A stretch of DNA of 64,000 bases, from positions 66,619 to 130,618 of the forward strand of contig JAFEAO010000005.1 of NCBI GenBank assembly GCA_018266375.1, in the 5' to 3' direction. The DNA is from Bdellovibrionales bacterium. GTDB taxonomy: Bacteria > Bdellovibrionota > UBA1018 > CAIMNF01. The notes under the pieces were generated by a model. The model saw nothing but the letters and a program-made list of their open reading frames with translations. It did not search any database and was not told the DNA's origin. How positions within the stretch are numbered: the stretch's first letter is position 1; each line of letters starts with the position of its first letter. Below are positions 1-64,000 of the stretch, piece after piece. The position numbers and the translations under genes are program-made.

Positions 1-805
1 CGTCTTCAGCGCGCTGACCCGAGAGAATGTCGAGATCAACCACTTTCCAGAACTTCATCGTCTTGCCTTCGCCTTCGATTTGAATGCGTTCGACTTTGTA
101 GAAGAAGTTCAAGATCTCGGTAACAGTTAGGCCGAGAGCCTTAAGGAGCGTAGTTGCCGGCAGCTTACGCTTACGATCGATACGAGCGTACATGAGATCT
201 TTGTGGTCGAATTCGAAATCGAGCCAAGATCCACGGTGAGGAATGATCCGCGCGCTGTACAAGATTTTGCCTGATGAGTGCGACTTACCTTGGTCGTGCG
301 TGAAGATAACGCCTGGTGAACGGTGCAACTGAGACACAATCACGCGCTCGGTGCCGTTGATGATGAATGAACCGCTCTCAGTCATGAGAGGGATCTCACC
401 CATGTAAACTTCTTGTTCTTTGATGTCGCGGATGTTGCGATTGGTTGGATTATTTTCTTCCACATCGAATACCACCAAACGAACGGTGATCTTAAGTGGG
501 GCAGCGAAAGTCATGCCGCGCTGACGACATTCTTGCACGTCGTACTTCGGACGCTCGAGAGTGTAATTTTCGAACTCGAGTGCCGCTGTCTTGTCGAAAT
601 CTTCGATTGGGAAGATCGACTTGAAAACTGCTTGTAACCCGATGTTCGCGCGCTTATCGGCAGGAACGTCGGCTTGCAAGAACTTGTCATATGATCTGCG
701 TTGAAGTTCGATGAGATTTGGAATCTCGAGCGGAGTTTTGATCTTAGAAAATTCCCGACGGACGCGTTGTCCTTCGGTAAATGGAATCGACGAAGTCGTA
801 GGCAT
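1..805 (-). CDS. rpoB: DNA-directed RNA polymerase beta subunit, N-terminal part; 3' end lies beyond the window start
   Basis: Minus-strand ATG at complement 803-805, preceded by AAGGAG. Hand translation gives [39 protein letters not shown]..., which aligns to RpoB N-termini (EKKRIRKDFGK / LDVPYLLSIQLDSF pattern) and later to the [15 protein letters not shown]...HRSPGV block. It sits downstream of rplL as in the canonical rplKAJL-rpoBC operon. The ORF track omits it because it has no stop within the window. Confidence 0.85.
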
Positions 806-1048
806 GAATTCTCCTTTAGCCACGGATTAAAAAATCTGCTTAAGGTCAATCCATCGGTCGCCAGGCTGTTACTTCGCTTGCGCACACTCGGATGTTTGGG
901 AAACAATCGCGAGGTATCGGGCTCATGACATCCTGTACATGATCACCGGCAAGCCATATTGTGTTCTGGCTAGGAACTGGAATTTGGACTTAGTTGTAAC
1001 GGAAGTTAAAATTTTACTACAAATCTGAGTAAAGCACAACAATAAGAT

Positions 1049-1083
1049 AGGCATGACACCAGGCTTCCACCGGTATCATGCCT
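1049..1083 (-). terminator. rplL-rpoB intergenic stem-loop, candidate attenuator or partial terminator
   Basis: Inverted repeat aggcatga...tcatgcct (8 bp with extra internal pairing) inside the roughly 340-nt rplL-rpoB spacer. On the minus strand it is followed by the U-rich tract AUCUUAUUGUUGUG. The position matches the known rplL-rpoB attenuator of other bacteria. Confidence 0.35.
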
Positions 1084-1147
1084 ATAAATCAGAATCGAAG
1101 AAGTGGTACTTCAGCAATTCGAATCGACGCAATGCGTCGAAACGGAA

Positions 1148-1528
1148 TTACTTGAGTTCTACTTTTGCGCCCGCTGCTTCGAGCTTCTTCTTCATTTCTT
1201 CGGCGTCTTTCTTAGCTACGCCTTCTTTAACTGCTTTTGGTGCACCTTCAACGAGGTCTTTAGCTTCTTTCAAGCCGAGACCAGTGATAGCGCGAACTTC
1301 TTTAATGACGTTGATTTTGTTATCGCCGCCAGAAGTCAACACTACGTTGAATTCAGTTTTTTCAGCTGCTGCTGCGCCGCCTGCTGCTGCGCCGCCCGCC
1401 ATCACAGCCATAGGAGCTGCAGCAGACACGCCGAATTTCTCTTCAAGCTCTTTTACGAGCTGAGACATTTCGAGCACTGACATATTTTCGATAAAACTAA
1501 CAACTTGTTCTTTTGATACTGTAGACAT
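1148..1528 (-). CDS. rplL: 50S ribosomal protein L7/L12
   Basis: 126 aa, [39 protein letters not shown]..., with an Ala-rich hinge and C-terminal ...[39 protein letters not shown]. Canonical position after rplJ. Confidence 0.95.
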
Positions 1529-1602
1529 TCTTACTTTCCTCTTCTTTCGTTACTGATTTCTACCCGGTCGATCCTCACCAACTCAGGCAGCCCTCAATAA
1601 AA

Positions 1603-2145
1603 TTATTGTTGTCCGCCTTCGGCTTTCTTCTTTTCGATAGCCGAGAGAGCGGTGACTAGGCCGCGAGGCACCGCCGCCAAGACAGTGACAAAACTACGCG
1701 CAGGCCCGTTGAGGACTCCGAGGAGTTGTGCCAAAAGGACTTCTTTCGAGGGAAGCTCAGCCAGCGCGGTTACATCGGCTGGACGAAGAAGCTTCTTCCC
1801 AAGTAGACCTTCCTTAATTTTTAGTGCTTCGTGATCCTTTGCGAAGTTGTTGATCACCTTCGCGGCTGCAGCCGGATCTTCGTAAGCAAACGCTACGAGA
1901 GTCGGACCAACCAAGCGATCCATCACTCCGTTACCGTCTTCACCGAGCACGCCGTCTTTTGCAATCAAGCGGCCGATGTTGTTTTTCAAAACTTTTACTT
2001 CTGTGCCTTTAGCGCGAAGAGCTTTGCGGAGTTCGTCAGCTTCAAGGGCTTTCAAGCCTTTGTAGTCAGCGAAGATCGCAACTTTAGCTTTTTCGAACTT
2101 CGTTTTTAATTCTGTCGCTAATTCTGTTTTATTTGTGCGATCCAT
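1603..2145 (-). CDS. rplJ: 50S ribosomal protein L10
   Basis: 180 aa with typical L10 composition and position between rplA and rplL. Confidence 0.93.
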   Translation of the reverse strand: MDRTNKTELATELKTKFEKAKVAIFADYKGLKALEADELRKALRAKGTEVKVLKNNIGRLIAKDGVLGEDGNGVMDRLVGPTLVAFAYEDPAAAAKVINNFAKDHEALKIKEGLLGKKLLRPADVTALAELPSKEVLLAQLLGVLNGPARSFVTVLAAVPRGLVTALSAIEKKKAEGGQQ

Positions 2146-2146
2146 A

Positions 2147-2917
2147 TTATTTCCCTTCGCCTCCGCCGATTGTCGCTGTCATGTCAGCGATGTCGAGGCG
2201 AATGCCAGGACTCATTGTTGAAGCAATAGTGACGTTCTTAAGATAAGTGCCTTTGCTGGTTTGTGGCTTAGCGCGAATCACCGCGCCAGCAACTGCCAAA
2301 AAGTTTTCTTTAAGCTTTTGTGAGCCGAAAGATTTCTTACCGAATTTAACGTGAACGATACCCGCTTTTTCAGCACGGTATTCGACCTTACCTTTACGTT
2401 GCTCGTTGATCGCCTGACCCACGTTAACAGTAACGGTTCCGAGTTTCGGGTTTGGCATCAAGTCGCGAGGTCCGAGTATCTTACCGACTTTAGAGATCGC
2501 CACCATCATGTCAGGAGTCGCGATTAATTTGTCGAAATCGAGAAAACCCCCTTGAATGCGTTCAATGAGGTCTTCCGCGCCGACGACGTCGGCACCCGCC
2601 GCTTCGGCCTCTTTAGCCTTGTCGCCTTTAGCAACAACAGCGATGCGAAGTGTTTTACCCGTACCGTGAGGGAGACCGGTAGCACCACGAACTTGTTGGT
2701 CGCCTTGCTTAGTGTCGATGCCGAGAACAAATGCCGCGTCGATCGTCTCATCAAATTTCGCGTTAGCGAGTTTTATGATGAGGTCGAACGCTTCATTCAA
2801 GGTATAAGACTTGTCGCGATTTACTTGCGCGAATGAAGCAGCATACTTTTTGCCGTGCAATCTTGTGACTTGATCTTTAGGAGACGCTGCTGCGCCTTCT
2901 TTTTTCTTCTTTGCCAT
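2147..2917 (-). CDS. rplA: 50S ribosomal protein L1
   Basis: Start reassigned to the internal ATG ([12 protein letters not shown]...) at complement 2915-2917, which has an AAGGAG RBS 5 nt upstream. The ORF-track start at 2935 is a TTG with no RBS. L1 family sequence (...[33 protein letters not shown]...). Confidence 0.92.
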
Positions 2918-2993
2918 ACATTCTCCTTGGTACAAACGCCCTGGTACTTAACCAGTAGCTCCCAAAAGTTTTAGCTACGTTCGCTTTCTCTGA

Positions 2994-3419
2994 TTACTCA
3001 GAGATCGTGAGACCGCAGCTCTTTGCTGTTCCAGAAATTGAATTCATCGCAGTTTGGACCGTTGCCGCGTTTAAGTCCGGCATCTTGATCTTTGCGATTT
3101 CTTCGATTTGCTTTTTTGTTACGGAACCGACCTTTTTCTTGTTCGGCTCGCCTGAACCCTTTTCAATTTTTGCAGCTTTCAACAATAGCACCGCTGCTGG
3201 CGGAGTTTTTGTGATGAAGGTGAAGGAACGATCGGAGTAAACAGTGATGATCACAGGAATGACCATGCCCTTCTGATCAGCGGTCTTTGCATTGAACGCT
3301 TTACAGAATTCCATAATGTTTACGCCACGTTGACCGAGAGCCGGTCCAACTGGTGGGGCGGGGTTAGCCGCGCCGCCTGCAATTTGCAGCTTAATTTGTC
3401 CAGTTACCTTTTTTGCCAT
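2994..3419 (-). CDS. rplK: 50S ribosomal protein L11
   Basis: 141 aa, [44 protein letters not shown]..., a canonical L11. Confidence 0.95.
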
Positions 3420-3505
3420 AAGTGCCTCTTAATACCAGAATTAACCGTTTCTATCAATACTTAAATTGCCAATCAAATACTTAGCCGCAGGAAAAGCCTT
3501 GAAGC

Positions 3506-4063
3506 TTAGACCTTCTCAACCTGGATGAAATCCAGCTCTACCGGAGTAGAACGACCGAAAATACTGACGAGAACCTTTACCTTACCCTTGTCTTGGTTCA
3601 CTTCTTCAATGGTTCCGTTGAAGTTCGAGAATGGTCCGTCAACCACTTTGACGTTTTCGCCCTCTTGGAACGAAACCTTCGGACGTGGTTTAGCCTGACC
3701 TTCGACGATCCGGTTAGTCATCTTCTGAATTTCAGATTCTGGAACCGGAACAGGCTTTACTTTATCTCCAACAAAGCCCGTCACTTTTGGCGTGTTTTTA
3801 ACCACGTGCCAAGTTTCGTCAGTAAGAATCATTTTAACGAGAATGTAGCCGGGGAAGAAACGGCGCTTGGTTGTGCGCTTTTGGCCTTTAACGAGTTCGA
3901 CCACGTTTTCTTCTGGAACCACAACCTCACCGAAGTACTGCTGCATCTTGAGGGATTTAGCGCGCTCTTCAAGGCTGATCTTCACTTTGTGTTCGAAACC
4001 GGAATAAGTGTGAACCACATACCAGGCCATTTCAGTTGAAGTTTGGTTTTCTACGTTTTCCAT
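3506..4063 (-). CDS. nusG: transcription termination/antitermination factor NusG
   Basis: 185 aa with the WYVVHTYSGFEHKV N-terminal NGN motif and a C-terminal KOW region. Lies between secE and rplK as expected. Confidence 0.92.
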   Translation of the reverse strand: MENVENQTSTEMAWYVVHTYSGFEHKVKISLEERAKSLKMQQYFGEVVVPEENVVELVKGQKRTTKRRFFPGYILVKMILTDETWHVVKNTPKVTGFVGDKVKPVPVPESEIQKMTNRIVEGQAKPRPKVSFQEGENVKVVDGPFSNFNGTIEEVNQDKGKVKVLVSIFGRSTPVELDFIQVEKV

Positions 4064-4085
4064 ATCGCCTTAAATCCTTATAAAC

Positions 4086-4460
4086 CTACAAGACCATCCG
4101 CATGAGCCATGCGCAGAATGAATCAAACGCGCCAAGTACGGCTCCGACGATTATTACAAACAAGACAACCCAGATGGTTGCGTTGATGGTTTCTTTTTGT
4201 GTCGGCCAAGTCACGCGTGACATTTCCAAAACAACTTCGTTCAAAAAAGCATTCGATTGGTCATTGAGGTAAAGCCCAAAGCCCAAAGCAGCACCGAGAG
4301 CGATCGAACCGAAACGAATAATCATGTCGATCTGCTTAACGCTCGACTCGAGGTTGTAAACCGCAGCAATCTTAGACAAACCAACGAACAACACCGCAGC
4401 CACGAGAACCGCGACAGAGAGAAGGACTAGGTTTACCCATTTTTGCCTTTGATTTTCCAT
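4086..4460 (-). CDS. secE: preprotein translocase subunit SecE
   Basis: 124-aa membrane protein with multiple hydrophobic helices, immediately upstream of nusG and downstream of tRNA-Trp and tuf, the canonical context. Confidence 0.82.
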   Translation of the reverse strand: MENQRQKWVNLVLLSVAVLVAAVLFVGLSKIAAVYNLESSVKQIDMIIRFGSIALGAALGFGLYLNDQSNAFLNEVVLEMSRVTWPTQKETINATIWVVLFVIIVGAVLGAFDSFCAWLMRMVL

Positions 4461-4511
4461 CTTTCCTCTTCGAAAACACTTTTATAAAACAGACTGCACT
4501 AAAATTTTTAG

Positions 4512-4587
4512 TGGCAGGCCGGGAGGGATTCGAACCCACAACCCACGGATTTGGAATCCGTTGCTCTACCGTTGGAGCTACCGGCCT
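4512..4587 (-). tRNA. tRNA-Trp (anticodon CCA), CCA end encoded
   Basis: The reverse complement reads AGGCCGGTAGCTCCAACGGTAGAGCAACGGATTCCAAATCCGTGGGTTGTGGGTTCGAATCCCTCCCGGCCTGCCA. It forms a cloverleaf with anticodon loop TTCCAAA. Its position between tuf and secE matches E. coli. Confidence 0.9.
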
Positions 4588-4601
4588 CCAAACAAAACGA
4601 A

Positions 4602-4624
4602 GGCAGCCTCCAGAGGAGGCTGCC
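4602..4624 (-). terminator. GC-rich hairpin between tuf and tRNA-Trp, flanked by A/T runs (bidirectional)
   Basis: ggcagcctcc-aga-ggaggctgcc forms a 10-bp perfect stem. On the minus strand it is followed by UUCGUUUUGUUU and on the plus strand by CCGUUUUAAAU. Confidence 0.5.
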
Positions 4625-4636
4625 CCGTTTTAAATA

Positions 4637-5827
4637 TTACTCAATGATCTCAGATACGACGCCCGCGCCGACGGTACGGCCACCTTCGCGAATAGCGAAA
4701 CGGAGGTCTTTTTCCATCGCGATTGGAGTGATGAGCTCGACTTCCATAGAGATGTTGTCGCCTGGCATAACCATTTCGACGTTCTCTGGAAGAGTCACAA
4801 CACCGGTCACGTCAGTTGTACGGAAGTAGAACTGAGGGCGGTAGCCTTTGAAGAACGGAGTGTGGCGTCCGCCTTCTTCTTTAGTGAGAATGTACGCAGC
4901 ACCTTTGAATTTTTTGTGCGGAGTAACCGAACCTGGCTTCGCTAAAACTTGGCCGCGCTCAATTTCTTCTTTCTTCGTACCGCGGAGGAGTGCGCCGACG
5001 TTATCTCCCGCCTCACCTGAGTCGAGGAGCTTGCGGAACATTTCGATACCTGTAACGACAGTTTTAGTCGTCGGTTTGATACCGATGATTTCAATCTCGT
5101 CGTTGACTTTCAAAATGCCGCGCTCGATACGGCCTGTAACAACGGTACCGCGACCAGAGATCGAGAACACATCCTCGACCGGCATCAAGAAAGGTTTATC
5201 CAACAAACGTTGAGGCTGTGGGATATAAGAGTCAACTGCATCCATCAAGCGACCAATAGATGGTTCGCCGAGTTCTCCAGCATCACCTTCAGAGGCTTTC
5301 AGTGCTGAACCCTTAACGAATGGAATCTTATCGCCAGGGAAGCTATATTTAGAGAGAAGTTCGCGAACCTCCATCTCAACGAGGTCTACGAGTTCTTTGT
5401 CGTCAACCATGTCGCATTTGTTCAAGAACACAACGATCGCCGGAACACCCACTTGGCGAGCAAGGAGGATGTGCTCACGAGTTTGTGGCATTGGGCCGTC
5501 AGCCGCAGAAACAACGAGAATCGCGCCGTCCATTTGAGCTGCGCCGGTGATCATATTCTTAACGTAGTCGGCGTGGCCTGGGCAATCGACGTGAGCATAG
5601 TGACGTTTGTCAGTTTCATACTCAACGTGAGTGGTATTAATAGTAATACCGCGTTCTTTTTCTTCTGGCGCCTTATCGATGTTTGCATAATCGAGGGCTT
5701 TAGCTTTACCTTGTTTCGCGAGCACTTTAGTGATCGCAGAAGTCAAAGTGGTTTTACCATGGTCAACGTGACCGATGGTGCCGATGTTACAGTGCGGCTT
5801 ACTCCGGTTAAATTTTTCTTTAGACAT
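4637..5827 (-). CDS. tuf: elongation factor Tu
   Basis: Start taken at the internal ATG giving [28 protein letters not shown]... (396 aa), which has an AAGGAAGG RBS. The ORF-track 5' extension overlaps the upstream tRNA and is rejected. G1-G5 GTPase motifs are present and the C-terminus is ...[15 protein letters not shown]. Confidence 0.97.
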
Positions 5828-5949
5828 ACGTCCCTTCCTTCTCCTTTTAAAAAAGAATAAAAAAAAGCAATCAGGCTTTCTGGTATCAAATTGGTATACC
5901 AGTATAACCCGACCAAATTCCAGCATTTTTTTACTAACAAGCGAATAAA

Positions 5950-6024
5950 TGGAGCTGATGATGGGGATTGAACCCACGACCTCTCCCTTACCAAGGGAGT
6001 ACTCTACCGCTGAGCTACATCAGC
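5950..6024 (-). tRNA. tRNA-Thr (anticodon GGU), CCA encoded
   Basis: Reverse complement GCTGATGTAGCTCAGCGGTAGAGTACTCCCTTGGTAAGGGAGAGGTCGTGGGTTCAATCCCCATCATCAGCTCCA. It is directly upstream of tuf, like thrT-tufB in E. coli. Confidence 0.9.
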
Positions 6025-6087
6025 ATAACTTTCGATGAGACGACCTGCTGTTTGCCGGCGCATCTAGTCACTAGCCAGTTTCGGTTT

Positions 6088-6164
6088 TGGAGCAGGAGAC
6101 GGGTCTCGAACCCGCAACCCTCAGCTTGGAAGGCTGATACTCTAGCCAATTGAGCTACTCCTGC
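6088..6164 (-). tRNA. tRNA-Gly (anticodon UCC), CCA encoded
   Basis: Reverse complement GCAGGAGTAGCTCAATTGGCTAGAGTATCAGCCTTCCAAGCTGAGGGTTGCGGGTTCGAGACCCGTCTCCTGCTCCA. Anticodon stem TCAGC/GCTGA with loop CTTCCAA. Confidence 0.88.
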
Positions 6165-6195
6165 TCAAAACCAAATGGTGTTCCAAGTGATAAGA

Positions 6196-6281
6196 TGGTG
6201 GTGAGGGAAGGAATCGAACCTTCGAAGGCTTGCGCCACCAGATTTACAGTCTGGCCCGTTTGACCGCTCCGGAACCTCACC
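6196..6281 (-). tRNA. tRNA-Tyr (anticodon GUA), long variable arm, CCA encoded
   Basis: Reverse complement GGTGAGGTTCCGGAGCGGTCAAACGGGCCAGACTGTAAATCTGGTGGCGCAAGCCTTCGAAGGTTCGATTCCTTCCCTCACCACCA, 86 nt, closely resembling E. coli tRNA-Tyr. Confidence 0.9.
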
Positions 6282-6309
6282 AATGAGCTTATCTTCGAAG
6301 AAAAAACGG

Positions 6310-6385
6310 TGGAGCTGGCGACCGGATTTGAACCGATGACCTGCTGTTTACAAAACAGCTGCTCTACCAACTGAGCTAAGCCAGC
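6310..6385 (-). tRNA. tRNA-Thr (anticodon UGU), CCA encoded
   Basis: Reverse complement GCTGGCTTAGCTCAGTTGGTAGAGCAGCTGTTTTGTAAACAGCAGGTCATCGGTTCAAATCCGGTCGCCAGCTCCA. It is the first gene of the thrU-tyrU-glyT-thrT-like cluster. Confidence 0.87.
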
Positions 6386-6599
6386 ACACCCGTTTTTCTT
6401 TTACCGTTAGGTAAAAAACCTAACAGACTCAGAATAGAACTATTCTGTTCGAATTTTGGTAACGCACAAGTTTTTCCAATATTGAGCAGTTTTGTCAACG
6501 GAAATCCAGGCAAAACACTATTGATGCTAAGCATTGTGAAACAACTTCCGTTGATGGCACGCACCCTGCTCTCTCGGATCGCTCGAAAGAGAGGTTCGT

Positions 6600-7403
6600 A
6601 TGAATCGTAATTATGAAAAATGGGTACTTGTTGGGTTTTTGGTTCTGGTCGCGGGTTGCGGTGGGAATTCTCGAGGTCGGGATTCCGGATTGGCGGAAAG
6701 TAAACCGGCAGTCGCCGCTGGAACGGGCGGAGAAATTCGGGTAAATAACGAGCTCAAAAATATCCCCGCAAAAAACATCCCCGACTTCGGCGGGTACCGC
6801 GTCGTCGGAGTGATCGATCGAAACGAAATTCCCGCCGATATTCAAAATTTCGGAAGCTCGGCCATCGGCACGTTCGGAATCACCGTAAAGGTGAGCGAAT
6901 ACAAAGACACTTACGAGGGCGAAGCCACCCCCTTTACTCACGATGAGGAAATTGTCACTCCCGACATCGTTTACTTGATGCCTTTACGTACGATAGCGAC
7001 AAATCAAATGGTCGTGCTGCTCGATAAAAAGTTTGATGTCGAGCCGCTCCTGCACTCATCGACACCAAAGACAGTGGAGTCCCAGCTTCGCGATGTTTGC
7101 GTGAGCGTGCACATTCCTACGCGTACCCAGGATGACATTTACGAGCACGACGCTCCTTGTGACCTCAATGGATTCTGTTCGGTAGTACATATTCGAGGCG
7201 TGATCAATCCTCATGCAGAAATCGAAACGAAGCTTGCCATCCATGTGATGCACGACTACGGTCCTGGAACACGGGCGAATATACGGAAAATTTATACCAA
7301 GCACGAAACACTTCAAAATACTCGCACAGCCACTGAGATGCGGATTACGCTGAGCCGGAATTTGCAGGAATCGAGCGGCAAGACGTTGGTGTTTAGTTTG
7401 TAA
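6600..7403 (+). CDS. hypothetical lipoprotein
   Basis: 267 aa. The N-terminus MNRNYEKWVLVGFLVLVAGCGG is a type II signal peptide with lipobox LVAGC. GAGAGG RBS 5 nt upstream. No recognisable catalytic motif. Confidence 0.65.
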   Translation: MNRNYEKWVLVGFLVLVAGCGGNSRGRDSGLAESKPAVAAGTGGEIRVNNELKNIPAKNIPDFGGYRVVGVIDRNEIPADIQNFGSSAIGTFGITVKVSEYKDTYEGEATPFTHDEEIVTPDIVYLMPLRTIATNQMVVLLDKKFDVEPLLHSSTPKTVESQLRDVCVSVHIPTRTQDDIYEHDAPCDLNGFCSVVHIRGVINPHAEIETKLAIHVMHDYGPGTRANIRKIYTKHETLQNTRTATEMRITLSRNLQESSGKTLVFSL

Positions 7404-8226
7404 ATTGATTCCAGTACATCCCATCGCATGGTTTTGCGAAGACAGGATCTTTCATCCACTTGATAAGTTCGGCGTAGCTTGCAAATGCGTTTGCGCCGGA
7501 CTTATCAACATACTTATAATGATTGCGATTATTTCGATTTATCACGGGAACGAAGTTATCGGATACCGCATTCCAACTCAAATATGGAGCATACCCTTCG
7601 GACTTTGATCCAAAAATTAAGTCGGTGAGATCGCCTTCTTGGCCAGAACCTATCGGAAATGGAATCATAGAATGCTTAATGTGGCTCTTTTCTAAAATAT
7701 CTTTGGACTTTTCGCTAATCGACTTACCGTAAGTAACGAGCTCGACTTCAGGAGGATTTTCAAAATTCTCATCGATCCAACTTTTGACAAACTTCGCAGA
7801 AGGTCCGGCCGAATCGCCAGAATTTACGAAGTCTATAACCGATACGCGAGTGTATGACCCGCTTTTCATTTTTGTTTTGAGATACTCATCGAGAACAAAC
7901 TTCTTAAAATTCTTTTCAGCTTGTTCCATTTCGCTTTCTGCGATGTTTTTCACGCCAGAAAGCGGAATAGTAACGTAACTGTCTTGCAAACCAATCGACT
8001 CAGCGTATGCGGAGATAAGAATCGACGAACGTCCGATAAAGAGTTGTAAACACGATGGCGGTGAGCATTGCTTCAAAATTTTTTTATGAAAGTCTTTGAG
8101 TTGCGCGAAACCTTGACGAGTCATTGCGGGATATTTCAGTTTGACCTGCGCGCTCGCACAGTTATCATTGGCAACGCCGATTCCAACGGCTAGAAGAAGC
8201 GTCGAAATGAAATTTCGCCAAAACAT
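7393..8226 (-). CDS. hypothetical secreted protein (signal peptide MFWRNFISTLLLAVGIGVANDNCASA)
   Basis: 277-aa ORF whose 3' end overlaps the convergent 6600..7403 gene by 11 nt. No family recognised from sequence alone. Confidence 0.6.
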   Translation of the reverse strand: MFWRNFISTLLLAVGIGVANDNCASAQVKLKYPAMTRQGFAQLKDFHKKILKQCSPPSCLQLFIGRSSILISAYAESIGLQDSYVTIPLSGVKNIAESEMEQAEKNFKKFVLDEYLKTKMKSGSYTRVSVIDFVNSGDSAGPSAKFVKSWIDENFENPPEVELVTYGKSISEKSKDILEKSHIKHSMIPFPIGSGQEGDLTDLIFGSKSEGYAPYLSWNAVSDNFVPVINRNNRNHYKYVDKSGANAFASYAELIKWMKDPVFAKPCDGMYWNQFTN

Positions 8227-8294
8227 TCGACATTTATATACTAATTGATTAATTTAGTAAATAATTAATATCGATTAAATGATTTCAATTTAAC

Positions 8295-8963
8295 CTATCT
8301 CGAGCCGCCGCCACCGTTCGAAAATACACCAGTCCAGGCATTGTGATCGGCGGTTTTCCCACCCTGAATCAATTCAAGCGCGCGCTGGAGGGACTCTAAA
8401 CCGTACTGACCCCAAACGTAGAGTTCGGTGATTTCCTGAGGTTTCAGGTCACGCTGGAGCTTAAAAATCGTGTTCGTCGGGTTGAGCTCGGCATCTTCGG
8501 GCGAATACATGTCGCCTGACGTGGTTACCTCAAAGACCACACCGATGCGCGCGCCTCGATCATCGCCGTTATGGAAAATGTAGGTACTCGCCTCTTGAAT
8601 ACTCGAAGAAAACGAGACCCCGCCATCAACCGCTTGCCAGGTCACTTTGTCGAGAGCCATGCCCTTTTCGAGAATTTCAGCGAGAGCGTCGACGGAAAGG
8701 AACATCCCTCGATAAAGCTTCTTTGGATTTTTGATCTCAGGGTACCGTGTCTTGGCGAGATAGGGCTCAATCCGGCGAGAGTAATAGCCGCGCGTATAGT
8801 CTTCGGGCAACAGATGCGCCTTTAAGATCGCTTCACGATTCGATTCAACCGCTTCTTTAAGCTGAAGGTGATATGCTGAGTTGCAAGGATCGGGCTTTGC
8901 AGCCCAAACCGTGACTTGAAATAAAATTGCGAGAAATGCCGCAAAAACCTTCACAACGAGCAA
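8295..8963 (-). CDS. hypothetical secreted protein
   Basis: 222 aa with a TTG start and N-terminal signal peptide (LVVKVFAAFLAILFQVTVWAAKP). The C-terminus is Gly-rich (SNGGGGSR). It shows a weak Arg...S-T...acidic pattern (LYRGM / EASTYIF / PQEITE) but no canonical toxin motifs. Confidence 0.55.
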   Translation of the reverse strand: MLVVKVFAAFLAILFQVTVWAAKPDPCNSAYHLQLKEAVESNREAILKAHLLPEDYTRGYYSRRIEPYLAKTRYPEIKNPKKLYRGMFLSVDALAEILEKGMALDKVTWQAVDGGVSFSSSIQEASTYIFHNGDDRGARIGVVFEVTTSGDMYSPEDAELNPTNTIFKLQRDLKPQEITELYVWGQYGLESLQRALELIQGGKTADHNAWTGVFSNGGGGSR

Positions 8964-9000
8964 GAATATAGTAGTTGATTGAATAAATCAAGAAATCTAA

Positions 9001-9069
9001 GCGCCGTTGGAATTAAACGAGCGCCGTTGGAATTAAACGAGCGCCGTTGGAATTAAACGAGCGCCGTTG
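9001..9069. repeat. perfect 20-bp direct tandem repeat, 3.45 copies (gcgccgttggaattaaacga)
   Basis: Read directly: three perfect copies at 9001-9020, 9021-9040 and 9041-9060, plus the partial copy gcgccgttg. It lies between the meaB stop (9071) and the start of the 8295..8963 secreted-protein gene. Confidence 0.92.
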
Positions 9070-9070
9070 A

Positions 9071-9988
9071 TTATCCCGATGATCCGGAGATGAGCTTCGC
9101 GGCTTCGTAAGGTGCGATCTCTTTTTTGAGAAGGCGATCGAGGACTTCGACGCCACCACTGGTGGCGAGGATGGCTTCGATCGAACGACGGAGATCTTCG
9201 GTAAGAATATCGATCATCTCTTCGCGCAAAAAGGCCTTAGCCTTCTCAGCGCGCTTACCGCTCTTGCTGAGATACTCCTGATGTTTTTCGACACTGGCGA
9301 TGAGTTCGGTCATTCCGACGTCGCGGACCGCTTCGGTTTTACAAACCGGGACCATCCAACTGTCGGCATCGTGCGGACTGAGCCCCACCATCTGAGTGAG
9401 TTCGCGCACAAGCTTGTCGGCCTCGGGCCGATCCGACTTGTTGACCGCGAATACGTCGGCGATTTCCATGAGGCCCGCTTTCATCACTTGAATCGAGTCG
9501 CCGCTCTCTGGAACGAGTAGCACCATCACGGTTTGCGCGAGTTTTAAAATATCAAGTTCGGTTTGACCCACGCCGGCAGTCTCGACCAAGATCACATCAA
9601 ATTGTGCGGCATCGAGTGCAAGCACGACTTCCTTAGTGGAATGCGAAAGGCCGCCATGGCGGCCGCGCGTGCCTAAACTGCGGATGAAAACTCCGTTGTC
9701 GCCGGTATGCTGCTGCATCCGGATCCGATCGCCCAAGATCGCGCCGCCGGAGAACGGGCTCGAAGGATCGACCGCAACGACGGCCACCTTTTTACCTTTG
9801 GCGCGAAGGTGCACGATGATGCGATCCACGCAAGTGGATTTGCCGGCGCCCGGAGGGCCAGTGATCCCCCACACTTGAGCTTTGCCGGTATGAGGATACA
9901 AAAGTTCAATGAGCGTGCGAGTTTCGTGATTGCGGTGTTCAATACGAGAAATGAGACGCGCGAGCGACGCCAGGTCGCCTGCGCGCAT
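9071..9988 (-). CDS. meaB: MeaB/ArgK-family GTPase (methylmalonyl-CoA mutase-associated / LAO-AO transport system kinase-like)
   Basis: Start set at the internal Met (MRAGDLASLARLISRIEHRNHETRT..., 305 aa), 4 nt after the upstream helicase stop. The ORF-track 5' extension runs into the helicase gene and is rejected. Walker A GITGPPGAGKST and an NKxD-like VNKSD motif match the G3E P-loop GTPase family. Confidence 0.82.
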   Translation of the reverse strand: MRAGDLASLARLISRIEHRNHETRTLIELLYPHTGKAQVWGITGPPGAGKSTCVDRIIVHLRAKGKKVAVVAVDPSSPFSGGAILGDRIRMQQHTGDNGVFIRSLGTRGRHGGLSHSTKEVVLALDAAQFDVILVETAGVGQTELDILKLAQTVMVLLVPESGDSIQVMKAGLMEIADVFAVNKSDRPEADKLVRELTQMVGLSPHDADSWMVPVCKTEAVRDVGMTELIASVEKHQEYLSKSGKRAEKAKAFLREEMIDILTEDLRRSIEAILATSGGVEVLDRLLKKEIAPYEAAKLISGSSG

Positions 9989-9992
9989 TTTC

Positions 9993-11153
9993 TTAATCAG
10001 TTCTTTGGGATCGCTTGGGATACTCACTCTCTTCAATTTTGGCAGAATCCGTATCTTCACGGAAGTCCTTTTCCAGGGATTCTTTGGGTGACTCGCCGGA
10101 TTGATACCACATTTGCAGCCGCAAAAGTTCGGAGAAGGCCCGTGGACGAGGTCGCGCTTGCCGCTTGAGGCGCACAAAATCGTGATCGTTCCAAAGAAGG
10201 AAGACTTGGGCCGGCTCACCCGATCGCCCCACCCGCCCCAGCCCTTGAGCCAGCTGCAAAATCGAATAGGGGGGATCAAAGATAATCGCATACTTGAGCT
10301 TCGGATAATCCATTCCCATGCCGAACGCGGTAGTAGCGATCACCGTAAATGATTCACCACACGCGTGTGCGATCTCGATTTTAGATTCAAGCGTCGAGCG
10401 CTCCTCGGCCGACATACCAGCGTGATAGACCCAAAGTCTGCGATCGGGTCTGCGAAGATAAAGCTCGAGACGCTCGGCAAGCGAACGCGTACCCACATAA
10501 ATGATCCCGGACGTCTGCGAGTGGTGATGCAGCCACAGATCCGTCCACTCGAGTTTGCCGGCGCCGGATTTTTCGATTTTTTGGAGTTCGATGTTGAGAG
10601 GAATTTGAAACTTACCAAGTACGCTGCACGAACCAGTCACCTCTTGAATGGCTCGAACCATATCGGGCCTAAGCGTGGCCGAGCACCAAAACGATTTCTT
10701 GATTTTATGACGATGAAATAAGTTTTGAATCGCTCCAAACGCCGGGCGAAAGTCGTCGCCCCAATCAAAAACACAGTGAGCTTCATCGAAAATAAAAAAA
10801 TTGGGCCGCCAGTGCTCGAAGAGACGCTCTTCCTGCTTAAGCAACCTCTCCGGACTAACAACCCAAACTCCGGAATCTTGATCCGGAAATGCGACCTGTT
10901 TGGCGGGACCGATTCCGCACCAAACCCGGATCCCCAAGTCTTGAAAGCGTGCAACTTGCTGACGACCGAGAGCGACAAGCGGGGTCACAAGTACAGCACG
11001 AACGTCGCTTGAGCGATCGTGAATAAAACGCTGGAAAATAAGACTTTTACCCGCACCAGTCGGTGCAATAAGAAGTGTGTGGCGTGAGGACTCAAGGGAG
11101 TTCAGCGCTTCGGATTGAAAGGTTTTAAGGATCGGCCAGCTTCGAGGATGCAT
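9993..11153 (-). CDS. RecQ-family (superfamily 2) ATP-dependent DNA helicase, short form
   Basis: 386 aa with helicase motifs: Walker A APTGAGKS, DEAH box FDEAHCV, motif III SATL, motif V-VI TTAFGMGMDYP...QGLGRVGRSG. Confidence 0.82.
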   Translation of the reverse strand: MHPRSWPILKTFQSEALNSLESSRHTLLIAPTGAGKSLIFQRFIHDRSSDVRAVLVTPLVALGRQQVARFQDLGIRVWCGIGPAKQVAFPDQDSGVWVVSPERLLKQEERLFEHWRPNFFIFDEAHCVFDWGDDFRPAFGAIQNLFHRHKIKKSFWCSATLRPDMVRAIQEVTGSCSVLGKFQIPLNIELQKIEKSGAGKLEWTDLWLHHHSQTSGIIYVGTRSLAERLELYLRRPDRRLWVYHAGMSAEERSTLESKIEIAHACGESFTVIATTAFGMGMDYPKLKYAIIFDPPYSILQLAQGLGRVGRSGEPAQVFLLWNDHDFVRLKRQARPRPRAFSELLRLQMWYQSGESPKESLEKDFREDTDSAKIEESEYPKRSQRTD

Positions 11154-11186
11154 TCACGATTTCGAAGCAAAATTCGCACCAAGAAA

Positions 11187-12206
11187 TCACTGATTTGCTT
11201 GCTTTTGAAGTGCCGCTCCGGAGCGGAGTTTCTCGGTGTGGATCTTTAAGTAAGCAACACCGCCGACAAGACCGACCAACACTTGAAAGAACACAATCAA
11301 GCTAAATACTTCGGCACCTCGATCGGAGCCGACGAGTTTGAAGAGGGCAAGGAATGCCGCGTGCCCCGTTCCGACACCCGCCGGGAGAATCGGAATCGTG
11401 GTCGCGAGCATACCAATCGGGACAATTACCGCGAGCGCAAGTAGCGGGATCGGCGCCGGCGAAATGGATTCGGAAATCAAAAACGCGATCATAATGAGGA
11501 GCACATGAATCGAAATCGAAAGAGCAATAGCCTTCAAGACGCGTTTCGGATTGGCGCGATAACTCATCACGCCCTGATAAAGACGGTCCACGGCTCCCAG
11601 TTTTTCGTTTCGACGAGTAAAAAACTGAAGCAGCTTGAAGAGCGGATCCGTCTTATGGGACATAAACAAGTACACAAAGAAAAGCAAAACGCCAAGGCCG
11701 AGGACGCCGATCGCGTAAAGCAAAACGGGAGGCAGCGAGCCGCCCCAAGGTAGAACGAGGCTCAGAAGCGCCGAAAATGCTCCGACAAAAATCATCGCGG
11801 AGACACCGAGCAATCGGTCAAAGACCATACTTCCGAAAACAGACGCGCGTTTATCCGGAAAATCCCGAGCAACATACATCGCTTTGACAAAGTCGCCACT
11901 CACCGCGCCCGGCAATGCGATGTTAAAAAAGCTACCAATGAGCGTAAGCCGGAGTACGCGTCCAAACGACAGAATCGCACCTTGCGTTTTCAAAAGCACT
12001 TGCCAACGTAGGGTGCCACACAAGGTGTTGATCGCCATAAAAAAAAGCGCGAACCCGAAATAAAACGGAGAAGACAACAGACGTTGAAAACTTTCGACGG
12101 TGACAAGGCCCTTGTGATAAAGCCACCAGAACACCGCTCCAACAAGCGAGAATTTGAGGAAGAGTTTAATCCGTTCTTTGACTGGCAATCCTGAAGAAGT
12201 TTCCAA
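11187..12206 (-). CDS. polytopic membrane protein of the lysylphosphatidylglycerol-synthase-TM/UPF0104 (flippase-like) family
   Basis: 339 aa with about 8 predicted TM helices. The family assignment is inferred from composition and topology only and has low certainty. It overlaps the upstream GATase gene by 41 nt. Confidence 0.6.
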   Translation of the reverse strand: METSSGLPVKERIKLFLKFSLVGAVFWWLYHKGLVTVESFQRLLSSPFYFGFALFFMAINTLCGTLRWQVLLKTQGAILSFGRVLRLTLIGSFFNIALPGAVSGDFVKAMYVARDFPDKRASVFGSMVFDRLLGVSAMIFVGAFSALLSLVLPWGGSLPPVLLYAIGVLGLGVLLFFVYLFMSHKTDPLFKLLQFFTRRNEKLGAVDRLYQGVMSYRANPKRVLKAIALSISIHVLLIMIAFLISESISPAPIPLLALAVIVPIGMLATTIPILPAGVGTGHAAFLALFKLVGSDRGAEVFSLIVFFQVLVGLVGGVAYLKIHTEKLRSGAALQKQANQ

Positions 12207-12903
12207 AAATGGCCTTTCCTACGTTCTCATCATACAGCTTCGAGCCCTTGCCTAGGTTGAGAATCCAGTCCTTACGCTCGCCCTTTTTGAGTTTGTTGGC
12301 AAGAGACTCTTCGGCTTCATCGATCGAGTATTCCGGATGGAACTGAATCCCGAAGATTGATTTGCCATGAACTTGAAACGCCTGCGTGTCGCAGAATTCG
12401 GTCTTTGCGAATACTTCAGCGCCCGGCGGAGTTTCGCCCACTTCTTCGTAGTGAGACTCGTAGGTCACGAAATTATTTGCGAGCCCTTCGAACAAAGGAT
12501 TGGATTGGGTGATTTGAATTTTCTGCCAACCGAGCTCCGGATGATCCGCGCGACGAAGCGGCGCCGCCTTGCCCGCCATCTGAAACAAACATCGAGCAAT
12601 CGCTTGGTGTCCGTAACAGATCCCGAGCATCGGCGTGCCCAAAGTCAAGTGGCGGGTAATGAATTGATCCAAGGGTTGAATCCAAGACTCGTTCGCTTCC
12701 ATGCAGGATGTGATGGAACCGGAGAGAATAATCGCGTCAACGCGAATGTCTTGTGGAGGAATATCCTCATCCGGCGGGCGGCGGACTAAAACCTCCGAAC
12801 CCTGCGGCGCCATTTTCAGCGTCCAGTGGACGATATTTTTGCTCCCAAAGCACGAAGCCTCGCGGGTGTTATCGAGAATGAGGATCTTGAGAGGACGACT
12901 CAT
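12166..12903 (-). CDS. class I glutamine amidotransferase-like protein
   Basis: 245 aa. The nucleophile elbow GICYGHQ and downstream FHPE, the catalytic Cys-His-Glu context, are typical of GATase1 / GuaA-like domains. Confidence 0.75.
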   Translation of the reverse strand: MSRPLKILILDNTREASCFGSKNIVHWTLKMAPQGSEVLVRRPPDEDIPPQDIRVDAIILSGSITSCMEANESWIQPLDQFITRHLTLGTPMLGICYGHQAIARCLFQMAGKAAPLRRADHPELGWQKIQITQSNPLFEGLANNFVTYESHYEEVGETPPGAEVFAKTEFCDTQAFQVHGKSIFGIQFHPEYSIDEAEESLANKLKKGERKDWILNLGKGSKLYDENVGKAIFGNFFRIASQRTD

Positions 12904-13645
12904 AAAGGTAACTATAACTCAAAAACATCGCGTATGCAGAATGAATCGCGATGATGAAGCCCGGCAAGCCATCCATGAATCCGGCGCGGAGGAAATACAT
13001 GTCAAAAAACTTCCAGAAGGGCTTCAGAATCAACTTCTGGAGTTTAAAATGGATGTGATTCCTTATCGCCTTGCGCCGCTGATACTCGGCATACTCGATG
13101 TTTTTCAAGATATGGGAGCGCTGGCGCGGAAAACTGAAGTGCTCGATCGGGTGCTTAAGGCAAAGTATCTCGCCCTTCACGATCCACGATTCGTGGATTT
13201 CAGGCTCGTCCCATCGGGCTCTTTTACGGTTTGCCAGGCGGACCTGGTAATTCGGGTACCAACCCCCATGATAAATCCAGCGATTAAGATACAAGGTTTT
13301 GCGCGGGAGGCGGAACCCGTCAAACCGGTTCTGCAACCCTTGTTTAAAGATGCCGACAATCTCACCGGCGAGGTCGGGAGTAATTTTTTCGTCGGCGTCG
13401 AGACTTAAAACCCAATCGTAAGAGGCCTGATCTTGCGCGAAGTTCTTCTGTGCGCCGTAACCCAAGAACTTTTGAGTAATGACTTTTGCGCCGCTTGCGC
13501 GGGCAATATCGGACGTTTTGTCGGTGCTCTCGCTATCGATCACGATGATTTCGGACGCAAACGACTTTACGCTCTCGATGGCGCCGGCGATCCGATGCTC
13601 TTCGTTGCGGGTAATGATCGTCACGGTGAGCGGCAGCCGGATCAT
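12869..13645 (-). CDS. family 2 glycosyltransferase (GT-A, LPS-core type)
   Basis: 258 aa. N-terminal VTIITRNEE...DSESTD...SLDADE are the GT2 DxD/DAD motifs. It resembles KdtX/WaaE-like core glycosyltransferases. Confidence 0.8.
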   Translation of the reverse strand: MIRLPLTVTIITRNEEHRIAGAIESVKSFASEIIVIDSESTDKTSDIARASGAKVITQKFLGYGAQKNFAQDQASYDWVLSLDADEKITPDLAGEIVGIFKQGLQNRFDGFRLPRKTLYLNRWIYHGGWYPNYQVRLANRKRARWDEPEIHESWIVKGEILCLKHPIEHFSFPRQRSHILKNIEYAEYQRRKAIRNHIHFKLQKLILKPFWKFFDMYFLRAGFMDGLPGFIIAIHSAYAMFLSYSYLYESSSQDPHSR

Positions 13646-14577
13646 TCTTTTAACCGCCGATAATTTTTAAATTCAAAAAGACGATGACCGGTAAGCACTT
13701 CGAAGAAATCGAGAAGGATTTTTCTGAAATCCCCAAGCGTCATTACGAAACGCGAGCGGTTCAAATCCCAGTTCCAATCGCGCTTTAAAATCCGCTCGCG
13801 CATGATTCGCGGGTGAGTTTCGCCAGGATAGGCGCGGTTGAACTTCCACAACCCCCAAAAACGTTTGTACTGATAATTGGTGCCGGAATGAGGAAACTTC
13901 TCCTCTTCATTTTGCTCACCATGATAGAGCTGGTCCATGAACACGGTTTTTTCGAACATCGTTTCCGGAGAACGAACCCAACCATAGTGAAAAATCCGTG
14001 CATCAGTGAGAAGCGCATCGAGCTTCATCCCATCCGGTCCGAGAAAGCTTTGAGCATCGCCCACACTGCGAACGCCGCTTGATTTTTTGACCATGCGGAT
14101 TTCGCGGCGATACGCCGAGCGGGTTTTCTGCACCACTTGAAAAGATCCGTAAAAATGCCGGTATTCGAAGACCACAGCTTCGGCGCCAGGATCGCGGAGG
14201 ACATCTTTTTTAACAGCCTGAATTTTAGGGTAATCCTCTTCGTGCAGCACTTCATCGGCCTGAAGGTAAATACACCAATCGTATTGGCAACGATCGAGCG
14301 CAAGATTGGTCTGCTCTGAAAGAATAAGACCCGACTTGCGTTTTTCAGGATCATTGAGCGGCCACTCGGATTCGAACACGAGCACTTTCCCCTGGCCGGC
14401 GTCCCGGGCGAATTTTTGAACTTGCCCAAGCGTATCGTCGTCACCGTAACCGACGTTGACAACAAGCTCGTCCACCAAAGGCAAAAGCGATTTCATCGAC
14501 TCGATGAACGGATAATCGAACTTTACGCCGTTTCGAACGAGGGTGAACCCCGAGATCTTTTCACTTTGATTTGCCAT
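13642..14577 (-). CDS. putative GT-A fold glycosyltransferase / hypothetical
   Basis: 311 aa. N-terminal FTLVRNGVKFDYPFIESMKSL...VGYGDDDT resembles the GT2-like nucleotide-binding region. Overlaps both neighbouring genes by 4 and 17 nt, suggesting an operon. Confidence 0.55.
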   Translation of the reverse strand: MANQSEKISGFTLVRNGVKFDYPFIESMKSLLPLVDELVVNVGYGDDDTLGQVQKFARDAGQGKVLVFESEWPLNDPEKRKSGLILSEQTNLALDRCQYDWCIYLQADEVLHEEDYPKIQAVKKDVLRDPGAEAVVFEYRHFYGSFQVVQKTRSAYRREIRMVKKSSGVRSVGDAQSFLGPDGMKLDALLTDARIFHYGWVRSPETMFEKTVFMDQLYHGEQNEEEKFPHSGTNYQYKRFWGLWKFNRAYPGETHPRIMRERILKRDWNWDLNRSRFVMTLGDFRKILLDFFEVLTGHRLFEFKNYRRLKE

Positions 14578-15664
14578 AATCCGAACTGCAGTAATCTTTA
14601 TAAACGCGGGCGATCTGCTCGAAGACCTGGTCGGTCGTGATTTTAGTCATGCATTGATGCGCTTCGATCACGCAATCCTGCAACCCACACCAAGGCGGCG
14701 AACCGGGCTCGGTGTTCGAGCGGCAATGCAGTGGTTCCATAAACAGACGAGGATGACGATCCTGTGGATACGGATGCCACTCGAGCGGGTGCTCGGGCCC
14801 GAAGATAGTGACGGTCGGAATGCCGAGTGCCGCGGCTAAGTGTCTCGGACCTGAATCATTGCCCACCAAAACATTGAGCTGAGAAATCCGAGACGCGAGC
14901 GAGCGGATGTTCCCCACCGGCATCACTTGAATGGCTTTACGCATCTCCGCGTTGTCGGGAATGGATCTGAAAAATTCTTGGTGTAGGCTTTCTTCGCCCG
15001 GACCGCTAATCACAAGCACACTGCCGTGAGTTTGAACCCAACGTTGCGCGATCTCGGCAAAACGGTGAAGAGGCCAAATCTTTGTGGGACGAGAAGCACC
15101 GAGCGCGATGCCCAAGATCGGCTCTTTCAGGCCCCAGGCTTGAAACTCTTCTTTGGCGAATTGATTTTCTTCGGGCTTCAGGAAAATTTCAGGCATGATG
15201 CCTTCAGATACTTTGATACCGACGGCTCGAACCGTATCGAGGTCGCGCTCGACCACGGGCTTCACCACACCCTTGCCTGGGATCTGAACAGTCGAGTACA
15301 TGTCCTTGGCTTTGAAACTATGAAAGTGAATCGAGCGGATTTTTGCGCCGGTCGAAAGCGCCACCATCGCGGCCGCGGGCGATGAGTGAAACCCGAAAAC
15401 CATATCGTACTTTTCTTTGCGCAAATTGAACGCGAGACGGGTCGCAGCTTTAGTACGCGCCGCCCGATCGGCATGCCAAGTCACCGGCCAGAGCTTAGTT
15501 AGGCCCGGGAATCCGTCGAGCAACCAAATCCAAGGCTCCGTCACCGCTGCGTGAATAATCGCGTTCGGCCATTCTTGGTGAATCGCCTTCAACGCCGCAG
15601 TGAGAAGGATGGTGTCCCCCATCGCCCGGAATTTGGTGACGAGAATGCGTTTTGGATTGAGCAT
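14561..15664 (-). CDS. ADP-heptose:LPS heptosyltransferase (GT9 family)
   Basis: Start chosen at MLNPKRILVTKFRAMGDTIL...; the GT9 N-terminal KRILVIR...GD motif begins here. Also present: GASRPTKIWP and the C-terminal VGNDSGPRHLAAALGIPTVTIFG nucleotide-sugar binding motif. The ORF-track start (15709) would overlap the divergent GST gene. Confidence 0.8.
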   Translation of the reverse strand: MLNPKRILVTKFRAMGDTILLTAALKAIHQEWPNAIIHAAVTEPWIWLLDGFPGLTKLWPVTWHADRAARTKAATRLAFNLRKEKYDMVFGFHSSPAAAMVALSTGAKIRSIHFHSFKAKDMYSTVQIPGKGVVKPVVERDLDTVRAVGIKVSEGIMPEIFLKPEENQFAKEEFQAWGLKEPILGIALGASRPTKIWPLHRFAEIAQRWVQTHGSVLVISGPGEESLHQEFFRSIPDNAEMRKAIQVMPVGNIRSLASRISQLNVLVGNDSGPRHLAAALGIPTVTIFGPEHPLEWHPYPQDRHPRLFMEPLHCRSNTEPGSPPWCGLQDCVIEAHQCMTKITTDQVFEQIARVYKDYCSSDYGKSK

Positions 15665-15692
15665 GATCCCACTCATGTTAGCATAGCTTCGC

Positions 15693-16328
15693 ATGGCAAA
15701 TTCGAACAAATTCGCACTTTATATGAGCTTGAGGTCCCCCTTTGCACGCCGCGTTCGGCTGGCGCTGACTCATGCGGGCATCGATTACGAAGAGAAGATC
15801 GAGGATGTGTTCAATCCGACCGCGGAATTTATTGCGGCAAACCCCTTGGGACTCGTCCCGACCTTGGTCGGCCCGGACGGTCTCGTGGTTTCGGATTCGG
15901 CGATGATTTTGGAATGGATCCAAGCCCGGACCGGGACAGTGTTCCCTCGCGGTGGATTGGAATGGCCGGTTCGCCAGGCCAGTGTGCTTTGTGGAGGTGT
16001 GATCACCTCGGTCGTTCTGTATTTTCAAGAGGAGCACATGCACGCAAACCCATCGACTTATTGGATGGGCGAACACATGAGCGCACTTACAGCGGCACTG
16101 CGCGAGATCGAAACGCTCAATCGCGATCTATTGATTAACTCCGGTGAAGCCGGACCGCGCGCACTCACCCAGGCGGGCTGGGATCTAGCGACCGCACTTG
16201 AATACATGTCGCTGCGCTTGCCTCGTTACCGTTGGTCGACATTGCATCCAAACTTCAATGCCGTGATGTCGATTGCTCGCGCAGATGCGAAGTTTGCAGC
16301 GACCGTTCCGCCGGCGCTTCCGGCGTGA
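15693..16328 (+). CDS. glutathione S-transferase family protein
   Basis: 211 aa. The N-terminal thioredoxin-like segment KFALYMSLRSPFARRVRLAL...LVPTL matches the GST G-site (SPF / VP motifs). Helical C-terminal domain. Confidence 0.7.
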   Translation: MANSNKFALYMSLRSPFARRVRLALTHAGIDYEEKIEDVFNPTAEFIAANPLGLVPTLVGPDGLVVSDSAMILEWIQARTGTVFPRGGLEWPVRQASVLCGGVITSVVLYFQEEHMHANPSTYWMGEHMSALTAALREIETLNRDLLINSGEAGPRALTQAGWDLATALEYMSLRLPRYRWSTLHPNFNAVMSIARADAKFAATVPPALPA

Positions 16329-16402
16329 CTTTTATTTCGGGATTTTAAACGGAGAACCCGACCGATGTGTGGGCGGTTTGCCGTGGTCATTTCAACAGTC
16401 GA

Positions 16403-17095
16403 TTAGTAAGGGCAAGCCATTGCCGCGCCACCGGTATTGGTGCAACGTTCAGCTTCGACGGCTGCACCTGTTGATTGTCCGTAAGAGTACGGGTAGCCCG
16501 CCCCATAGCCGCCACCAAGGCTGATTGCCATTCCCAAAACCTGGAACGGACGATCTCCCGACCAGCCACAGCTGATCGAGCTTGCGATCTGGGACGTGTC
16601 CACGACAACGGTCAAAGTGCCGGCCGCAGGAACGGTCACCGCTCCGCCATAGCCGCCACCGATATTCTGGCCGTTGAGGTTAATTGCGATATTGGTCAAT
16701 CGGCCGCTTTTATTGTCGTAAGTATTGATGAGCTTGCGATCACAATAAATACGAGCCGCCCACATCGCGTTTGAAAGGTTGATAAAGAGACGGTCGCCGG
16801 CGTTGACTTGGACCGACTGAGTGAACGGTGTTCCCGGAGTCAAGTTCGAGTAAGTTCCACCGACAAGCGCAGTGCGAACCTTGTAACCGATAAGTTGGTT
16901 ACCGCTGTAGAGCGGGGTTTGATAACTTCCGCCGCCGTAGGTTCCATAACCGCTTTGGCCGTAGTAGCCGGCACCGTACGGGTTAGTCGCGCCGTAGCCG
17001 TTCATGTATGCGGCCGGGTTTTGATTCGAGTTTCCGCAACCTGCGAGGAAAGAGACTGCAAGAGCCATCAACGAAAACAATTGAAACTTATTCAT
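16403..17095 (-). CDS. Gly/Tyr-rich lipoprotein, hypothetical
   Basis: Start set at MNKFQLFSLMALAVSFLAGCGNS (lipobox LAGC). The mature protein opens with GYGATNPYGAGYYGQSGYGTYGGGSYQTPLY and ends with GGGYGAGYPYSYGQ. Confidence 0.6.
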   Translation of the reverse strand: MNKFQLFSLMALAVSFLAGCGNSNQNPAAYMNGYGATNPYGAGYYGQSGYGTYGGGSYQTPLYSGNQLIGYKVRTALVGGTYSNLTPGTPFTQSVQVNAGDRLFINLSNAMWAARIYCDRKLINTYDNKSGRLTNIAINLNGQNIGGGYGGAVTVPAAGTLTVVVDTSQIASSISCGWSGDRPFQVLGMAISLGGGYGAGYPYSYGQSTGAAVEAERCTNTGGAAMACPY

Positions 17096-17462
17096 AGTAA
17101 AAATCCTTCGACTCTCATTAAGCAGTTTCCATGCCAACTCAAACTATTATTAAATATCATATATTGAATAATGGGTCCGTTTTAACACCACTTGCGCTCA
17201 ATTATTAAACATAAATATGTAAAAATTTCATAGAAATTGATTAAACCGAAAGTCTATTGCGACACATTCACAGGGAGGTCCTGGGGCGAGACAATAGTAT
17301 GGAGAAGTACGTAAATAGGGATAGTATGACACTAATTAAAGAGATTTTAGGTAAAGGCTCGGCCGTTAACGTCCTCTGGATGGGGGGCCTCGTGAGCGCG
17401 GCACTCTGCATTGCAAGTCTATTCACTTGATCGAGACCTAGGCATACCGTAGCATTTAATGC

Positions 17463-18113
17463 ATGACCGATCCCATGCAGATTCGCCTTGAACCCGTCAT
17501 TCGGGATTTCACGACCGGCGATTACTACGCCGAAGTTTTCAAAGCCAAGCAAGAGTTCTTCGAACGCGCCGGAACCGTCTATGAAGACGATGCCGAGTTC
17601 GAGCAACGCATGAATCTGTTCATGGATTGGTATCTCTTCGATCGCGATCTTCCGGGCGTCGATCTCCCGCCGATTCGCTACTATATCCGTCAACATCAAA
17701 CCGAGTTTAACGATGAAGACAAAGGTCTTTACCAAGATCTCGCGTCATCACTCCACTCGTTGTTTGTTTTGCACCGTTTTACCTGGTTCAAAAAAGATCT
17801 CATCATCGTCGATTTGTTCTCACGCAAAAAATACACCGTCGTTGATCCGCGTTTGAAGCATGCTTTTTCTAAGGGCGACGTGTTCGAAGGCCGCATTTTC
17901 CCGCATGGCGGAAAGTGGCACTTCGCTCAAGGCTTTTGCTTTCATCCGGTCGAGATGAAATCGTTTATCACCTCGGAAATCAAGAAGATCCGTTTCCAGG
18001 ACCGCTCTCGTCACATGAAGCTTATTTTGCAACTGGCGCAAATGAAGTTGAAGCACCATCGGTTCGCGCACATCGACGTAAAACACATCTACGAGTTCAA
18101 CTCTAAGTTTTAG
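17463..18113 (+). CDS. hypothetical protein
   Basis: 216-aa ORF with coding-like composition preceded by a 320-bp AT-rich promoter region. No motif recognised. Confidence 0.5.
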   Translation: MTDPMQIRLEPVIRDFTTGDYYAEVFKAKQEFFERAGTVYEDDAEFEQRMNLFMDWYLFDRDLPGVDLPPIRYYIRQHQTEFNDEDKGLYQDLASSLHSLFVLHRFTWFKKDLIIVDLFSRKKYTVVDPRLKHAFSKGDVFEGRIFPHGGKWHFAQGFCFHPVEMKSFITSEIKKIRFQDRSRHMKLILQLAQMKLKHHRFAHIDVKHIYEFNSKF

Positions 18114-18164
18114 CTCAAATAAGTATGAATATATTTTCGGCGCGGACTCACGAAGCCGTAGAAC

Positions 18165-19301
18165 CTACTTCATCATCTGGATGAACTGATCGAAGAGGTA
18201 GCTCGAATCGTGCGGGCCCGGCGAGCTCTCGGGGTGATACTGTACCGAGAATGCGTTCATCGACGGCACCGATAAACCTTCGCAGCACTCGTCGTTGAGA
18301 TTTTGGTGCGTGAGTTTTGCTGTCGATGGAAGCGTTTCGACATCAACCGCGTAACCGTGATTGTGCGAACTGATCTCGACCGAACCTTGCGTTATATTTT
18401 TTACCGGTTGGTTGCCGCCGCGATGGCCGAATTTTAACTTGTAAGTTTTTGCACCCATCGCCATGCCGAGCACCTGATGACCCATGCACACGCCGAAGAT
18501 CGGTTTCTTGCCGAGGAGCGTTTTCACGCTCGACACCGCGTAAGTCGCAAGCTTCGGATCACCAGGACCGTTTGACAAAAAGATACCCTCCGGATTGAGC
18601 GCGAGCACTTTGTCCGCAGGATAATCCGCTGGCACCACGGTGAGATCGCAACCGCGTTTGGCGAGGTCGACCAGCAACTGACGTTTCACGCCGTAGTCGT
18701 AAACGACCACATTGTGTTTCTTGCCGTTGAATTCAACTTTCTCAAATGGCTTCGGTTGAAACCTGTAAGGCTCTTTGGTGGTGACGTTTTTGATCCAGTC
18801 GATCGAACCGTAATCGATTCCGAGCCATTTCTTTTTCCACTCGGCGAGGTTTTTTTCTTCTCTCGCTGGGAGAATCATCCCTGGTACGACGCCTTGTTTA
18901 CGAAGCTCAAGCGTGAGTGCGCGAGTGTCGACGCCGTGGATCCCCACCGTCTTATTGTCTTTTAAAAATTGATCAAGAGATTGCTTCGAACGGAAGTTAG
19001 ACGGGTGATCGACGTACTGACCGATGACCACGCCCCTGGCGTAAACTTTGGTGCTCTCGAGATCTTCCTGATTGGCGCCGGTATTACCGATGTGAGCGGC
19101 CGTAAAGACGACCATCTGGCCCGCATAAGAAGGATCGGTCAGCACTTCTTGGTAACCGGTCATTGACGTGTTGAACACCACTTCACCAAAAGCCGAACGG
19201 TCCGACGCATCTGCCGACCATTCGGCTCCAAAAAGCGTTCCGCGATAGATTTCATCACCGATGACTAAGATGCCGGCCTGCGAACTACCTTGCTTGGACA
19301 T
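18165..19301 (-). CDS. carA: carbamoyl-phosphate synthase small (glutaminase) subunit
   Basis: Start set at MSKQGSSQAGILVIGDEIYRG... (379 aa). CarA N-terminal domain plus GATase1 (nucleophile elbow CMGHQ in ...GVCMGHQVLGMAMG, and VQYHPES). Confidence 0.93.
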   Translation of the reverse strand: MSKQGSSQAGILVIGDEIYRGTLFGAEWSADASDRSAFGEVVFNTSMTGYQEVLTDPSYAGQMVVFTAAHIGNTGANQEDLESTKVYARGVVIGQYVDHPSNFRSKQSLDQFLKDNKTVGIHGVDTRALTLELRKQGVVPGMILPAREEKNLAEWKKKWLGIDYGSIDWIKNVTTKEPYRFQPKPFEKVEFNGKKHNVVVYDYGVKRQLLVDLAKRGCDLTVVPADYPADKVLALNPEGIFLSNGPGDPKLATYAVSSVKTLLGKKPIFGVCMGHQVLGMAMGAKTYKLKFGHRGGNQPVKNITQGSVEISSHNHGYAVDVETLPSTAKLTHQNLNDECCEGLSVPSMNAFSVQYHPESSPGPHDSSYLFDQFIQMMK

Positions 19302-19303
19302 TT

Positions 19304-20602
19304 TTATTTTACTACTCCCGCGACCATCGTCGCGAAAACTTTCCCTTTGAATCTCCGCCCTTGGAACCCATCCAAGAATGGAGAATTCGTGCTGATCGAC
19401 ACTACCTGATCCTTGGTTAAAGTCCACTCCAGAGTGGGGTCAATAAGGGTTAAATCCGCGGTTGAACCCACCTTCAAGGTGCCCAAATCCGAGCGCTTGA
19501 GGAATTTTGCCGGGTTGGCGCTCAAGAGCTCGATCATGCGGCTACGCGAGAATTTTCCGGCCGCGACCAGACCAAGAAGGAGTGGCAAAGTGGTCTGCAG
19601 TCCCAGGATTCCGTTCGCGACCATTTCGAACTCGGTTTCTTTATCTACACAGCTATGAGGGGCGTGATCTGAGGCCACCATATCGATGAGGCCAGTATTG
19701 AGCGCTTCGAGCAGAGCCTGCTGGTCGCCCTCACTGCGTAAAGGCGGCGCCATCTTGTGATCCGCGCGGTTGCTGGCGTGTGAGTGAAGCAGAGCCATCT
19801 CATTTAAGATCAAGTGATGAGGCGTGACCTCGCAAGTGATAGCGACCCCGTCAGCCTTGGCGCGCTCCACTTGCTTCAAACCTTGCTTGGTCGAGAGGTG
19901 CGCGATGTGGAGCTTGGCTCCGGTCAGACGTGCGAGCGCGATCTCGCGAGCGACCATGATTTCCTCGGACGCCGCCGGATTACCTTTAAAGCCCACGAGT
20001 GCTGAGACCGGACCTTCGTTCATTGCCGTGCCACCCGACAAAGCAATATCCTCCGCGTGACTGATGATCGGGAGGTCGAACGCGGTCGCGTACTCCATCG
20101 CTTTGCGCATGAGTGCCGAGTTCATCACCGGCATACCGTCGTCGCTGAGTGCGCAGATCCCAGCCTCGGCCATGAAACCGATGTCAGCAAGCATCTCGCC
20201 TTTTAAACCTTGAGTGACCGCGCCGATCGGGAACACGCGCGCCTGATTTGCGGCGCGAGCACGAGAGATGATCATCTCGGTGACTGCCGCGCTATCGTTA
20301 ACAGGATTGGTGTTAGCCATGCAAGCGACGCTCGTGAATCCTCCGACGATCGCGGCGTGAGTCCCGGTCGCAACGGTTTCCTTGTGCTCGAAACCCGGTT
20401 CGCGCAAATGCACATGCAAGTCGATAAGACCCGGCACGATCCACTTCCCTTTGGCGTCGATTTTATTTTCGATCTTCGTACCGGCGAATGCACCCGGCTT
20501 ATCGACCGCATTGATGCGGCCACTCTCAATCACGATATCTTTAGCTTCGTCGATTTTCGAGCTTGGATCAATGAGATGTCCGCCGTGGATTAAAGTTTTC
20601 AC
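19304..20602 (-). CDS. pyrC: dihydroorotase (long multifunctional-complex type)
   Basis: 432 aa with the metal-binding DLHVHLREPG motif and amidohydrolase fold. There is a 2-nt gap to carA and a 4-nt overlap with pyrB. Confidence 0.9.
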   Translation of the reverse strand: MKTLIHGGHLIDPSSKIDEAKDIVIESGRINAVDKPGAFAGTKIENKIDAKGKWIVPGLIDLHVHLREPGFEHKETVATGTHAAIVGGFTSVACMANTNPVNDSAAVTEMIISRARAANQARVFPIGAVTQGLKGEMLADIGFMAEAGICALSDDGMPVMNSALMRKAMEYATAFDLPIISHAEDIALSGGTAMNEGPVSALVGFKGNPAASEEIMVAREIALARLTGAKLHIAHLSTKQGLKQVERAKADGVAITCEVTPHHLILNEMALLHSHASNRADHKMAPPLRSEGDQQALLEALNTGLIDMVASDHAPHSCVDKETEFEMVANGILGLQTTLPLLLGLVAAGKFSRSRMIELLSANPAKFLKRSDLGTLKVGSTADLTLIDPTLEWTLTKDQVVSISTNSPFLDGFQGRRFKGKVFATMVAGVVK

Positions 20603-21570
20603 TTCTTACCTCCGCCGCTACCGAGGATTCCAGCAAGCACCGACATGCGCATCCAAACTCCGTTCTCAACCTGTTTCAAAATAAGCGACTGCGGACACTC
20701 GGCTGCTTCGGGATCGATCTCGAGGCCGCGATTGATCGGACCTGGATGAAGAATGGCCGCCTCGGGCTTCAAGAGACCGATCCGATCCTTAGTGAGTCCC
20801 CAAAAGTGGCGGTACTCTTCTTTGCTTGGAAAGTACCCTGCTCCCTGACGCTCGTACTGAACTCTGAGCATCATCACCGCATCTACATCGCGAAGAACGC
20901 GATCCGGCTGAAACTCCGTCGTAATTTTTGGAAAGAGCGAAAGATCTTTTGGAAGTAGCGTCGGCGGGCCGCCGATCACCACGTCGGCGCCGAGACGAGC
21001 GAGCAAGTGGATATTGGAACGCGCTACCCGTGAGTGGAGGACGTCGCCCAATATATAGATGAGTTTGCCTTTCAGAATTTTTGGATCGGGGGCTTTACCC
21101 CTCTGCTTATCGTGTACCGTGAAATGCTCGATCAAGGTCATCGCATCCAAGAGCGCTTGAGTCGGATGCTCATGCTGGCCATCGCCCGCATTGATGATCG
21201 GCACTCCAAGCCACTTGTGGAACAGCTCCGGACTTCCGCTCGAGTGGTTGCGCACCACCACCGCGTCGACGCCATATTGGAAAATCGTCTGAACCGTATC
21301 TTTGAGAGTCTCACCCTTAGCCAGGCTCGACTGCTGCTGAGCAAAGCCGATCGACGAGCCGCCGAGCTTCCGGACCGCGGCTTCGAACGACATCTTGGTG
21401 CGGGTGGAGTTCTCGGTAAAAAACTGGAGGACCGTCTTGCCCTTCAGGATGCTACCAACGGCAGGATCAGCGCCTTTGGCTTTAAATTGAAAAGATTGGT
21501 TTAAAAAAGAGAGAATATGATCGTCGGAGATGGTGCGGATCGCGAGTAGATTTTCTGGGAATGTCATCAT
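20599..21570 (-). CDS. pyrB: aspartate carbamoyltransferase catalytic subunit
   Basis: 323 aa with the carbamoyl-phosphate binding motif (STRTKMSFE..., HPTQ) and HPGP-type Asp-binding region. Confidence 0.93.
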   Translation of the reverse strand: MMTFPENLLAIRTISDDHILSFLNQSFQFKAKGADPAVGSILKGKTVLQFFTENSTRTKMSFEAAVRKLGGSSIGFAQQQSSLAKGETLKDTVQTIFQYGVDAVVVRNHSSGSPELFHKWLGVPIINAGDGQHEHPTQALLDAMTLIEHFTVHDKQRGKAPDPKILKGKLIYILGDVLHSRVARSNIHLLARLGADVVIGGPPTLLPKDLSLFPKITTEFQPDRVLRDVDAVMMLRVQYERQGAGYFPSKEEYRHFWGLTKDRIGLLKPEAAILHPGPINRGLEIDPEAAECPQSLILKQVENGVWMRMSVLAGILGSGGGKK

Positions 21571-21597
21571 CCCCCCCGGTGTTTTAGTCTAGTGGAA

Positions 21598-24500
21598 CTA
21601 GTGATAAGCCTCAAGAATCTTCTCCAGTTTTTTATCCAATTCTTCATTCTTCAAACGAATCTCTTCCGCCCTGCGTTCCATTTTTTCTTTCAGGGCCGGA
21701 CCGGACACCTGCCGCGTTTTAATCTGCGCATCTAAACTCTTCAACTGAGCATCAGCACGTTTGATTTGAGCATCCAAATCGGCCATTTCTTTCTTCAAAC
21801 GCGCAAGTTCTTCTTGAGGAGTCTCTTGCTTCGCTGCAGGTTGTTGAGTCGGCTGGATTGGCTGAACCGGACGATTACCTAGGGAATCCACAACTGGCTT
21901 ATTTACCGGATTGCCGGCCGGTGGCTCCATAAGCACCTTCACGCGTTCTGATTTCTGGTTGTAAGCCTCACTCATCTTATTGCGATTTGCTTGAAGGGTA
22001 CTGAACTGATTGATAATCGAATTGGTTTGCCCTTCGAAATCATTCAAAGAATCTAAATTTGCTTTCAGCTCGCGTTGAAGCTCATCGATTTCTTCATACA
22101 AATCTCCGGCAGGAAATTTATCTTTGACCGAGATGTTGGCGTTGTTAATGCTCGCAACGTACCACAATCTTCCTTTACCCGGACCCGGAGTGATTTCTTT
22201 CCAGAACTGACCGTCACGGTAAATTTCGACAACTGCTCCGGCCTCGCTAAACTTCAAACCGTCATCTACATATTGGAAGACAAGAAATCTAAACTCACCG
22301 GGAATTTTTGTTTTGCCTCCGGACAACGCAATCACGGTAGTTTCGCGTCCCGCTTTGCCAGTATCGTCCTTATCGAGGTTGGCGCCACCTTTTAAGTGGA
22401 ACGAGTTGTCGCTGAGAGTCTTGAAGAAGAGGTGCTTTCCGTCCGGCAAAAACAATTGGGAGTCGAGGTCGCTTTGTTTGTCGTTCCAAGTCAGAACGAA
22501 CACGATCCTGTTTGCCGTGTAGGATCTTGGAACAAGAGCGATATCCTGGTTTGGAAGATCTTCACCCGCTACCGGTTGCGGCTTCAAGAGCTTAGAGCGG
22601 ACAATATATTTTGTCGCCGTCCCTGTTGGTGTGAGACTTCTCGCGGTGTCCGGTACTTTACGGATCTCATAGAAACCGCTAGCGTTGGTCACGCCCTTCA
22701 ACTTGCCGCCTGAGCCGTCGATCGTTACGGTAATACCTTGGATCGGTTCTTTTGTGAGAACGTCGTAGACGATACCCGATACATCGGTACGCAGATATTT
22801 AACAACGATGTCGTGCGGATTCATCTTCCACGCTTGCAAGCCGCTTACCGGCTCGACCTTGGACCCATAAACGCTCTCGTCAGTCGAATTGACATTGAGT
22901 TCTTTAACTGTGATCGGGATATCTTCGATTTCATAATTGCCATCAAGATCGCTCGTGGATTTCAGATCCCGATAACCTGGGATCGAAATTACCATTCCAT
23001 CGGCCGGTTTTCCGCTCGGGATCGTGACCCGACCCTTAATCGTCGTGAGGTTCGGAATAATCGCAATATCGACTGTCTCAGCAGGACGATCAGGATCCAA
23101 AGTAACTTTCTTCTCGCCTGGCTGGTGGCCACCCAGCGTGTCTTCGACAACTATCGTAGTATTTGGAATTGTGACTGGTACGTTCTTGATGACGTAATGA
23201 CCTTTTTCGTCGGTAAGAGCAGTGAACTCCGTATAACCCTTGACGTAAACTTTCAGCCCTTTTAATCCGGTACCGAACCGTGGCGTACGCGTTTCGGAAA
23301 TATCACCACTGACCGTGACTCGGATCGGATCCAAAAGCATATCCACCTGCTGGGATACGATATTGAACTTCAAACCCTCGATCGAGATCGAACCGTCTCG
23401 GTAGAGACGATGGTGCCCATGAATGTGCCGTTCGAGGCCTTTCATTCTCAACTGCTCGAAGAGATAACCCCCTGCCGTCGATGTCTTCTTCGAGTAAACT
23501 TCAGCCAGCCCAGCTACGGTTACATCGGCGTTCTGAACCGGGAGCTTGGTGACCAAGTCGAGGACTTTACCTTTGATACCTGCGTAGACGATGATCTCTT
23601 TAGGATAATCTCGCAACTTACCGGCGATGTAGCTCGGATCTTTGCCTGAGCTTTTCTCGCTCTTCTTATAGAGCGGAATTTCTTTGGAAACCAATCCCTT
23701 TTTTATGGTCGTTCCGACTTCGACGCCGCATTGGTTTGTTACCGCCTTGATGACATTCCCGACCATTGGAACGTGAATGGTTTTTTGAGTTTTTTCCGGC
23801 GTCGGATCTTTCCAGGCGACCAAAAATCGCGGCACCATACAACTCACCACGGTCGAAGCACTGATTTCCTTGCCGTTTTCATCTTTATGAACGAGCGAGC
23901 GCACTCGGCACCCGACAATCCAAGGATAACCTTTGCCGGTGAGATACTTCACCATTTGCGGAAGCTCATCACTGTTGAGCGGGAAATCCACCGGAATATT
24001 GATCACGTCAAACGGTTCCTCGGAGTCGAGTTCCACCGATTCGATTTTGGTGTCATAGTCCGGATACTTTTTGTGAACTTGCTCGTCGAACTCCGTTTCG
24101 CCTTTTTTTACCTTTTCCAGCAAGTCATTCAGTTTCTTTTCATCCGCGCCAAATGCCGCCAGGTCCTGCCAAGGCGTTTTGTAGGCATCGTGGTAGCCCT
24201 TCAGCAAAGTGCGGCCGACATCGGTCGTAGGAGTGACTTCTGTAGTCGATGGATCTTCTGCATAGACAAACTTCGGGGCCCGCTCTTGAATCTTACGGTT
24301 GTCCTCATCGAGTTTGCGCTTTTGTTCTTCGTTATACCGACGACTCTCCTCCGCGCTCTTCCTTTCCCAAGCTTTAAAGTCTTCTTTTTCTTTGCGTTTA
24401 CGTTCTTTCTCTAGCTGGCGTTCTTGGCGCGGGGTCAGTTCTTTTTCCGGAACGATGATTTTTTGTTTCTCCGTAGGATCGGCGTTAGCAACAACTTTGT

Positions 24501-25398
24501 TGATACGCATATCGATCGGGGTTTCAAGCTTTTTTTCTTCCTCCTCGAACTGACAGCTCGTTACCTCGATAGTGCGATATTCGTAACCGTCCGCATACGG
24601 ACTAGTCATTTTGTAATAACGAATGGCATGACTGGTGTACACCATCACCCGACCCGCACCGATTGAAGTAGACGGAGAGTTCCCGCTTTGCATCGTTTGA
24701 ATCTGACTGGAAAACTCGCGAAGATAAGCCGGTTCGTCCACACACTTAATAAAGCCAGGATCAACCTTGAACCGTTTATGAAGGTAGTACTTGATATCGT
24801 TGCAAACATCGCTATATCCGTTGATCGTCAACATCCGGATATCGGCAGGAGGTGGCGATTGATACATGACTCGCATCTGCTCCTCGAGTTTCGGTAAAAA
24901 TTCAGTCTTAAATTTAATCCAACTCGGATGTGTGGCGTGCTCCGGATTAAATTCCGGGCGGTCAGAGGGGAAATCGGTCCAGACATTTAGCTGCCGGATC
25001 GCGCACACTGGGGTACCGCCTCTTCTGATATTATTTTCGATAACCGAATAGTATTCGTTATCGCCGTAACGTCGCTGAATCGGATCCGAAAGCTTAAACT
25101 TGCAATCGATCGGATAATCTTTGTGATGCTCTTGAAGCCACTTTTGAACAAGTCCAACGGCTACGCTACTGTCCATCGACGACCAACCCGGAACTGTCCT
25201 TTCGAGTTCGAGAAGCGAAGGAAGCCTTGAAAGGTCGATAACGACTTGGTTACCTTGATCGCCCTGACTGTCGCGAGCCTGACCAAACGAAGGCGAAAGT
25301 TGTAACGCGCCCACTAGCACACACATCAAAAATGCATACACACTCGTTGCTTTCACCATTGCGCGAATGATAAAATAATCGATCTTTATTGTCAACAA
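21598..25398 (-). CDS. large secreted multidomain protein: N-terminal Lys/Glu-rich coiled coil, three carboxypeptidase-regulatory-like beta-sandwich modules, a YfaP/DUF2135-like module, C-terminal coiled coil
   Basis: 1266 aa with an N-terminal signal peptide (MVKATSVYAFLMCVLVGALQLSPSFGQA). Three segments fit the CarbopepD_reg-like pattern (for example IKGRVTIPSGKPADGMVISIPGYRDLKSTSDLDGNYEIEDIP and VSGIVYDVLTKEPIQGITVTIDGSGGKLKGVTNASGFYEIRKVP). The segment VFVLTWNDKQSDLDSQLFLPDG...GGANLDKDDTGKAGRETT resembles the YfaP-type LDxD domain. The C-terminal 150 aa are heptad-like (ELARLKKEMADLDAQIKRADAQLKSLDAQIK). Confidence 0.7.
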   Translation of the reverse strand: MLTIKIDYFIIRAMVKATSVYAFLMCVLVGALQLSPSFGQARDSQGDQGNQVVIDLSRLPSLLELERTVPGWSSMDSSVAVGLVQKWLQEHHKDYPIDCKFKLSDPIQRRYGDNEYYSVIENNIRRGGTPVCAIRQLNVWTDFPSDRPEFNPEHATHPSWIKFKTEFLPKLEEQMRVMYQSPPPADIRMLTINGYSDVCNDIKYYLHKRFKVDPGFIKCVDEPAYLREFSSQIQTMQSGNSPSTSIGAGRVMVYTSHAIRYYKMTSPYADGYEYRTIEVTSCQFEEEEKKLETPIDMRINKVVANADPTEKQKIIVPEKELTPRQERQLEKERKRKEKEDFKAWERKSAEESRRYNEEQKRKLDEDNRKIQERAPKFVYAEDPSTTEVTPTTDVGRTLLKGYHDAYKTPWQDLAAFGADEKKLNDLLEKVKKGETEFDEQVHKKYPDYDTKIESVELDSEEPFDVINIPVDFPLNSDELPQMVKYLTGKGYPWIVGCRVRSLVHKDENGKEISASTVVSCMVPRFLVAWKDPTPEKTQKTIHVPMVGNVIKAVTNQCGVEVGTTIKKGLVSKEIPLYKKSEKSSGKDPSYIAGKLRDYPKEIIVYAGIKGKVLDLVTKLPVQNADVTVAGLAEVYSKKTSTAGGYLFEQLRMKGLERHIHGHHRLYRDGSISIEGLKFNIVSQQVDMLLDPIRVTVSGDISETRTPRFGTGLKGLKVYVKGYTEFTALTDEKGHYVIKNVPVTIPNTTIVVEDTLGGHQPGEKKVTLDPDRPAETVDIAIIPNLTTIKGRVTIPSGKPADGMVISIPGYRDLKSTSDLDGNYEIEDIPITVKELNVNSTDESVYGSKVEPVSGLQAWKMNPHDIVVKYLRTDVSGIVYDVLTKEPIQGITVTIDGSGGKLKGVTNASGFYEIRKVPDTARSLTPTGTATKYIVRSKLLKPQPVAGEDLPNQDIALVPRSYTANRIVFVLTWNDKQSDLDSQLFLPDGKHLFFKTLSDNSFHLKGGANLDKDDTGKAGRETTVIALSGGKTKIPGEFRFLVFQYVDDGLKFSEAGAVVEIYRDGQFWKEITPGPGKGRLWYVASINNANISVKDKFPAGDLYEEIDELQRELKANLDSLNDFEGQTNSIINQFSTLQANRNKMSEAYNQKSERVKVLMEPPAGNPVNKPVVDSLGNRPVQPIQPTQQPAAKQETPQEELARLKKEMADLDAQIKRADAQLKSLDAQIKTRQVSGPALKEKMERRAEEIRLKNEELDKKLEKILEAYH

Positions 25399-25470
25399 TT
25401 TAACTGGATGATTACAATAATCTACGATCTAAATTTATATGGGTATTTTACTCACATAAATAATGGTTAT

Positions 25471-26235
25471 TTAATCAAGGACTTCTTTCAATTGTACGAG
25501 CACGAGAAGCAATACAACGACGACCAGCACCGGTCTCACGACCTTCTCCGATCTCTTCGTGGCGAGACTCGCACCTAGAAATCCGCCCGCGGTCATCCCG
25601 ATCGCCATCACTAGCCCCTGTTTCATATGCACGTAACCCTGGACTCCGTAAGAGACGAGCGACACACTTGCGGACAGGGTATTGGCGAGTTTCGAAAGCA
25701 ACAGCGCTTCGAAGAGCGGGAGCTTCGCTCCCCAAAGCAGTCCGATCAGCATGAAGGTGCCGCCACCCGGCCCAAAAAATCCATCATAAAAACCGACCAG
25801 GATTCCCGCGATGATCAAGACTGCGAGCGGTCGGCTCGCGTGATCTTTCACTTCCTGCAAAAAAAGCTGCTTGTTCCACACCACCCAAAGCACCATCGGG
25901 CATGCCGCGATGAGGAAGTAGCGGAAATAAATTTTAGAAACCATCGGTGAAAGCAAAGAGCCGATGAGAGAACCTACCCCCACCGACGCCACGAACGAAA
26001 ATCCGCGCTTCAAGTTCAAAGGGTGTTTGCGAAGGTAGACCACGAACGCGATGAGCGCCCCCATCGCGCCGACGATCTTGTTGGTCCCGATCGCATGAGC
26101 ACCGGGTTCCAATACGCTTGAAAGCACCGGGAGGGTGATCAACCCGCCGCCGCCGGCGATCGAATCGATGCAACCCGCAGCAAAACCAGCGAATAAAAGC
26201 AGCATCTCAGTAGCCGAAGTGAGCGCGGAATCCAT
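25471..26235 (-). CDS. TauE/SafE (TSUP, DUF81) family anion exporter permease
   Basis: 254 aa with 7-8 TM helices and Gly-rich motifs (IDSIAGGGGLITLPVL and GFFGPGGGTFM) duplicated in the two halves, typical of TSUP transporters. Confidence 0.8.
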   Translation of the reverse strand: MDSALTSATEMLLLFAGFAAGCIDSIAGGGGLITLPVLSSVLEPGAHAIGTNKIVGAMGALIAFVVYLRKHPLNLKRGFSFVASVGVGSLIGSLLSPMVSKIYFRYFLIAACPMVLWVVWNKQLFLQEVKDHASRPLAVLIIAGILVGFYDGFFGPGGGTFMLIGLLWGAKLPLFEALLLSKLANTLSASVSLVSYGVQGYVHMKQGLVMAIGMTAGGFLGASLATKRSEKVVRPVLVVVVLLLVLVQLKEVLD

Positions 26236-26236
26236 C

Positions 26237-27784
26237 TTATCTCAACTCTTCCTTTAACTCGCAGCGGGTCGGCAAGCGTAGAAATGAAGGATAAAACTCA
26301 TCGTAAGCACGCTTCAACACTTCATCGCGATACATCGCATACTTAAATCCGATGCCTTTTGAAATCCAATACCGTACGCCATTTTGCTCAATCCACTTGG
26401 CTTCCGTGGCTTCGAAAAATCTCGACCAATCGTGCGCGCTCCACTCGCCACGCGCGAGCATCATGATGTTTTTACCGTTTAGATTTTTCCAGTCGGAGGT
26501 GAAATCGTACGCACGGCCAAAACGGCTGCCCGTACCCATGACGAGCAACTGCGGCGGCGTAGTCACCAAACGACGTTTGAACTCGAGATCAAACACACTC
26601 GCCAAACTGTAGCCATCCAGCGCGACCGCATCCATCCCGTTTAGGCTCGGCACAAGGTTATCAATCATCTCCTGCGGCCGAAACGCGAGCTCGAACTCAA
26701 ACTGATGACGACCATGCAAGGCGGGCTTCAGTACATCTTCGGGCCGATTGAGTGCGATCGTCGCGGTGATCGTCAAAATGAGCGATACCGTCATGATTCC
26801 AAGCGCACGGCGCTCGAGCGAATCCGGACTTGCCACTCGCACGCCCACCCACATCACAAAAAACGGAAGATAAGGCACATACCAATGCAAACCCTGGCCG
26901 CGGCCGAGAAGTGCCGTCAGCGTGAAAATCCCGATCGGGACCGCCCACGAAAATAGAAAGTAACGCTCGAGCTGATGGCTATCTTGATCGGTTGCTTCAC
27001 GTGCGGCGGGAGCCCTGCGAAACATCCCCTTCCATAGAAACGGCGTCGACATCAGCAGCAAGTACGCAATAAAGAGCAGCATGATATCACTCCACGCACC
27101 GTCACTGACTTTTTGCCGAGTCACGAGATTAAAAACAAAATTGGCCCAGCAATGGGTCGCGTTCCACAAAATATGCTGGATGACAAATGGAATAGCGCCA
27201 AACCCGAACCACAGCAAACCCTCGTAGCCAAGCTTCTTGTTGGCCGATTTCATGCGTGAGTAAAAAAACCAAATCAAAAGAGCCGGCAATGAAAATACCG
27301 CGAAGTATTTGGATAGAAAGGCCGCACCCCAAAGAGCACCCGAGAGCAAATAGTCACGCCGACCTTTAGCGCCGAAAAACATCACCGACGAGTAGAACGT
27401 AAAAAACAACAGAGGCAAATCCGGCGCCACCATCACGGCCATGAACGGAACCGGCAAGAAAAAGAAAATCAGCGCAAGCAACGCGGACGATTTCGGACCC
27501 ACGGCTTTGCGCGTCCATTCAGCTATCCCAAACGCAACCAGCACCATCGTGATTAGATTCGGAAGGCGCAGCCACCACGATTGCAACGAAACGTTCGTCA
27601 GAAAAGATTCCCACCATCCCACCATTGGAGGAAGATCGTAATACCCCCCTGCAGGATGAGTACCCCAATAGAAATAGTAAGCTTCATCGGCGATCACCGG
27701 GAACTGCACCATGAGTATGAAGCGAAAAACAATGAGCACGGCAGCCAAAATCAGGAGTCTCGGATAAGACAAGAGCGCTTTCAT
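26237..27784 (-). CDS. ArnT/PMT-like GT-C fold membrane glycosyltransferase (GT83/GT39-like)
   Basis: 515 aa, polytopic. The first periplasmic loop carries the ADEAYYFYWG motif, the DE..Y signature of lipid-linked-sugar GT-C enzymes. A C-terminal soluble domain follows. Confidence 0.72.
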   Translation of the reverse strand: MKALLSYPRLLILAAVLIVFRFILMVQFPVIADEAYYFYWGTHPAGGYYDLPPMVGWWESFLTNVSLQSWWLRLPNLITMVLVAFGIAEWTRKAVGPKSSALLALIFFFLPVPFMAVMVAPDLPLLFFTFYSSVMFFGAKGRRDYLLSGALWGAAFLSKYFAVFSLPALLIWFFYSRMKSANKKLGYEGLLWFGFGAIPFVIQHILWNATHCWANFVFNLVTRQKVSDGAWSDIMLLFIAYLLLMSTPFLWKGMFRRAPAAREATDQDSHQLERYFLFSWAVPIGIFTLTALLGRGQGLHWYVPYLPFFVMWVGVRVASPDSLERRALGIMTVSLILTITATIALNRPEDVLKPALHGRHQFEFELAFRPQEMIDNLVPSLNGMDAVALDGYSLASVFDLEFKRRLVTTPPQLLVMGTGSRFGRAYDFTSDWKNLNGKNIMMLARGEWSAHDWSRFFEATEAKWIEQNGVRYWISKGIGFKYAMYRDEVLKRAYDEFYPSFLRLPTRCELKEELR

Positions 27785-27799
27785 CCCCTACCAATCTCC

Positions 27800-29596
27800 T
27801 TAGTCGATCTTGAGAACAGCCAAGAACGCCTCTTGAGGGATCTCGACGTTACCGACGGCTTTCATCCGCTTCTTACCCTCTTTTTGCTTCTCGAGAAGTT
27901 TGCGTTTACGCGAGATATCGCCGCCGTAGCATTTCGCGGTTACGTTTTTGCGATAGGCCGAAATATTTTCGCGAGATACAATTTTTGAACCGATCGCCGC
28001 TTGAATCGAAATCTCGAACATTTGTCGTTCAATCAATTCTTTTAGTTTTTTAGCAAGTTCGCGACCACGGTAAGCCGCTTTATCGCGATGGATGATAATG
28101 GAGAGAGCGTCGACCGGCTCGGAATTGATCAAGATATCCATCTTTACGAGATCCGACTCACGGTAATCCGTCAATGCGTAGTCCATCGACGCGTACCCGC
28201 GAGTCGAGCTCTTAAGCTTGTCGTAGAAATCAAACACCATCTCGGCGAGTGGAATTTGGTACACGAGGGTCACGCGATCCGCAGTGACGAAATCGAGTTT
28301 TTCCTGCAACCCCCGGCGCTCGTTACAAAGCGCCATCACGACACCGACGTACTCGGACGGCATATGGATACTCAAGCGGATGTACGGCTCTTCGATTTTT
28401 TCTATCTTAATCTGATCCGGAAGCTTGGCCGGATTCTCGACCATGATCTCTTCGCCGTCGAGCATTTTAACTTTGTAGACCACCGATGGCGCGGTCGTGA
28501 TGATACTGAGATCGTACTCACGCTCCAGACGCTCTTGCACGACGTCCATGTGGAGGAGGCCCAAGAACCCGCAACGGAATCCGAAACCGAGCGCGCTTGA
28601 GGTCTCCGGTTCAAACTGAATTGCCGAGTCGTTCAGACGTAACTTTTCGAGTGATTCTTTGAGATCGTGGTAATCATCGCTGTCTACTGGATAGACGCCG
28701 CAAAAGACCATCGGCTTTGCTTCGGCGAAACCGCCGAGTGGTTCGCTCGCGACATTCGAGAAGTCCATGATCGTATCGCCGACCTTCATGTCACGAACGT
28801 CTTTGATGCCGCAAATGATGGCACCGACCTCGCCACTGGCGAGCTGCTTGGTGTCGGTATACTTCGGGGAAAACGTCCCTACTTTTTGAACTTCGTACTC
28901 TTTACCCACGTGGAAGAGCTTAATCTTCATGCCAGGCTTGATGGTGCCCTCGAAAACCCTGCAAAGCGCGATCACGCCTTGATATGGATCGAACCAAGAG
29001 TCAAAAATCAGCGCGCGCAATGGGCTTGTGTCGTCATCTTTCGGTGCCGGAAAATTTTTCACCACCGCTTCCAAAATATCTTCGATCCCGATGCCCGCTT
29101 TCGCGCTCGCAGGGACGGAGCGTGACGAATCGACGAGACCGATCGTATCGTTGATTTCTTTTTTGGCCTTTTCGATATCCGCACTTGGCAGGTCGATCTT
29201 ATTGATGACCGGGAAAACTTCGAGATTGTTCTCGAGCGCCATGAAGACGTTTGCGAGTGTTTGCGCCTCGACCCCTTGAGTAGCGTCGACTACAAGGATC
29301 GCGCCTTCGCACGCGGCGAGTGAGCGCGAAACTTCGTAAGTAAAGTCGACGTGGCCCGGAGTATCAATCAAATTGAGAATGTAACTTTGTCCATCTTTAG
29401 CCTTGTAGTTGAGGCGCACGCTTTGGGCTTTGATCGTGATCCCGCGTTCGCGTTCGAGTTCCATATTGTCCAAAAATTGAGCTTCCATCTCACGAGCGGT
29501 AACCGTACCGGTTTTTTCCAAAAGGCGATCGGCGAGCGTGGATTTGCCATGGTCAATGTGGGCAATGATGCAAAAATTGCGGATGTTTTTAGACAT
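27800..29596 (-). CDS. lepA: elongation factor 4 (LepA)
   Basis: Start at [26 protein letters not shown]. Canonical LepA with the C-terminal ...[23 protein letters not shown]. Confidence 0.95.
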
Positions 29597-29825
29597 ATAC
29601 AAGGAGAGAGAAAATGTAGCAGGAAGTCAGAATATTGGCACGCATTTTCGCAATGCGATATCCATCTAAATCCAACAATCGTAACGCACCACAATTTGTC
29701 TCATGCATTATATGCATCAAATTATTGACAAAACTTTTTAGTTTATAAGTCCTCTATGTGTATTAATGTGCCGAGTCGAAATTTCAGTTAACAACTCGCG
29801 CAAATCAACGCTATAATCAAAGGGT

Positions 29826-30212
29826 ATGAAGTCACAAAATTTGAAAATTCTAGTTCTGAGTTTAACCGCAGCCCTCGTGATGAGTTCGTGCGCGACTATG
29901 TCGGGTGCCGAGAGCAAAGAAAACATGGCCAAACTGAAATACGGCATGAGCGAGTCACAAGTATTGAGCGTGCTCGGCTCTCCGGACTCAGTAGTTCGCC
30001 CGAGCAAAACAGACGACCGTTGGATCTATGAATTCAAGAGCAACGACAAGAAAGGCCGCAACCTCTTTGTTGATTTCAAAAACAACCAGCTTATTAAAGC
30101 TGGCGAGCTCAATGGCCGCGATATCGCAGCCACGGAGGAATCTCGCGAATCAGGAATCTGCACTCATCACAAGCAGCCTGAATTCCAGTACGAATCCCTT
30201 TGCATCAAATAA
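29826..30212 (+). CDS. BamE/SmpA-OmlA-like outer-membrane lipoprotein
   Basis: 128 aa with lipobox LVMSSC. GMSESQVLSVLGSPDSV...WIYEF matches the SmpA_OmlA fold signature. Confidence 0.6.
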   Translation: MKSQNLKILVLSLTAALVMSSCATMSGAESKENMAKLKYGMSESQVLSVLGSPDSVVRPSKTDDRWIYEFKSNDKKGRNLFVDFKNNQLIKAGELNGRDIAATEESRESGICTHHKQPEFQYESLCIK

Positions 30213-31303
30213 CAGTTAAGATCACGGATTTATCACGTGGTGGTAGCGGCGTCGCCCGACTCGAGTCGGGCGAAGTCGTTTTTATACCCTTCACTTCTCC
30301 CGGCGACGAAGTCCTGATCGAAATCGTCGAAATCAAAAAGAACTACTTACACGGGAAATTACTCGAAGTCGTCAGGCCTTCGCCCAATCGTATAAAACCC
30401 GAATGTCACGTTTTCGGCAAATGCGGCGGCTGCGAATGGCAGCATCTGCCTTACACACTCCAATTTGAAACCAAAAAGAGGGGCGTTTTGCACGCTCTCG
30501 CGCGCGCCGGAGTCCCTTTCGACGGGATTTCAATCGACGATTTACCCGCTGCGAATCCCTACTCCTACCGTAACCGCATTCAAATGAACGGCGATGTGGC
30601 GGCAAAAACATTCGGATTCTACTCGCGCGGTAGCAAGGTCATCGTGGACACCGATAGCTGCTCTGTCGCTTCGGACGCAATTAACTCCGCAATCCCTCGA
30701 ATCCGCGAAGAAGGATTCAAGACCCATCGGGAAAACTTCAAAGCCGAGATCACTGTCGATGCCGAAGACCCGGAACAACTCGACGTTACTTGGAACATGC
30801 CGAACGCCGCAAACGGTTTCCGGCAAATCAACGACGAGCAAAACGCTGTTCTGCAAGGCTGGATCGCAAAACACACCGCCGATGCCGAAACCCTCCTTGA
30901 TTTGTTCGGCGGCGCTGGAAACTTGAGTCTTGGCATCGCGAAAAAATTTAAAGAGGTCCATTGCGTGGACATCCGAGTGCCCAAGGACTCGTCCTTTCCG
31001 CATTTTCACTTCCATAAAGGCACCGTTTCGAGCTGGCTACCTACCTTTAAAAAACCTGGAAGCAGCGTGAGCTTGATCTTGGACCCGCCTCGAGAGGGTC
31101 TCTCACAAGAATTCGAGAGAATCACGAAAAGCGTGGAAAAATATCCCGTTCAAACGATGATTTTAGTTGGCTGCGACGTCGATGCGTTCGTCAGAGACAC
31201 TCATCGCTTCATCAAACATGGGTTCAAACTCAAACGTCTCGGGATTTTGGACTTATTTCCGCAGACGACACACGTCGAATCGCTTGCGCTTTTTACGCGT
31301 TAA
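30200..31303 (+). CDS. 23S rRNA (uracil-C5)-methyltransferase, RlmD/RumA family (TRAM + 4Fe-4S + SAM MTase)
   Basis: 367 aa with a TTG start overlapping the previous stop by 13 nt. It has an N-terminal TRAM-like segment (ITVKITDLSRGGSGVAR...VVFIPFTSPGDEV), the Cys cluster CHVFGKCGGCEWQH, a SAM-binding DLFGGAGN and the catalytic region ILDPPREG. Confidence 0.8.
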   Translation: MHQITVKITDLSRGGSGVARLESGEVVFIPFTSPGDEVLIEIVEIKKNYLHGKLLEVVRPSPNRIKPECHVFGKCGGCEWQHLPYTLQFETKKRGVLHALARAGVPFDGISIDDLPAANPYSYRNRIQMNGDVAAKTFGFYSRGSKVIVDTDSCSVASDAINSAIPRIREEGFKTHRENFKAEITVDAEDPEQLDVTWNMPNAANGFRQINDEQNAVLQGWIAKHTADAETLLDLFGGAGNLSLGIAKKFKEVHCVDIRVPKDSSFPHFHFHKGTVSSWLPTFKKPGSSVSLILDPPREGLSQEFERITKSVEKYPVQTMILVGCDVDAFVRDTHRFIKHGFKLKRLGILDLFPQTTHVESLALFTR

Positions 31304-31319
31304 GCCTTAAACTGGAAGC

Positions 31320-32123
31320 ATGAAAAAGCTACTTCGGGTGTTAGCAATCATTTCATTGGCCTCCATCCAAGCCGCGTCACTGTCCGGATGCGCAAGTTCC
31401 AGTTCGCCTCGTTCCGATTCCACCGGGCAAAAACGGATGTCGTCTCATGAACGAGCGATGATGTTGATCAGCTTGGCGTCCGCGAACATCACCGAAGGCG
31501 ATGCGACTCAAGCTTTGCAAGCCCTCAAGGAAAGCGAGGAGATCGATAACAGCATTCCTGAAACCTACTATCTCTACGCGCTCGCCTATCACTTAAAGAA
31601 CGAGCGAACCCTTGCGATTCAGTCCGCACGCAAAGCAATCGAGTTGCGTCCGACTTACTCGAAAGCAAAAAACACGCTCGGCAAACTTTTGCTCGACCAA
31701 GGTCAGTACTCCGAAGCCGAAAAATATTTGAAAGAAGCCGTATCGGACCTTTTGTTCGATGAAGCTTACCTCGCAAAAGCGAATCTCGGGATACTCTACT
31801 ACAAACAAATGAGGTACGACAAAGCGATGCCTTACCTCACCCAAGCTTTGCGCGAAGGCGGCAATACGACTTGCGTCGCCGCCTACTATCGCGGACAAAT
31901 TTACCTCGACAAGAATCAGTACGAATACGCGCTTGCCGATTTTACACGTGCTTCAAAAAACAGCTGTGCACGCATTACCGAAGCGCACTTGGCAAAAGGC
32001 CAGACTTTGATCCGCATGAAAAAGTACGACCAAGCGCGCGCGAAAATGCTGGAGATCGAGCAATTGTTCCCGCTCACCGATGCCTCTGAAAAAGCAGCCC
32101 AATATCTGAAGGAAATTCCGTGA
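31320..32123 (+). CDS. TPR-repeat lipoprotein (PilF/PilW-like)
   Basis: 267 aa with lipobox LSGCAS and tandem TPR-like helices. It sits immediately upstream of rodZ with a 4-nt overlap, the pilF-rodZ synteny known from proteobacteria. Confidence 0.6.
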   Translation: MKKLLRVLAIISLASIQAASLSGCASSSSPRSDSTGQKRMSSHERAMMLISLASANITEGDATQALQALKESEEIDNSIPETYYLYALAYHLKNERTLAIQSARKAIELRPTYSKAKNTLGKLLLDQGQYSEAEKYLKEAVSDLLFDEAYLAKANLGILYYKQMRYDKAMPYLTQALREGGNTTCVAAYYRGQIYLDKNQYEYALADFTRASKNSCARITEAHLAKGQTLIRMKKYDQARAKMLEIEQLFPLTDASEKAAQYLKEIP

Positions 32124-33076
32124 CCCTAGGACGGATCTTGCGAGAACGACGTACCGAGCTCGGCAAAAGCATAGAGCAAATCTCGGCGGCCACTCGTATT
32201 CACGTCCGTATCCTCTCAGCGCTCGAAGACGACCGCTACGCGGATCTTCCGGCCCGCACCTTCACTCGCGGTTTCATCACTTCGTACGCAAAGGCGCTCC
32301 GTCTCGATGCCGATCAGCTGTTTCGCGATCACCACGACTTTCTCGAACAAAAATTTACCGAACGCCAAGACCGTGACCAAGGCCACCATGGTTACGTCTT
32401 TGAAGGCAAGGAACTGGAACAGAACAAGCGAGGCTTGATTATCGGTGCGTCTGTTGCGGCAGTGTTCGCGGTAGCAGTGCTTCTGGTGTTCAAACCTCAG
32501 AATCACCATCGCAAAGAAAAGCATAAAGAATTTACTTCGGAGGACATGGCTTCGACATCACCTGCGGAAGACGCCGATTCGGATGAGGTCATCACAACGG
32601 AGACTCCGGCAGCCGTTGCGACCGCAACGGCTGCTTCGGGATCAAGCACTCCAGCCGCGACGGCAACACCAACCGAAGCGCCAAAGGCTACCGTAACGCC
32701 GACTCCAGCTCCAACGACTGAGCCCACAGCGACGCCAAAACCGACTCCAAATGCAAGCCCGGCCCCTTCTCCAGCTACCAAGGAACCCAAGAAGGATCCT
32801 CTTAATAAGGGGGACGAGCTCGGTCCGAAGGAATTTAAGAAGAAGATCGCCTTTGAAGCTCTCGAAGATTGCTATGTGAAGTACCAGGCCGACGGTAAAC
32901 CTCCGATGCAGTTCAATCTTCGAAAGGGTCGCTTCCTGGTGATCAAAGCAAAATCGGCTATCCACTTCGAGGTCAATAAACCTGAAGCCCTCATGTATCG
33001 CACCAAAACCCGGGAATACTTTCCCGTCATGAAAAGCAGCTTCAACGTTGGCGACGACGGAAGCCTCTCCGATTAG
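32120..33076 (+). CDS. rodZ: cytoskeleton protein RodZ-like (HTH_XRE + TM + Pro/Thr/Ala-rich linker + C-terminal DUF4115-like domain)
   Basis: 318 aa: an N-terminal helix-turn-helix (LGRILRERRTELGKSIEQISAATRI), a single TM (LIIGASVAAVFAVAVLLVF), a PT/A-rich low-complexity linker and a conserved C-terminal beta domain. Confidence 0.75.
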   Translation: MTLGRILRERRTELGKSIEQISAATRIHVRILSALEDDRYADLPARTFTRGFITSYAKALRLDADQLFRDHHDFLEQKFTERQDRDQGHHGYVFEGKELEQNKRGLIIGASVAAVFAVAVLLVFKPQNHHRKEKHKEFTSEDMASTSPAEDADSDEVITTETPAAVATATAASGSSTPAATATPTEAPKATVTPTPAPTTEPTATPKPTPNASPAPSPATKEPKKDPLNKGDELGPKEFKKKIAFEALEDCYVKYQADGKPPMQFNLRKGRFLVIKAKSAIHFEVNKPEALMYRTKTREYFPVMKSSFNVGDDGSLSD

Positions 33077-33370
33077 TAAAATTCAGGAATATTGTAGTGT
33101 GAATGTTAAAATTCTTTGATGCGCTTTGCGACATTTTATAATTTTCACGTCAGGCTTTTATGTGTCTTATAAACTCTTAGCTGACTCAAGTCTCGCTGTA
33201 GACTTTATCCACACATTTATCCAAGTTATCCACCATGATCATATGCTTGTAATCATTAAATAAAACACCGCTGATTTTGATGTTTTCGAGCAATATCGTT
33301 TTTTTATTCACCTGATAAGCAAAAACAGGGGTTTTTTGACGTTTTTACAGAGCAGTCAAGAAACTAGCGC

Positions 33371-34189
33371 CTAAACCTGCCTTTTTTGGAACAGGAATCC
33401 CTCGAATCGATACGCAAATGCGGCCTCTTTGCGAGTCCCAAAGCGAGTTTTCACGTGTTCGCGAGTCTCGTTTCGAACGTCAAGCACTTTTTGTTTTTCG
33501 TTTCGAGTTTCAAAATCGAGGAAGCGAGCTTGAGAAAAAATCATCTCGCTAAAAAAATCCGCAGAGTGCTCCAAACTCTTTTCGAGGTGGCGTGAGGCAA
33601 TTTGAGAAAACTCGGAATGGTCGCGAAGCGACTGCGTCTTTTCGTACAAATTTCCCCGGGGCACCTGATCTTCAAACTTCCAGGTCTCATTGAACTGGCG
33701 ACGGATCCATTCATTGAGCCCCAGTGTGTCACTTTCGAGCTTCGGGAACTGATATTCAAAGACAAAAATTGCCCCACCAGGCTTTAGCACGCGCTCGATC
33801 TCGCTCAACGCCGCCACTTTGAACCAATGCCACGCCGATCCGACCAGAACAACATCAACGGAGGCACTTCCAATGGGAAGCTGTTCCGCCGAGGCAACGT
33901 ACGCGCTCGTAGTAAACGTCTTTGCTGACGAAGGAGCCGCCGCAAGCTTCGCAGTTGCGGCTTCAAGGAGAGCTCGATTCGGATCAACCTGAATAAACTC
34001 AAGATCGAGCGCTTCGATCATCGGATGAACCGAGTTCCACACCAGGCCAGTACCGCACGCTAGGTCAAGCACGCTGAGATGCTCAGGTAGACGACGTCCC
34101 ATGACCACGCGAAGCGGCGCAAAGAGTTCCATCGGATAGATAGGTCGCGATAAATCGTAGAGCTCCGGATGATAGCGAGAATGAATCAC
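33371..34189 (-). CDS. class I SAM-dependent methyltransferase
   Basis: 272 aa with motif I VLDLACGTG and post-I/II acidic residues (Methyltransf_11/25-like). Confidence 0.75.
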   Translation of the reverse strand: MIHSRYHPELYDLSRPIYPMELFAPLRVVMGRRLPEHLSVLDLACGTGLVWNSVHPMIEALDLEFIQVDPNRALLEAATAKLAAAPSSAKTFTTSAYVASAEQLPIGSASVDVVLVGSAWHWFKVAALSEIERVLKPGGAIFVFEYQFPKLESDTLGLNEWIRRQFNETWKFEDQVPRGNLYEKTQSLRDHSEFSQIASRHLEKSLEHSADFFSEMIFSQARFLDFETRNEKQKVLDVRNETREHVKTRFGTRKEAAFAYRFEGFLFQKRQV

Positions 34190-34220
34190 AATGTTAGTTA
34201 CCTGTTCGATCCGCGCTAAA

Positions 34221-35327
34221 TCACCACGACGCGCGCTTAAATGCGATTGAACCCGCGATTAGCACGAGCGCATTCGGTATCTGCATCGCAAGCCACGGCG
34301 GCACGGTACCCGCTTCGCCCAACCAAATCGCGCTCACTTGAATTTGCCAGTAAAGCGCCATCGTGACGAAAGCAACCAGCAACACACCCATACGCGCACC
34401 ACGGGTGCGGACGGTACCGAAGCCAATTCCCATCAGCACGAAAAGAATCGGTACCACTGCAACCGTGATCCGACGCCAAAGTTCGGTATTGAGCTCTCGA
34501 CGTTGTTCCGGCGGAAGATCGGGTTTCGCTAACCGATCGTCGATCTCTTTAACCTCGAGCATTTTAGGGCGATAACCGAACTGACCGGAGGTATCCGGAA
34601 TGTCGAAAAAGAGCTGGTAGGTGTTGAAGTTGATCCGGTTGTAACTAAGATCGGCCTTCTCGTTTTGATGGATGCTGCCATCCTGGAGCTGCATCACGAG
34701 ACCGCCGAGGTCGTCTTCGCCGGATTGAACGCGGATCAACTCGCCAGTTTTTGCGACAATCGTGAGCGGGTGCTTTGGATCGCGCTCGTCATACATAAAA
34801 ACGTGCTCCATCCGTCCGGCGCGTTTATTGACCTTCTCGGTAAAAAGGAGAAGGTTGAAAAAGCCGGTGGTGAATGTGCCCTCGTTGATCGCACTCGCGA
34901 AACGTAAGTTACCTATCTTGAGCATGGTGTTGCGGCTTGCGACCTCGGACCAAGGTGCCCAATTTAGGTTCAAAAAGAGCGAAAACGCGGCTACGACAAA
35001 AGATAGCGTAAAAACCGGGATCGAAATGCGCCACAGGCCCATTCCGCTTGCCTTCATGGCTACAATCTCACTGTCGTTACTAAAACGAGAGAAAGCAAAA
35101 AGCACCCCCATAAGGAAAGAGATCGGCAAGCCCAAGGGCAGGAAGTTTACGATCAGAATTCCAAGCAGCTTCAGCAACAAACTAAAAGGCGCGTTATTCA
35201 CAATCAATTCTTCGGCGAGGCGTAGCATCTGGAACAAAAGAAAGACGAAGGCAAAGAACACCGTGCCCGCCAGAAACGGGTTCAGGACTTCTTTCAAGAT
35301 GTACAGATCGATCTTCCTAATACGCAT
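34221..35327 (-). CDS. LptF/LptG-family LPS export permease (YjgP/YjgQ)
   Basis: 368 aa with N-terminal YILKEVLNPFLAGTVFFAFVFLLFQMLRL, a periplasmic beta-jellyroll insert, and 6 TMs in total. Confidence 0.8.
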   Translation of the reverse strand: MRIRKIDLYILKEVLNPFLAGTVFFAFVFLLFQMLRLAEELIVNNAPFSLLLKLLGILIVNFLPLGLPISFLMGVLFAFSRFSNDSEIVAMKASGMGLWRISIPVFTLSFVVAAFSLFLNLNWAPWSEVASRNTMLKIGNLRFASAINEGTFTTGFFNLLLFTEKVNKRAGRMEHVFMYDERDPKHPLTIVAKTGELIRVQSGEDDLGGLVMQLQDGSIHQNEKADLSYNRINFNTYQLFFDIPDTSGQFGYRPKMLEVKEIDDRLAKPDLPPEQRRELNTELWRRITVAVVPILFVLMGIGFGTVRTRGARMGVLLVAFVTMALYWQIQVSAIWLGEAGTVPPWLAMQIPNALVLIAGSIAFKRASW

Positions 35328-36675
35328 TCTTATTTATGAATCCTTTGAATACCGTAAGCACCATGATCTTGAGGTCAAACCAAAGCGACCAATTGCGAAT
35401 ATAAAACAAATCGCATTCAATTCTCTTTTCGAGCGACGTATCGCCACGCCAGCCGTTGACTTGCGCCCAACCCGTAATGCCTGTTTTTACGCGGTGACGA
35501 AGCATGTAGTTCGGGATCTCGTGTTTAAACTTAGAAACAAATACCGGGCGTTCCGGACGTGGACCCACTACCGACATATCTCCCACCAAGACATTCCAAA
35601 GCTGCGGGAGCTCATCGACGCTCGTGGAACGTAAAACAGTGCCGATCGGAGTGCGACGATCATCGTTTTGCACGGCCCATACGGCGCCCGTTTTATCTTC
35701 GGCGTCGATCCGCATCGAGCGGAACTTAAGCATGTGGAATGTGCGACCATCGAGCCCCATGCGCTCCTGGCGGTACAACACCGGACCACGCGATGTGATC
35801 TTGACTAAAATTGCAACAAGCGCGAGAAGCGGCGATAAAATCAAAAGCGCGATCGCGGAAACAACAAAGTCAAAGAGACGCTTCATCCATGCGCGATAGC
35901 CGATGAGCGGTGACTCGTTCAATTGCACGAGAGGCACGCCTTCGAAGTTTTCGACACGAGCTCCGAGCGCAAGAAAATCCGAATAGTCCGGGAGGATTTG
36001 CAAATCGATCGGAGCATCCTTGATCGAATCGATGATCAAATCGAGCGTCTTTGTATGCGAGCGCGGTAATCCAAGAAGTAAAATTTTTGGATTGAGCGCT
36101 TTGATCTGAGAAATCGCATCGTCGTAGTGATCCGGACCGATGATCTTGATGATTTCGACGCCGATCTCCGGATAACGGTTGAGCTGGTCGACAACAAACG
36201 CAAAGGCCTTGCCCTCGCCGACCGCGAACAGCGAGGTGTTGTTCACACCCTTCTTGTGGAGCTCTCGCAAAATCTTGCGGTACACCACGCGGAAAAGCCA
36301 ACAACCGATCGCGACTTGGATACCGAAGACGATAATCACACCGCGCGAGAACCGGTACTGAGTAATAAAGTAAGCGAGCGCGGTAAAGAAGATAAGCGTC
36401 GCAAAATGAGCTCGCAACATGGTGTAAATCTCCGTCGAACGGCGGTACACCTTTTCGTATCGGTACAATCCAAACGATTGAAATCCCGCGACCCAAAGCA
36501 CGACAATCATGGGCAGCAGCGACAAATAGTGTTCAAACGCGGGAGTTTCATCAAACGGAATCATCCGGAGCCACTGAAAGCGAATCGGATAAGCCGCAAG
36601 CCATGAACTGATCACAATAATCAGATCTGCGAAGCGCGTCAAAACGCCGGCTGAGGATTGATATTTTTTAAGCAT
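35317..36675 (-). CDS. undecaprenyl-phosphate sugar phosphotransferase (WbaP/WcaJ-type polyprenyl glycosylphosphotransferase)
   Basis: 452 aa. The C-terminal catalytic domain matches the bacterial sugar-transferase family: ...LPQLWNVLVGDMSVVGPRPE...GITGWAQVNG...DLFYIRNWS. N-terminal TM bundle. Confidence 0.85.
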   Translation of the reverse strand: MLKKYQSSAGVLTRFADLIIVISSWLAAYPIRFQWLRMIPFDETPAFEHYLSLLPMIVVLWVAGFQSFGLYRYEKVYRRSTEIYTMLRAHFATLIFFTALAYFITQYRFSRGVIIVFGIQVAIGCWLFRVVYRKILRELHKKGVNNTSLFAVGEGKAFAFVVDQLNRYPEIGVEIIKIIGPDHYDDAISQIKALNPKILLLGLPRSHTKTLDLIIDSIKDAPIDLQILPDYSDFLALGARVENFEGVPLVQLNESPLIGYRAWMKRLFDFVVSAIALLILSPLLALVAILVKITSRGPVLYRQERMGLDGRTFHMLKFRSMRIDAEDKTGAVWAVQNDDRRTPIGTVLRSTSVDELPQLWNVLVGDMSVVGPRPERPVFVSKFKHEIPNYMLRHRVKTGITGWAQVNGWRGDTSLEKRIECDLFYIRNWSLWFDLKIMVLTVFKGFINKNAY

Positions 36676-36768
36676 GGCTTCTTTTAAAACTAACTGATTC
36701 CACGTTCAAAAAACAGTGATATTATGCTGAGATACTTCAACTGAAGGCCCCCGATAAAGGAACATTTT

Positions 36769-38301
36769 ATGAGCAAATCCAAACTCGACCTGATTCACGA
36801 TTTAACACCCATTCTCGTCTCTAAAAACTTCGAAGGCGACACCCTGGGCTATCTCTATTTTCAAGCCGACGGCAAAGGTAACAAAAAGACCGCCACCTTA
36901 AATTCTCAAACCATCACCGAGATTCAGGATCTTGCAAAGAGCGGGACCTTCACCGCAGCGGCGAAGAGCTGTTATTTCATCCGCGCTTCTTACATCGAGA
37001 AAACAAACATCCTTGTTGCCGGACTCGGCACCAAGAAAAACTTTTCTCCGGAGAAGGCCCGCCAAACCGGCTCGATCGTTTACGGAAAAGTCTCCGCCGA
37101 GAAGGTCAAATCATTCGGATTTGATATCGACACGATTTTGAAATCCGTTTCGCGCTCACAAGCCGAGCCGTTGATCCAAGCATTCTTGGAAGGCTTCTAT
37201 CTCACGAGCTACGCCTTCAACAAGTATAAGAGCGGCCCGAAAATCGCTCCAACACTCAAAGAAGTCCACCTCGTCACTAAAGATTCGAAAAACGCAAAGT
37301 GGCTCGGCGATCTCATTACTCGCACCTTGATCACCGTGGATTGCGTTTTCATCACACGCGACTACTCGAACGAACCCTCTAACTACGGTACGCCCGAATA
37401 CTACGCAAAGGACATCTCGGCCCTTGCAAAACGTTTCGGCCTCAAGTGCAAAGTCATGGGCGAAGCGGAATGTAAAAAAGAAAAGATGGGTCTCTTCCTT
37501 GCGGTCAGCGCAGGATCGGATCGCGAAGCTAAGTGCGTGATCCTCGAGTACACTCCGAAAACCGCGAAAAAAGGCAAACTCATTTCGCTCGTCGGCAAAG
37601 GAGTGACCTTCGACTCGGGCGGGATCTCGATCAAGCCGTCAATGCGCATGGAAGACATGAAGCACGATATGACGGGCGCCGCGACCATGCTCGGCTCGAC
37701 TCTCCTCGCTGCTCGCCTCGGCTCTAAAAACCGTCTTGTCACGATTCTCGTATTCACCGAGAACATGCCGAACGGTATCGCAACCCAACCGGGCAACGTG
37801 ATCACCGGCCGTAGCGGCAAAACCGTTGAGATCATCAATACCGATGCGGAAGGCCGCTTGATCCTGGCCGATGCGCTCGATCTCGCACAAGACTATAAAC
37901 CGGACATCGTCGTGAACTCGGCGACTTTGACCGGCGCATGCTCGATCGCTCTCGGCAAATTGGCAAGTGCGCTATTCTCGAACGACAACGGTCTTGCCAA
38001 GCGCGTCTTTGCCGCTTCCGAAGCGACCGAAGAAACCTTGTGGGAACTTCCGATGTTTGACGAATATTTTGAGGACATGAAATCGAACTACGCCGACATG
38101 ATGAACTCGGCTAACGACGGTTACGGCGGGACCATCCGTGGCGCGATCTTCATGAAGCAGTTTATCCGCCCTGGCACAAAATGGGCGCACATCGACCTCG
38201 CAAACCGTGCTTACGATCAAGGCTACTTGCCGTATGCTCCCCGCAAAGGTTCAAGCGGCATCTACGTCCGTACATTCGCGCAATTGGCGATGGATTATTA
38301 A
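36769..38301 (+). CDS. pepA: leucyl aminopeptidase (M17 family)
   Basis: 510 aa with M17 active-site motifs VGKGVTFDSGG and NTDAEGRLILADAL. Confidence 0.9.
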   Translation: MSKSKLDLIHDLTPILVSKNFEGDTLGYLYFQADGKGNKKTATLNSQTITEIQDLAKSGTFTAAAKSCYFIRASYIEKTNILVAGLGTKKNFSPEKARQTGSIVYGKVSAEKVKSFGFDIDTILKSVSRSQAEPLIQAFLEGFYLTSYAFNKYKSGPKIAPTLKEVHLVTKDSKNAKWLGDLITRTLITVDCVFITRDYSNEPSNYGTPEYYAKDISALAKRFGLKCKVMGEAECKKEKMGLFLAVSAGSDREAKCVILEYTPKTAKKGKLISLVGKGVTFDSGGISIKPSMRMEDMKHDMTGAATMLGSTLLAARLGSKNRLVTILVFTENMPNGIATQPGNVITGRSGKTVEIINTDAEGRLILADALDLAQDYKPDIVVNSATLTGACSIALGKLASALFSNDNGLAKRVFAASEATEETLWELPMFDEYFEDMKSNYADMMNSANDGYGGTIRGAIFMKQFIRPGTKWAHIDLANRAYDQGYLPYAPRKGSSGIYVRTFAQLAMDY

Positions 38302-38318
38302 TCACTAGGAGTATTTAA

Positions 38319-39656
38319 ATGGAAAACAACAGACTCACGATCGCGCAAGTCGCGAAAGCGGTGGATCAGTACGACGGTAAAGAAGTGACTTTGAAGGGCT
38401 GGGTGTTCAATAAACGCTCGTCGGGCAAAATCAAATTCCTCGTATTGCGAGACGGGTCTGCTCACATCCAAGGCGTACTCGTCAAAGGCGAATGCGAGGA
38501 CGAAACCTTCGAGGGTTTCGATAGGCTCACGCAAGAATCCTCAATCAAAGTAACGGGTAAGATTCGTAAGGAACCCAAGGCCCGCTTAGGTTGTGAGATT
38601 ACCGTGATGAGGATCGAGGCCGTACAAATCGCGCAAGAGTATCCGATCACCCCGAAAGAACACGGCGTTGAGTTCTTGATGGAAAACCGTCACCTCTGGA
38701 TTCGCAGTAACCGCCAATGGGCGGCATTGCGCGTGCGCTCGGAGATCATGTGGGCGATTCAAGCGTTCTTTCGCGAACGCGGGTTCATCCGCTTTGATCC
38801 TCCGATCTTGAGTGCGACCTCATGCGAAGGAACCTCGACGCTCTTCACGACTCCTTACTTTGACGAGAAAGCTTATCTCACTCAGTCGGGTCAGCTTTAC
38901 GGCGAGGCGGGTGCGTTTGCATTCGGTAATATTTATACTTTCGGACCGACGTTCCGTGCGGAGAAATCAAAAACCCGCAAGCACTTGACCGAGTTCTGGA
39001 TGGTCGAGCCGGAAATGGCATTTGCCGAACTTCCCGATGTCATGGATTTAGGCGAAGCGTTTGTGACCTATATTATCAAGCACTGCTTGGCCAATTGTCA
39101 GAAGGAATTGAAAATCCTCGAGCGCGACACCAGCGAACTCGAAAAAATCGTTGCCGGCCCGTTCCCGCGTATCAGTTATGACGAAGCTCTCGTGATTTTG
39201 AAAAAACGCGGACTTGAAATTCCTTGGGGCGAAGACTTCGGAGCGCCACACGAAACCGCTCTCGGCGAGGAATTCGGTAAACCGGTATTCATTCACCACT
39301 TTCCTGCCCAGATCAAAGCGTTTTACTTTAAACATGCGGATGATCCAAACGGTGGCGGCATCGACAAAGACGGCAAGTACGCGCTCGGCGCGGATTTGAT
39401 CGCTCCATTCGGTTATGGCGAAATTATCGGCGGCGGTCAGCGCGAAGACAAAGTCGAAATTCTCGAACGTCGTCTTGCCGAACACGGCTTGAAGAAGGCG
39501 GATTACAATTGGTACCTCGATCTTCGCCGCTTCGGCTCCACTCCGCACGCGGGATTCGGTCTCGGTGTAGAACGAACTGTCGCTTGGGTTACCGGTGTTG
39601 AACACGTACGCGAGACGATTCCGTTTCCTCGCATGATCAATACCATTAAACCGTAA
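38319..39656 (+). CDS. asnS: asparagine--tRNA ligase
   Basis: 445 aa: an N-terminal OB anticodon-binding domain, then class II motifs 1-3 (FRAE..., ...GGSQRE..., GFGLGVERTV). Confidence 0.92.
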   Translation: MENNRLTIAQVAKAVDQYDGKEVTLKGWVFNKRSSGKIKFLVLRDGSAHIQGVLVKGECEDETFEGFDRLTQESSIKVTGKIRKEPKARLGCEITVMRIEAVQIAQEYPITPKEHGVEFLMENRHLWIRSNRQWAALRVRSEIMWAIQAFFRERGFIRFDPPILSATSCEGTSTLFTTPYFDEKAYLTQSGQLYGEAGAFAFGNIYTFGPTFRAEKSKTRKHLTEFWMVEPEMAFAELPDVMDLGEAFVTYIIKHCLANCQKELKILERDTSELEKIVAGPFPRISYDEALVILKKRGLEIPWGEDFGAPHETALGEEFGKPVFIHHFPAQIKAFYFKHADDPNGGGIDKDGKYALGADLIAPFGYGEIIGGGQREDKVEILERRLAEHGLKKADYNWYLDLRRFGSTPHAGFGLGVERTVAWVTGVEHVRETIPFPRMINTIKP

Positions 39657-39681
39657 TACATAAACATGGTGTATATTATAG

Positions 39682-40161
39682 ATGGCAACTCTTGAGCCTG
39701 TCTTGAACATCGTCCTTTTTGAGCCCGAAATTCCGCAGAACACGGGGAGCATCGGGAGACTTTGTTTAGCCACTCGGTGCGCCCTGCACTTGATTAAACC
39801 GCTTGGTTTTAGCATCGATGCACAGGCGCTAAAACGGGCTGGATTGGACTACTGGGAGCACTTGGAGGTGGTGATTCATGAGTCTGCTGAAGACTTTTTA
39901 CGGTATCTTCCAGCGAATTCGAAGGCTGCTTTGGTCGAAACCCGGGCCGGGAAAACAATTTATGATATTGAATATTCCACAGGGATTTTCCTTGTTTTCG
40001 GTAAAGAAACGACCGGACTTCCCGACTGGTTTTTGAACCGATTCGCAAGTGACTGGATTCGAATTCCGATGTGGGATGCTCGGGTAAGATCTCTCAATTT
40101 GTCGAACGCTGTGAGCATCGTTGCGTACGAAGCCATCCGGCAAATCAAGAAATTGTCTTAA
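39682..40161 (+). CDS. trmL: tRNA (cytidine/uridine-2'-O-)-methyltransferase TrmL (SpoU/TrmH family)
   Basis: 159 aa. NIVLFEPEIPQNTGSIGRLC and the C-terminal LNLSNAVSIVAYEAIRQ are SPOUT knot motifs. Confidence 0.85.
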   Translation: MATLEPVLNIVLFEPEIPQNTGSIGRLCLATRCALHLIKPLGFSIDAQALKRAGLDYWEHLEVVIHESAEDFLRYLPANSKAALVETRAGKTIYDIEYSTGIFLVFGKETTGLPDWFLNRFASDWIRIPMWDARVRSLNLSNAVSIVAYEAIRQIKKLS

Positions 40162-40272
40162 ACTTTTATGAGGCAAGGCTCAAAAAACATGCAATTTTGC
40201 CGGGTTTTTTTCAGATTTTTAATCTAAGGATTTGTTGCATTCCGCGTTGAGTACGGTTAGCTTTTCGAACTG

Positions 40273-40932
40273 ATGATGCCGTTAAACGCCGTATGGATAG
40301 ACTCTGAAAAGGAGTTTGTAGACTCGATGCGATCTTTGCTCGAGAGTAAATTGAATGGGAGTTATCTCATTCAACACTTACCCGAGTGGACTGAGACAAC
40401 GATTCGGTCGGTGTCCTGGAATGAAATTGATGTGGTATTAGCTGAGCTGAATTTTCAAGACCGACATGTATTCGAAGTGATCCCTGAAATCCGCAAACAA
40501 AAGGTTAATATGCCTGTCGTGCTCGTCACGAATAAAGCTGATAAAGACATCTTTATTCGCGCCATTAATTCTGGCGTGAATGGTTTTGTCGAAAAACCTG
40601 TGGAATTTACCGTTCTCCGCGATTTGATTGAACGCCACCGTTGCTGTGGTTTCGAATTGCGTATGAACGACGATCGCAAAGCCATTTACTCTCAAGGAAA
40701 ATGGGTAGACCTCACTAGCACCGAGTATAAGATTATTGAGACCTTAAGAACCGCTAAACGCCGTCTAACACGCGGAGAGCTGCAAGCTTCAGTTTGGCCA
40801 AATTCCTCAATTTCTGAAAACAACCTCGATACCCACCTCACCAATCTCAAGCGTAAGATCCCAGAGCTTACGACCTGTTTGAACGTAAAGCGTGGCTTAG
40901 GTTACTATCTAGACACAAAAAATAGTCTATAA
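40273..40932 (+). CDS. OmpR/PhoB-family response regulator with Glu at the phospho-acceptor position (atypical receiver + winged-helix DNA-binding domain)
   Basis: 219 aa. The receiver retains the acidic pocket (WIDSE), conserved Thr (VLVTN) and Lys (VEKPV), but the phosphorylation site reads VVLAELNF, with Glu where Asp is expected. The C-terminus TEYKIIETLRTAKRRLTRGELQ...GLGYYLD is a trans_reg_C winged helix. Confidence 0.72.
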   Translation: MMPLNAVWIDSEKEFVDSMRSLLESKLNGSYLIQHLPEWTETTIRSVSWNEIDVVLAELNFQDRHVFEVIPEIRKQKVNMPVVLVTNKADKDIFIRAINSGVNGFVEKPVEFTVLRDLIERHRCCGFELRMNDDRKAIYSQGKWVDLTSTEYKIIETLRTAKRRLTRGELQASVWPNSSISENNLDTHLTNLKRKIPELTTCLNVKRGLGYYLDTKNSL

Positions 40933-40987
40933 TATCGAGCACTTAATATATAATTGATACACAGCATAAAAATTGACTATTTTGGTC

Positions 40988-41014
40988 TAAAGTTCCTTAA
41001 TTCCCGACCGATAC
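40988..41014 (+). promoter_or_regulatory. sigma-28 (FliA)-type promoter upstream of the first flagellin
   Basis: TAAAGTT, 15 nt, then ACCGATAC fits the TAAA-N15-GCCGATAA consensus. It lies about 110 nt upstream of the ATG at 41126. Confidence 0.45.
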
Positions 41015-41125
41015 GCTCAAGTGAGAGATATTTGACGGATCATATCCATCAAGTATCACTTGATGCAACCGGTACAGCAACCATGTTGCGTCTTCAACTA
41101 ACAATGGGACACATGAGGAGGAATT

Positions 41126-41959
41126 ATGGGTCTTCGGATTAATACGAACGTACAATCTCTCGTTGCGCAAAGAAATTTGGGCATGTCTAACGAGAAGCAA
41201 CGTGCAAGCTTGGAGAAAATCGCTTCAGGCACACGTATCGCGCGCGCTGCAGATGATGCTGCAGGTTTAGCGATCGCAGAAAAAATGAAAGCGGATATCC
41301 GTTCATTGCGCCAAGCTGGCCGTAACGCGAACGATGGTATCTCTCTCGTGCAAGTCGCGGAAGGTGGAATGAACGAAATCTCGAACATTCTCACTCGTTT
41401 CCGCGAATTGTCTATCCAAGGCGCTTCCGACACTATCGGTGAACGCGAACGTGGTTTCATCAATAAAGAAGTGATGCAATTGCGCTCAGAAATCGATCGT
41501 ATCGCGGCAACTACCGAGTTCAACGGACGTAAATTGCTCGTTGGCGAAGGCGATAAACTCGAAGTTCAAGTGGGTTTGAACAACTCCCCTGAATTCGACC
41601 GTTTCGTTTACGACACGCAAAAGCTGAACGTTACCGCTCACGCTCTCGGCGTGGCTGACGTGAGCACTGAAACCAAGGAAGCGTCTCAGCAGAACTTGGC
41701 TAAGATTGACGGAGCAATCAAGCAATTGTCTGAGAACCGTTCTGAAGTCGGTGCTCTTCAAAACCGCCTTGCTTCTTCAGTAAATAACATCGCTATTTAC
41801 GAAGAGAACTTGTCTGCAGCGAAGAGCCGTATCTATGATGTCGACATGGCTGTTGAAACTTCGGAATTGACGAAGTCAAACATCCTGACTCAAGCAGGTA
41901 CATCGGTCCTCAGTCAAGCGAACAACAACTCAATGAGCGCTCTCAAGCTCTTGAGCTAA
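41126..41959 (+). CDS. fliC: flagellin
   Basis: 277 aa with conserved N-terminal D0/D1 (MGLRINTNVQSLVAQRNL...DDAAGLAIAEKM...NANDGISLVQVAEGG) and C-terminal (...GTSVLSQANNNSMSALKLLS) helices and a short variable core. Confidence 0.93.
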   Translation: MGLRINTNVQSLVAQRNLGMSNEKQRASLEKIASGTRIARAADDAAGLAIAEKMKADIRSLRQAGRNANDGISLVQVAEGGMNEISNILTRFRELSIQGASDTIGERERGFINKEVMQLRSEIDRIAATTEFNGRKLLVGEGDKLEVQVGLNNSPEFDRFVYDTQKLNVTAHALGVADVSTETKEASQQNLAKIDGAIKQLSENRSEVGALQNRLASSVNNIAIYEENLSAAKSRIYDVDMAVETSELTKSNILTQAGTSVLSQANNNSMSALKLLS

Positions 41960-41985
41960 TTCACCACTAATCTTGGGTTTACATA

Positions 41986-42025
41986 GAGAGGGGCAGGACG
42001 GTTTAACCGCCGAACCGCCCCTCTC
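41986..42025 (+). terminator. GC-rich stem-loop after the first flagellin
   Basis: gagaggggc...gcccctctc, a 9-bp stem about 27 nt after the stop. No strong U tract follows, so it may be a partial terminator or a processing or stability element. Confidence 0.4.
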
Positions 42026-42264
42026 CCCAAGCTTCGTTGGGTTCGCTGAATCAACGAATCTCGTTGATGAATTTTTCTTAAATATTCGAATTTATTTGTT
42101 AAAATATACTACTATTTTGCTCAACTTTTTTGATGCATTCCGTCATGGACTATCGTAGACTTGTTCTTGAGGGCGTCATTAAAGACTTCGGACCAAGGGG
42201 GTACGGGGCACGCTAAACGTAGAACGTTGATGGGACAGCGTTAGACGAAAGGGCAAATAATAGT

Positions 42265-43098
42265 ATGGGATTAAGAATCGGCACGAACATCGCTTCAATG
42301 GCCGCACAACGAAACATGGCAAAGAGCAGTGTGGAGTTGGGAAAAACATTCAACCGCTTAGCATCAGGTAGCCGGATTGTCTCAGCCGGAGACGATGCAG
42401 CAGGTTTGTCAATCAGCGAAAACTTGAGAGCGCAAGTTCGCTCCTTGAAACAAGCTGAACGCAACGCTAACGACGGCATCTCCTTCGTGCAAGTCGCAGA
42501 AGGTGGTTTGTCGGAAGTGGGCAACATCTTAGTTCGCCTCCGCGAACTTTCAATCCAATCAGCTTCAGACACCATCGGTGACCGTGAACGCGGTTTCATC
42601 GACAAAGAATATCAAAGTTTAAAGCAAGAGATCGACCGTATCTCTGAAGTGACAAACTTCAACGGCACTCCCCTCTTGAACGGTAAATCCGATAAAGGTG
42701 AACTCGAGTTCCAAGTCGGTTCTCGCAACAACGAGAACGACCGCATCAAGTTTGCGGTTAAGGACTATGACGTGAAAACCGATACTCTCGGTATCGCTGG
42801 GATATCTGCTTCGAACATCAACGATGCTCGCGAAGCTCTGGATAAAATCGACGAGGCTCTCGGACGCGTCACTGGTGCTCGCGCGGGCTTGGGCGCTATG
42901 CAGAACAAGTTGCAATCCACAGTGAACAACTTGGGCGTAGCTACTGAAAACTTATCTCAAGCGCGCAGCCGCATCGCCGATGCGGACATTGCCGAGGAGT
43001 CTACCGCTCTGACCCAACGTCAGATCCTGCAACAAGCAGGTACGGCGGTCCTCGCGCAGGCGAACTCTTCGCCGCAGCTCGCACTCAAATTACTCTAA
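42265..43098 (+). CDS. fliC: flagellin (second tandem paralog)
   Basis: 277 aa with the same conserved termini as the first copy (MGLRIGTNIASMAAQRNM..., ...NSSPQLALKLL) but a diverged central region. Confidence 0.93.
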   Translation: MGLRIGTNIASMAAQRNMAKSSVELGKTFNRLASGSRIVSAGDDAAGLSISENLRAQVRSLKQAERNANDGISFVQVAEGGLSEVGNILVRLRELSIQSASDTIGDRERGFIDKEYQSLKQEIDRISEVTNFNGTPLLNGKSDKGELEFQVGSRNNENDRIKFAVKDYDVKTDTLGIAGISASNINDAREALDKIDEALGRVTGARAGLGAMQNKLQSTVNNLGVATENLSQARSRIADADIAEESTALTQRQILQQAGTAVLAQANSSPQLALKLL

Positions 43099-43148
43099 TA
43101 TGTTAGGCCCATCGTCTGAAAAGGTGGTCCTTGTTACAGAATCATGAG

Positions 43149-43185
43149 TCCATGGTCGACCAGTCTCAGGTTGGCCGACCATGGA
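43149..43185 (+). terminator. rho-independent terminator after the second flagellin
   Basis: 13-bp inverted repeat tccatggtcgacc / ggccgaccatgga (one mismatch) with an 11-nt loop. It is followed by cgaTCTTTCTgcgcTTTTTcaaTTT. Confidence 0.5.
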
Positions 43186-43354
43186 CGATCTTTCTGCGCT
43201 TTTTCAATTTCGCGCCATATGCGCAATACAAATGATATTCGTTCGCTACACCACTTCGATGTGGTGGGCCGATTCGTGCCGCCCGCCACCGTGACGTCTA
43301 CACGGTCGGGCGGCATTTTTCCGAAACACGATCAGTGCATCGATTGATCGGTTG

Positions 43355-44113
43355 CTAGTGCTTACTCTTTGCAGCTTCGATCTCGTCTCTTAACCACTTG
43401 ATATTATCTCTGACCAAAGTATTACGCGGATCAATTTTTTCGGCTTCGTTGAGTTGTTTTTCCGCTAGTACAAATTTCTTTTTAATGATGTTTACTGTCG
43501 CCATATTGTTGAGCGCAAATGCATATCGGGAGTCTTTCTTAGAAACCTTGCTCCAATATTTCATCGCGGTCTCATAATCTTGAATTTGAAAATAATTGTA
43601 ACCGATATTTAAGTTCGCATCGGTAAGCACATCGTTTTTCATCCCCGACATCGCTTTTTTCATTTCTTCGATATCTTTCTTGAGCTTCTCAATCGACTCG
43701 TCGATTGATTTAAGGTTGTTCGAGGCGATTTCAAGTTTAGGATTCAATTTCAGTGCTTGTTCGCATTCTGTACGGGCTTTTTTCCAATCCTTCAATCCAA
43801 TAAAAGCGGAACAAATGTTGTTATGAGCAATCGGTGAATTGACGTCGAATTCTACAGCTTTTTGAAAAGCGGCTAATGCGCTGTGATGATCTTTTAAGTT
43901 TGAATATGCCAATCCGAGACCAGTAAAATTATTAAAATTAGGTGCAACTTTCACTTTTTCTTGTGCTGCTTGAAGCTCGTCGTTTGCTTCACCACGGGTT
44001 TTTACAGCGGGTTTGCTTGTTGCTGCCGTTTGAGGCTCAGGTGCCTTCTCAACTTTTTTCTGACAAGCCGTCGGCGCAATCGCCAATAAAAACAAAATCC
44101 TCAATCTGTACAT
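43355..44113 (-). CDS. TPR-repeat lipoprotein
   Basis: 252 aa with lipobox LAIAPTAC. Multiple TPR-like helix pairs (ALAAFQKAVEFD..., AMKYWSKVSKKD...). Confidence 0.7.
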   Translation of the reverse strand: MYRLRILFLLAIAPTACQKKVEKAPEPQTAATSKPAVKTRGEANDELQAAQEKVKVAPNFNNFTGLGLAYSNLKDHHSALAAFQKAVEFDVNSPIAHNNICSAFIGLKDWKKARTECEQALKLNPKLEIASNNLKSIDESIEKLKKDIEEMKKAMSGMKNDVLTDANLNIGYNYFQIQDYETAMKYWSKVSKKDSRYAFALNNMATVNIIKKKFVLAEKQLNEAEKIDPRNTLVRDNIKWLRDEIEAAKSKH

Positions 44114-44208
44114 GTACTTATTTTTTGTTTTGCTGTCAAAATTGTCAAGATCAACTATGATTCAGATCATATTCTTCCCGTTTTCCCCTGTGAGACGCTT
44201 CCATTCGA

Positions 44209-45270
44209 ATGAAGCATCGAGGACGATCACGAAGGATACAAATGCAAAAACTAGCGCTATTCTATTTACTACTTTTAAGCACCGCCGCTTCGGCTGCGGG
44301 GCACGATCGCTTTAACGCTTACCAGTGGGATCCCGCCAACCGCGGCCCTTGGTACGAATGGTGGTATTACAAAGTCGTCGACCCGGTCACAACGCACGCT
44401 TTTTACTGGGTTTACGGCGTCGTCAACCCTTGGGACCAGAAAGGGACGCTAAAAGGAACGAGAGCCTCCGTGGCCATCGGCGATTTCTCGCGCAAGATCA
44501 ACCTCTTCAAAAATTATCCGATTGCAGACTTTGACGCCAGACGAGATCAAACCCTTGTACGCATCGGTGACAACATCGCCACCCAGGATTCGCTCAAGGG
44601 CCAGATCGAAACCTCTGAAGGCCTCGCCGAATGGGATGTCCGCATTGAGAAAAGCTGGGGCTTCAATGCCATGAGTTGGGCGATGGCAGTTCCGAAAATA
44701 CTCAACATCTATTGGTATCCCGCGCAGGCCTCGGCGAAAATGTCCGGTTTCCTGCGGATCAACGGCCGAGAAGTACGCTTTGAAAACGCGGCAGCCTATC
44801 AAGACCGCAACTGGGGCTCGAGTTTTCCCAAGTGGTGGGCCTGGATCGTAGCCAACGAATTTGAAAACTCTCCCGGTACGGTACTCGCGTCGGGCGGCGG
44901 TCGGCCAAAAATCCTGGGCCATGAACCGTATGCAGGCATGAGTATCGGACTTCTCCATCAAGGAAAGGAATACAAGTTTCGTCCCAACGACGGAGATATC
45001 GTCCAAACGGATATCAATTTTGGTAAATGGGAAGTGACAGCGACCAAACTCGGACGCTACCGTATCTCGATCAGCGCTCGTGCCAATCGAGAAAAATTCA
45101 TGCTCTTGCCGTTTATAACTCCTGATGGTGACACTTACAAAGACTACGAGACATTGAACGGAAACCTCAGTGTGCAGCTCTTTAAATATGATCCGCGAAC
45201 GAGGTCACGCTGGAAGCTTATCGCGGACTTGTTTTCAAGTCGTGCCGGTATTGAGTACGGCTCTTACTAG
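44209..45270 (+). CDS. secreted AttH/CrtC-like (lipocalin-like) protein
   Basis: 353 aa. The signal peptide probably starts at the internal Met (MQKLALFYLLLLSTAASAAG). The Trp-rich segment WYEWWYYKVVDP...YWVYGVVNPW resembles the AttH/CrtC hydrolase-like family. Assignment is low-certainty. Confidence 0.5.
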   Translation: MKHRGRSRRIQMQKLALFYLLLLSTAASAAGHDRFNAYQWDPANRGPWYEWWYYKVVDPVTTHAFYWVYGVVNPWDQKGTLKGTRASVAIGDFSRKINLFKNYPIADFDARRDQTLVRIGDNIATQDSLKGQIETSEGLAEWDVRIEKSWGFNAMSWAMAVPKILNIYWYPAQASAKMSGFLRINGREVRFENAAAYQDRNWGSSFPKWWAWIVANEFENSPGTVLASGGGRPKILGHEPYAGMSIGLLHQGKEYKFRPNDGDIVQTDINFGKWEVTATKLGRYRISISARANREKFMLLPFITPDGDTYKDYETLNGNLSVQLFKYDPRTRSRWKLIADLFSSRAGIEYGSY

Positions 45271-45282
45271 GGCATGTCCCAA

Positions 45283-46512
45283 TTAACGCAGCCACAGGGG
45301 TGAGGCTGCAAAGCGGATGTTACGAGCTTTCGCGTTTTGGTAAAGCGCGCCCAACATTGCACTCCACTTCGTGCCGCGGTCGAAACGGGTCATCATGTAC
45401 TCTTTGCCATAGTTTTGGAAATACTCTTGGCTCGGTCCCCAAATCGAGAGGCCATGTGAATTTGAGTAATCCTTGGTTACGCCGTTTGCAACGACTGCTT
45501 GCTTCAAACGACCTTCAGCGGCGACAATCCATTGATCGCTGACTACACTGCTCAAACTCTTCTGACCGCGGATCAATTCATAAAAATTTACGAGATCGAT
45601 ATAGTCGGAGTTGTAGTAGTGCTGAGCGGTTGCGAACGCTTTAGACACCAAAAGTTTTTGGTCGGAAGATGCCTTCTTATAAATAGTCTCCGCGAAATCG
45701 CGAAGATCTTTGGCAATCGTATCCATGACCGACAAATTCACCAATGACATGGTCACTTGCTCGTTGCCTTGAGAACCGCCGCTGTAAGACGCCATGTACG
45801 CCTTAATTGTTGCCTGACCGAGCTTCAATGGGCTCGCGGTTGGATTCTGCATGAAGTACGGAAGCATATCGCGATAAGACCAGCCGTAACCCGGCTCAAC
45901 TTCTTGAGAAGCAAGCAAGTAATCGGCGTTACCCCAAAACTCAGCCGCCACTTCGGTCATCGCCATCAAGCAAGCATCGAAACCGACGATGTCGATATTT
46001 TTGCCGAGAAGTTTTTTAATTTCAAATGCCATCAACGACAATTGAGGCAAACGGATTCCGTTACCCGTCAACTCGTCGATACTGACGATTTTGCCGTCGC
46101 TTGCGCGCCAGCCGGCACCATGATCCGCGACGACAAGCATGTAGTGTTTTGCAGGAAAGTTTGTTTTAGACCAGTTCACGAACGCGACAACCTCGCGCCA
46201 ACTGCCCATGTCGGCACCAGTGACGTCTTGAAGAACCGGAGAGGTAATATTTTGAGGGTCGTTGTCCCTAGTAATCCGTGTGCGAACGACTTTGCGCTTC
46301 GAGTAGCTACCCCACTCCGCGACGACGTTCACTTTGTCGGAAGATCCCACCATCTCCATCTCATTCATGTCCATTTGAATGTATTCGTCGAGATTGTTTT
46401 TGCCATTTTCGAAAACCATCACTGTCCACTCGGCTTGGTTAGCCGCATGAGCCAAGTTGACACTTGACAGTAATAGTGTGAGACCGATGAAAATAGAGGC
46501 GATAGATCGCAT
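45283..46512 (-). CDS. secreted clostripain-family cysteine peptidase (MEROPS C11)
   Basis: Start at MRSIASIFIGLTLLLSSVNLAHA, with a GGGGGA RBS. Catalytic His/Cys contexts HYMLVVADHGAGW and IVGFDACLMAMTE are C11 hallmarks. Confidence 0.8.
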   Translation of the reverse strand: MRSIASIFIGLTLLLSSVNLAHAANQAEWTVMVFENGKNNLDEYIQMDMNEMEMVGSSDKVNVVAEWGSYSKRKVVRTRITRDNDPQNITSPVLQDVTGADMGSWREVVAFVNWSKTNFPAKHYMLVVADHGAGWRASDGKIVSIDELTGNGIRLPQLSLMAFEIKKLLGKNIDIVGFDACLMAMTEVAAEFWGNADYLLASQEVEPGYGWSYRDMLPYFMQNPTASPLKLGQATIKAYMASYSGGSQGNEQVTMSLVNLSVMDTIAKDLRDFAETIYKKASSDQKLLVSKAFATAQHYYNSDYIDLVNFYELIRGQKSLSSVVSDQWIVAAEGRLKQAVVANGVTKDYSNSHGLSIWGPSQEYFQNYGKEYMMTRFDRGTKWSAMLGALYQNAKARNIRFAASPLWLR

Positions 46513-46635
46513 GTTGTGTTCCCCCAAAATCCTGAACGCTTGAAATCCCACCACGCGAGAAAAAATACGTCAATGAAACTTATTGGAGGTCATTAGAAAA
46601 TTTGAAATTGTGCGACAAAAAGTTTGTTGATGACG

Positions 46636-47295
46636 CTATTCAACAATGCGATCTGTGTTTTTATCCGGTCTAAACTGGAACATTTTGTCGTCGAGCTTTG
46701 GTTGCAGTTTGATTTCCTGCAATTTGATATCAGTTTTATTTCCGCTGGTGTGCGTTAGGATCACTTCTTCAATCTTATGACTAGCTTCATTAATGACTAC
46801 TTCGGCCGTTTTCACGTCACCCGCAGTTCCGTTCTTCGGTGTGAGTATAAACGAGTTTTTGGTCTTCTCGACGATCGTGGTCTTACCGCCGAACTCGAAA
46901 CTGCCTGAGAGAAGCATATTTAAGAACTGAGTCTGCACTTGGGCTGTTTTCTTAATGATGACTTGTCCTCGTTCGCCCTTTTCAAACGGGGGCGAATAGA
47001 ACCAAAACGTCTTGCCGTCGCTCACCAGGATGTTTGGGTCCGGATTGATCGTCTCCCAACGGAGTTTGTTAGGGCGCTTGATCCAGATCTTGCCTTGGGC
47101 CTTCTTGACCTGGCGCGTGGACTTCACGTCGATCAATTGATTGAACGTCGCTTCGAGACCCGCTGACTTCTTGTACTCGGCTTGCACCTTCGCTAAAAGC
47201 GGTGGAATCGCAACCGGAACCGATAGCGCGTTTGCCGTAACCGAAGTTAAAAGGACGAGACTACTGAAGCTCGATAGAAACCATGCGCGAGACAC
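46636..47295 (-). CDS. lolA: outer-membrane lipoprotein carrier protein LolA-like
   Basis: 219 aa with a signal peptide. FNQLIDVKSTRQVKKAQGKIWIKRPNKLRWETINPDPNILVSDGKTFWFYSP is LolA-like. Confidence 0.72.
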   Translation of the reverse strand: MSRAWFLSSFSSLVLLTSVTANALSVPVAIPPLLAKVQAEYKKSAGLEATFNQLIDVKSTRQVKKAQGKIWIKRPNKLRWETINPDPNILVSDGKTFWFYSPPFEKGERGQVIIKKTAQVQTQFLNMLLSGSFEFGGKTTIVEKTKNSFILTPKNGTAGDVKTAEVVINEASHKIEEVILTHTSGNKTDIKLQEIKLQPKLDDKMFQFRPDKNTDRIVE

Positions 47296-50200
47296 CCGGC
47301 TCCTCCATCGTCACGCCGTAGAGCGTGTCGTTCAGTTCCATCGTCTTCTTGTTGTGAGTGACGAGAATGAACTGAGATTTCGACGACATCTCGCGAACGA
47401 GAGCGTTGAACTTGCCGATGTTCGAATCGTCGAGCGGAGCGTCGACCTCGTCCAGAATACAGAACGGAGACGGCTTCACCATAAAGATCGCGAAAATGAG
47501 AGAAATTGCGGTCAGCGCTTTCTCACCACCCGAAAGCAAGGTCATGTTCGAAATTTTCTTTCCGGGAGGCTGAGCAAGAATATCCACGCCTGCTTCAAGG
47601 ATATCGGTCGATCCTTCCGGATAAACCAGGGTGAGCTGCGCCTGACCCCCGCCAAAAATGATCGGAAAGAGCTTTTCGAAACGTGTCGCAATCGCTTCAA
47701 AGGCTTTTTGGAAGCGTTCGATCGAAGTCTTATTGATGTGCTCGATCGCGTCGTTCAAGTTCTGAATCGATTGCTCGAGGTCCATTTTCTCTTTGTAGAG
47801 ATGCTCATGGCGGCGTTGCATATCGTCGAATTCTTCGACGGCCATCGTGTTGACTTCACCTAAGCGGCGGATGCGGTCGCGGAGTGACTCGACTTCTTCG
47901 TGGAGGACTTTTTCCTCTTCCTCGGAAATTTCAAGAGTCACCACAGGATCGGTCATCTCGGATTGCGGCTCTGCTTGATCCAAACAGCCTTCGCCGTATT
48001 TTTCTTCCATGTTGAGCTTCAAGTGATGGAGCTCGCCTTGGATGCGTTCGACGTCGATAGCGAATTGATTGATTTGCTGGTTTTTCTCGTCACCAAGCTT
48101 ATGGAGTTCCTTAATGCGGTCCATGTAGCCGGTCGTGAGAGTGGTCACTTGTTCCAAGCGATCGCGTACGGCTGAGAGCTCTTCACGTTTGTCAGTGAGT
48201 GCGCGAGTGAGAGCGAGAATCGCTTCTTCGTGCTCGAAATCACCGCCGCTGAACCGTTCGCGGTCTTGCTCGAAAGACTCGAGGAGACGGGCAAGCTCCG
48301 ACATGCGGCGTTCGCGGTCCTGTAGATACTTTTGTTCGGTTTCGAGTTCTTTCTTGAGAGAGTTTTTACGTTCGCTCGAAGAAGCCTCTTGAATCTTGAG
48401 TTGCTGAAGCCGTTCCTCATCGGCACGGAGAGATGCGTACTCGGCATCCACTTCGGATTCGTGATCGACAATCCATGCATCGAGAGCCGACTTGGTATTA
48501 GCCATCTCGAGAATGGAGTTTTCGACTTCAGCAATCTCGGTACGGGCAATCTCGGCTTGTTCCGCCGCAGTCTCACGGTCGTCAGCGGCACGCGCTTGGT
48601 TGCGATCGAACTCGGCGACTTGACGCTCGAGCTGAGTGCGTGAACGCTCGAGAGTTGTGACTTCGATTTCGAGGTCAGATGCGGTCGCTTGAAGCTGCTT
48701 CAATTCGGTTTCGACCGATTCCAATGCAACTTGAGCCGCGGTCAAAGCGGTTTCAGACGATTCGTACGTCGCCGTCACCGACTCGAGCTCTACTTTAAGC
48801 TCACCAATCACGCGCTTGCGCGAGAGAACTCCACCGGCTTGCTCGCTGTCGGTCGCGCCACCAAAGAGAACACCTTGGTTAGCATCAAACCAGATTCCAT
48901 TTTTAGTCACGAAGCTAATGCCTTCGGACTGGTAAGTCTTGATGTCGCCCATCGCCGGTACTTCTTCGAGAACTTCGACCGATGCGACGAGGTTTTCAAT
49001 CAAGCGGTGAACCGCTTTTGAGTTTTCAGCTGTATAGCCTTCTGGCATAACAAGCTTTACGAATTTTTTAAGCGGATTGTAGTTCGCGCGATCTTGCGTA
49101 TTTGCCGACGGAACCGCGATTTGAATCGAAGCGCTGCCTGACTTGCTCTCTTTCAAGAAGTTGAGTGCTGCGAATGCATCGTCGGCGTCTTGAGCGTACA
49201 GGCGCTCGAAAGCGTGGCCCATGACCGCTTCAACGGCGGCATCGTATCCGTTTTCGACCTCGATGAAATCCGAGAGAACGGCAAACGCCTTACCGTGTGA
49301 CTCGGTCCATTCCAAAATTTTTTTAGGCCCGTTGGCCATGCCTTCACGAGCGCGTTCGAGATCCTCGAGAGACTTTAATTTCGAGCTGAGGAGCGTGAGT
49401 CCCTTGTGAGATTCGTCACGTGTTTTGCGAGCCGCTCTCAAAGCATCTTCGGCGTCCGAGCGTGCGGCCTTTTGAGAATCGACGCGAGCACGGATTTCGT
49501 TACGGCTCGACGTCTTCTCGTTCAAATCCGTGGTTAAAGTCTCGAACTCGGCCCTGCTTTCAGATGCTTGCGTGCCGATTTCTGCGAGCAAAGAATCGAT
49601 GCGGGCCATTTGACCTTCGGCGCCCTGAATGCGCTCACGGAGCGCGGCGATTTGCGATTGGCTCTCGGTCGTGGTCTCGGTCAAACTCACGAACTCGCGG
49701 CGCTTGATTTCAGCTTCGCGTTTTTTGTCGTCGTGACGTTTACGGAAATCGGAAACATGTTGATTGAGCTCCGAAGTCTTCGCTGTGAGCTCGGCGACTT
49801 TCTCATCGATTCCCAAAAACTCTTCGTTTTTGCCCGCGATCGATTCGCGATGCATTCCCAAATCTTCTTCAATCTGATTGCGTTCGGCTTCGAGTTGAGC
49901 GAGTTGGCGGTTTAAGTCTTCTTGGCGCTGTTTCGAGAGGTGGAGCGCTGACTGGTGATGAGTGAGATCGCCGGCCAGTTTTTCGACCTCGGCTTGGACT
50001 TGCTCTTGGTTTTTAGAATCCGCGAGCTGAACCACGCGCTGAGATTCGAGATTGGCTTCGTTTTGCGCGAGCTCGGCACGAACACCCACGAGCAAATGAT
50101 CCAGACCTTCGCGATCGGCCTGAAGCTTGTCGAACTGACGTTTCAAAACTTGGTTCTTGCGACGGCCCCAAGTGGTTTCTTTTTCGAGAAGTTCTGAGCG

Positions 50201-50896
50201 GTATTCTTTGTATTTGCGGGCTTTCTGCGCCTGGCGCTCGAGCGATGCGAGTGAGCGATCAATCTCGGCAATAACGTCGTTCAAGCGTGACAAGTTGACG
50301 TTCGCGCCTTCGAGTTTGCGCAACGATTCTTTTTTACGCGCTTTGTATTTCGCGATCCCTGCCGCGTCTTCGATGAGCAAGCGTCGATCTTCGGGCTTCG
50401 AGTTCACGACTTTATCGATCTGTCCTTGCTCGATGACCGAGTAACCTTTTGCGCCGATACCGGTGTCCAAGAAAAGCTCCTGGATGTCTTTCAAGCGCGC
50501 CTGCACCCCGTTGATTGCGTATTCGCCGACGCCGTCCGCCCGATACACTCGACGAGTGACCGAAACTTCGCGAGTTTTTTTAGGGAGATTCTCTTCAGTC
50601 GACGCACCCATCGGCATGTTTTCGGTGTCGACGTAGTCTTGCTCGAGAACGAGAGTGGCTTCGGCCATGCCGAGAGGCTGGTACTTGCTTGAGCCTTTGA
50701 AAATGATGTCGTCAGAGCCGCTGGAACGGATGTGTTTGTAGGACTGTTCGCCCATGACCCAGAAGAAGGCGTCGACAATATTGGACTTTCCAGAGCCGTT
50801 TGGTCCGACAATACCGGTAATGGGGCGATCAAAGTGAATGATCGTTTTATCTTTGAATGACTTAAAGCCCTGAATCTCTAGACGTTTAATCCGCAT
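47261..50896 (-). CDS. smc: chromosome partition protein SMC
   Basis: Start at MRIKRLEIQGFKSFKDK...GPNGSGKSN (Walker A). It has long coiled-coil arms, a hinge, the C-terminal signature LSGGEKALTAISLIFAIF and Walker B ILDEVDAPLDD. Confidence 0.93.
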   Translation of the reverse strand: MRIKRLEIQGFKSFKDKTIIHFDRPITGIVGPNGSGKSNIVDAFFWVMGEQSYKHIRSSGSDDIIFKGSSKYQPLGMAEATLVLEQDYVDTENMPMGASTEENLPKKTREVSVTRRVYRADGVGEYAINGVQARLKDIQELFLDTGIGAKGYSVIEQGQIDKVVNSKPEDRRLLIEDAAGIAKYKARKKESLRKLEGANVNLSRLNDVIAEIDRSLASLERQAQKARKYKEYRSELLEKETTWGRRKNQVLKRQFDKLQADREGLDHLLVGVRAELAQNEANLESQRVVQLADSKNQEQVQAEVEKLAGDLTHHQSALHLSKQRQEDLNRQLAQLEAERNQIEEDLGMHRESIAGKNEEFLGIDEKVAELTAKTSELNQHVSDFRKRHDDKKREAEIKRREFVSLTETTTESQSQIAALRERIQGAEGQMARIDSLLAEIGTQASESRAEFETLTTDLNEKTSSRNEIRARVDSQKAARSDAEDALRAARKTRDESHKGLTLLSSKLKSLEDLERAREGMANGPKKILEWTESHGKAFAVLSDFIEVENGYDAAVEAVMGHAFERLYAQDADDAFAALNFLKESKSGSASIQIAVPSANTQDRANYNPLKKFVKLVMPEGYTAENSKAVHRLIENLVASVEVLEEVPAMGDIKTYQSEGISFVTKNGIWFDANQGVLFGGATDSEQAGGVLSRKRVIGELKVELESVTATYESSETALTAAQVALESVETELKQLQATASDLEIEVTTLERSRTQLERQVAEFDRNQARAADDRETAAEQAEIARTEIAEVENSILEMANTKSALDAWIVDHESEVDAEYASLRADEERLQQLKIQEASSSERKNSLKKELETEQKYLQDRERRMSELARLLESFEQDRERFSGGDFEHEEAILALTRALTDKREELSAVRDRLEQVTTLTTGYMDRIKELHKLGDEKNQQINQFAIDVERIQGELHHLKLNMEEKYGEGCLDQAEPQSEMTDPVVTLEISEEEEKVLHEEVESLRDRIRRLGEVNTMAVEEFDDMQRRHEHLYKEKMDLEQSIQNLNDAIEHINKTSIERFQKAFEAIATRFEKLFPIIFGGGQAQLTLVYPEGSTDILEAGVDILAQPPGKKISNMTLLSGGEKALTAISLIFAIFMVKPSPFCILDEVDAPLDDSNIGKFNALVREMSSKSQFILVTHNKKTMELNDTLYGVTMEEPGVSRMVSIELQ

Positions 50897-50944
50897 GCTG
50901 CCCCCTGCCCACACATCATCCTCAAATGAGCAGGAAATGGCAAG

Positions 50945-51346
50945 TTAAGCTACAGACTTTTTGACGGTTTTAGAGAGCTCATCTTTTATTGCGGTGCAGA
51001 AAGTTTGGCGTGAAAAGATCGGCGCATGTGCCTCACCATCCATCAGAATTTCGGTCGTTTTCAGAATCATTTCTTCGGCCACCAAAAACACCGGCGTATG
51101 CGGATGTTGATTCTGTAAGTGTTTTGAAAATTGGATTCCATCGCCCTGCATCTCCGGACAATGACTCAGAAGGAGTTCGGCGAATATGAAATCATACTCC
51201 CGCTTTGAAATGAGTTCACGAGCGCGGCTAAAGGTCACCGCGGTTTCGACTTCAACATCGAAATCCTGGAGCGTCTTCATGACTTTGATTCGCTCCCCGA
51301 GGTGATCTTCTACGAGTAAAACCCGCTTTTTTCCGGCCCTTTTCAC
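50945..51346 (-). CDS. single-domain CheY-like receiver with non-canonical active site (pseudo-receiver)
   Basis: 133 aa with a receiver fold (VLLVEDH...). The phospho-acceptor position reads FIFAELLL, with Glu in place of Asp. Thr is replaced by Ala (LVAEE) and the conserved Lys is absent. It lies 49 nt upstream of smc on the same strand. Confidence 0.62.
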   Translation of the reverse strand: MKRAGKKRVLLVEDHLGERIKVMKTLQDFDVEVETAVTFSRARELISKREYDFIFAELLLSHCPEMQGDGIQFSKHLQNQHPHTPVFLVAEEMILKTTEILMDGEAHAPIFSRQTFCTAIKDELSKTVKKSVA

Positions 51347-51804
51347 GATTTTTCCTGTCCCATTCCCGCGTTACTAAAATTTTATAAAAAAGGGCCCGCA
51401 GATCTGAGATATGCGGGCCCAAGATGTCATTGTGACTTCTATCTAGGGGGTTGGGGGGTAAGATCGTCGCCACATGTATATATTCGGGCTCCCTCTCCCT
51501 AACTTTCCCCTTACAATTTTGTATTTAATTTTTTGGTCCGCTGATCCCGTTCTTCCTGGCCGGGAAGAACTACTCAGTTCACAAGTCCCGCCGATATCCC
51601 GCGTCAAACCTGTGCCTTACCTAGCGTGGGGGACCTGCACAATCGATTTCAATCTTTTCGTATTCGTTTTGAGGTAGCTGTTGCGCTGAGATGATGCTCA
51701 TTACGGCCTCCGTACTAATAGAATCTTATACTTGATGAATTTGATCAACTAAAAAGTTAAAACTTTTTGTTTATTTTTTTGTTCAATAAATTCAATATAT
51801 TATC

Positions 51805-52548
51805 ATGACTTCTTTGAGCATCATTCTGCCGGCCTACAACGAGGCAAAGCGGCTCCCCCGGACTTTTAGCCTGATTAAAAAGGCGATCAAACAAGGGGTC
51901 TTCGACCAGTGTGATCTTCAAGAGATCCTGGTCGTCGACGACGGCTCTAAAGACAACACCATCCAAGCTGCAGAGGCTGCAAAAACCGAGCTCCCTCAAA
52001 TCCGGGTGGTGCCCATTGTCCCAAACGCCGGCAAAGGAAACGCGATCCACACCGGACTTCGGGAGTCTCGCAGCGACTGGTGCCTCATCGCGGATGCCGA
52101 CAGCGCCACCCCGTGGGATCAATTCATGAAACTTTGGTGGGCGATTCAAAAAAGCAAAGAACCAACCCAGATCGCGATCGGATCACGCGACCTTCCGGAG
52201 AGCGAAATTCGCACTTCTCAATCTTGGCTCCGCGAACACATGGGGAAAACATTCAATTTATTTGTCCGGATAATTACGGGCCTGCCGTTTAAAGACACTC
52301 AGTGCGGTTTCAAACTCATCCATCGCGGATCGATTCAGCCGTTTATCTCACTCCTCATCGTAAAGCGCTTCGCTTGGGACGTGGAGTTCCTCATGTTCGC
52401 CCGCGTGTACAACTTGAATACCGTCGAGGTTGCCGTCGCATGGGAACACCAAGACGATAGCCGCGTGAGCAAGCTAAAAGACAGCGCCGAGATGTTACTT
52501 CGCGTGCTTCAAATGAGAATCCGACTTTTCTTTCTGAAATGGAAATAA
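51805..52548 (+). CDS. polyprenyl-phosphate sugar synthase-type GT2 glycosyltransferase (Dpm1/ArnC/GtrB-like)
   Basis: 247 aa. SIILPAYNEAKRL...VVDDGSKDNT...IADADSATP are the GT2 DxD/DAD motifs typical of dolichyl/undecaprenyl-phosphate sugar synthases. The 3' end overlaps the next gene by 10 nt. Confidence 0.85.
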   Translation: MTSLSIILPAYNEAKRLPRTFSLIKKAIKQGVFDQCDLQEILVVDDGSKDNTIQAAEAAKTELPQIRVVPIVPNAGKGNAIHTGLRESRSDWCLIADADSATPWDQFMKLWWAIQKSKEPTQIAIGSRDLPESEIRTSQSWLREHMGKTFNLFVRIITGLPFKDTQCGFKLIHRGSIQPFISLLIVKRFAWDVEFLMFARVYNLNTVEVAVAWEHQDDSRVSKLKDSAEMLLRVLQMRIRLFFLKWK

Positions 52549-55500
52549 ACAAACCAGATCGCGCTTTCCGGTTCGGAATCCTGTGCTGCGCACTTTTGTG
52601 TTTGTACATTCTGTTTTTCCTCCCGACCTTCGATCTCGACGAGTCGCTCTACCGTCGTGTCGCGGCCGAAATGAAGTTGCACGGAGACTATTGGCATCCC
52701 ACTTGGGATGCGCGCCCGCTCTTGCACAAGCCGCCGATCTTATACTGGATCATCGATTTTTTCAGTTCGGTCATCGATCGCACGCCCGACTACGTGAGCT
52801 CAGTCGCCGCACGCATGCCGGGATTTTTAATTTCAGTCGCGATGACGTTCGCTCTCGGGTGGCGGGCGTCAATGTACTTGTGGATGGGAGCATTCCCCCT
52901 CCTCACCGTTTGCTCGGTGATTTACGATCCGCTTCAAACGCTGGCGCTACTCCCTGCGCTATTGATTCCGGTGCGTTGGTTTCATGAAGATCGCGCAGGC
53001 ACGACTCGCGAGTACGCGTACGTCGCGCTCAGCATGTTCGCCGCCTGCGCGGTCAAAGGATTGAACGGACTCGTGCTACCTGCGCTTGCGGTCGGCGTGC
53101 AACTCCTCGTGCGCGGGGGACCCGAGATGTGGCGACGCGGGTTTGCGTTCAAGGTCAAATCGTTTTGGCCGGCGGTCGCACTCTCGGCCCTCTACTACTG
53201 GTGGCTCGATCAAAAGATGGGTCGGGCGTTTACCGAAGAGTTTTTTTTGGTCCAACACTTCGGGCGCTCACAGGCAGCGCAAGAGTCTCACGGCGGTGGA
53301 ATCCTGTACTACCCGCTCGTCGTATTCATCGGCGCGGGGATGATGCTTCCGTTTTTAATCTCAGCGATAAAATCCCTCGGCAACCTACCTCCGGAGGGTC
53401 CCACGTTACGCCAGACTTTCGCGCGCGTCGGATTCCCTCTTACCTACGCACTTTGTTTCATCGTTTTATTTAGTTTTTCGGCTACAAAACTTCCGCATTA
53501 CCTTTGGCCGATTTGGCCAGCTCTGGCGATTTTTATCGCCGGACGTGAAAGGAGTCCCATGGGTCGCATCGTTCTTATGATCTCATTGATCCCGATGTTT
53601 ATTTTTACGGCAACGTCGATCTTGCTCGCACTGAACCCGATCAGCTTACTGCATGACGTGATCGGATCACCGGCGTTTAAAGCCATTTTCCCGATCGACT
53701 ACTCGATGCCGCTTTCGAGCCGGGCGATGTTCGCGCTGGCAGCGATCATCGGCGCTTCGATCGTCGTCAGACGCCGCAAACTCGCTGAGACGCCTTCGAA
53801 GGCGTTCGGGCAATCGGCTCTCTTCTGCTTGCTGCTCGTCGGCGCCTTCGGACCGATCTTTATCGAACGCGTGCACAATCCGGCGATGGAAATCGCGAAA
53901 GACGTGAACTCACTCGATTACCCGCCGAACACGTGTATGTGGTACACGGGCCCGCACTCGGCAACTTTGAGTATCGCCCTCGGTAACAATATTCTCCACA
54001 ACCGCTGCGAACCACCCGACATGGCGATGATGATCGCACCGGATTGGAAAGTACAAGAGTGCGAAGAGCGCGGAATGAAAGTCGTGAGCCATCACGGTTA
54101 CTTGAACTTGTGCGTGAGCACGACCAAATCCGGAACTTGGGGCGCGAAAGCGTTCGAACCGGGTTTTGGCGGCGTAGGTGGCGCACCGATGGCGAATGCC
54201 AACCCAACAGGCACGGCTATCCTTCCGGGTGCTGACGGAATTCTTGGAACGGCCGACGACATCGTGGTTCAGAATCACGTTCAAGTCGGCGGCGAAGACG
54301 CGACGGATCCTCAGAGCGCAGCAATGCAAGAACTTGTCGTGACTCAGCTCGCGGGCATGGATAAAACTCCCAACACTCTCGACGACGTCGTGACTTACAC
54401 TTACGCCGGCCCGGACGGAAAGCTCGGTACCGAAGACGACGTTCCGGCTCCGCGCCTTGGCCGTCGCAAATCTAAATCGACCAAATCTGCTCAGTCCGCA
54501 GTCACTCACCTCGGGTTCGACAAGGCGGGCAACACCGAGACCATGGAGTTCGTCGGCGGCGACGGAGTCGAAGGCACTGCCGATGACGTCGTTGTGACCC
54601 GCGCTGCGGGTCCGGATGGAAAAACCGGAACGGCCGACGACGTGGTAGTCACGCAAATGGTGGGTGAAGACGGAATCGCCGGTACCAAAGACGACATCGA
54701 ACTTGTGCGAACCGTGGGCGACGACAAAATTCCGGGAAACGCCGACGACGTGGTTTCTTACGTGTACGCAGGTCCGGATAAAATTTTCGGAACCGAAGAC
54801 GACGTTCCGACCACTCCGTTGGCAAAAAAAGATCATAAAGCTTACTCCGACAAAGAATCGAAGAAAGTGAAGAGCACTCAGCTCGATCTCGGCGATGACC
54901 GCGAAGTCGTCATGACGTTTGCGGGTGAAGACGAAAAGTTCGGCACTTCGGACGACGTTGTGGTGATTAAAGACAAGAAAACGGGCAAGACGACCACTCA
55001 AGCGATCGGCGAAGACAAAACTCCCGGCACCGAAGACGACGTCTCGGTCACTCGCTTGGTTGGCGACGATGGAATCCCAGGAACAGAGGACGACGTCGTC
55101 GCATACAAATATGCGGGACCGGATAAGGCTTTCGACACCGGGGACGACGTTCCTGCGACTCCGCTAGGAATCGCGGCAACTTCGATTCCGGCTCCGGGTC
55201 GCGATCCGATCTTGGGTAATCTGAAAAATAATTCGCGCGGGATTCCACGCACTCGTTCTTCCAAAAAAGGAAAAGTCGTGCACATCGGGCTAAAAGACGG
55301 CCGCGAAGTCGTGATGACCTTTACCAGCGAAGACGAACACGGCAACGCGAAACCCGCTCCGGATGACGTTGCCGTTATCAAAGACAAGAGAGGCAAAGTC
55401 ACGAGACAAATGATCGGCGACGACTTAACTCCGGGAACGGCGGATGACGTCGTAGTCACAGAGTTCATCGGTAAAGACAAACTCGCTGGGTCTAAAGATC

Positions 55501-56189
55501 ACGTTCTCGTTGCGAAACGCGTGGGTCCGGATTTGCTTCCGGATACTGCCGATGACGAAGTGATCGACCTCGCCAAGGGCGGCATCCAATTCAAAGGCGG
55601 TAAACCTCTAGTCGAGGGCGAACAATCTACTGCAGGCGCAGTCACCGATACAAAGGGCGCGGTGAAAATGAAAGTAACCGACGCTAAAGGTGCCGCTACC
55701 GGAACGGGCGCATACGCGAAGAAGGCAGACGAGAAACCGCCAATTGCAAAAATGTTCCCGGTACCGCCAAAGAAACCGACTCCTCGCAAAGCGATCGTAA
55801 AGGTCGCAAAACCGGCCGCACCGAAGACTCCAAAAGAAAATCCAGCGAAGGTAAAGAAGATCGCGTTTGAGAAAAACGTAAAGGTGGTCGAACAGCAAGT
55901 TCTCGCAATGGACTTCTGCGAAGCTTATCTCTGCGACGATCAGTATAAATCCGAACGCGTCCTTGAGAACATCGAATCGTTTAACTACGACTACCAAGAG
56001 CCGCAGTATCGCGCGGTTCAGCTCAAAATGCTAAACGATTCGCTCATCAAAGCGATCGAGTACAAAAAGAACTGGCGCAAGTACACGCCCGAGTACGAAG
56101 TCGGATTGATGAGCCAAGAGCAAGTGGACGGGATCATGACTCCGCTCATTCAGCGCTTGCGCGACAACATCAAACTCCTGAAGAAGTAA
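52539..56189 (+). CDS. fusion protein: N-terminal ArnT/PMT-like GT-C membrane glycosyltransferase (about 500 aa) + about 600-aa Asp/Thr-rich tandem-repeat region + Lys/Pro-rich linker + C-terminal globular domain
   Basis: 1216 aa. The first loop, FDLDESLYRRVAAEMKLHGDYWHPTWDARPLLHKPPILYW, closely parallels the ArnT DE..YAEISREM...FEKPPLxYW signature. About 12 TM helices follow. From about aa 560 onward there are at least 15 copies of a 13-16-aa unit G-x-D-G-x-x-G-T-x-D-D-V-V-V-T (for example PGADGILGTADDIVV, AGPDGKTGTADDVVVT, VGDDGIPGTEDDVVAY). These are organised into three roughly 90-aa super-repeats that each begin REVVMTF-(A/T)-(G/S)-EDE. Then come AKP-rich spacers and a final roughly 110-aa domain containing two Cys. 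Confidence 0.78.
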   Translation: MEINKPDRAFRFGILCCALLCLYILFFLPTFDLDESLYRRVAAEMKLHGDYWHPTWDARPLLHKPPILYWIIDFFSSVIDRTPDYVSSVAARMPGFLISVAMTFALGWRASMYLWMGAFPLLTVCSVIYDPLQTLALLPALLIPVRWFHEDRAGTTREYAYVALSMFAACAVKGLNGLVLPALAVGVQLLVRGGPEMWRRGFAFKVKSFWPAVALSALYYWWLDQKMGRAFTEEFFLVQHFGRSQAAQESHGGGILYYPLVVFIGAGMMLPFLISAIKSLGNLPPEGPTLRQTFARVGFPLTYALCFIVLFSFSATKLPHYLWPIWPALAIFIAGRERSPMGRIVLMISLIPMFIFTATSILLALNPISLLHDVIGSPAFKAIFPIDYSMPLSSRAMFALAAIIGASIVVRRRKLAETPSKAFGQSALFCLLLVGAFGPIFIERVHNPAMEIAKDVNSLDYPPNTCMWYTGPHSATLSIALGNNILHNRCEPPDMAMMIAPDWKVQECEERGMKVVSHHGYLNLCVSTTKSGTWGAKAFEPGFGGVGGAPMANANPTGTAILPGADGILGTADDIVVQNHVQVGGEDATDPQSAAMQELVVTQLAGMDKTPNTLDDVVTYTYAGPDGKLGTEDDVPAPRLGRRKSKSTKSAQSAVTHLGFDKAGNTETMEFVGGDGVEGTADDVVVTRAAGPDGKTGTADDVVVTQMVGEDGIAGTKDDIELVRTVGDDKIPGNADDVVSYVYAGPDKIFGTEDDVPTTPLAKKDHKAYSDKESKKVKSTQLDLGDDREVVMTFAGEDEKFGTSDDVVVIKDKKTGKTTTQAIGEDKTPGTEDDVSVTRLVGDDGIPGTEDDVVAYKYAGPDKAFDTGDDVPATPLGIAATSIPAPGRDPILGNLKNNSRGIPRTRSSKKGKVVHIGLKDGREVVMTFTSEDEHGNAKPAPDDVAVIKDKRGKVTRQMIGDDLTPGTADDVVVTEFIGKDKLAGSKDHVLVAKRVGPDLLPDTADDEVIDLAKGGIQFKGGKPLVEGEQSTAGAVTDTKGAVKMKVTDAKGAATGTGAYAKKADEKPPIAKMFPVPPKKPTPRKAIVKVAKPAAPKTPKENPAKVKKIAFEKNVKVVEQQVLAMDFCEAYLCDDQYKSERVLENIESFNYDYQEPQYRAVQLKMLNDSLIKAIEYKKNWRKYTPEYEVGLMSQEQVDGIMTPLIQRLRDNIKLLKK

Positions 56190-56204
56190 ACTAGTACGTC
56201 CGAA

Positions 56205-56249
56205 CAAAACAAAACCCCCGGGCAATTTCGATGCCCGGGGGTTTTGTTT
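56205..56249. terminator. bidirectional rho-independent terminator between the GT-C fusion gene and the histone-fold gene
   Basis: A 10-bp perfect stem, cccccgggca-atttcga-tgcccggggg, flanked by AAAACAAAA on the 5' side and TTTTGTTTT on the 3' side. Confidence 0.72.
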
Positions 56250-56274
56250 TAAGACTTAAAATATTTCGCCAAGA

Positions 56275-56475
56275 TCAGCTAAAATCGCGGTCCATTACGG
56301 TTTTGCGTCCGTCGCGCTTAGCAGCTTCTACCGCTTGGTCGCAAAGATCGCGCACTTTGTCTGAAAGTACGTCGATGACTGCTGCTGAAGTGTTCATGCC
56401 TGACTTAGCACGAATGTAGTTCTTCAATTTAGAAGCGACGATCAAAACTTCTTTTTCTGCATTACCTTCTGTCAT
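56275..56475 (-). CDS. histone-fold DNA-binding protein (archaeal HMfB-like / Bdellovibrio HBb-like). Minimal 66-aa form; the in-frame ORF extends to 56835
   Basis: MTEGNAEKEVLIVASKLKNYIRAKSGMNTSAAVIDVLSDKVRDLCDQAVEAAKRDGRKTVMDRDFS aligns to the HMfB pattern (...RIIKNAGAERVSDDA...EIASEAVKLAKHAGRKTIKAEDI), including the diagnostic A-K-x-x-GRKT-[IV] motif. The ATG at 56475 has a GAAAGGGA RBS-like sequence upstream. The ORF is continuous for another 120 codons upstream (see findings). Confidence 0.6.
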   Translation of the reverse strand: MTEGNAEKEVLIVASKLKNYIRAKSGMNTSAAVIDVLSDKVRDLCDQAVEAAKRDGRKTVMDRDFS

Positions 56476-56869
56476 GGTGTAGTCCCTTTCTTCTTCTGAT
56501 TCTTGTTCTTCTGAACCTAAACCTGCAATAAATCTTTCCCGATCCGATACGACTTTTCGACTGGTTCCACTGCTGGCTGCCTTCTCGCGAGGTGACTCGG
56601 AGGTCGATGGTGCATCGTCTGCGGTGAGCTCTTTTGGAGCTCGGTTTTCTAACGCCCAGGATTCTCGATGGTTATACAACGGAACGTGGGCATCCCAACA
56701 CTCTACTGAGCAAAAAACCAGTCCAGTACGTTTTCGGTTACAGGTCGAAACATTACAGGTCCAATACACAGATTTCAAGTGAATCGGTTTCTTACATGAG
56801 GAGCAAAGCTTCCAAACGATCTGTGTGGTGTCCACACTCGAAATTCTTCAATGGTTTCAAATAAAAAGC

Positions 56870-56918
56870 GAGGACAAAAAAAATGGGCTGCAACCAAAGG
56901 GGGGTGAGGTTGCAGCCC
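56870..56918 (-). terminator. minus-strand stem-loop + U-tract (intrinsic-terminator-like) just upstream of the histone-fold ORF
   Basis: gggctgcaacc...ggttgcagccc forms an 11-bp stem with a 12-nt G-rich loop. On the minus strand it is followed by AUUUUUUUUGUCCUCGCUUUUUAU. Confidence 0.4.
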
Positions 56919-57182
56919 GAAAAATGCGCCTTTGTGAGGGGGTTAGGGGGATCGGCACACTTATACTCCCCATTAAAGCAATGCCCATGCCATTGCAACA
57001 CAATGGGTCATCATCCCTGTATTTTAAGCGTTTTTTGTCTGACCCCGACCCTTGTTTATTACATACCGCATGTATATTTTATTTACACTCGTATATTTTC
57101 TACCAAGATTATTTAATATCAGGGCTTTGGGCTCCGCTATAGGAGGGTCGGCGTGGCACTAATCTTGTAATAATCAGTACAT

Positions 57183-57698
57183 ATGAAAAAGTTTATTCCA
57201 TCGTGCCTCTTGATGACACTGTTAGTGACCGCTCTGAGCGGTTGCGGTGAACTACGCCCCGAAGCGGCCGCTACCTACGCGCGCGAACGCCAAGAGCAGG
57301 AAGATCGCCAGAACCCACCGAAGATCCCAACCCTCGTCGTCAATAACATCACTTACGATTCGACTGGCGCGACCGATCTTCGTTACTTGATCTCTTTTAA
57401 CTCGGGCGCGAAAACTTTCAGCTTTCAAGTCTCAAGAACCGCTTGGGGCCCGACTTCAAAAACGATTTCGGTTTCTCGCAGTAACATGCCTGCTCAATTC
57501 GATTTGCTCGTCAGCGTATTCGCCGGCAAAGTCGGCATTACGGTCGATACTCAATGTACTACCGACTGTCCGGTCAGCTCTGCCGAGCTACTCCGCAGCG
57601 ACACGGGCGTGAGTATGTCCACTCCAAATCCTTTCGTTGCAGACGGCAATGGGAATCTCTTCACTAATTTGAATCATTTTATTTTAAACCACCTGTAG
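57183..57698 (+). CDS. hypothetical lipoprotein
   Basis: 171 aa with lipobox ALSGCG. No recognised domain. Confidence 0.6.
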   Translation: MKKFIPSCLLMTLLVTALSGCGELRPEAAATYARERQEQEDRQNPPKIPTLVVNNITYDSTGATDLRYLISFNSGAKTFSFQVSRTAWGPTSKTISVSRSNMPAQFDLLVSVFAGKVGITVDTQCTTDCPVSSAELLRSDTGVSMSTPNPFVADGNGNLFTNLNHFILNHL

Positions 57699-58272
57699 TA
57701 ATTGCTTCGAAGACCCCGCTCCGGATCATCGAAACCGCGATGGCAGCAAGTAAGAGAGCTGCGATTTTAGAAATCACGACCGTTCCGTCTTTGCCGATCA
57801 CTCTCTGGATAACGGCGCTTCGGAGCAGGACGATCCATGCAAATACGTAGTTTACAATCAATGCCGCAAGCGTGATCGGGTATCCCGTCGCATCGACTTG
57901 AATCATCAGTGCGGTCAATACCGCGGGGCCCGTGATGAGCGGTACTGCAAGCGGCACTACTCCGGTCGAGCCCGACACCTTCTGCTTGTTTTCCTGACCG
58001 CCCAAGAGGTCGGCAAGCGAGATCAGAAGGAGCACTAGCCCACCCGCCATTTTGAAATCAAAGAGCTGAATCCCGAGATAACGGAACAGCGCGCGTCCGC
58101 CGACCATGAAAACTACGGCGACAACGAGGGCAACGAGCATGGATTGGTTGACGACCTTGCGGCGCTGATCCTCGGGAAGATCGCGGGTCATGCCCAGATA
58201 CACCGGTAGCGTACCGATAATGTCTAATGCTACAAACACCGCGGTAAAGGTCAGTAGGAAATTTTGGAACAT
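57679..58272 (-). CDS. MarC-family (UPF0056) integral membrane protein
   Basis: 197 aa with 6 TMs. The N-terminus FLLTFTAVFVALDIIGTLPVYL is typical of MarC. Confidence 0.8.
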   Translation of the reverse strand: MFQNFLLTFTAVFVALDIIGTLPVYLGMTRDLPEDQRRKVVNQSMLVALVVAVVFMVGGRALFRYLGIQLFDFKMAGGLVLLLISLADLLGGQENKQKVSGSTGVVPLAVPLITGPAVLTALMIQVDATGYPITLAALIVNYVFAWIVLLRSAVIQRVIGKDGTVVISKIAALLLAAIAVSMIRSGVFEAITTGGLK

Positions 58273-58283
58273 GAACTTTTTTA

Positions 58284-60068
58284 TTAGCCGACTTGCTTCT
58301 CGCCGCTGTCTTTATCGCTGTCTGTGCTCGTCGGCGGTACCAATTTGGCGATGCGTACCTGATTGCGTCCATTGCGCTTACATTCGTACATCGCATCGTC
58401 GGCCATGTTAAAGAGAGCGCGCGGATCCTTGGTGTGAAGCCCAGTTTGAGAAATACCCACGGAGACCGTCACCTTCAAATTTAGATTTTCGTAGACGAAG
58501 TCTTTCTTCGCGATTTTTTCGCGGAATTCTTCGAGCAATAAAATCGCTTCTTCGGCCGTAGTTTCAGGCATGACCAAACAAAACTCCTCGCCACCATAAC
58601 GGTAAGCCTGGTCCTGATGGCCTTGACGACGCAGATCCATAAATACTGATGCGACCGATTTCAGGATGAAATCGCCGGCTTTGTGGCCGTGCTTATCGTT
58701 GAATTGTTTGAAATGGTCGATGTCGCAAATCACAAGCGAGAGCGGCTTATCTTCGACCACCGCTTTTGCGGCGAGTTCGTAGAACGTGTCCTCGAAGTGA
58801 CGCGAGTTATTGAGACCGGTGAGACGGTCGGTGATCGACGCCGAGTAGAGACGCGACTTGTGCAACGAGACCGCGGATTGGTCGGCGATCCCTTGCAAGA
58901 GACTCAAGTCCTCGCGAGTGAAGCGTCCGAGCGTATCGAGAACGGCTGACCCGTCTTTTTCGATATGCACCTTGTTGGTGAAGTTCATGATGCCCTCGAG
59001 CTGGCCGCCGTTCAATACCGGGACCGAGCAGATGCAGTAAGTTTCAAAAGAGCCCATTTGCGGAATGTCATCGCGGTTATTGACCACGACCGATTTGCGC
59101 TGAAGGGCTGATTGTCCGGCGATCCCCTCGCCGATGTCAAATGACTTGGTCTCGATCCGCCCCGAGTTCAAACCTTCGAGTACGTTTTCGTCGATGTAAC
59201 CCCACGCGACCGTGAGCTCGAGTTTGCCGGTCTGACGGTTCAAGAGCATCAGGTTGCCCTTTTGCGCTTTGACCGCCTTGACCGCGTTGCGAATCGTTTC
59301 GCGGCAAAGGAGTTTGAAATCGTTGATCGTCGACAACTCTTGGTGGAAATCGTAAAGAATCTGAATGTTGTTCAAGATCCGTTGGTTTTTCTCGTAACGA
59401 AGGGTCGAGTCGATGATCGTAGTAGCGAGCGACGCGAGCTCTTGGACGAACGAATAATCGGTTTCTGAAATCTGAGTCCCATCGCGGCGTTCGCCGAGCG
59501 TGAGGACACCGATGACCTCGCCGCTTTTAATGAGCGGACACCAGAAGTCCGAGCGCAAAACGTCGAGGCCGAGTTTTTCCCATGCGGTCGTGAAACGCGG
59601 TTCCTTTTGAAGGTCGCGGACCGAAAACACGTTACCTTGTTGAATGAGCTGCCAGAGAAGACCGTTGTTCTTTTCGATGCGGAAAAGATAGAGCGGCTCT
59701 TTGCGGCCCATCGAATCGATGTAGTGATCCTCGAGTCCGAAATAGCGCATCACCTGGAAGTGCTCTTTCTCGCCGTTTTCAAAATCTTCTTTGAGGAGCA
59801 CGCTTGAATTGGTGAGGTCGTAACGCTCGCGGACGACGGCCATGAAAGTATCGAGCAAGTGCGGAAGGTTCAAAATATTTGAAAGACCTTTACCTGATTG
59901 AAGGAGCGCTTGCATTTCGAAAATTCGAATGTCCTGCGCGGTGACTTTACCTTTGAGACCTTTGATCTCGCGCTTCAAACTACGGATCAAATCCCCTTGG
60001 CTGTTGTCGAAACCATCCCCGGTGTGGGTGGCAGTGACCTCTAAAAATTTTGGGTTGGAAGAATCCAT
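58284..60068 (-). CDS. GAF-domain diguanylate cyclase (GGDEF)
   Basis: 594 aa with two GAF-like regions, then GGDEF with RYGGEEF (A-site) and a RxxD I-site context (...DRLTGLNNSRHFEDTF...). Confidence 0.88.
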   Translation of the reverse strand: MDSSNPKFLEVTATHTGDGFDNSQGDLIRSLKREIKGLKGKVTAQDIRIFEMQALLQSGKGLSNILNLPHLLDTFMAVVRERYDLTNSSVLLKEDFENGEKEHFQVMRYFGLEDHYIDSMGRKEPLYLFRIEKNNGLLWQLIQQGNVFSVRDLQKEPRFTTAWEKLGLDVLRSDFWCPLIKSGEVIGVLTLGERRDGTQISETDYSFVQELASLATTIIDSTLRYEKNQRILNNIQILYDFHQELSTINDFKLLCRETIRNAVKAVKAQKGNLMLLNRQTGKLELTVAWGYIDENVLEGLNSGRIETKSFDIGEGIAGQSALQRKSVVVNNRDDIPQMGSFETYCICSVPVLNGGQLEGIMNFTNKVHIEKDGSAVLDTLGRFTREDLSLLQGIADQSAVSLHKSRLYSASITDRLTGLNNSRHFEDTFYELAAKAVVEDKPLSLVICDIDHFKQFNDKHGHKAGDFILKSVASVFMDLRRQGHQDQAYRYGGEEFCLVMPETTAEEAILLLEEFREKIAKKDFVYENLNLKVTVSVGISQTGLHTKDPRALFNMADDAMYECKRNGRNQVRIAKLVPPTSTDSDKDSGEKQVG

Positions 60069-60201
60069 ATCACTGCACTTTTCGGTAGAATCGGGTCAAA
60101 AATTAAACGCAAATTTTCCCAGTGATTACATATATTTTGTTGAGTTTGGATTGGCCCGATAAATAATTGACTGAGAGGGCCTCGGTGACTATACTCCGCG
60201 C

Positions 60202-62076
60202 ATGTCAAAACGCGCACATTCTTTAGTTTTTACCCTAACTTACGCAATCTTCGCGGCAATCCCGGCCGCCACCGCCGCTCCTTACGCAGCGCCGGTGAAG
60301 CTCTCTTTCTTAATGACAAATGACGTCCACGGTCACCTTGAGCCAAACGGGAGCATCGGAGGCCTCAGCACTCTTGCCACCATTGTTCATACCATCGCCG
60401 GGCAAGCGGAATATCAGAACGGTCGCGCCGGTTTCTTTACCATCGACTCGGGCGACCAATTCCAGGGCACGCTCATCAGCAACTACGACGAAGGCAGTGC
60501 GGTCTTCAAAGCATTCAATGAAATCGGATACGACGCGATCATTCCAGGCAACCACGATTACGACTTCGGTCCGATCAACTGGCTTTACGACCGTGTGACC
60601 CCAGGCCAAACCGGCAACAATCCGCGCGAAGTGATCGAAGGCTTGTCCGCAATCGCGAAATTCCCGATGCTGTCCGCCAACACCTATATTAAGAAAACGA
60701 TCAAGAGCACTGTTGCAGGCGAACTCACTCTCGACAACTCATGCGTTCCAACCAACCAAACCCTGCGGGACAAGCTCGATTTCAGCACCGCTGAACGCCC
60801 GGCGTTCTTGAAGCCTTACGTGATCGTCGAAAAAGCCGGCGTTCGCGTCGCCCTCATCGGTATCGACAACAAAAATACAACCGCCATGACCACCGGTGAA
60901 AACGTCGGTGACCTCTGCTTCCGCGATGAAGCCGAGACTTACATCGAACTCCGCAAACAACTCGAAGGCCAAGCCGACGTGTTCGTGATCCTCATGCACA
61001 ACGGCGACACTAAAAGCACTGAGAAAGCGACTTTGGGCGTGAAAGACGGATCCGACATCGGATCTAAAATCTTGGACGCGATTCCGGACGGCGTGGATTT
61101 GATCGCCGCCGGCCACACCCACTACACTCACAATAACCAAGTCAACGGTGTACGCGTAATCCAAGACGGTGCTGAAGCTAGAGCCTTCGGCCGCGTGGAT
61201 TTATTTTTCGACCCGATTAACAAAAAAGTTTTAAGGAACATGACCCGCAGCTGGGCAGGCCAGGAGATCGACCCGGGCAAGTGCGCGATCGAGAAAGCCG
61301 ACCGCAACGCGTTCATCTGCGATCAGTATCCGGTACTCCCCGTTGCTAAAAACGCGGTGGTCGAAGACATCATCGCGAGCTTAAAGAATCAGATTGCACC
61401 GCTCGCGAAAAAGAAAATTCTTACCGCGAACGTGAAACTCACCCGCAACCGCATTGGCGAGAGCCCGCTCACGAACGTACTGACCGACGCTTTTCGCCGC
61501 GCGACGAAGACCGAGATTTCATTCATGAACACCGGTGGGATCCGCGTCGACTTGCCGGCGGGCGACATTTTGTACGAAAAATACTTCGAAGTCCTCCCGT
61601 TCAACAACCAAGCGGTGATCATCAATGCTTTACGCTGGGACATGGTAAAGACCTTGCTGATCAAGTCGATCCAAACTTGCGGCAAATACGGCTCACTCCT
61701 TTTCAGCGGTCTCCGAATCGAGTTCACCCGTACTTGCACTCCGACCAGTGACATGGACATGAACGCCCAGCTTGTAAAAGTCACAACCGACTCGGGCGAA
61801 GTCCTCATGGATGGCCGCTTTGAAGTTGCCGCGGACCGCACTTTCAAAATTGCGACTCTAGACTTTATCGCGGACGGCGGCAACGGATACGAAGTGTTTC
61901 GCGGCGTGAAGCAAGACGGACGCCCGGGCATCGCCCGTGAACTCATCGCCGATCAATTGTCGAGCGAGCACTTCGTGGCTGAAGGCGCGGTCGACGGCCG
62001 CATGAAAAACATCGCCCCAACCGTACAGAGCACGATCAGGGCGATCGGTAATCCTCGCAATAGAGCTGGAAACTAG
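60202..62076 (+). CDS. secreted bifunctional 5'-nucleotidase / UDP-sugar hydrolase (UshA family)
   Basis: 624 aa with a signal peptide. It has calcineurin-like metallophosphatase motifs (NDVHGH, GNHDYDFG, GHTHY) plus a C-terminal 5'-nucleotidase substrate-binding domain. Confidence 0.85.
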   Translation: MSKRAHSLVFTLTYAIFAAIPAATAAPYAAPVKLSFLMTNDVHGHLEPNGSIGGLSTLATIVHTIAGQAEYQNGRAGFFTIDSGDQFQGTLISNYDEGSAVFKAFNEIGYDAIIPGNHDYDFGPINWLYDRVTPGQTGNNPREVIEGLSAIAKFPMLSANTYIKKTIKSTVAGELTLDNSCVPTNQTLRDKLDFSTAERPAFLKPYVIVEKAGVRVALIGIDNKNTTAMTTGENVGDLCFRDEAETYIELRKQLEGQADVFVILMHNGDTKSTEKATLGVKDGSDIGSKILDAIPDGVDLIAAGHTHYTHNNQVNGVRVIQDGAEARAFGRVDLFFDPINKKVLRNMTRSWAGQEIDPGKCAIEKADRNAFICDQYPVLPVAKNAVVEDIIASLKNQIAPLAKKKILTANVKLTRNRIGESPLTNVLTDAFRRATKTEISFMNTGGIRVDLPAGDILYEKYFEVLPFNNQAVIINALRWDMVKTLLIKSIQTCGKYGSLLFSGLRIEFTRTCTPTSDMDMNAQLVKVTTDSGEVLMDGRFEVAADRTFKIATLDFIADGGNGYEVFRGVKQDGRPGIARELIADQLSSEHFVAEGAVDGRMKNIAPTVQSTIRAIGNPRNRAGN

Positions 62077-63422
62077 TACATCAAGCTCGGTATTGGGAGA
62101 ACGAAGCCTTCGCTTTGTTCAACCTTGCCGCCGACGCTTGATACGTCGCTGACCTGCAAGCGAGCCGCTGCGATCGCAGCAGTCAGTTCAGACGACAGCG
62201 CGAGCTTAGCCGCAGTCACCGCGCGGTTCTTGTTCACGATACCGCCGGACACAACCTTGCCTTTCATGAAATCCTTCATGTCGGAAGTTTCCATCAGAAT
62301 CTTCTTGATGTCGGAGTTCGAGAGGCTTGGGTTTTCGTCCAACAGGCGGCCGATCGCGTTGGTCACGAACGGAGCCGCTTGAGACGTCCCGCTGACGGTC
62401 AGATACTGATCGCCTGGGATAGTAGACAGGATGCCTACGCCTGGGGCGGCAACTTCGACCAACTTCTCACCGTAGTTCGAGAAGCTGGCGATCTTGTTGT
62501 AGTCCTGGGTCGCGGCAACCGTGATAGTGTTATCCAACTTCAAGTTTGCCGGGAAGGTCGGAAGCTCGTCGTTGTTGGTGCCGTCGTTACCGGCAGCGAT
62601 CACAAAAAGGGTCTTCGGTGAGCCTGTTGCAAACGTCTTGCCCGCTGAAACGATTTCAGAGACGAAGTATCTGCTGAAATCCAGAAGCTCTTCCGGAGTC
62701 GCGTCGCGGCCCATGGCGATCTTCAGGATCGGTTTCAGGATGGTCGAAGCCGCGGTAGTGCTGGTTCCGAAAGAACAGTTCGCTACGCGAGCGTTCTCTT
62801 TTTTAACGTAAGCACTCATCGGAGCAAGCGCCTTGGATTGTTGACCTGCGAGCAATTTCAGAAAGCCCTTGATCACTTTCGCGCTCAAGTGCAATCCGCG
62901 GCCGTTACCGCTGCTGCCTCCGCCCATAGCCGCTGGAGCCTGGACTTTGGTCGCCATGATCTTCAAGCCCATGATGCGAGCCGCATCCGCGTCGCGGGCG
63001 CTGATGCCTGCAACGTGAGTTCCGTGAACGAAGTTCCCGAACGTACCGAGTTCGGCGATGAGCGCGGTGTTTTCGCGAGCAGCCGACATCCAAGCTTTAT
63101 CCTCGTCAGTACCGATACCTTTCAGCAAACGGGTCTGAACTTCGAAAAACTTGTAGACGTCGCTTGAGAAGGTGCCGAGGAATTTACGGTCGATCAACTT
63201 GTTGTTGCCGTCCGCGAAGTTCCAGCCGTTCACGTCGTCGATGTAGCCGTTGTCGTCGTTATCGACGGCGTCGTCCACGTCTTTTGGGTTAACCCAGGCT
63301 TTGCTTTGCAAATCCTTGTGGGTCAGATCGGTGCCCGAGTCGATGATCGCGATCGTTGTCGCGTGAGCCGAGCCCACGATCAAAAACGCCGCAAGTGCCA
63401 ATACGCCATTGAGTTTATTCAT
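62073..63422 (-). CDS. secreted subtilisin-like serine protease (S8)
   Basis: 449 aa with a signal peptide and the catalytic triad contexts IAIIDSGTD (Asp), HGTHVAGI (His) and GTSQAAPFV (Ser). Confidence 0.88.
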   Translation of the reverse strand: MNKLNGVLALAAFLIVGSAHATTIAIIDSGTDLTHKDLQSKAWVNPKDVDDAVDNDDNGYIDDVNGWNFADGNNKLIDRKFLGTFSSDVYKFFEVQTRLLKGIGTDEDKAWMSAARENTALIAELGTFGNFVHGTHVAGISARDADAARIMGLKIMATKVQAPAAMGGGSSGNGRGLHLSAKVIKGFLKLLAGQQSKALAPMSAYVKKENARVANCSFGTSTTAASTILKPILKIAMGRDATPEELLDFSRYFVSEIVSAGKTFATGSPKTLFVIAAGNDGTNNDELPTFPANLKLDNTITVAATQDYNKIASFSNYGEKLVEVAAPGVGILSTIPGDQYLTVSGTSQAAPFVTNAIGRLLDENPSLSNSDIKKILMETSDMKDFMKGKVVSGGIVNKNRAVTAAKLALSSELTAAIAAARLQVSDVSSVGGKVEQSEGFVLPIPSLMY

Positions 63423-63446
63423 GGTGTGTTCCTTTGTTGTGTTGAA

Positions 63447-64000
63447 TTACTGAAGGGTCAGGCCGCCACGACGGATGTCGTTAGCCAGATCTTCGCCGGT
63501 TTCATATTGAAGCTGTGAACGACCGAACACCGGTGCATGAGCGCGTGAACGGTGTGCCGCTTTATAAATGAAGTCCGAGATTGGAGCCGCGATGTAGCGA
63601 CCCATCACGAATTCAAGCTTGTCCGCCGCTTTGCTGCAAAGTTGGTTCAGCTGAGAAGGCCAGCCTTGCTTGATGATGATCGCCTTACATGCATAGAGTG
63701 ACACGTAGTAAGTGATGATATTCGCGAACGGGATGAAGTGTTTGCGGTATTCGATACGGTTATCGACACCGGCGACTTGCCATTCTCCGTTTGGACGAAA
63801 CACGACCGGAATCGCGAAATTCAAGGTACGAACGGTTTTGATAATCGGAAGATTCAAGATTAACGCACCGAACTTATCGCCGAGCTTGTTGATGTAGGTT
63901 TCGAGCCAGGCAAAAAGCGGGGCGTGATCGCCGAGGTCGTTGAACTGAAGCATCATCATCGCGTTTTCGAAGTTCAAGGAACCTTCGTCGGATTCCCATT
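63447..64000 (-). CDS. hypothetical protein, probably 5'-truncated by the window end
   Basis: The ORF is open in-frame upstream of the TTG chosen by the ORF track, through to position 64000 (..WESDEGS-LNFENAMMM...). No motif recognised. Confidence 0.4.
   Translation of the reverse strand, partial: WESDEGSLNFENAMMMLQFNDLGDHAPLFAWLETYINKLGDKFGALILNLPIIKTVRTLNFAIPVVFRPNGEWQVAGVDNRIEYRKHFIPFANIITYYVSLYACKAIIIKQGWPSQLNQLCSKAADKLEFVMGRYIAAPISDFIYKAAHRSRAHAPVFGRSQLQYETGEDLANDIRRGGLTLQ

Follow-up and report, generated by a model that had tools for sequence, protein, structure and literature searches.

A gene for an OmpR-family response regulator lies directly upstream of two tandem flagellin genes in a 64,000-nucleotide stretch of DNA from a Bdellovibrionales bacterium, which we refer to as the window. 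The initial annotation reported Glu in place of the phospho-acceptor Asp of the receiver domain and suggested a phosphorylation-independent transcription factor acting on flagellin expression. This raises two questions: whether the protein works without phosphorylation, and whether the flagellin genes are what it acts on. The features discussed below are collected in Table 1.

Table 1. Features of the regulator and flagellin region, in window coordinates
Feature	Position	Strand	Basis
Regulator gene, OmpR/PhoB-type with pseudo-receiver	40273..40932	+	ORF, 219 aa; Pfam; AlphaFold2; Foldseek
D10-S11-E12 codons, beta1-alpha1 loop (DD1 kept, DD2 replaced by Ser)	40300..40308	+	Profile-to-PDB alignments; column counts
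GAG codon, Glu58, phospho-acceptor position	40444..40446	+	Sequence; alignments to DrrD and others; family column
Thr86, conserved T/S, end of beta4	40528..40530	+	Column T37, S4, A2, C4, G2
Lys108-Pro109, conserved K-P after beta5	40594..40599	+	K 43/49, P 46/49
Winged-helix DNA-binding domain, aa 144-213	40702..40911	+	PF00486; conservation
Recognition helix LDTHLTNLKRK	40825-40857	+	0.98 mean majority-residue frequency
Predicted sigma-28-type promoter of fliC-a, TAAAGTTC-N11-ACCGATAC	40988..41014	+	Pattern search; conservation
fliC-a 5' leader, two conserved hairpins	41016..41125	+	Alignment; per-sequence folds
Leader hairpin HP1	about 41023-41059	+	Alignment; folds
Leader hairpin HP2, invariant loop GGUACAGCA	about 41062-41092	+	Alignment; folds
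fliC-a Shine-Dalgarno GAGGAGGA	within leader 41016..41125	+	
Flagellin fliC-a, 277 aa	41126..41959	+	Flagellin_N and Flagellin_C; Pfam and NCBIfam
Strong stem-loop after fliC-a, likely terminator	41972..42031	+	RNAfold, -32.7 kcal/mol
Conserved block upstream of fliC-b	42117..42178	+	Alignment of nine loci
Parts of the fliC-b block: TTGCTCAACTTTTTTGATGCA; TAGACT; TTGAGGGCGTCA	42117-42137; 42156-42161; 42167-42178	+	
Flagellin fliC-b, 277 aa	42265..43098	+	Flagellin_N and Flagellin_C; Pfam and NCBIfam

The regulator and its receiver pocket

The protein has the architecture of the OmpR/PhoB family, with an N-terminal receiver (Response_reg, PF00072, aa 9-119, E=3e-12, 47.1 bits, cut-off 30.2) and, after it, a winged-helix domain at the C-terminus (Trans_reg_C, PF00486, E=1.6e-10, 41.4 bits, cut-off 26.2). 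Both exceed their Pfam gathering scores, and the winged-helix domain is complete, as had been described. The AlphaFold2 model showed a normal (beta/alpha)5 plus winged-helix topology with a mean pLDDT of 86.3. Its best Foldseek matches were full-length OmpR/PhoB regulators, and a family-profile search of PDB sequences matched DrrD at E=2.9e-24. The NCBI model of the gene, MBS1959103.1, is 201 aa long and starts at M19, which removes beta1 and D10. The longer start is favoured because the segment MxPxNAVWID is kept across orthologues and in-frame stops occur within a few codons upstream of their ATG. By this comparison the public model is truncated, and its start should move 18 codons upstream.

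Glu58 was found in the acceptor column of every alignment to solved regulators. When the protein was aligned to PDB sequences with phmmer, IDVVLAELNF was paired with 'FDVVILDIML' of DrrD, which places E58 on the acceptor Asp. The register was unchanged when a family profile was aligned to DrrD, a PhoB-family regulator (5dcl/5dcm), VbrR (7e1b) and BasR/PmrA (8jo2/4s04). A shift of register at the ELNFQD segment had been feared; it was ruled out, since E58 fell on the acceptor of five solved regulators with the single sequence and with the profile alike. D53, at the start of beta3 and five residues ahead of the acceptor, is an Asp commonly found there, and D63 is poorly kept (13/49 sequences).

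Pocket residues were counted in 49 aligned sequences, and the DD columns in the 47 orthologues covering them. The acceptor column contained E in 31, D in 13, N in 2, S in 2 and G in 1. Glu is therefore carried by the majority of orthologues and is not universal, with Asp as the minority residue. The acidic pocket, said by the initial annotation to be conserved, turned out to be half kept. In profile-to-PDB alignments D10 aligned with DD1, which was D in 44/47 orthologues, and Ser11 with DD2, the metal-binding Asp (CheY D13). Position 11 was occupied by S/P/Q/A/H/E/T/L; it was non-acidic in 44/47 orthologues and Asp in none of the 47, and the three with Glu all came from one degenerate subclade. 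The neighbouring position 12 was acidic (E/D) in 39/47. The Thr and Lys that had been reported are both present, as T86 and K108-P109.

A pseudo-receiver, or atypical response regulator, is a receiver in which one or more of DD1, DD2, D, T and K are missing (PMC12632262). The window protein has DD1, Thr and Lys and lacks both DD2 and the acceptor Asp, so it belongs to this class. The narrower class of aspartate-less receivers (PMC4395418) takes in the window protein, through Glu58, and 36 of the 49 aligned sequences, the other 13 having Asp. In aspartate-less receivers Glu is the most frequent substitution. Among the pocket residues DD2 shows the lowest conservation, and DD1 and K mostly persist (PMC4395418; PMC12632262).

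Receiver decay across the family

The two domains differ in conservation: mean majority-residue frequency was 0.87 for the DNA-binding domain versus 0.49 for the receiver. OmpR/PhoB regulators use the alpha4-beta5-alpha5 face to dimerise and recognise repeated DNA half-sites; the best-kept surface elements of the receiver were alpha4 and beta5, and alpha5 was variable. A tree that included canonical outgroups with the DD/D/T/K set contained about eight independent D/E switches at the acceptor. One subclade has N, S or G as acceptor and no T or K, and retains the DNA-binding domain; the losses of T86 and of K and P at positions 108 and 109 are confined to it.

The nearest relatives of the regulator are canonical paralogues from similar metagenomes (P0066, P0068-P0078). 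They share its length, domain order and the recognition-helix motif DTHLxNLKxKxP, but all of them have the full DD/D/T(S)/K set, and T190 of the recognition helix is Y/S/F/G in them. The single paralogue examined in context, P0064, has no adjoining flagellin genes. In the reading favoured below, the regulator derives from canonical paralogues with this motif.

No HisKA or HATPase domain was found among the window ORFs from 33371 to 52548, about 7-9 kb around the regulator, and no kinase gene was found among the called genes in the 3-6 kb flanks fetched for other loci. Judged from its adjacent genes and operon, the protein is an orphan response regulator. The initial proposal that it would act as a phosphorylation-independent transcription factor is well supported by these comparisons, because the DD2 Asp is absent family-wide, the acceptor flips between D and E, one subclade lacks T and K, the winged-helix is near-invariant and no histidine kinase lies near the locus.

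Pseudo-receiver regulators of this sort are already known (Rem, CmrT and ChxR). Rem of Agrobacterium tumefaciens and Sinorhizobium meliloti is an orphan OmpR-type flagellar regulator with a receiver, a winged-helix and Glu as acceptor (E50); the E50N variant retains activity (bioRxiv 10.1101/2021.06.24.449765). Both proteins have an Asp five residues upstream of the acceptor (D45 in Rem, D53 here). Rem controls class II flagellar genes without phosphorylation, and our regulator adjoins flagellin genes. Rem does not appear to be an orthologue, the nearest relatives of our regulator being the canonical paralogues, and the likeness to Rem/FtcR of the Rhizobiales is functional and architectural only. 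Rem acts near the top of the hierarchy (class I/II) and MirA inhibits it, whereas the neighbours of our regulator are late genes. CmrT of Clostridioides difficile (receiver structure PDB 2QZJ) is also of the OmpR family, with DGD/E53/T80/K102, and dimerises constitutively (PMC12548384). Its D-x-D (DGD, compared to D-S-E here), Glu acceptor, T and K resemble our regulator, and it forms constitutive homodimers and affects motility. In contrast to our regulator, CmrT shares a transcript with a canonical regulator and a kinase (cmrRST) and is therefore not an orphan; it also comes from an unrelated lineage, and flagellins are not its specific targets.

ChxR of Chlamydia trachomatis is an atypical OmpR/PhoB regulator with a Glu acceptor that forms dimers, binds DNA and switches on transcription in the absence of phosphorylation, and replacing the Glu does not abolish its binding to DNA. 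Parts of the structure around its pocket are deleted and its dimer interface is unusual (PMC4395418), whereas the model of our regulator has regular receiver topology, and it has no flagellar link. HP1043 (HsrA) of Helicobacter pylori, the comparator first offered, is likewise an orphan of the OmpR family and is a stable, phosphorylation-independent dimer. However, its receiver is described as highly degenerate, with part of the pocket secondary structure missing (PMC4395418), and it is an essential global regulator. The reviews consulted name no acceptor residue for it, so the Glu that the initial annotation likened to HP1043 is unsupported. It ranked 36th in the Foldseek search of our model at 14% identity, making it a loose comparison and Rem, CmrT and ChxR apter ones.

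The flagellin locus and the search for a binding site

LptFG, a sugar transferase, peptidase M17, an Asn/Asp-tRNA synthetase, SpoU, the flagellins, LolA and SMC were collinear in all loci. The regulator lay between spoU and fliC-a in 12/12 loci that carry it. Three syntenic loci have no regulator (L020, L022 and L023), two of them nesting within the regulator-carrying clade, and tblastn (E<=1e-3) found no remnant of the gene in their gaps. The gene entered the interval between spoU and fliC-a within a single clade of Bdellovibrio-like bacteria, a lineage-specific insertion that has been lost at least once since. A scan of species-representative genomes with two exact peptide patterns found no orthologue in cultured, named Bdellovibrio; it returned only MAGs, namely seven orthologous loci and one unrelated Sphingopyxis match. 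The nearest relatives found were uncultured Bdellovibrio-like sequences.

Downstream are the two tandem flagellin genes, as annotated. Orthologues of fliC-a were 81-85% identical among the related loci compared (tblastn) and those of fliC-b 75-79% across loci. The two paralogues are about 52% identical in the window and 50-54% across loci.

In a late flagellar promoter recognised by sigma-28 (FliA), elements resembling TAAAGTTT-N11-GCCGATAA precede a flagellin gene. The spacer between the regulator and fliC-a is 193 bp, close to the 190 bp first given, and the predicted promoter within it agrees with the consensus at 7/8 and 6/8 positions with exact spacing. It was the sole exact match to a relaxed sigma-28 pattern within the 64 kb window, and it was kept in 11/11 aligned loci and in the three regulator-less loci. 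The same sigma-28 promoter and a TTGAC hairpin were seen upstream of a paralogous flagellin elsewhere. Both leader hairpins occurred in 13 loci, with at least eight different compensatory HP2 stems in per-sequence folds. Rfam (E<=1) found no known RNA family in 39600-43500.

RNAfold found no hairpin between the stop codon of the regulator and the fliC-a promoter, and the segment 40925-40995 after the regulator gene folded at only -4.9 kcal/mol. The -35 element in L012 starts about 17 nt past the regulator stop. The transcript of the regulator probably reads through into fliC-a. For fliC-b, no match to a sigma-28 or sigma-54 promoter was found. The conserved block upstream of it is also present in the regulator-less loci, and it reads as a sigma-70-like TTGATG-N18-TATAAT in L020 only.

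Several candidate binding sites were considered. One was a GAC box upstream of the -35 (40975-40977), which L006-L009 and L015 carry as the 11-bp direct repeat GACAAAn-TCCT-GACAAA. It is unsupported as a binding site, with a weak upstream half in the window; it would fall within the coding region in L012 and is still present in regulator-less L020 and L023. The TTGAC...GTCAA and GGTACAGCAA blocks downstream of the promoter were rejected as operators, as RNA hairpins with compensatory changes fit them better. Alignment and k-mer comparison established no half-site repeat at the locus, and gave no convincing k-mer common to all three intergenic regions or specific to regulator-carrying loci. No cis-element specific to the regulator was found; the GAC box, the leader hairpins and the fliC-b block all persist in regulator-less loci.

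Possible roles of the regulator

We favour, with a probability of about 0.55, an orphan pseudo-receiver regulator that would act independently of phosphorylation, its likeliest role being to modulate, as a non-essential accessory factor, the neighbouring flagellin genes or itself. The receiver keeps its fold, DD1, Thr and Lys-Pro, having given up the metal-binding Asp (now Ser11) and exchanged the phosphorylatable Asp for Glu58. The protein most likely needs no Asp phosphorylation to bind DNA. CmrT, Rem and ChxR suggest, by analogy, that it may be a constitutive dimer whose pocket is held in an active-like state by D10, E12, E58, T86 and K108; its output would then depend on how much of it is present, or on a partner or ligand, rather than on a kinase.

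What points to the flagellin promoters is position: the regulator adjoins fliC-a and no terminator stands between them. Adjacency is weak evidence because synteny extends all the way from LptFG to SMC. In L022 and L023, which have lost the regulator, the promoters are also unchanged, and this speaks against the regulator being an essential activator. The claim of action on flagellin expression thus retains its positional argument, and is set back by the synteny and by the regulator-less loci that keep their promoters.

These same observations could mean that the protein is a phosphorylation-independent transcription factor with targets elsewhere, its position being an accident of where the duplicated gene landed that was then kept by synteny. 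We regard this as a serious though clearly less probable explanation. The collinearity of the entire neighbourhood, the three syntenic regulator-less loci without visible change in flagellin promoters or leaders, and the lack of a shared or regulator-specific motif in the three intergenic regions all agree with it. However, the gene has been kept at exactly one site although its sequence has diverged to 38-45% identity, there is no terminator ahead of fliC-a, and Glu-bearing OmpR-type orphans that control flagellar genes, such as Rem, are known.

A more specific form of flagellin control is doubtful on present evidence: a lineage-specific, kinase-free switch controlling in what ratio the two flagellins are made, and through it the composition of the filament, in a clade of Bdellovibrio-like predators. 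The regulator would then work at the sigma-70-like fliC-b promoter or disturb the sigma-28 promoter of fliC-a, and its dose would be coupled to fliC-a through read-through transcription. The decay series would run from loss of DD2 through free D/E interchange and loss of D, T and K, finally to loss of the gene.

Another possible explanation, which we judge improbable, is that the family is still signal-responsive. The Asp-bearing orthologues would be phosphorylated by a distant kinase or acetyl phosphate, with E12/D12 standing in for DD2, and the Glu forms would be locked on. The 13 sequences with Asp, the mostly acidic position 12 and the largely retained T and K-P could be read in this way, and substitutions at DD, T or K do not always abolish phosphotransfer (PMC12632262). 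On the other hand, DD2 Asp is missing from every orthologue counted while every nearest paralogue has the full DD/D/T/K set, no kinase lies nearby, and repeated D/E interchange with N, S and G besides is not expected were phosphorylation selected. Least probable is a decaying relic without function and heading for loss, as the eroding active site, the subclade without D, T and K and the absence of the gene from three syntenic loci, two of them nested, might suggest, since orthologue lengths match, the ORFs are intact in the eight loci checked, the recognition helix (98%) and DNA-binding domain (87%) are conserved even in the degenerate subclade, and the fold is predicted with confidence by AlphaFold2.

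Pseudo-receiver regulators are common and poorly understood. With about 60 orthologues at a single genomic position, canonical paralogues to serve as outgroups and all stages of active-site erosion, this family is a clean comparative system for what keeps pseudo-receivers active. The decay series could reveal which receiver residues matter after phosphorylation is given up. In the literature searched, we found no regulator of multi-flagellin filaments in Bdellovibrio-like bacteria. Should this one prove to tune both flagellins, it would be the first regulator tied to such filaments in these bacteria.

Acceptor position and acidic pocket

Two Pfam domains scored above the curated cut-offs in the regulator, a receiver (aa 9-119) and Trans_reg_C (aa 144-213), the OmpR-type winged-helix DNA-binding domain described in the initial annotation. 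Weak matches to many NCBIfam OmpR/PhoB equivalogs were all below threshold, which places the protein outside every named orthologue group. An AlphaFold2 model built from the family alignment was confident (mean pLDDT 86.3) and had the regular five-stranded receiver topology and a winged helix, and its best Foldseek matches were full-length OmpR/PhoB regulators.

The public record, MBS1959103.1 (from a MAG labelled Bdellovibrionales), has 201 aa and starts at M19, which drops 18 conserved N-terminal residues (40273-40326), including beta1 and Asp10. These residues are kept among orthologues (W8 in 46/47, D10 in 44/47), and in several loci an in-frame stop precedes the orthologous ATG by only a few codons. 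Both observations argue that the 219-aa long form is the real one. The gene caller was probably misled by an AAGGAG located 12 nt before the M19 ATG. The inter-domain linker contains a Cys123-Cys124 pair (RHRCCGF, 40639-40644), the first of which is kept in close relatives only and not family-wide. In RitR, an aspartate-less regulator, redox-dependent dimerisation is controlled by a single linker Cys.

In a phmmer search against PDB sequences, IDVVLAELNF paired with FDVVILDIML of DrrD. A family profile from 49 members, aligned to DrrD, a PhoB-family protein, VbrR and BasR/PmrA, gave the same register as phmmer. Since the two alignments are concordant, Glu58 stands in the acceptor column in place of the phospho-acceptor Asp, and the register shift at ELNFQD that had been feared is excluded. 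The rest of the pocket had been described as conserved, which holds for D10 at the first acidic position (DD1), T86 and K108, followed by P109. It does not hold for the second (DD2, CheY D13), where the alignment places Ser11, followed by E12, leaving the acidic pocket half intact. DD2 is a direct metal-ion ligand in true receivers (PMC12632262).

Among aspartate-less receivers, Glu is the commonest substitute for the acceptor Asp (26%), and conservation within the pocket is lowest at DD2, while DD1 and K-P are mostly retained; about 2% of proteins with a receiver and an OmpR-type domain are aspartate-less (PMC4395418; PMC12632262). CmrT, ChxR and Rem are close analogues of our regulator. CmrT of C. 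difficile, a constitutive dimer, shares its pocket pattern (DGD, E53, T80, K102; PMC12548384), and ChxR bears a Glu and acts without phosphorylation (PMC4395418). Rem of Agrobacterium, an OmpR-type orphan that regulates flagellar genes, has E50, and the E50N mutant is still active (bioRxiv 10.1101/2021.06.24.449765); like our regulator, it has an Asp five residues before the acceptor Glu. HP1043, the comparator chosen initially, is a looser parallel with a receiver described as highly degenerate, and it ranked 36 in the Foldseek search with 14% identity. The nearest relatives of the regulator are canonical paralogues, so its Glu was acquired separately from all these cases.

Features of the regulator-flagellin locus and gaps at loci lacking the regulator gene
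Feature	Position	Strand	Detail
Regulator ORF	40273-40932	+	219 aa
Glu58 codon	40444-40446	+	GAG, from sequence
fliC-a sigma-28 promoter	40988-41014		TAAAGTTC-N11-ACCGATAC, pattern search
fliC-a, flagellin	41126-41959		277 aa
fliC-b, flagellin	42265-43098		277 aa
L020, gap without regulator	3765-4000		236 bp
L022, gap without regulator	2815-3000		186 bp
L023, gap without regulator	2638-3000		363 bp

Regulator gene and flagellin expression

The regulator gene was located in 12 loci, through protein look-ups and by scanning species-representative genomes, and all 12 have the order SpoU-type methyltransferase gene, regulator, fliC-a. Next comes fliC-b, in most cases followed by LolA and SMC. The window has three extra genes between fliC-b and LolA (43355-46554), encoding a TPR protein, a tocopherol-cyclase-like protein and a clostripain-family (C11) peptidase; they are missing there in most related loci and represent a local insertion, the block being collinear otherwise. 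No histidine-kinase domain was found among the neighbours in the window or the other loci examined. Since collinearity extends over the entire block, adjacency does not count as independent evidence for a functional link.

Look-ups from fliC-a orthologues added three loci in which this block is present and the regulator gene is missing, and tblastn detected no remnant of the gene in their gaps. The L023 gap contains two nested inverted repeats with arms of 25 nt and 23 nt, and resembles a small mobile-element or excision scar. In a tree of SpoU, FliC-a and FliC-b, L020 was the outgroup, and L022 and L023 fell beside L010 and L012 within the regulator-bearing clade. This tree, from three short proteins, points to a single gain of the regulator and at least one loss.

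The 193-bp spacer between the regulator and fliC-a contains the consensus sigma-28 promoter reported initially, and it is conserved in every locus, including those without the regulator. The GAC box immediately 5' of the -35 element, which in some loci forms a direct repeat of 11 bp, looked like a possible OmpR-type site but is not supported as one: L020 and L023 keep it too, and its upstream half would fall within coding sequence in L012. The stretch from the regulator stop to the promoter has no stable hairpin (-4.9 kcal/mol) and fliC-a is followed by a strong one (-32.7 kcal/mol), so transcription of the regulator gene likely reads through into fliC-a.

Conserved blocks in the fliC-a leader (41016-41125) form two RNA hairpins, the second with GGUACAGCA as its invariant loop and at least 8 different compensatory stems over 13 loci (the equivalents of the window region in L003-L010, L012, L015, L020, L022 and L023). 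The hairpins matched no Rfam family, are kept irrespective of the regulator gene and may represent a flagellin leader element not described before. In other genomes, paralogues with 78-79% identity to fliC-a occur at unrelated sites (L016, 3860-4000; L018, 3870-4000). The L016 paralogue has a TTGAC hairpin and a similar sigma-28 promoter and, thus, the leader features belong to a flagellin gene family rather than the regulator locus.

No sigma-28 consensus was found upstream of fliC-b (42086-42264). This region has an almost invariant block, TCAACTTTTTTGATGCA, which is also kept in the loci without the regulator, and a -10-like hexamer 20 nt downstream of the near-invariant TTGCTCAACTTTTTTGATGCA; next comes a long conserved leader with possible nested stems (CGTC...GACG around CACGC...GCGT). 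The tandem flagellins therefore probably use different promoter types. No k-mer common to the three intergenic regions pointed to a shared operator. The proposed action on flagellin expression is plausible from gene position, its sole basis, and is weakened by the loci lacking the regulator.

Receiver decay across the family

A search of a large protein collection found 64 relatives, every one of which came from a metagenome or MAG of Bdellovibrio-like bacteria. In an exhaustive profile search over 1.84 billion cluster representatives the score fell sharply past a handful of clusters, indicating a narrow family. The closest outgroups carry the complete DD/D/T(S)/K set and share the recognition-helix motif. 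The representative search gave a wider canonical OmpR-type group (P0066, P0068-P0078) with the motif DTHLxNLKxKxP, common to the flagellin-linked family, and Y/S/F/G at the T190 position. The most distant match, P0064, is a paralogue without adjoining flagellin genes; it has independently acquired VDS and Glu, and a second such OmpR-type regulator gene lies 2.5 kb away (L014, 6001-6633 and 9083-9592).

Orthologues do not mostly carry Asp at the acceptor: the 49 aligned sequences have E31, D13, N2, S2 and G1. At DD2, Asp occurs in 0/47 and Glu in 3/47, the rest being non-acidic. T/S is kept in 41 and K in 43 of the 49 sequences. In a neighbour-joining tree the family was monophyletic with about 8 D/E switches, and one subclade (P0052, P0058, P0060, P0062, P0063) has lost the acidic acceptor, Thr and Lys together. 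Mean majority frequency was 0.87 in the DNA-binding domain versus 0.49 in the receiver. The recognition helix LDTHLTNLKRK is conserved at 98%, and the best-kept receiver parts are beta1, alpha4, beta5 and K-P.

This pattern would be expected if selection for Asp phosphorylation ended with the loss of DD2 while selection on the fold, the probable dimer surface and DNA recognition continued. The phosphorylation-independence proposed for the regulator is thus well supported by the comparative evidence. The family is chiefly valuable for comparison, offering a series of receiver decay at one fixed locus.

Follow-up and report, generated by a model that had tools for sequence, protein, structure and literature searches.

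The window, that is the whole 64,000-nucleotide stretch of DNA analysed here, carries two overlapping genes that encode a GT2 glycosyltransferase and a large membrane glycosyltransferase of the GT-C type, the latter ending in a long acidic repeat region, a basic linker and a helical domain (Table 1). The large ORF begins with an ATG at position 52539 and shares its first 10 nt with the end of the GT2 gene (TAA stop codon at positions 52546-52548), in agreement with the overlap described in an earlier sequence-only reading of this DNA. No Shine-Dalgarno sequence is visible 5' of this ATG, and the two genes are probably coupled by termination and reinitiation of translation. At orthologous loci the same two genes overlap by 4 nt (L001, L003 and L004) or by 10 nt (the contig encoding P0002), and GT2 was found directly upstream of GT-C at each of the remaining family loci inspected. 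In one further protein, P0039, both enzymes form a single polypeptide, a fusion which could reflect a 1-nt sequencing error at the overlapping stop and start codons. The overlaps at five loci, the upstream position of GT2 elsewhere and the P0039 fusion together bear out the proposal of a two-gene module of the ArnC/ArnT or GtrB/GtrC type. A promoter and terminator scan of the operon gave results no better than those obtained with shuffled sequences.

Table 1. Features of the GT2/GT-C operon, in window coordinates.
Feature	Coordinates	Strand	Remarks
GT2 glycosyltransferase gene	51805..52548	+	247 aa; ORF coordinates verified
Large GT-C ORF	52539..56189	+	1216 aa; ORF coordinates verified
GT2 stop/GT-C start overlap, 10 nt	52539..52548	+	ATGGAAATAA
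GT-C membrane core, aa 1-445	52539..53873	+	~13 TM helices; from 5ezm alignments, invariant columns and AF2 model
Small alpha/beta periplasmic domain, aa 446-530	53874..54128	+	Invariant Cys C466, C490, C508, C525
Acidic repeat region, aa 531-1070	54129..55748	+	15 PERCAL-type motifs, aa 564-1006 (nt 54228-55556)
Pro/Lys-rich basic linker, aa 1071-1108	55749..55862	+	Net charge +11
C-terminal all-helical domain, aa 1109-1216, and stop codon	55863..56189	+	Helices predicted, pLDDT 55-81

The neighbouring genes in the window encode a response regulator, an SMC protein, a histone-fold-like ORF product, MarC and a GAF-GGDEF protein. No arnA, arnB, arnD, arnE, arnF, lpx or PAP2 genes are adjacent to the operon in the window, the arn context is absent at the orthologous loci too, and no candidate protein-substrate gene is conserved beside the operon at these loci. 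Just upstream of the operon lie a conserved leader ORF and a structured RNA. The putative transcript of this element would run from about 51720 to 51386 on the minus strand, divergently from GT2; ribosomes may stall at the GPPR-stop of the leader ORF, and the element is a candidate regulator of the response regulator/smc genes or of the GT2 promoter. An Rfam scan of this intergenic region returned sub-threshold noise only, and a metagenome scan with a loose pattern of the RNA element retrieved 120 loci, all of which were chance matches by nhmmer (120/120).

The GT2 enzyme

GT2 belongs to PF00535 (E 4.2e-23) and its PDB relatives are headed by DPMS (5mlz, 1.6e-10), followed by ArnC (9hwj, 4.1e-9) and GtrB (5ekp, 2.1e-7); chondroitin synthase scores between the last two, but none of its stretches passes individually. 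The NCBIfam models matched include ArnC, PgfS, AglJ and PpgS, all under their cut-offs, and the orthologue in L003 bears the JGI name 'dolichyl-phosphate beta-glucosyltransferase' (ALG5-type). A DxD motif (D97-A-D99), which aligns with the DAD of DPMS and ArnC, and a KDTQCGFK motif were both found. Judged by these sequence relationships, GT2 is a probable polyprenyl-phosphate hexose synthase of the DPM1/ALG5/ArnC/GtrB type. We detected no TM helix in GT2, its highest 19-aa hydropathy value (1.4) falling within a charged segment, so that, unlike ArnC, GtrB and archaeal DPMS, the enzyme is devoid of C-terminal TM helices and resembles the TM-less DPM1 class. Enzymes of this class rely on a membrane partner, and GT-C may serve GT2 as its membrane anchor, a role to which the P0039 fusion points.

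An ArnT-like membrane core

Neither the full-length large protein nor its two halves gave a usable Pfam match, and no PF02366 PMT domain, MIR domains or C-terminal TPR repeats were found in it. ArnT (5ezm) was recovered by phmmer with an E-value of 1.7e-8 and by a family profile with an E-value of 1.9e-21, as the sole significant sequence relative in the PDB. It was also the top structural match in a fold search with the AF2 model of GT-C (pLDDT 79.8, pTM 0.81), Emb structures being among the other fold matches. The assignment of residues 1-520 to an ArnT/GT-C-like enzyme, made initially from the sequence, is confirmed by these alignments. The protein is multi-pass, as had been stated, and carries a C-terminal periplasmic domain in keeping with the GT-C fold, but the model contains 13 TM helices, as in ArnT, rather than the approximately 12 first counted.

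The GT-C residues that align with the substrate-binding residues of ArnT are D34/E35 (with D32), K64, H240, R243 and K317-L-P-H-Y321, the counterparts of ArnT D55, K85, H267, R270 and Y345 being conserved. In an alignment of 24 family members, D34 (with D32 and E35), K64, R243 and Y321 are invariant or nearly so, and D130 is a probable further ArnT-equivalent residue. Petrou and co-workers reportedly described in 2016 D55 of CmArnT as an acidic residue of the first periplasmic loop and K85, R270 and Y345 as lipid-phosphate-binding residues. The Zn site of ArnT is partly kept (H63/V238/H240 versus E84/H265/H267 in ArnT). Because GT-C scores only 30.3 bits against the NCBIfam ArnT equivalog NF009784, whose cut-off is 567 bits, we conclude that it is a distant relative of ArnT and no ArnT orthologue. 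The long extension had been thought to replace the usual periplasmic domain; instead, the domain formed by aa 446-530 is retained and an extension of ~686 aa is appended after it.

A rare extended form of a short GT-C family

Only three extended proteins were found among 1.84e9 representative proteins, namely the window protein (1216 aa), P0002 (1016 aa) and P0003 (873 aa), in line with the initial impression of an unusual architecture, and these giants (n=3) are monophyletic in an NJ tree. A homologue search with the whole protein had recovered two real relatives only, the word filter being swamped by the repeats, and the short-form family surfaced only in separate searches with the N-terminal part and with a C-terminal profile. 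It comprises ~57 short GT-C homologues with 31-46% identity over aa 1-530, whose names come solely from Bdellovibrionales/Oligoflexia MAGs, and ~25 proteins, mostly ~545 aa long or fragments, match the small periplasmic domain alone, at their own C-terminus. Short-form members such as P0019 and P0021 (~545 aa) share the motifs, the four-Cys terminal domain and the upstream GT2 with the window protein, but stop at the small periplasmic domain directly after a YLxLC motif, where the window protein runs 686 residues further. About a dozen GTDB species carry the short form wherever the locus is complete. Synteny at L003 and L004 is as in the window, P0019 and P0021 lying at the chromosomal position of the giant. 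By position, the giant is thus orthologous to the ordinary ~545-aa GT-C of an uncultured Bdellovibrionales clade, in one sub-lineage of which the C-terminal periplasmic domain has been lengthened by ~690 residues.

The large ORF sits on one MAG contig and its repeat region stands apart in composition (GC3 0.59 versus 0.68), two points in favour of an artefact in which misassembly, a frameshift or an overlooked stop codon has merged two genes. Such an artefact, already envisaged in the sequence-only reading, is hardly credible given P0002 and P0003, which come from independent samples and share with the window protein the gene neighbours and the same unbroken three-part architecture, including the conserved C-terminal domain. 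P0003 was moreover found on two contigs, and a third contig encodes P0158 (877 aa), which differs little from it. A tblastn search with the tail over loci L001-L084, all short-form loci included, revealed no free-standing homologue, the only match being the gene of P0003 itself. A DNA-level tandem repeat search was also negative and so gave no hint of an assembly artefact; the repeats in the tail are old and diverged.

PERCAL-type repeats and the C-terminal domain

The repeat region is organized as four modules of ~85-115 aa (about 556-640, 655-770, 788-885 and 921-1023), separated by linkers, two of which are clearly basic. The tail contains 15 copies of the motif under a relaxed definition, 6 of which also fit the strict one, and these are spaced mostly by exactly 18 aa, whereas shuffles of the same region contain on average 0.0004 strict and 0.009 relaxed motifs, so that the GTxDD repeat noticed at first is real. 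Secondary structure prediction placed, with low confidence, one beta-strand in each repeat unit. The repeat domain was initially taken to be novel, but its motif has been published as PERCAL, G-x-D-G-x-x-[GN]-[TN]-x-D-D, a Ca2+-binding motif (Santamaria-Hernando et al. 2012, PMC3396595). The PERCAL peptide binds Ca2+ with a Kd of 33-79 uM, and in structure 3G20, of a type II secretion pseudopilin, the ion is coordinated by Asp and Thr side chains of the motif (PMC3396595). The tail repeat fits the PERCAL consensus in 6 strict and 9 further relaxed matches, to a total of 15. In Pseudomonas putida PepA, PERCAL motifs are isolated insertions in a peroxidase domain (PMC3396595), whereas the window tail displays them as regular 18-aa tandem units, in modules of ~100 aa, on a glycosyltransferase. 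We infer from this resemblance that the tail would bind Ca2+. It is devoid of any hydrophobic segment and comes after the domain homologous to the periplasmic domain of ArnT, a position from which a periplasmic location can be inferred.

The identical motif, with its Thr conserved, occurs in unrelated surface proteins, including P0043, P0014-16, P0051 and P0054, none of which is a GT-C; motif-bearing proteins display SLH, choline-binding or lipoprotein features and are extracytoplasmic. The repeat also gave weak matches to the animal-peroxidase-domain proteins P0017 and P0018. The top repeat match, P0020 (7296 aa), is a frog titin-like protein and was treated as a compositional false positive. 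A PDB sequence search with the repeat region returned no relatives. Modelling of the extension with AlphaFold, suggested earlier, gave no usable fold: AF2 run on aa 446-1216 with a 3-sequence alignment reached a mean pLDDT of 43, with 25-40 in the repeat region, and this tail model is unreliable and unusable for fold searches.

The extension had also been proposed to be the O-glycosylation substrate of its own enzyme, which would modify the Thr-rich repeats or the Pro/Thr module junctions. In its favour, 13 motif copies out of 15 contain a Thr and the tail is tethered beside the active site; in addition, DVPTTPL and DVPATPL, found at module ends, are sequences that we take to resemble actinobacterial O-mannosylation sites. 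We nevertheless consider self-glycosylation very improbable. The conserved Thr and Asp residues need no O-glycosylation to be explained because the equivalent PERCAL residues are Ca2+ ligands and the same Thr is conserved in the surface proteins listed above. Furthermore, the short-form orthologues are tail-less yet keep their GT2 partner, and the orthologous giants are far poorer in motifs, with 1 strict and 7 relaxed copies in P0002 and 0 strict and 4 relaxed copies in P0003.

The linker that follows the repeats is partly conserved in P0002 and P0003. The helical end domain contains the invariant motifs CEAYLC and EYKKNW; it gave no profile match outside the three giant proteins in 1.84e9 representative proteins, and a PDB sequence search found no relative of it.

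Discussion

The two-enzyme module described here is of the textbook ArnC/ArnT kind. We assign a probability of roughly 0.55 to its being a two-gene envelope-glycosylation operon in which GT2 supplies the donor, the ArnT-like GT-C transfers the sugar, the tail is loaded with Ca2+ and the acceptor is lipid A or LPS. GT2, as a soluble or peripheral enzyme, would synthesize a polyprenyl-phosphate hexose at the cytoplasmic face, its sugar being presumably of the glucose or mannose type. The lipid-linked sugar would then be flipped, although the operon contains no evident flippase gene, and on the periplasmic side of the inner membrane GT-C would move it onto the acceptor, while the tail, as a Ca2+-loaded periplasmic arm, would position the enzyme or capture the acceptor. 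The part played by this arm would be comparable to that of the TPR or CBM domains of other long GT-C enzymes.

ArnT, FlmK and RgtD/F all pair with a GT2 of this type, and by analogy with them lipid A or the inner LPS is the likeliest acceptor and our leading guess. Precedents for lipid A glycosylation exist in Francisella, with FlmF1/F2 and FlmK (PMC2233673), and in rhizobia, with RgtE and RgtD/F (cited in PMC7795004). In these systems the sugar (mannose, GalN or GalA) is first linked to undecaprenyl phosphate by a DPM1-like GT2 and then placed on lipid A by an ArnT-like GT-C (PMC2233673; PMC7795004), and the same logic would apply here. FlmK and RgtD/RgtF are of normal length, and we liken them to the window GT-C by this pairing logic and not by sequence comparison; several Flm and Rgt pathways also include a lipid A phosphatase (LpxE/LpxF), whereas none is adjacent in the window. 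PMC7795004 further cites a neutral lipid A bearing mannose in Bdellovibrio bacteriovorus. Since no close homologue of the window protein was seen in named, cultured Bdellovibrio, the tie to this mannosylated lipid A is an analogy only, and the literature searched yielded nothing specific on genes for ArnT or for a lipid A mannosyltransferase in Bdellovibrio. Arguing against this reading are the score of 30 versus 567 bits with the ArnT equivalog, the absence of adjacent arnA/B/D/E/F, lpx and PAP2 genes and a Zn site whose residues are only partly kept. Compared with ArnT (PmrK, the GT83 lipid A L-Ara4N transferase; 5EZM/5F15) and its partner ArnC (PmrF), the window GT-C shows ~17% identity, its GT2 is without the C-terminal TM helices of ArnC and arnA/B/D/E/F are not found nearby; ArnT has no equivalent of the 690-aa C-terminal tail.

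The combination of a GT-C core with a large lumenal or periplasmic domain is also found in TMTC1-4 and TfpW (TPR) and in EmbA/B/C (carbohydrate-binding domains), where this domain is thought to handle the acceptor, and the window protein is built on the same architectural principle. The window protein differs from these long enzymes in its catalytic core, which is ArnT-like and not PMT- or Emb-like, and in its accessory part, which consists of Asp-rich Ca2+-motif repeats and a unique helical domain in place of TPR or CBM domains. GT-C could be imagined as a protein O-glycosyltransferase like PMT, TMTC or TfpW, the tail binding a protein substrate and the acceptor being a periplasmic or surface protein. 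We regard this as unlikely: ArnT is clearly the nearest relative both by sequence and by structure, PF02366 and MIR domains are absent, and no conserved candidate substrate gene adjoins the operon. Additionally, the ~57 short-form orthologues are without such an arm, which implies that the tail is dispensable for the basic reaction.

In enteric bacteria, ArnT-type modifications respond to divalent-cation limitation. The fusion of ~15 motifs of the low-affinity type (Kd of the PERCAL peptide in the tens of uM) to an ArnT-like enzyme could suggest that the tail senses Ca2+ in the periplasm and switches the transferase on or off according to divalent-cation supply, providing a direct post-translational control of what is elsewhere entrusted to PhoPQ/PmrAB. 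This proposal is purely inferential and we hold it to be quite improbable. The number of motifs varies among the three orthologues (15, 7 and 4), and such variation is easier to reconcile with a spacer or a structural element than with a tuned sensor. It would be similarly speculative, and in our view improbable, to see in the tail a Ca2+-sensing or Ca2+-rigidified arm that makes the giant a one-protein sensor-effector of outer-membrane remodelling, linking envelope cations directly to an ArnT-like lipid A/LPS glycosyltransferase, the helical end domain docking on a cell-wall or outer-membrane partner.

Until an acceptor is identified, these findings are of modest practical value. An ArnT-like subfamily confined to uncultured Bdellovibrionales-type bacteria and with an upstream GT2 at every locus inspected is new, and the literature searched held no identification of the transferases for the unusual sugar-substituted lipid A of a cultured relative. 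Also new are the rare extended enzyme, with an array of calcium-binding-type repeats and an end domain peculiar to the three giants, and the occurrence of PERCAL as a regular 18-residue tandem array, a repeat class without a Pfam model. If it is true that the tail senses or uses calcium, it would constitute an unusual direct link from the cation status of the envelope to its glycosylation.

Enzymes of the glycosyltransferase pair

The two overlapping ORFs proposed by the sequence-only reading are both present in the window, as are the motifs that it quoted. The GT2 product belongs to PF00535 (Pfam, E 4.2e-23) and its top match among solved structures is the Pyrococcus dolichol-phosphate mannose synthase 5mlz (1.6e-10), with ArnC 9hwj (4.1e-9) next and GtrB 5ekp (2.1e-7) lower; a chondroitin synthase comes in between the ArnC and GtrB matches, with no single stretch of it passing alone. 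Its NCBIfam matches (ArnC, PgfS, AglJ and PpgS) all fall far under the equivalog cut-offs, and the orthologue at L003, a locus of a relative, bears the automatic JGI annotation 'dolichyl-phosphate beta-glucosyltransferase'. These relatives, a DxD motif (D97-A-D99) and the failure to find any TM helix in the GT2 identify it, as judged from sequence, as a polyprenyl-phosphate sugar synthase-type enzyme without TM helices. The GT-C ATG lies 10 nt inside the GT2 gene (junction ATGGAAATAA), and since no Shine-Dalgarno sequence was seen ahead of it at the junction, coupling of GT-C translation to that of GT2 by termination-reinitiation is plausible.

A phmmer search of all PDB sequences with the GT-C protein returned only ArnT 5ezm (residues 31-367, E 1.7e-8), which was again the sole PDB match of a 24-member family profile (E 1.9e-21). 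The AF2 model of residues 1-545 (pLDDT 79.8, pTM 0.81) displays 13 helices crossing the membrane, followed by a small alpha/beta domain at the C-terminus, and Foldseek ranked ArnT first with this model (E 1.8e-13, TM 0.67), so that the alignment of the N-terminal part to GT-C enzymes is borne out by both approaches. In HMMER alignments D34, K64, H240, R243 and Y321 sit at CmArnT D55, K85, H267, R270 and Y345 (numbering taken from the chain, with a 3-residue offset), whose roles we take to be those described by Petrou et al. 2016; the five residues are invariant or nearly so across the GT-C family. The ArnT Zn ligands are kept only in part, the small domain equivalent to the ArnT periplasmic domain has four invariant cysteines, and the protein scores 30 bits against the NCBIfam ArnT equivalog (cut-off 567). 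The window GT-C is predicted to function in an ArnT-like manner, yet it is no ArnT orthologue.

GT2 is found immediately upstream of GT-C at every family locus inspected, and the two genes overlap wherever the junction could be checked. Together with the retained ArnT-type residues, this arrangement shows at the sequence level that an ArnT-like GT-C keeping the donor-phosphate-binding residues has as its partner a GT2 of the polyprenyl-phosphate sugar synthase type, in agreement with the sequence-only reading. The module is of a known kind and its catalytic part is conventional.

Features of the module and its surroundings (window positions unless marked aa, which refers to the GT-C protein)
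Feature	Position	Strand	Remarks
Conserved intergenic element	51386..51751	-	within 458-bp response regulator-GT2 gap 51347..51804
TTGAC-like box	in element	-	invariant
GGAGG Shine-Dalgarno	51703..51713	-	
Leader ORF	51621..51701	-	26-27 codons; conserved in 14/14 loci
Strong intrinsic terminator	51386..51420	-	end of element
GT2 ORF	51805..52548	+	247 aa; ORF list
Giant GT-C ORF	52539..56189	+	1216 aa; ORF list
186-aa ORF	56275..56835	-	convergent with GT-C gene
Four acidic modules	aa about 556-640, 655-770, 788-885, 921-1023		net charge -5 to -14 each
Inter-module linkers			two clearly basic (+5, +7)
Pro/Lys-rich stretch	aa 1071-1108		net charge +11
Helical domain	aa 1109-1216		invariant CEAYLC and EYKKNW; net charge -2

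A single giant gene in a family of short enzymes

Two giant orthologues found in other samples, P0002 (1016 aa) and P0003 (873 aa), can be aligned with the window protein from end to end: after the GT-C core and the small domain with its cysteines come repeats that differ in extent between the proteins, and then a C-terminal domain that is well conserved. They also share its neighbourhood: SMC, response regulator, GT2 (stop/start overlapping), GT-C, then MarC and GAF-GGDEF. With the same uninterrupted architecture and neighbourhood in both, and no DNA-level tandem repeat detected in the giant gene, a frameshift or missed stop as the source of the 1216-aa ORF, and with it the two-gene alternative, is effectively excluded.

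A profile built from the last 771 residues recovered the whole architecture in only three proteins among 1.84 billion representative proteins, confirming its rarity, whereas about 25 others (full-length proteins of ~545 aa, and fragments) matched profile positions 1-82 only, at their own C-terminus. Residues 1-530 alone retrieved ~57 short proteins (31-46% identity), and the GTDB species-genome scan placed the GT-C family in about a dozen species; proteins and species alike are labelled as Bdellovibrionales, Bdellovibrio sp. or Oligoflexia MAGs, with a few evidently loose labels. The short-form ORF ends directly after a YLxLC motif in every complete locus, two short-form orthologues (P0019 and P0021) occupy exactly the giant's chromosomal position, and no free-standing tail homologue was found in the fetched loci L001-L084, all short-form loci included. 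Because the three giants form one clade (neighbour-joining tree, no bootstrap) in a normally short family, a single origin of the extension, within a sub-lineage, is most likely. The GT-C subfamily itself is new, though of unremarkable form.

A 769-aa protein, P0039, is a GT2::GT-C fusion (residues 4-248 share 50% identity with the window GT2, E 3e-82, and residues 265-760 share 33% with the GT-C, E 3e-71) that could stem from a 1-nt sequencing error at the overlapping stop/start. Comparison of window positions 46636..51346 and 57679..62076 with L001, L003 and L004 indicated that the order LolA - SMC - (response regulator) - GT2 - GT-C ... MarC - GAF/GGDEF - 5'-nucleotidase - S8 peptidase is kept across the Bdellovibrionales clade, the genes from GT-C to MarC being variable (OsmC, acetyltransferase or small unknown ORFs). 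The convergent 186-aa ORF has a Cys-rich (CxxC-type) N-terminal half and, at residues 153-184, a weak match to the Pfam CBFD_NFYB_HMF histone fold (E 0.005, below cut-off); it may encode a bacterial histone-fold protein. Histones are known from Bdellovibrionota.

Predicted calcium-binding repeats in the C-terminal tail

We infer that the tail is periplasmic, since no hydrophobic segment was found in it and it is placed after the ArnT-type periplasmic domain. Its 18-residue repeat unit consists of a short predicted beta-strand (VVVT) followed by G-x-D-G-x-x-G-T-x-D-D. Although it had been considered novel, this repeat matches the published PERCAL calcium-binding motif, G-x-D-G-x-x-[GN]-[TN]-x-D-D, whose consensus peptide binds Ca2+ specifically with a Kd of 33-79 uM (Santamaria-Hernando et al. 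2012, PMC3396595). The tail contains 6 strict and 15 relaxed copies, against means of 0.0004 and 0.009 in same-region shuffles; relaxed copies number 7 in P0002 and 4 in P0003. No Pfam model was found for the PERCAL-type repeat. Long and regular tandem arrays of this type (GxDGxxGTxDD) also occur in unrelated bacteria, in numerous large proteins of surface or lipoprotein-like character (for example P0043, P0015, P0016, P0051 and P0054), which carry SLH, choline-binding or Flg_new domains or lipoprotein-like N-termini, and the weak tail matches include the peroxidase-domain proteins P0017 and P0018.

The pseudopilin structure 3G20 (PGPDGVPNTEDD) shows the first Asp, the Thr and the last Asp of the motif coordinating the ion through their side chains (PMC3396595), and the conserved Thr and Asp of the tail repeats are explained on this basis as predicted metal ligands. 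The same residues had suggested that the tail might be an O-glycosylation substrate of its own GT-C; being accounted for as PERCAL ligands, and conserved also in proteins other than GT-C enzymes, they make self-glycosylation unlikely.

Neither the 1.84 billion representative proteins nor the PDB yielded a relative of the C-terminal helical domain (AF2 pLDDT 55-81) outside the trio. Accessory domains are already known from other long GT-C enzymes, namely TPR in TMTC and TfpW and CBM in Emb. The giant resembles these enzymes as a GT-C with an added repeat or binding domain but differs in the type of that domain, so the accessory-domain principle is not new whereas the domain type is. Of the proposal that the architecture is undescribed, what stands is the combination: the extended form, joining a GT-C core, a PERCAL-repeat array and an orphan helical domain, is new.

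Proposed mechanism and acceptor

The GT2 would put a hexose on undecaprenyl phosphate at the cytoplasmic face, a flippase would move the lipid-linked hexose across and the GT-C would hand the sugar over at the periplasmic face. By analogy, lipid A or inner LPS is the favoured acceptor, because ArnT is the only significant solved relative, because enzymes paired in this way add mannose or GalN to lipid A in Francisella (PMC2233673) and GalA in rhizobia (PMC7795004), and because mannose is reported to replace phosphate in B. bacteriovorus lipid A (Schwudke et al. 2003, cited by PMC7795004). No close GT-C homologue was found in named, cultured Bdellovibrio, and the B. bacteriovorus lipid A therefore serves as an analogy only. 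The tail would most likely act as a Ca2+-loaded arm positioning the enzyme or capturing the acceptor, a Ca2+-sensing role being the more novel alternative.

Below P0002 and P0003, the first search with the whole protein gave weak matches, P0004-P0013; these are ~800 aa long and have both an ArnT/PMT_2 domain and a PAP2 phosphatase domain (PF01569), a fusion that would suit a 'dephosphorylate then glycosylate' reaction on lipid A or on a lipid carrier.

A conserved element upstream of GT2

The response regulator-GT2 gap is far better conserved in DNA than the flanking proteins, which are only about 40-60% identical. The element lies directly upstream of each GT2 in 14 loci (L001, L003-L014, L017), bordered on its other side by the response regulator in 4 and by smc in 10. 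Its leader ORF has the consensus MRxNAARxLSQxAKDEKHxVHx(A/V)GPPR-stop, with an invariant (A/V)GPPR-stop end, and its translation is supported by in-frame indels and by a single case in which the TAG stop is replaced with TGA. In the ~200 nt of RNA after the leader ORF, 22 of the 45 base pairs predicted by RNAalifold show compensatory changes; no Rfam match was found for the element. It looks like a leader peptide followed by a structured RNA and may act as a ribosome-stalling leader/attenuator or as a dual-function sRNA, and is possibly the more novel object in this neighbourhood.

Follow-up and report, generated by a model that had tools for sequence, protein, structure and literature searches.

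Tandem PERCAL-type repeats in a divergent ArnT-like GT-C enzyme of a Bdellovibrionales bacterium

The PERCAL motif, G-x-D-G-x-x-[GN]-[TN]-x-D-D, was defined in 2012 by Santamaria-Hernando et al., who derived it from insertions found in the animal-type haem peroxidases of bacteria, PepA/PehA of Pseudomonas putida (PMC3396595). The peptide DIDIVLPGPDGILGTADDIGN, which contains the motif, binds Ca2+ by calorimetry with a KD of 33-79 uM, and in the pseudopilin GspG (PDB 3G20, PGPDGVPNTEDD) Ca2+ is held by P114 O, D117, V119 O, T122, and D125, with the antiparallel strands flanking the loop being important for its conformation (PMC3396595). The looser motif G-x-D-G-x(5)-D-D is carried by six PDB structures, four of which bind nothing (PMC3396595).

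The window, meaning the whole 64,000-nucleotide stretch of DNA that was analysed, encodes a membrane protein in which such loops are repeated in tandem. An earlier note, made from the DNA letters, had described this repeat as novel and as resembling Ca2+-binding loops. The resemblance is borne out, but the novelty is not: judged by its pattern, the 11-residue core of the repeat is the published PERCAL motif. The repeat is a known motif in an unusual arrangement rather than a new one, and what is undescribed so far is its packaging, with 18-aa units in tandem, modules of four, and a GT-C enzyme as fusion partner.

Host gene and genomic context

The repeat protein is identical to the NCBI MAG protein JST80_06570, a 'hypothetical protein' of a Bdellovibrionales bacterium. 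Its parts follow the order GT-C membrane domain, Cys-containing juxtamembrane domain, PERCAL repeats, K/P/A-rich linker, and C-terminal helical domain. The gene, its parts outside the array, and the overlapping ORFs are the following.

51805..52548, + strand, GT2 glycosyltransferase, 247 aa (Pfam Glycos_transf_2, E 4.2e-23)
52539..56189, + strand, whole gene, 1216 aa (ORF list)
52539..53873, + strand, ArnT-like GT-C transmembrane domain, aa 1-445 (PDB 5ezm ArnT match)
53874..54194, + strand, juxtamembrane soluble domain, aa 446-552 (Cys 466, 490, 508, and 525)
55575..55835, + strand, Lys/Pro/Ala-rich low-complexity linker, aa 1013-1099 (composition)
55836..56186, + strand, C-terminal domain, aa 1100-1216 (conservation, AF2)
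53910..55001, - strand, 363-aa antisense ORF (codon-aligned antisense frame)

Residues 31-432 align to positions 55-453 of the ArnT chain in PDB 5ezm with an E-value of 7.5e-8, in agreement with the GT-C host proposed earlier. The NCBIfam ArnT model is matched with an E-value of 1.7e-7, but at 30 bits against a cut-off of 567, and the protein is therefore not an ArnT equivalog; neither the Pfam GT-C models (PMT, PMT_2) nor any other Pfam family is found for aa 1-545 at E<=10. D32-L-D34-E35 and K64-P-P, invariant in three orthologues, align with the PDE and EKPP of ArnT. By homology, the host belongs with the GT-C enzymes as a divergent ArnT-like member.

The GT-C domain contains approximately 10-12 hydrophobic segments, the last of which (aa 427-445) is preceded by a basic loop with five K/R residues. 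The juxtamembrane domain occupies the site of ArnT's periplasmic domain, and its four Cys residues are invariant in the three orthologues. HMM searches find no family match for this domain or for the K/P/A-rich linker, and aa 1013-1110 have a net charge of +15. The C-terminal domain, predicted by AF2 as a four-helix bundle (pLDDT 82, pTM 0.76), has an invariant C-x4-C and 54-57% identity to both orthologues, while a search for its fold in the PDB returns no significant match. The basic loop before the last transmembrane helix, the Cys residues after it, and the C-x4-C of the C-terminal domain are consistent with the periplasmic side.

The last 10 nt of the GT2 gene are also the first 10 nt of the GT-C gene. 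The best PDB relatives of its product are dolichol-P-mannose synthase 5mlz (1.6e-10), ArnC 9hwj (4e-9), and GtrB 5ekp, and it is probably the polyprenyl-phosphate-sugar synthase partner of the GT-C enzyme. Only two orthologues of the repeat protein are known, P0017 and P0021, both with the GT2 gene directly upstream in their contigs, demonstrating conserved synteny. The pairing of a GT2 with such an ArnT-like enzyme is very rare, being known from only these three sequences. The lipid A of the type genus of Bdellovibrionales is known to be sugar-substituted.

P0017 and P0021 are collinear with the window protein across the N- and C-terminal domains, and the number of repeat modules in the three orthologues is 4, 3, and 2, the window protein having four. 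The conservation of both terminal domains alongside this changing module number would fit a stalk.

The antisense ORF, already suspected to be spurious, is on these grounds an artefact: its frame is codon-aligned with the gene and stays open because sense aa 459-875 uses no TTA, CTA, or TCA, and homology and synteny support the sense gene over it.

Anatomy of the repeat array

The repeat unit has the 18-aa consensus xxVGxDxxxGTxDDVVVT, and the array occupies 54219-55568 within the ORF 52539..56189(+). Its translation contains 15 intact and two degenerate units, in keeping with the earlier count of at least 15 copies. They are grouped in four modules, listed here with unit starts; units not marked degenerate are intact 18-aa units, the first eight in S0 and S1 and the remaining seven in S2 and S3.

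54195..54473, + strand, module S0, aa 553-645; units 54219, 54282 (degenerate, 54282..54335), 54345, and 54399
54522..54833, + strand, module S1, aa 662-765; units 54546, 54600, 54654, 54708, and 54762
54882..55178, + strand, module S2, aa 782-880; units 54915, 54999, 55053, and 55107
55287..55574, + strand, module S3, aa 917-1012; units 55326 (degenerate, 55326..55379), 55407, 55461, and 55515

The repeat is real. The loose motif G.D...[GDN][TN].DD occurs 14 times in aa 541-1020, against a mean of 0.0045 and a maximum of 1 in 20,000 composition-preserving shuffles of the same residues, and all of the example strings quoted in the earlier note are present in the translation. Successive motifs are spaced by exactly 18 aa in 9 of 14 gaps. 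The nested periodicity described earlier is confirmed, with its dimensions revised: the period is 18 aa instead of about 15, and the units lie within four modules of 86-104 aa, not three super-repeats. The proposed REVVMTF...VIKDK opening holds for two modules and fails for the others.

Each module contains four units, except the second with five. In S1, the five 18-aa units follow without interruption, with motif gaps of exactly 18 aa, while S2 carries a 10-aa insertion, IKDKKTGKTT, after its first unit. BLASTP of module against module gives E-values of about 1e-6 to 3e-27, with 36-56% identity across the longer alignments. The start-to-start distance of approximately 110-135 aa results from the Lys-rich linkers standing between modules. 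At the DNA level, identity between the modules is no higher than 68-78%, and this over partial stretches, which means that the duplications are old; Tandem Repeats Finder detects no DNA-level tandem array. The recurring gacgacgt-type strings observed earlier are nonetheless present, with GAYGAYGTNG occurring eight times on the + strand at 54381-55452, among 12 in the whole window; the expectation from shuffling is 2.65.

Comparison of the units with PERCAL reveals an exact match in 6 of the 17 unit positions. Six further units deviate solely at pattern position 4, where G is replaced by K, E, or L. Two others deviate at two positions and another at three, and one is degenerate; the strict pattern is thus present in a minority of the window units and narrowly missed by most. 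The Gly at pattern position 4 is a non-ligand. In the window protein and its orthologues, this place behind the first Asp is mostly taken by K, Q, or L, a loss of Gly that could change the loop. Unit 1 of the window, LPGADGILGTADDI, is identical to the core of the tested peptide, LPGPDGILGTADDI, at 13 of 14 positions.

Across 29 units from the three orthologues, which are 41-47% identical, conservation is complete for G4, D6, T/S/N11 (T in 25), and D13 (29/29 each) and nearly so for D14 (28/29), whereas position 7 is free. The positions corresponding to the GspG side-chain ligands, namely the first Asp, the Thr, and the last Asp, are therefore present in 28-29 of the 29 units, and aligning the three orthologues shows that, within the repeat region, the invariant columns are those of the motif. 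Among PDB sequences, the unit profile matches GspG 3g20 best, with an E-value of 0.3 that is not significant because the match is only 12 aa long. Peroxidase fragments P0004-P0006 are among the few sequence matches to the repeat region.

In hmmscan searches of the whole protein and the repeat region against Pfam-A at E<=10, FG-GAP, VCBS, TSP_3, Dockerin_1, HemolysinCabind, and SdrD_B are all absent. NCBIfam likewise yields none of these repeat families (E<=10 for the whole protein, E<=0.1 for the repeat region), with the reservation that HMMER filters can hide matches above an E-value of about 0.1. No other model of Pfam or NCBIfam matches the repeat at these thresholds either. The earlier note had seen no agreement with the consensus sequences of FG-GAP, dockerin, or thrombospondin type 3 loops and had named a significant match to an existing Pfam repeat family, such as VCBS or FG-GAP, as the result that would overturn its proposal; no such match was obtained.

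Proposed calcium-stabilised stalk and alternative readings

We consider it reasonably probable that the array consists of tandem PERCAL-type Ca2+ loops forming a stalk or tether that Ca2+ stabilises and whose length varies, on the probably periplasmic tail of the GT-C enzyme. In each 18-residue unit, a loop of 11-12 residues, G-x-D-x-x-x-G-T-x-D-D, would come after a short beta-strand (DVVVTxxV). On the model of GspG, this loop would hold one Ca2+ through the side chains of the first Asp, the Thr, and the last Asp together with two backbone carbonyls; it is from sequence that we infer Ca2+ binding by the window units. Successive units would share strands, so that four to five of them would fold as a small antiparallel beta-meander module, and four such acidic modules would be joined by Lys-rich linkers in the window protein. 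In the AF2 model of S2 (pLDDT 64, pTM 0.48; the other four models score 50-60), six strands of 5-6 residues are predicted, with the motifs forming the four 12-residue loops between them. The predicted fold of the units is a hairpin or meander, and a beta-roll is absent among the structural neighbours of the modelled repeat module.

Since the array follows the last transmembrane helix of the GT-C domain, it would lie in the periplasm, where Ca2+ is available, a location that is probable given the weak ArnT homology and the positive-inside rule. The array would fold only once exported, staying unfolded in the cytoplasm with its low Ca2+, and would link the enzyme to the conserved C-terminal helical domain while acting neither as a catalytic site nor as a specific binding site. 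The role as a stalk is suggested by the variable copy number. It is conceivable, though doubtful, that the modules represent a self-standing new fold dependent on Ca2+. It would be a beta-meander, either single-layer or paired, whose hairpin loops hold one cation each, and it would serve as an export-coupled folding ratchet and a length-adjustable periplasmic ruler. Such a ruler would set the C-terminal domain of a lipid-A/envelope glycosyltransferase at a fixed distance from the inner membrane, and if this reading were true, bacterial Ca2+ repeats would gain a new structural class beside the RTX beta-roll.

Alternatively, the array could be a Ca2+-dependent binding module, its cations or acidic surface holding an envelope ligand such as lipid A/LPS phosphates, polysaccharide, or peptidoglycan near the GT-C active site in an acceptor-recruiting or lectin-like manner. 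The C-terminal periplasmic domains of GT-C enzymes, including ArnT, PglB, and the Emb proteins, commonly help acceptor recognition. The net charge of -33 in the repeat region, alternating with basic linkers, also favours this possibility, as does the operon, an ArnC/ArnT-type pair of the kind used for lipid A glycosylation (PMC2233673). We nevertheless regard it as unlikely, since a module number of 2-4 across orthologues with conserved enzyme and C-terminal domains is unexpected for a precise site, a domain in the place of ArnT's own periplasmic domain is already there (aa 446-552), and family and structure searches reveal no similarity to carbohydrate-binding families.

A flexible polyampholyte linker, that is, a disordered acidic/basic spacer resembling PERCAL without cation binding, appears quite improbable, because G, D, T, and DD are fixed in 28-29 of the 29 units of proteins that share less than half of their residues, and the hydrophobic VVVT strands in exact 18-aa register point to a folded unit. 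These features outweigh the biased composition of the repeat region (D 14%, G 11%, V 11%, T 10%, K 8%), the moderate to low AF2 confidence, and the lack of a family model match, all of which would suit such a spacer. There is little to recommend a built-in glycosylation substrate, in which the GT-C domain would act on its own protein and O-glycosylate the conserved Thr of each G-T-x-D-D, as PMT-type protein O-mannosyltransferases do: although each unit offers one conserved Thr/Ser and the array is tethered to a GT-C enzyme using a polyprenyl-phosphate sugar, conservation of the Thr is explained by its GspG counterpart being a Ca2+ ligand, the motif occurs in hundreds of proteins without a glycosyltransferase, and the closest solved relative, ArnT, transfers its sugar to lipid A instead of O-glycosylating proteins. 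An ordinary adhesin-type repeat of an existing Pfam family (FG-GAP, VCBS, TSP type 3, dockerin, RTX/HemolysinCabind, or SdrD_B) can practically be discarded despite a superficial resemblance to D-x-D-G type loops and the occurrence of the motif elsewhere in SdrD_B domains, as hmmscan against Pfam-A and NCBIfam at the thresholds given above returns none of them, and the 18-aa period and missing upstream D-x-D suit none.

If the Ca2+-stabilised stalk is correct, a single membrane enzyme would carry approximately 15 Ca2+ sites in a compact repeat modelled by no domain database, providing a natural case of the PERCAL loop as a building block instead of an isolated insertion. The modules of about 90 aa offer a clean system for the structure of tandem PERCAL arrays. 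A double-unit profile matches 383 cluster representatives out of 1.84 billion. This marks a gap in the coverage of Pfam and NCBIfam, as the motif profile is matched by at least 383 protein clusters, and those checked have no model for it.

Comparison with known systems

Among GT-C enzymes, the host compares with ArnT/PmrK, the lipid A aminoarabinose transferase (PDB 5EZM), whose D-E and K-P-P of the first periplasmic loop are kept, and its adjacent GT2 compares with the ArnC-type partner through its resemblance to DPMS, ArnC, and GtrB. The similarity to ArnT is very weak, as the missing Pfam hit and the low NCBIfam score attest, and in ArnT nothing follows the periplasmic domain of about 100 aa, neither a repeat array nor a helical C-terminal domain.

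The RTX nonapeptide beta-roll (HemolysinCabind, GGxGxDxUx) provides a functional analogy, with Gly/Asp-rich tandem Ca2+ loops and an 18-residue period for two nonapeptides. RTX arrays fold only where Ca2+ is present, outside the cytoplasm. The two repeats differ in consensus, with no Pfam match for the window array, and in architecture, RTX forming a parallel beta-roll whereas the window units are predicted as an antiparallel hairpin meander. In GspG, the loop PGPDGVPNTEDD lies between antiparallel strands and the matching ligand positions are conserved in the window units, but it is a single, unrepeated site in a pilin fold, and nothing beyond the loop is homologous to the window protein.

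Profile matches place the PERCAL motif widely in other bacterial surface proteins, including arrays with a period of 16 aa (P0014, with tape-measure-like similarity, P0057, and P0037), 18 aa (P0018), 28 aa (the SLH protein P0009), and about 110 aa, where the motif lies inside SdrD_B domains (P0025 and P0041). Their inter-loop residues (LYxxF, RARAGRA, WWNG) are unrelated to those of the window, and VVVT strands, 4-unit modules with Lys-rich linkers, and GT-C fusion are confined to the window protein and the two orthologues. The peroxidases share the same 11-residue core, exact in six units and 13/14 identical in unit 1, yet carry it within a catalytic domain, where it is inserted singly or in pairs with a spacing of about 17 aa. 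The window protein presents it as an 18-aa tandem array in 4-unit modules on a GT-C host, with the Gly after the first Asp mostly replaced. Current understanding is not overturned by this comparison; a known motif is extended to a new architecture.

Repeat units and super-repeat modules

The repeat lies in a single gene, whose product carries 16 units of 18 residues (aa 561-1010, window positions 54219..55568, anchored on D-D-[VIE]) with the consensus xxVGxDxxxGTxDDVVVT. Fifteen of the anchored units are intact and one is degenerate (aa 930-947), and the module alignment adds another degenerate one, aa 582-599. The pattern G.D...[GDN][TN].DD occurs 14 times within aa 541-1020, compared with a mean of 0.0045 and a maximum of 1 in 20,000 composition-preserving shuffles, and a six-frame search of the window found no occurrence outside the repeat gene. 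In 9 of 14 cases successive motifs are spaced by exactly 18 residues, so the unit period is 18 residues rather than about 15. The nested periodicity described in an earlier note, made by a model reading the sequence alone, is real. The repeat strings quoted in that note are all present in the translation of 52539..56189(+).

Repeat-bearing gene and its modules
52539..56189, forward strand: repeat-bearing gene, 1216 aa in the ORF list
aa 553-645: module S0, four unit positions
aa 662-765: module S1, five units
aa 782-880: module S2, four unit positions
aa 917-1012: module S3, four unit positions

Segment-versus-segment BLASTP, MAFFT alignment and a module HMM all agree on these four super-repeat modules, which are set apart by Lys-rich linkers; self-BLASTP of the repeat region gave only the diagonal, and the segment-wise comparison was required to see the modules. 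Module pairs match at E values between about 1e-6 and 3e-27, the longer alignments showing 36-56% identity, and S0, S1 and S2 share the terminus Y-x-Y-A-G-P-D-x-x-[FL]-[GD]-T-x-D-D-V-P-x-x-[PR]-L. The three super-repeats previously counted, said to open with REVVMTF...VIKDK, correspond to S2, S3 and the more divergent S1, S0 having been overlooked.

The repetition is seen at the protein level only. Tandem Repeats Finder at score 30 reported no DNA tandem repeat, and the modules are just 68-78% identical in DNA, over partial stretches only, indicating that the duplications are old; a recent DNA-level expansion is rejected. The recurring GAYGAYGTNG strings noticed earlier are genuine and code for D-D-V, with 8 of the 12 window matches falling in the repeat (2.65 expected).

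Host enzyme, topology and gene neighbourhood

Features around the repeat
47261..50914, reverse strand: SMC protein, 1217 aa, upstream of the GT2/GT-C pair
50945..51346, reverse strand: single-domain response regulator (Response_reg in locus L001), upstream of the GT2/GT-C pair
51805..52548, forward strand: GT2 gene, upstream of the GT-C gene with a 10-nt overlap
52539..53873, forward strand: GT-C membrane domain, recognised solely by ArnT (structure 5ezm) and, below threshold, by the NCBIfam ArnT model
53910..55001, reverse strand: antisense ORF in the codon-aligned antisense frame
55836..56186, forward strand: conserved C-terminal domain (aa 1100-1216, about 115 aa), following a K/P/A-rich stretch
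56275..56475, reverse strand: histone-fold protein, 66 aa, a close relative of the bacterial histone Bd0055 of Bdellovibrio (PDB 8cmp/8fvx, E 2.5e-15)

Residues 31-432 of the window protein align to ArnT (PDB 5ezm) at E 7.5e-8. The NCBIfam ArnT model reaches E 1.7e-7, yet its score of 30 bits falls well short of the cut-off of 567, and the membrane domain is reported by no Pfam GT-C model even at E<=10; this weak ArnT match, unaccompanied by a Pfam GT-C model, marks the host as a very divergent ArnT-like GT-C. The closest relatives of the GT2 are dolichol-P-mannose synthase, ArnC and GtrB, and together the two genes are a classical pair of polyprenyl-phosphate-sugar synthase and periplasm-facing transferase. 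Pairs of this kind are used to glycosylate lipid A, as in Francisella, and the mannose-substituted lipid A of Bdellovibrio is cited in the same work (PMC2233673); for the window pair, we can only infer a link to lipid A.

Among 5.8 billion clusters, the window protein (NCBI hypothetical protein JST80_06570, from a Bdellovibrionales MAG) has P0017 (1016 aa) and P0021 (873 aa) as its only relatives, giving a family of three. Scanning GTDB species genomes and JGI metagenome contigs with the orthologue alignment retrieved no further relatives, so the MSA for structure prediction is shallow. Both orthologues are 41% identical to the query in the best local alignments, share its N-terminal GT-C and C-terminal domain, and contain 3 modules (9 units) and 2 modules (5 units), respectively.

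The three loci share a neighbourhood of SMC, response regulator, GT2, GT-C and, further along, MarC and GGDEF. The order of SMC and response regulator is kept in all three, with no obvious functional link. Downstream of the GT-C gene, at the position of the histone-fold gene, gene callers annotate a 66-aa gene in L001, the contig of P0017 and L003; the mechanical ORF list stretches the histone-fold gene to 186 aa (56275..56835). A stop in the antisense frame requires TTA, CTA or TCA as a sense codon, and the sense gene has none of them between aa 459 and 875. Because homology and synteny back the sense gene, the antisense ORF is an artefact, in agreement with its earlier description as spurious, and a real antisense gene is rejected.

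The last hydrophobic segment spans aa 427-445 and is preceded by a loop with five K/R. Four Cys in the segment after aa 445 are invariant in all three orthologues, as is a C-x4-C in the C-terminal domain. Together, the five-K/R loop, the conserved Cys and the ArnT alignment would place everything past aa 445 in the periplasm. The repeats are followed by a K/P/A-rich stretch of about 90 aa, with a net charge of +15 over aa 1013-1110, and then by the C-terminal domain, predicted by AF2 as a four-helix bundle (pLDDT 82, pTM 0.76) and containing the invariant motif MD[FY]CEAYLC[DE]D as well as EYKKNW[RK]K. This domain matches no Pfam family and has no informative Foldseek/PDB fold neighbour, and thus yields no functional lead.

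The PERCAL core and its spread

Membership of an existing Pfam repeat family, the outcome that by the earlier note would have refuted its reading, is rejected, since hmmscan with the whole protein and with the repeat region alone gave no Pfam-A match at E<=10, whether to FG-GAP, VCBS, TSP_3, Dockerin_1, HemolysinCabind, SdrD_B or other relevant models; assignment to FG-GAP, VCBS, TSP3, dockerin or RTX repeats is discarded accordingly. NCBIfam gave zero matches for the repeat, and PDB sequence searches with it returned no significant match. A word-seeded profile search with the four-module alignment found nothing and missed the query protein itself, which is in the collection; negatives from such searches with repeat-rich queries are not to be read as absence.

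A full-text search on the motif string led to PERCAL, the Ca2+-binding loop motif G-x-D-G-x-x-[GN]-[TN]-x-D-D of Santamaria-Hernando, Krell and Ramos-Gonzalez (2012), derived from insertions in bacterial animal-type haem peroxidases (PMC3396595). The peptide DIDIVLPGPDGILGTADDIGN binds Ca2+ specifically, with a KD of 33-79 uM, and the loop PGPDGVPNTEDD of the pseudopilin GspG (PDB 3G20) coordinates Ca2+ through the carbonyls of P114 and V119 and the side chains of D117, T122 and D125, with flanking antiparallel strands that matter for loop conformation (PMC3396595).

PERCAL is matched exactly by six window units, while six more deviate solely at the Gly of pattern position 4, which is not a ligand; two units have two mismatches and one has three. 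All 29 units of the three orthologues have G4, D6 and D13, together with a residue bearing a hydroxyl or amide group at position 11, and 28 of them have D14, whereas position 7, equivalent to the Gly of the PERCAL D-G, is unconstrained. The kept residues are thus exactly the GspG ligand equivalents plus the glycines, a pattern that favours the earlier intuition of Ca2+-binding loops. The first homology search independently retrieved peroxidase fragments with GPDGILGTADD. With a 36-position double-unit profile, GspG 3g20, a second GspG and the GPDGQPGTGDDI loop of quinohaemoprotein amine dehydrogenase were among the top PDB sequences, none significant because only 12 residues matched.

The double-unit profile was run exhaustively with HMMER against 1.84 billion cluster representatives and retrieved 383 proteins at E<=1e-3, of which 74 pass E<=1e-10 and 11 pass E<=1e-30; several characteristic motif periods occur among the best 150 of the 383.

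Motif periods among the best 150 of the 383 proteins
16 aa: 18 proteins, including P0014
18 aa: the window protein, P0018 and the two orthologues only
26-30 aa: 20 proteins, an SLH-domain protein among them
33-38 aa: P0001-P0003 (small hypothetical proteins), among others
About 100-125 aa: 35 proteins

The long-period proteins that were tested consist of SdrD_B domains with one loop apiece, and the short-period arrays scanned have no Pfam or NCBIfam model covering the repeats. The loop itself is reused widely; the unit with hydrophobic VVVT strands and four-unit modules is specific to the small family of the window protein. Strict 16-aa arrays (e.g. LYxxFGPDGLxGTxDD) occur outside the window in P0014, P0057, P0037, P0031, P0035, P0045 and P0048. 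Their repeats lack a Pfam model in the three proteins scanned (P0014, P0057, P0037) and an NCBIfam model in the two checked (P0014, P0057), and they look like an unmodelled repeat class. P0014, in which such an array is embedded, resembles an RcGTA-type tail tape measure protein at a sub-threshold score.

Interpretation and comparison with known systems

The best-supported reading of the window repeat is a series of tandem PERCAL-type Ca2+ loops in small beta-meander modules. The predicted module structure agrees with the GspG PERCAL hairpin geometry, at a confidence insufficient to decide the fold. The modules would be stabilised by roughly 15 Ca2+ ions, about one for each unit, and the array would act as a length-variable stalk in the periplasm that joins the membrane enzyme to the conserved C-terminal domain. 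If RTX repeats are a guide, folding would probably be delayed until export brings the array to available Ca2+. Rival readings would make the region a Ca2+-dependent ligand-binding module, a disordered polyampholyte linker or a built-in O-glycosylation substrate, each less well supported than the tandem Ca2+ loops.

The original observation is confirmed with its numbers corrected, and its claim of novelty is narrowed: the core motif was published in 2012 and occurs widely, and what is new is its arrangement in 18-aa tandem units and modules on a GT-C enzyme, an arrangement that is undescribed and unmodelled. P0018 has the same 18-aa period as the window protein, but its inter-loop residues are unrelated (RARAGRAGPDGIPGTADD). 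The core of the PERCAL peptide is identical to window unit 1 (LPGADGILGTADDI) at 13 of 14 positions.
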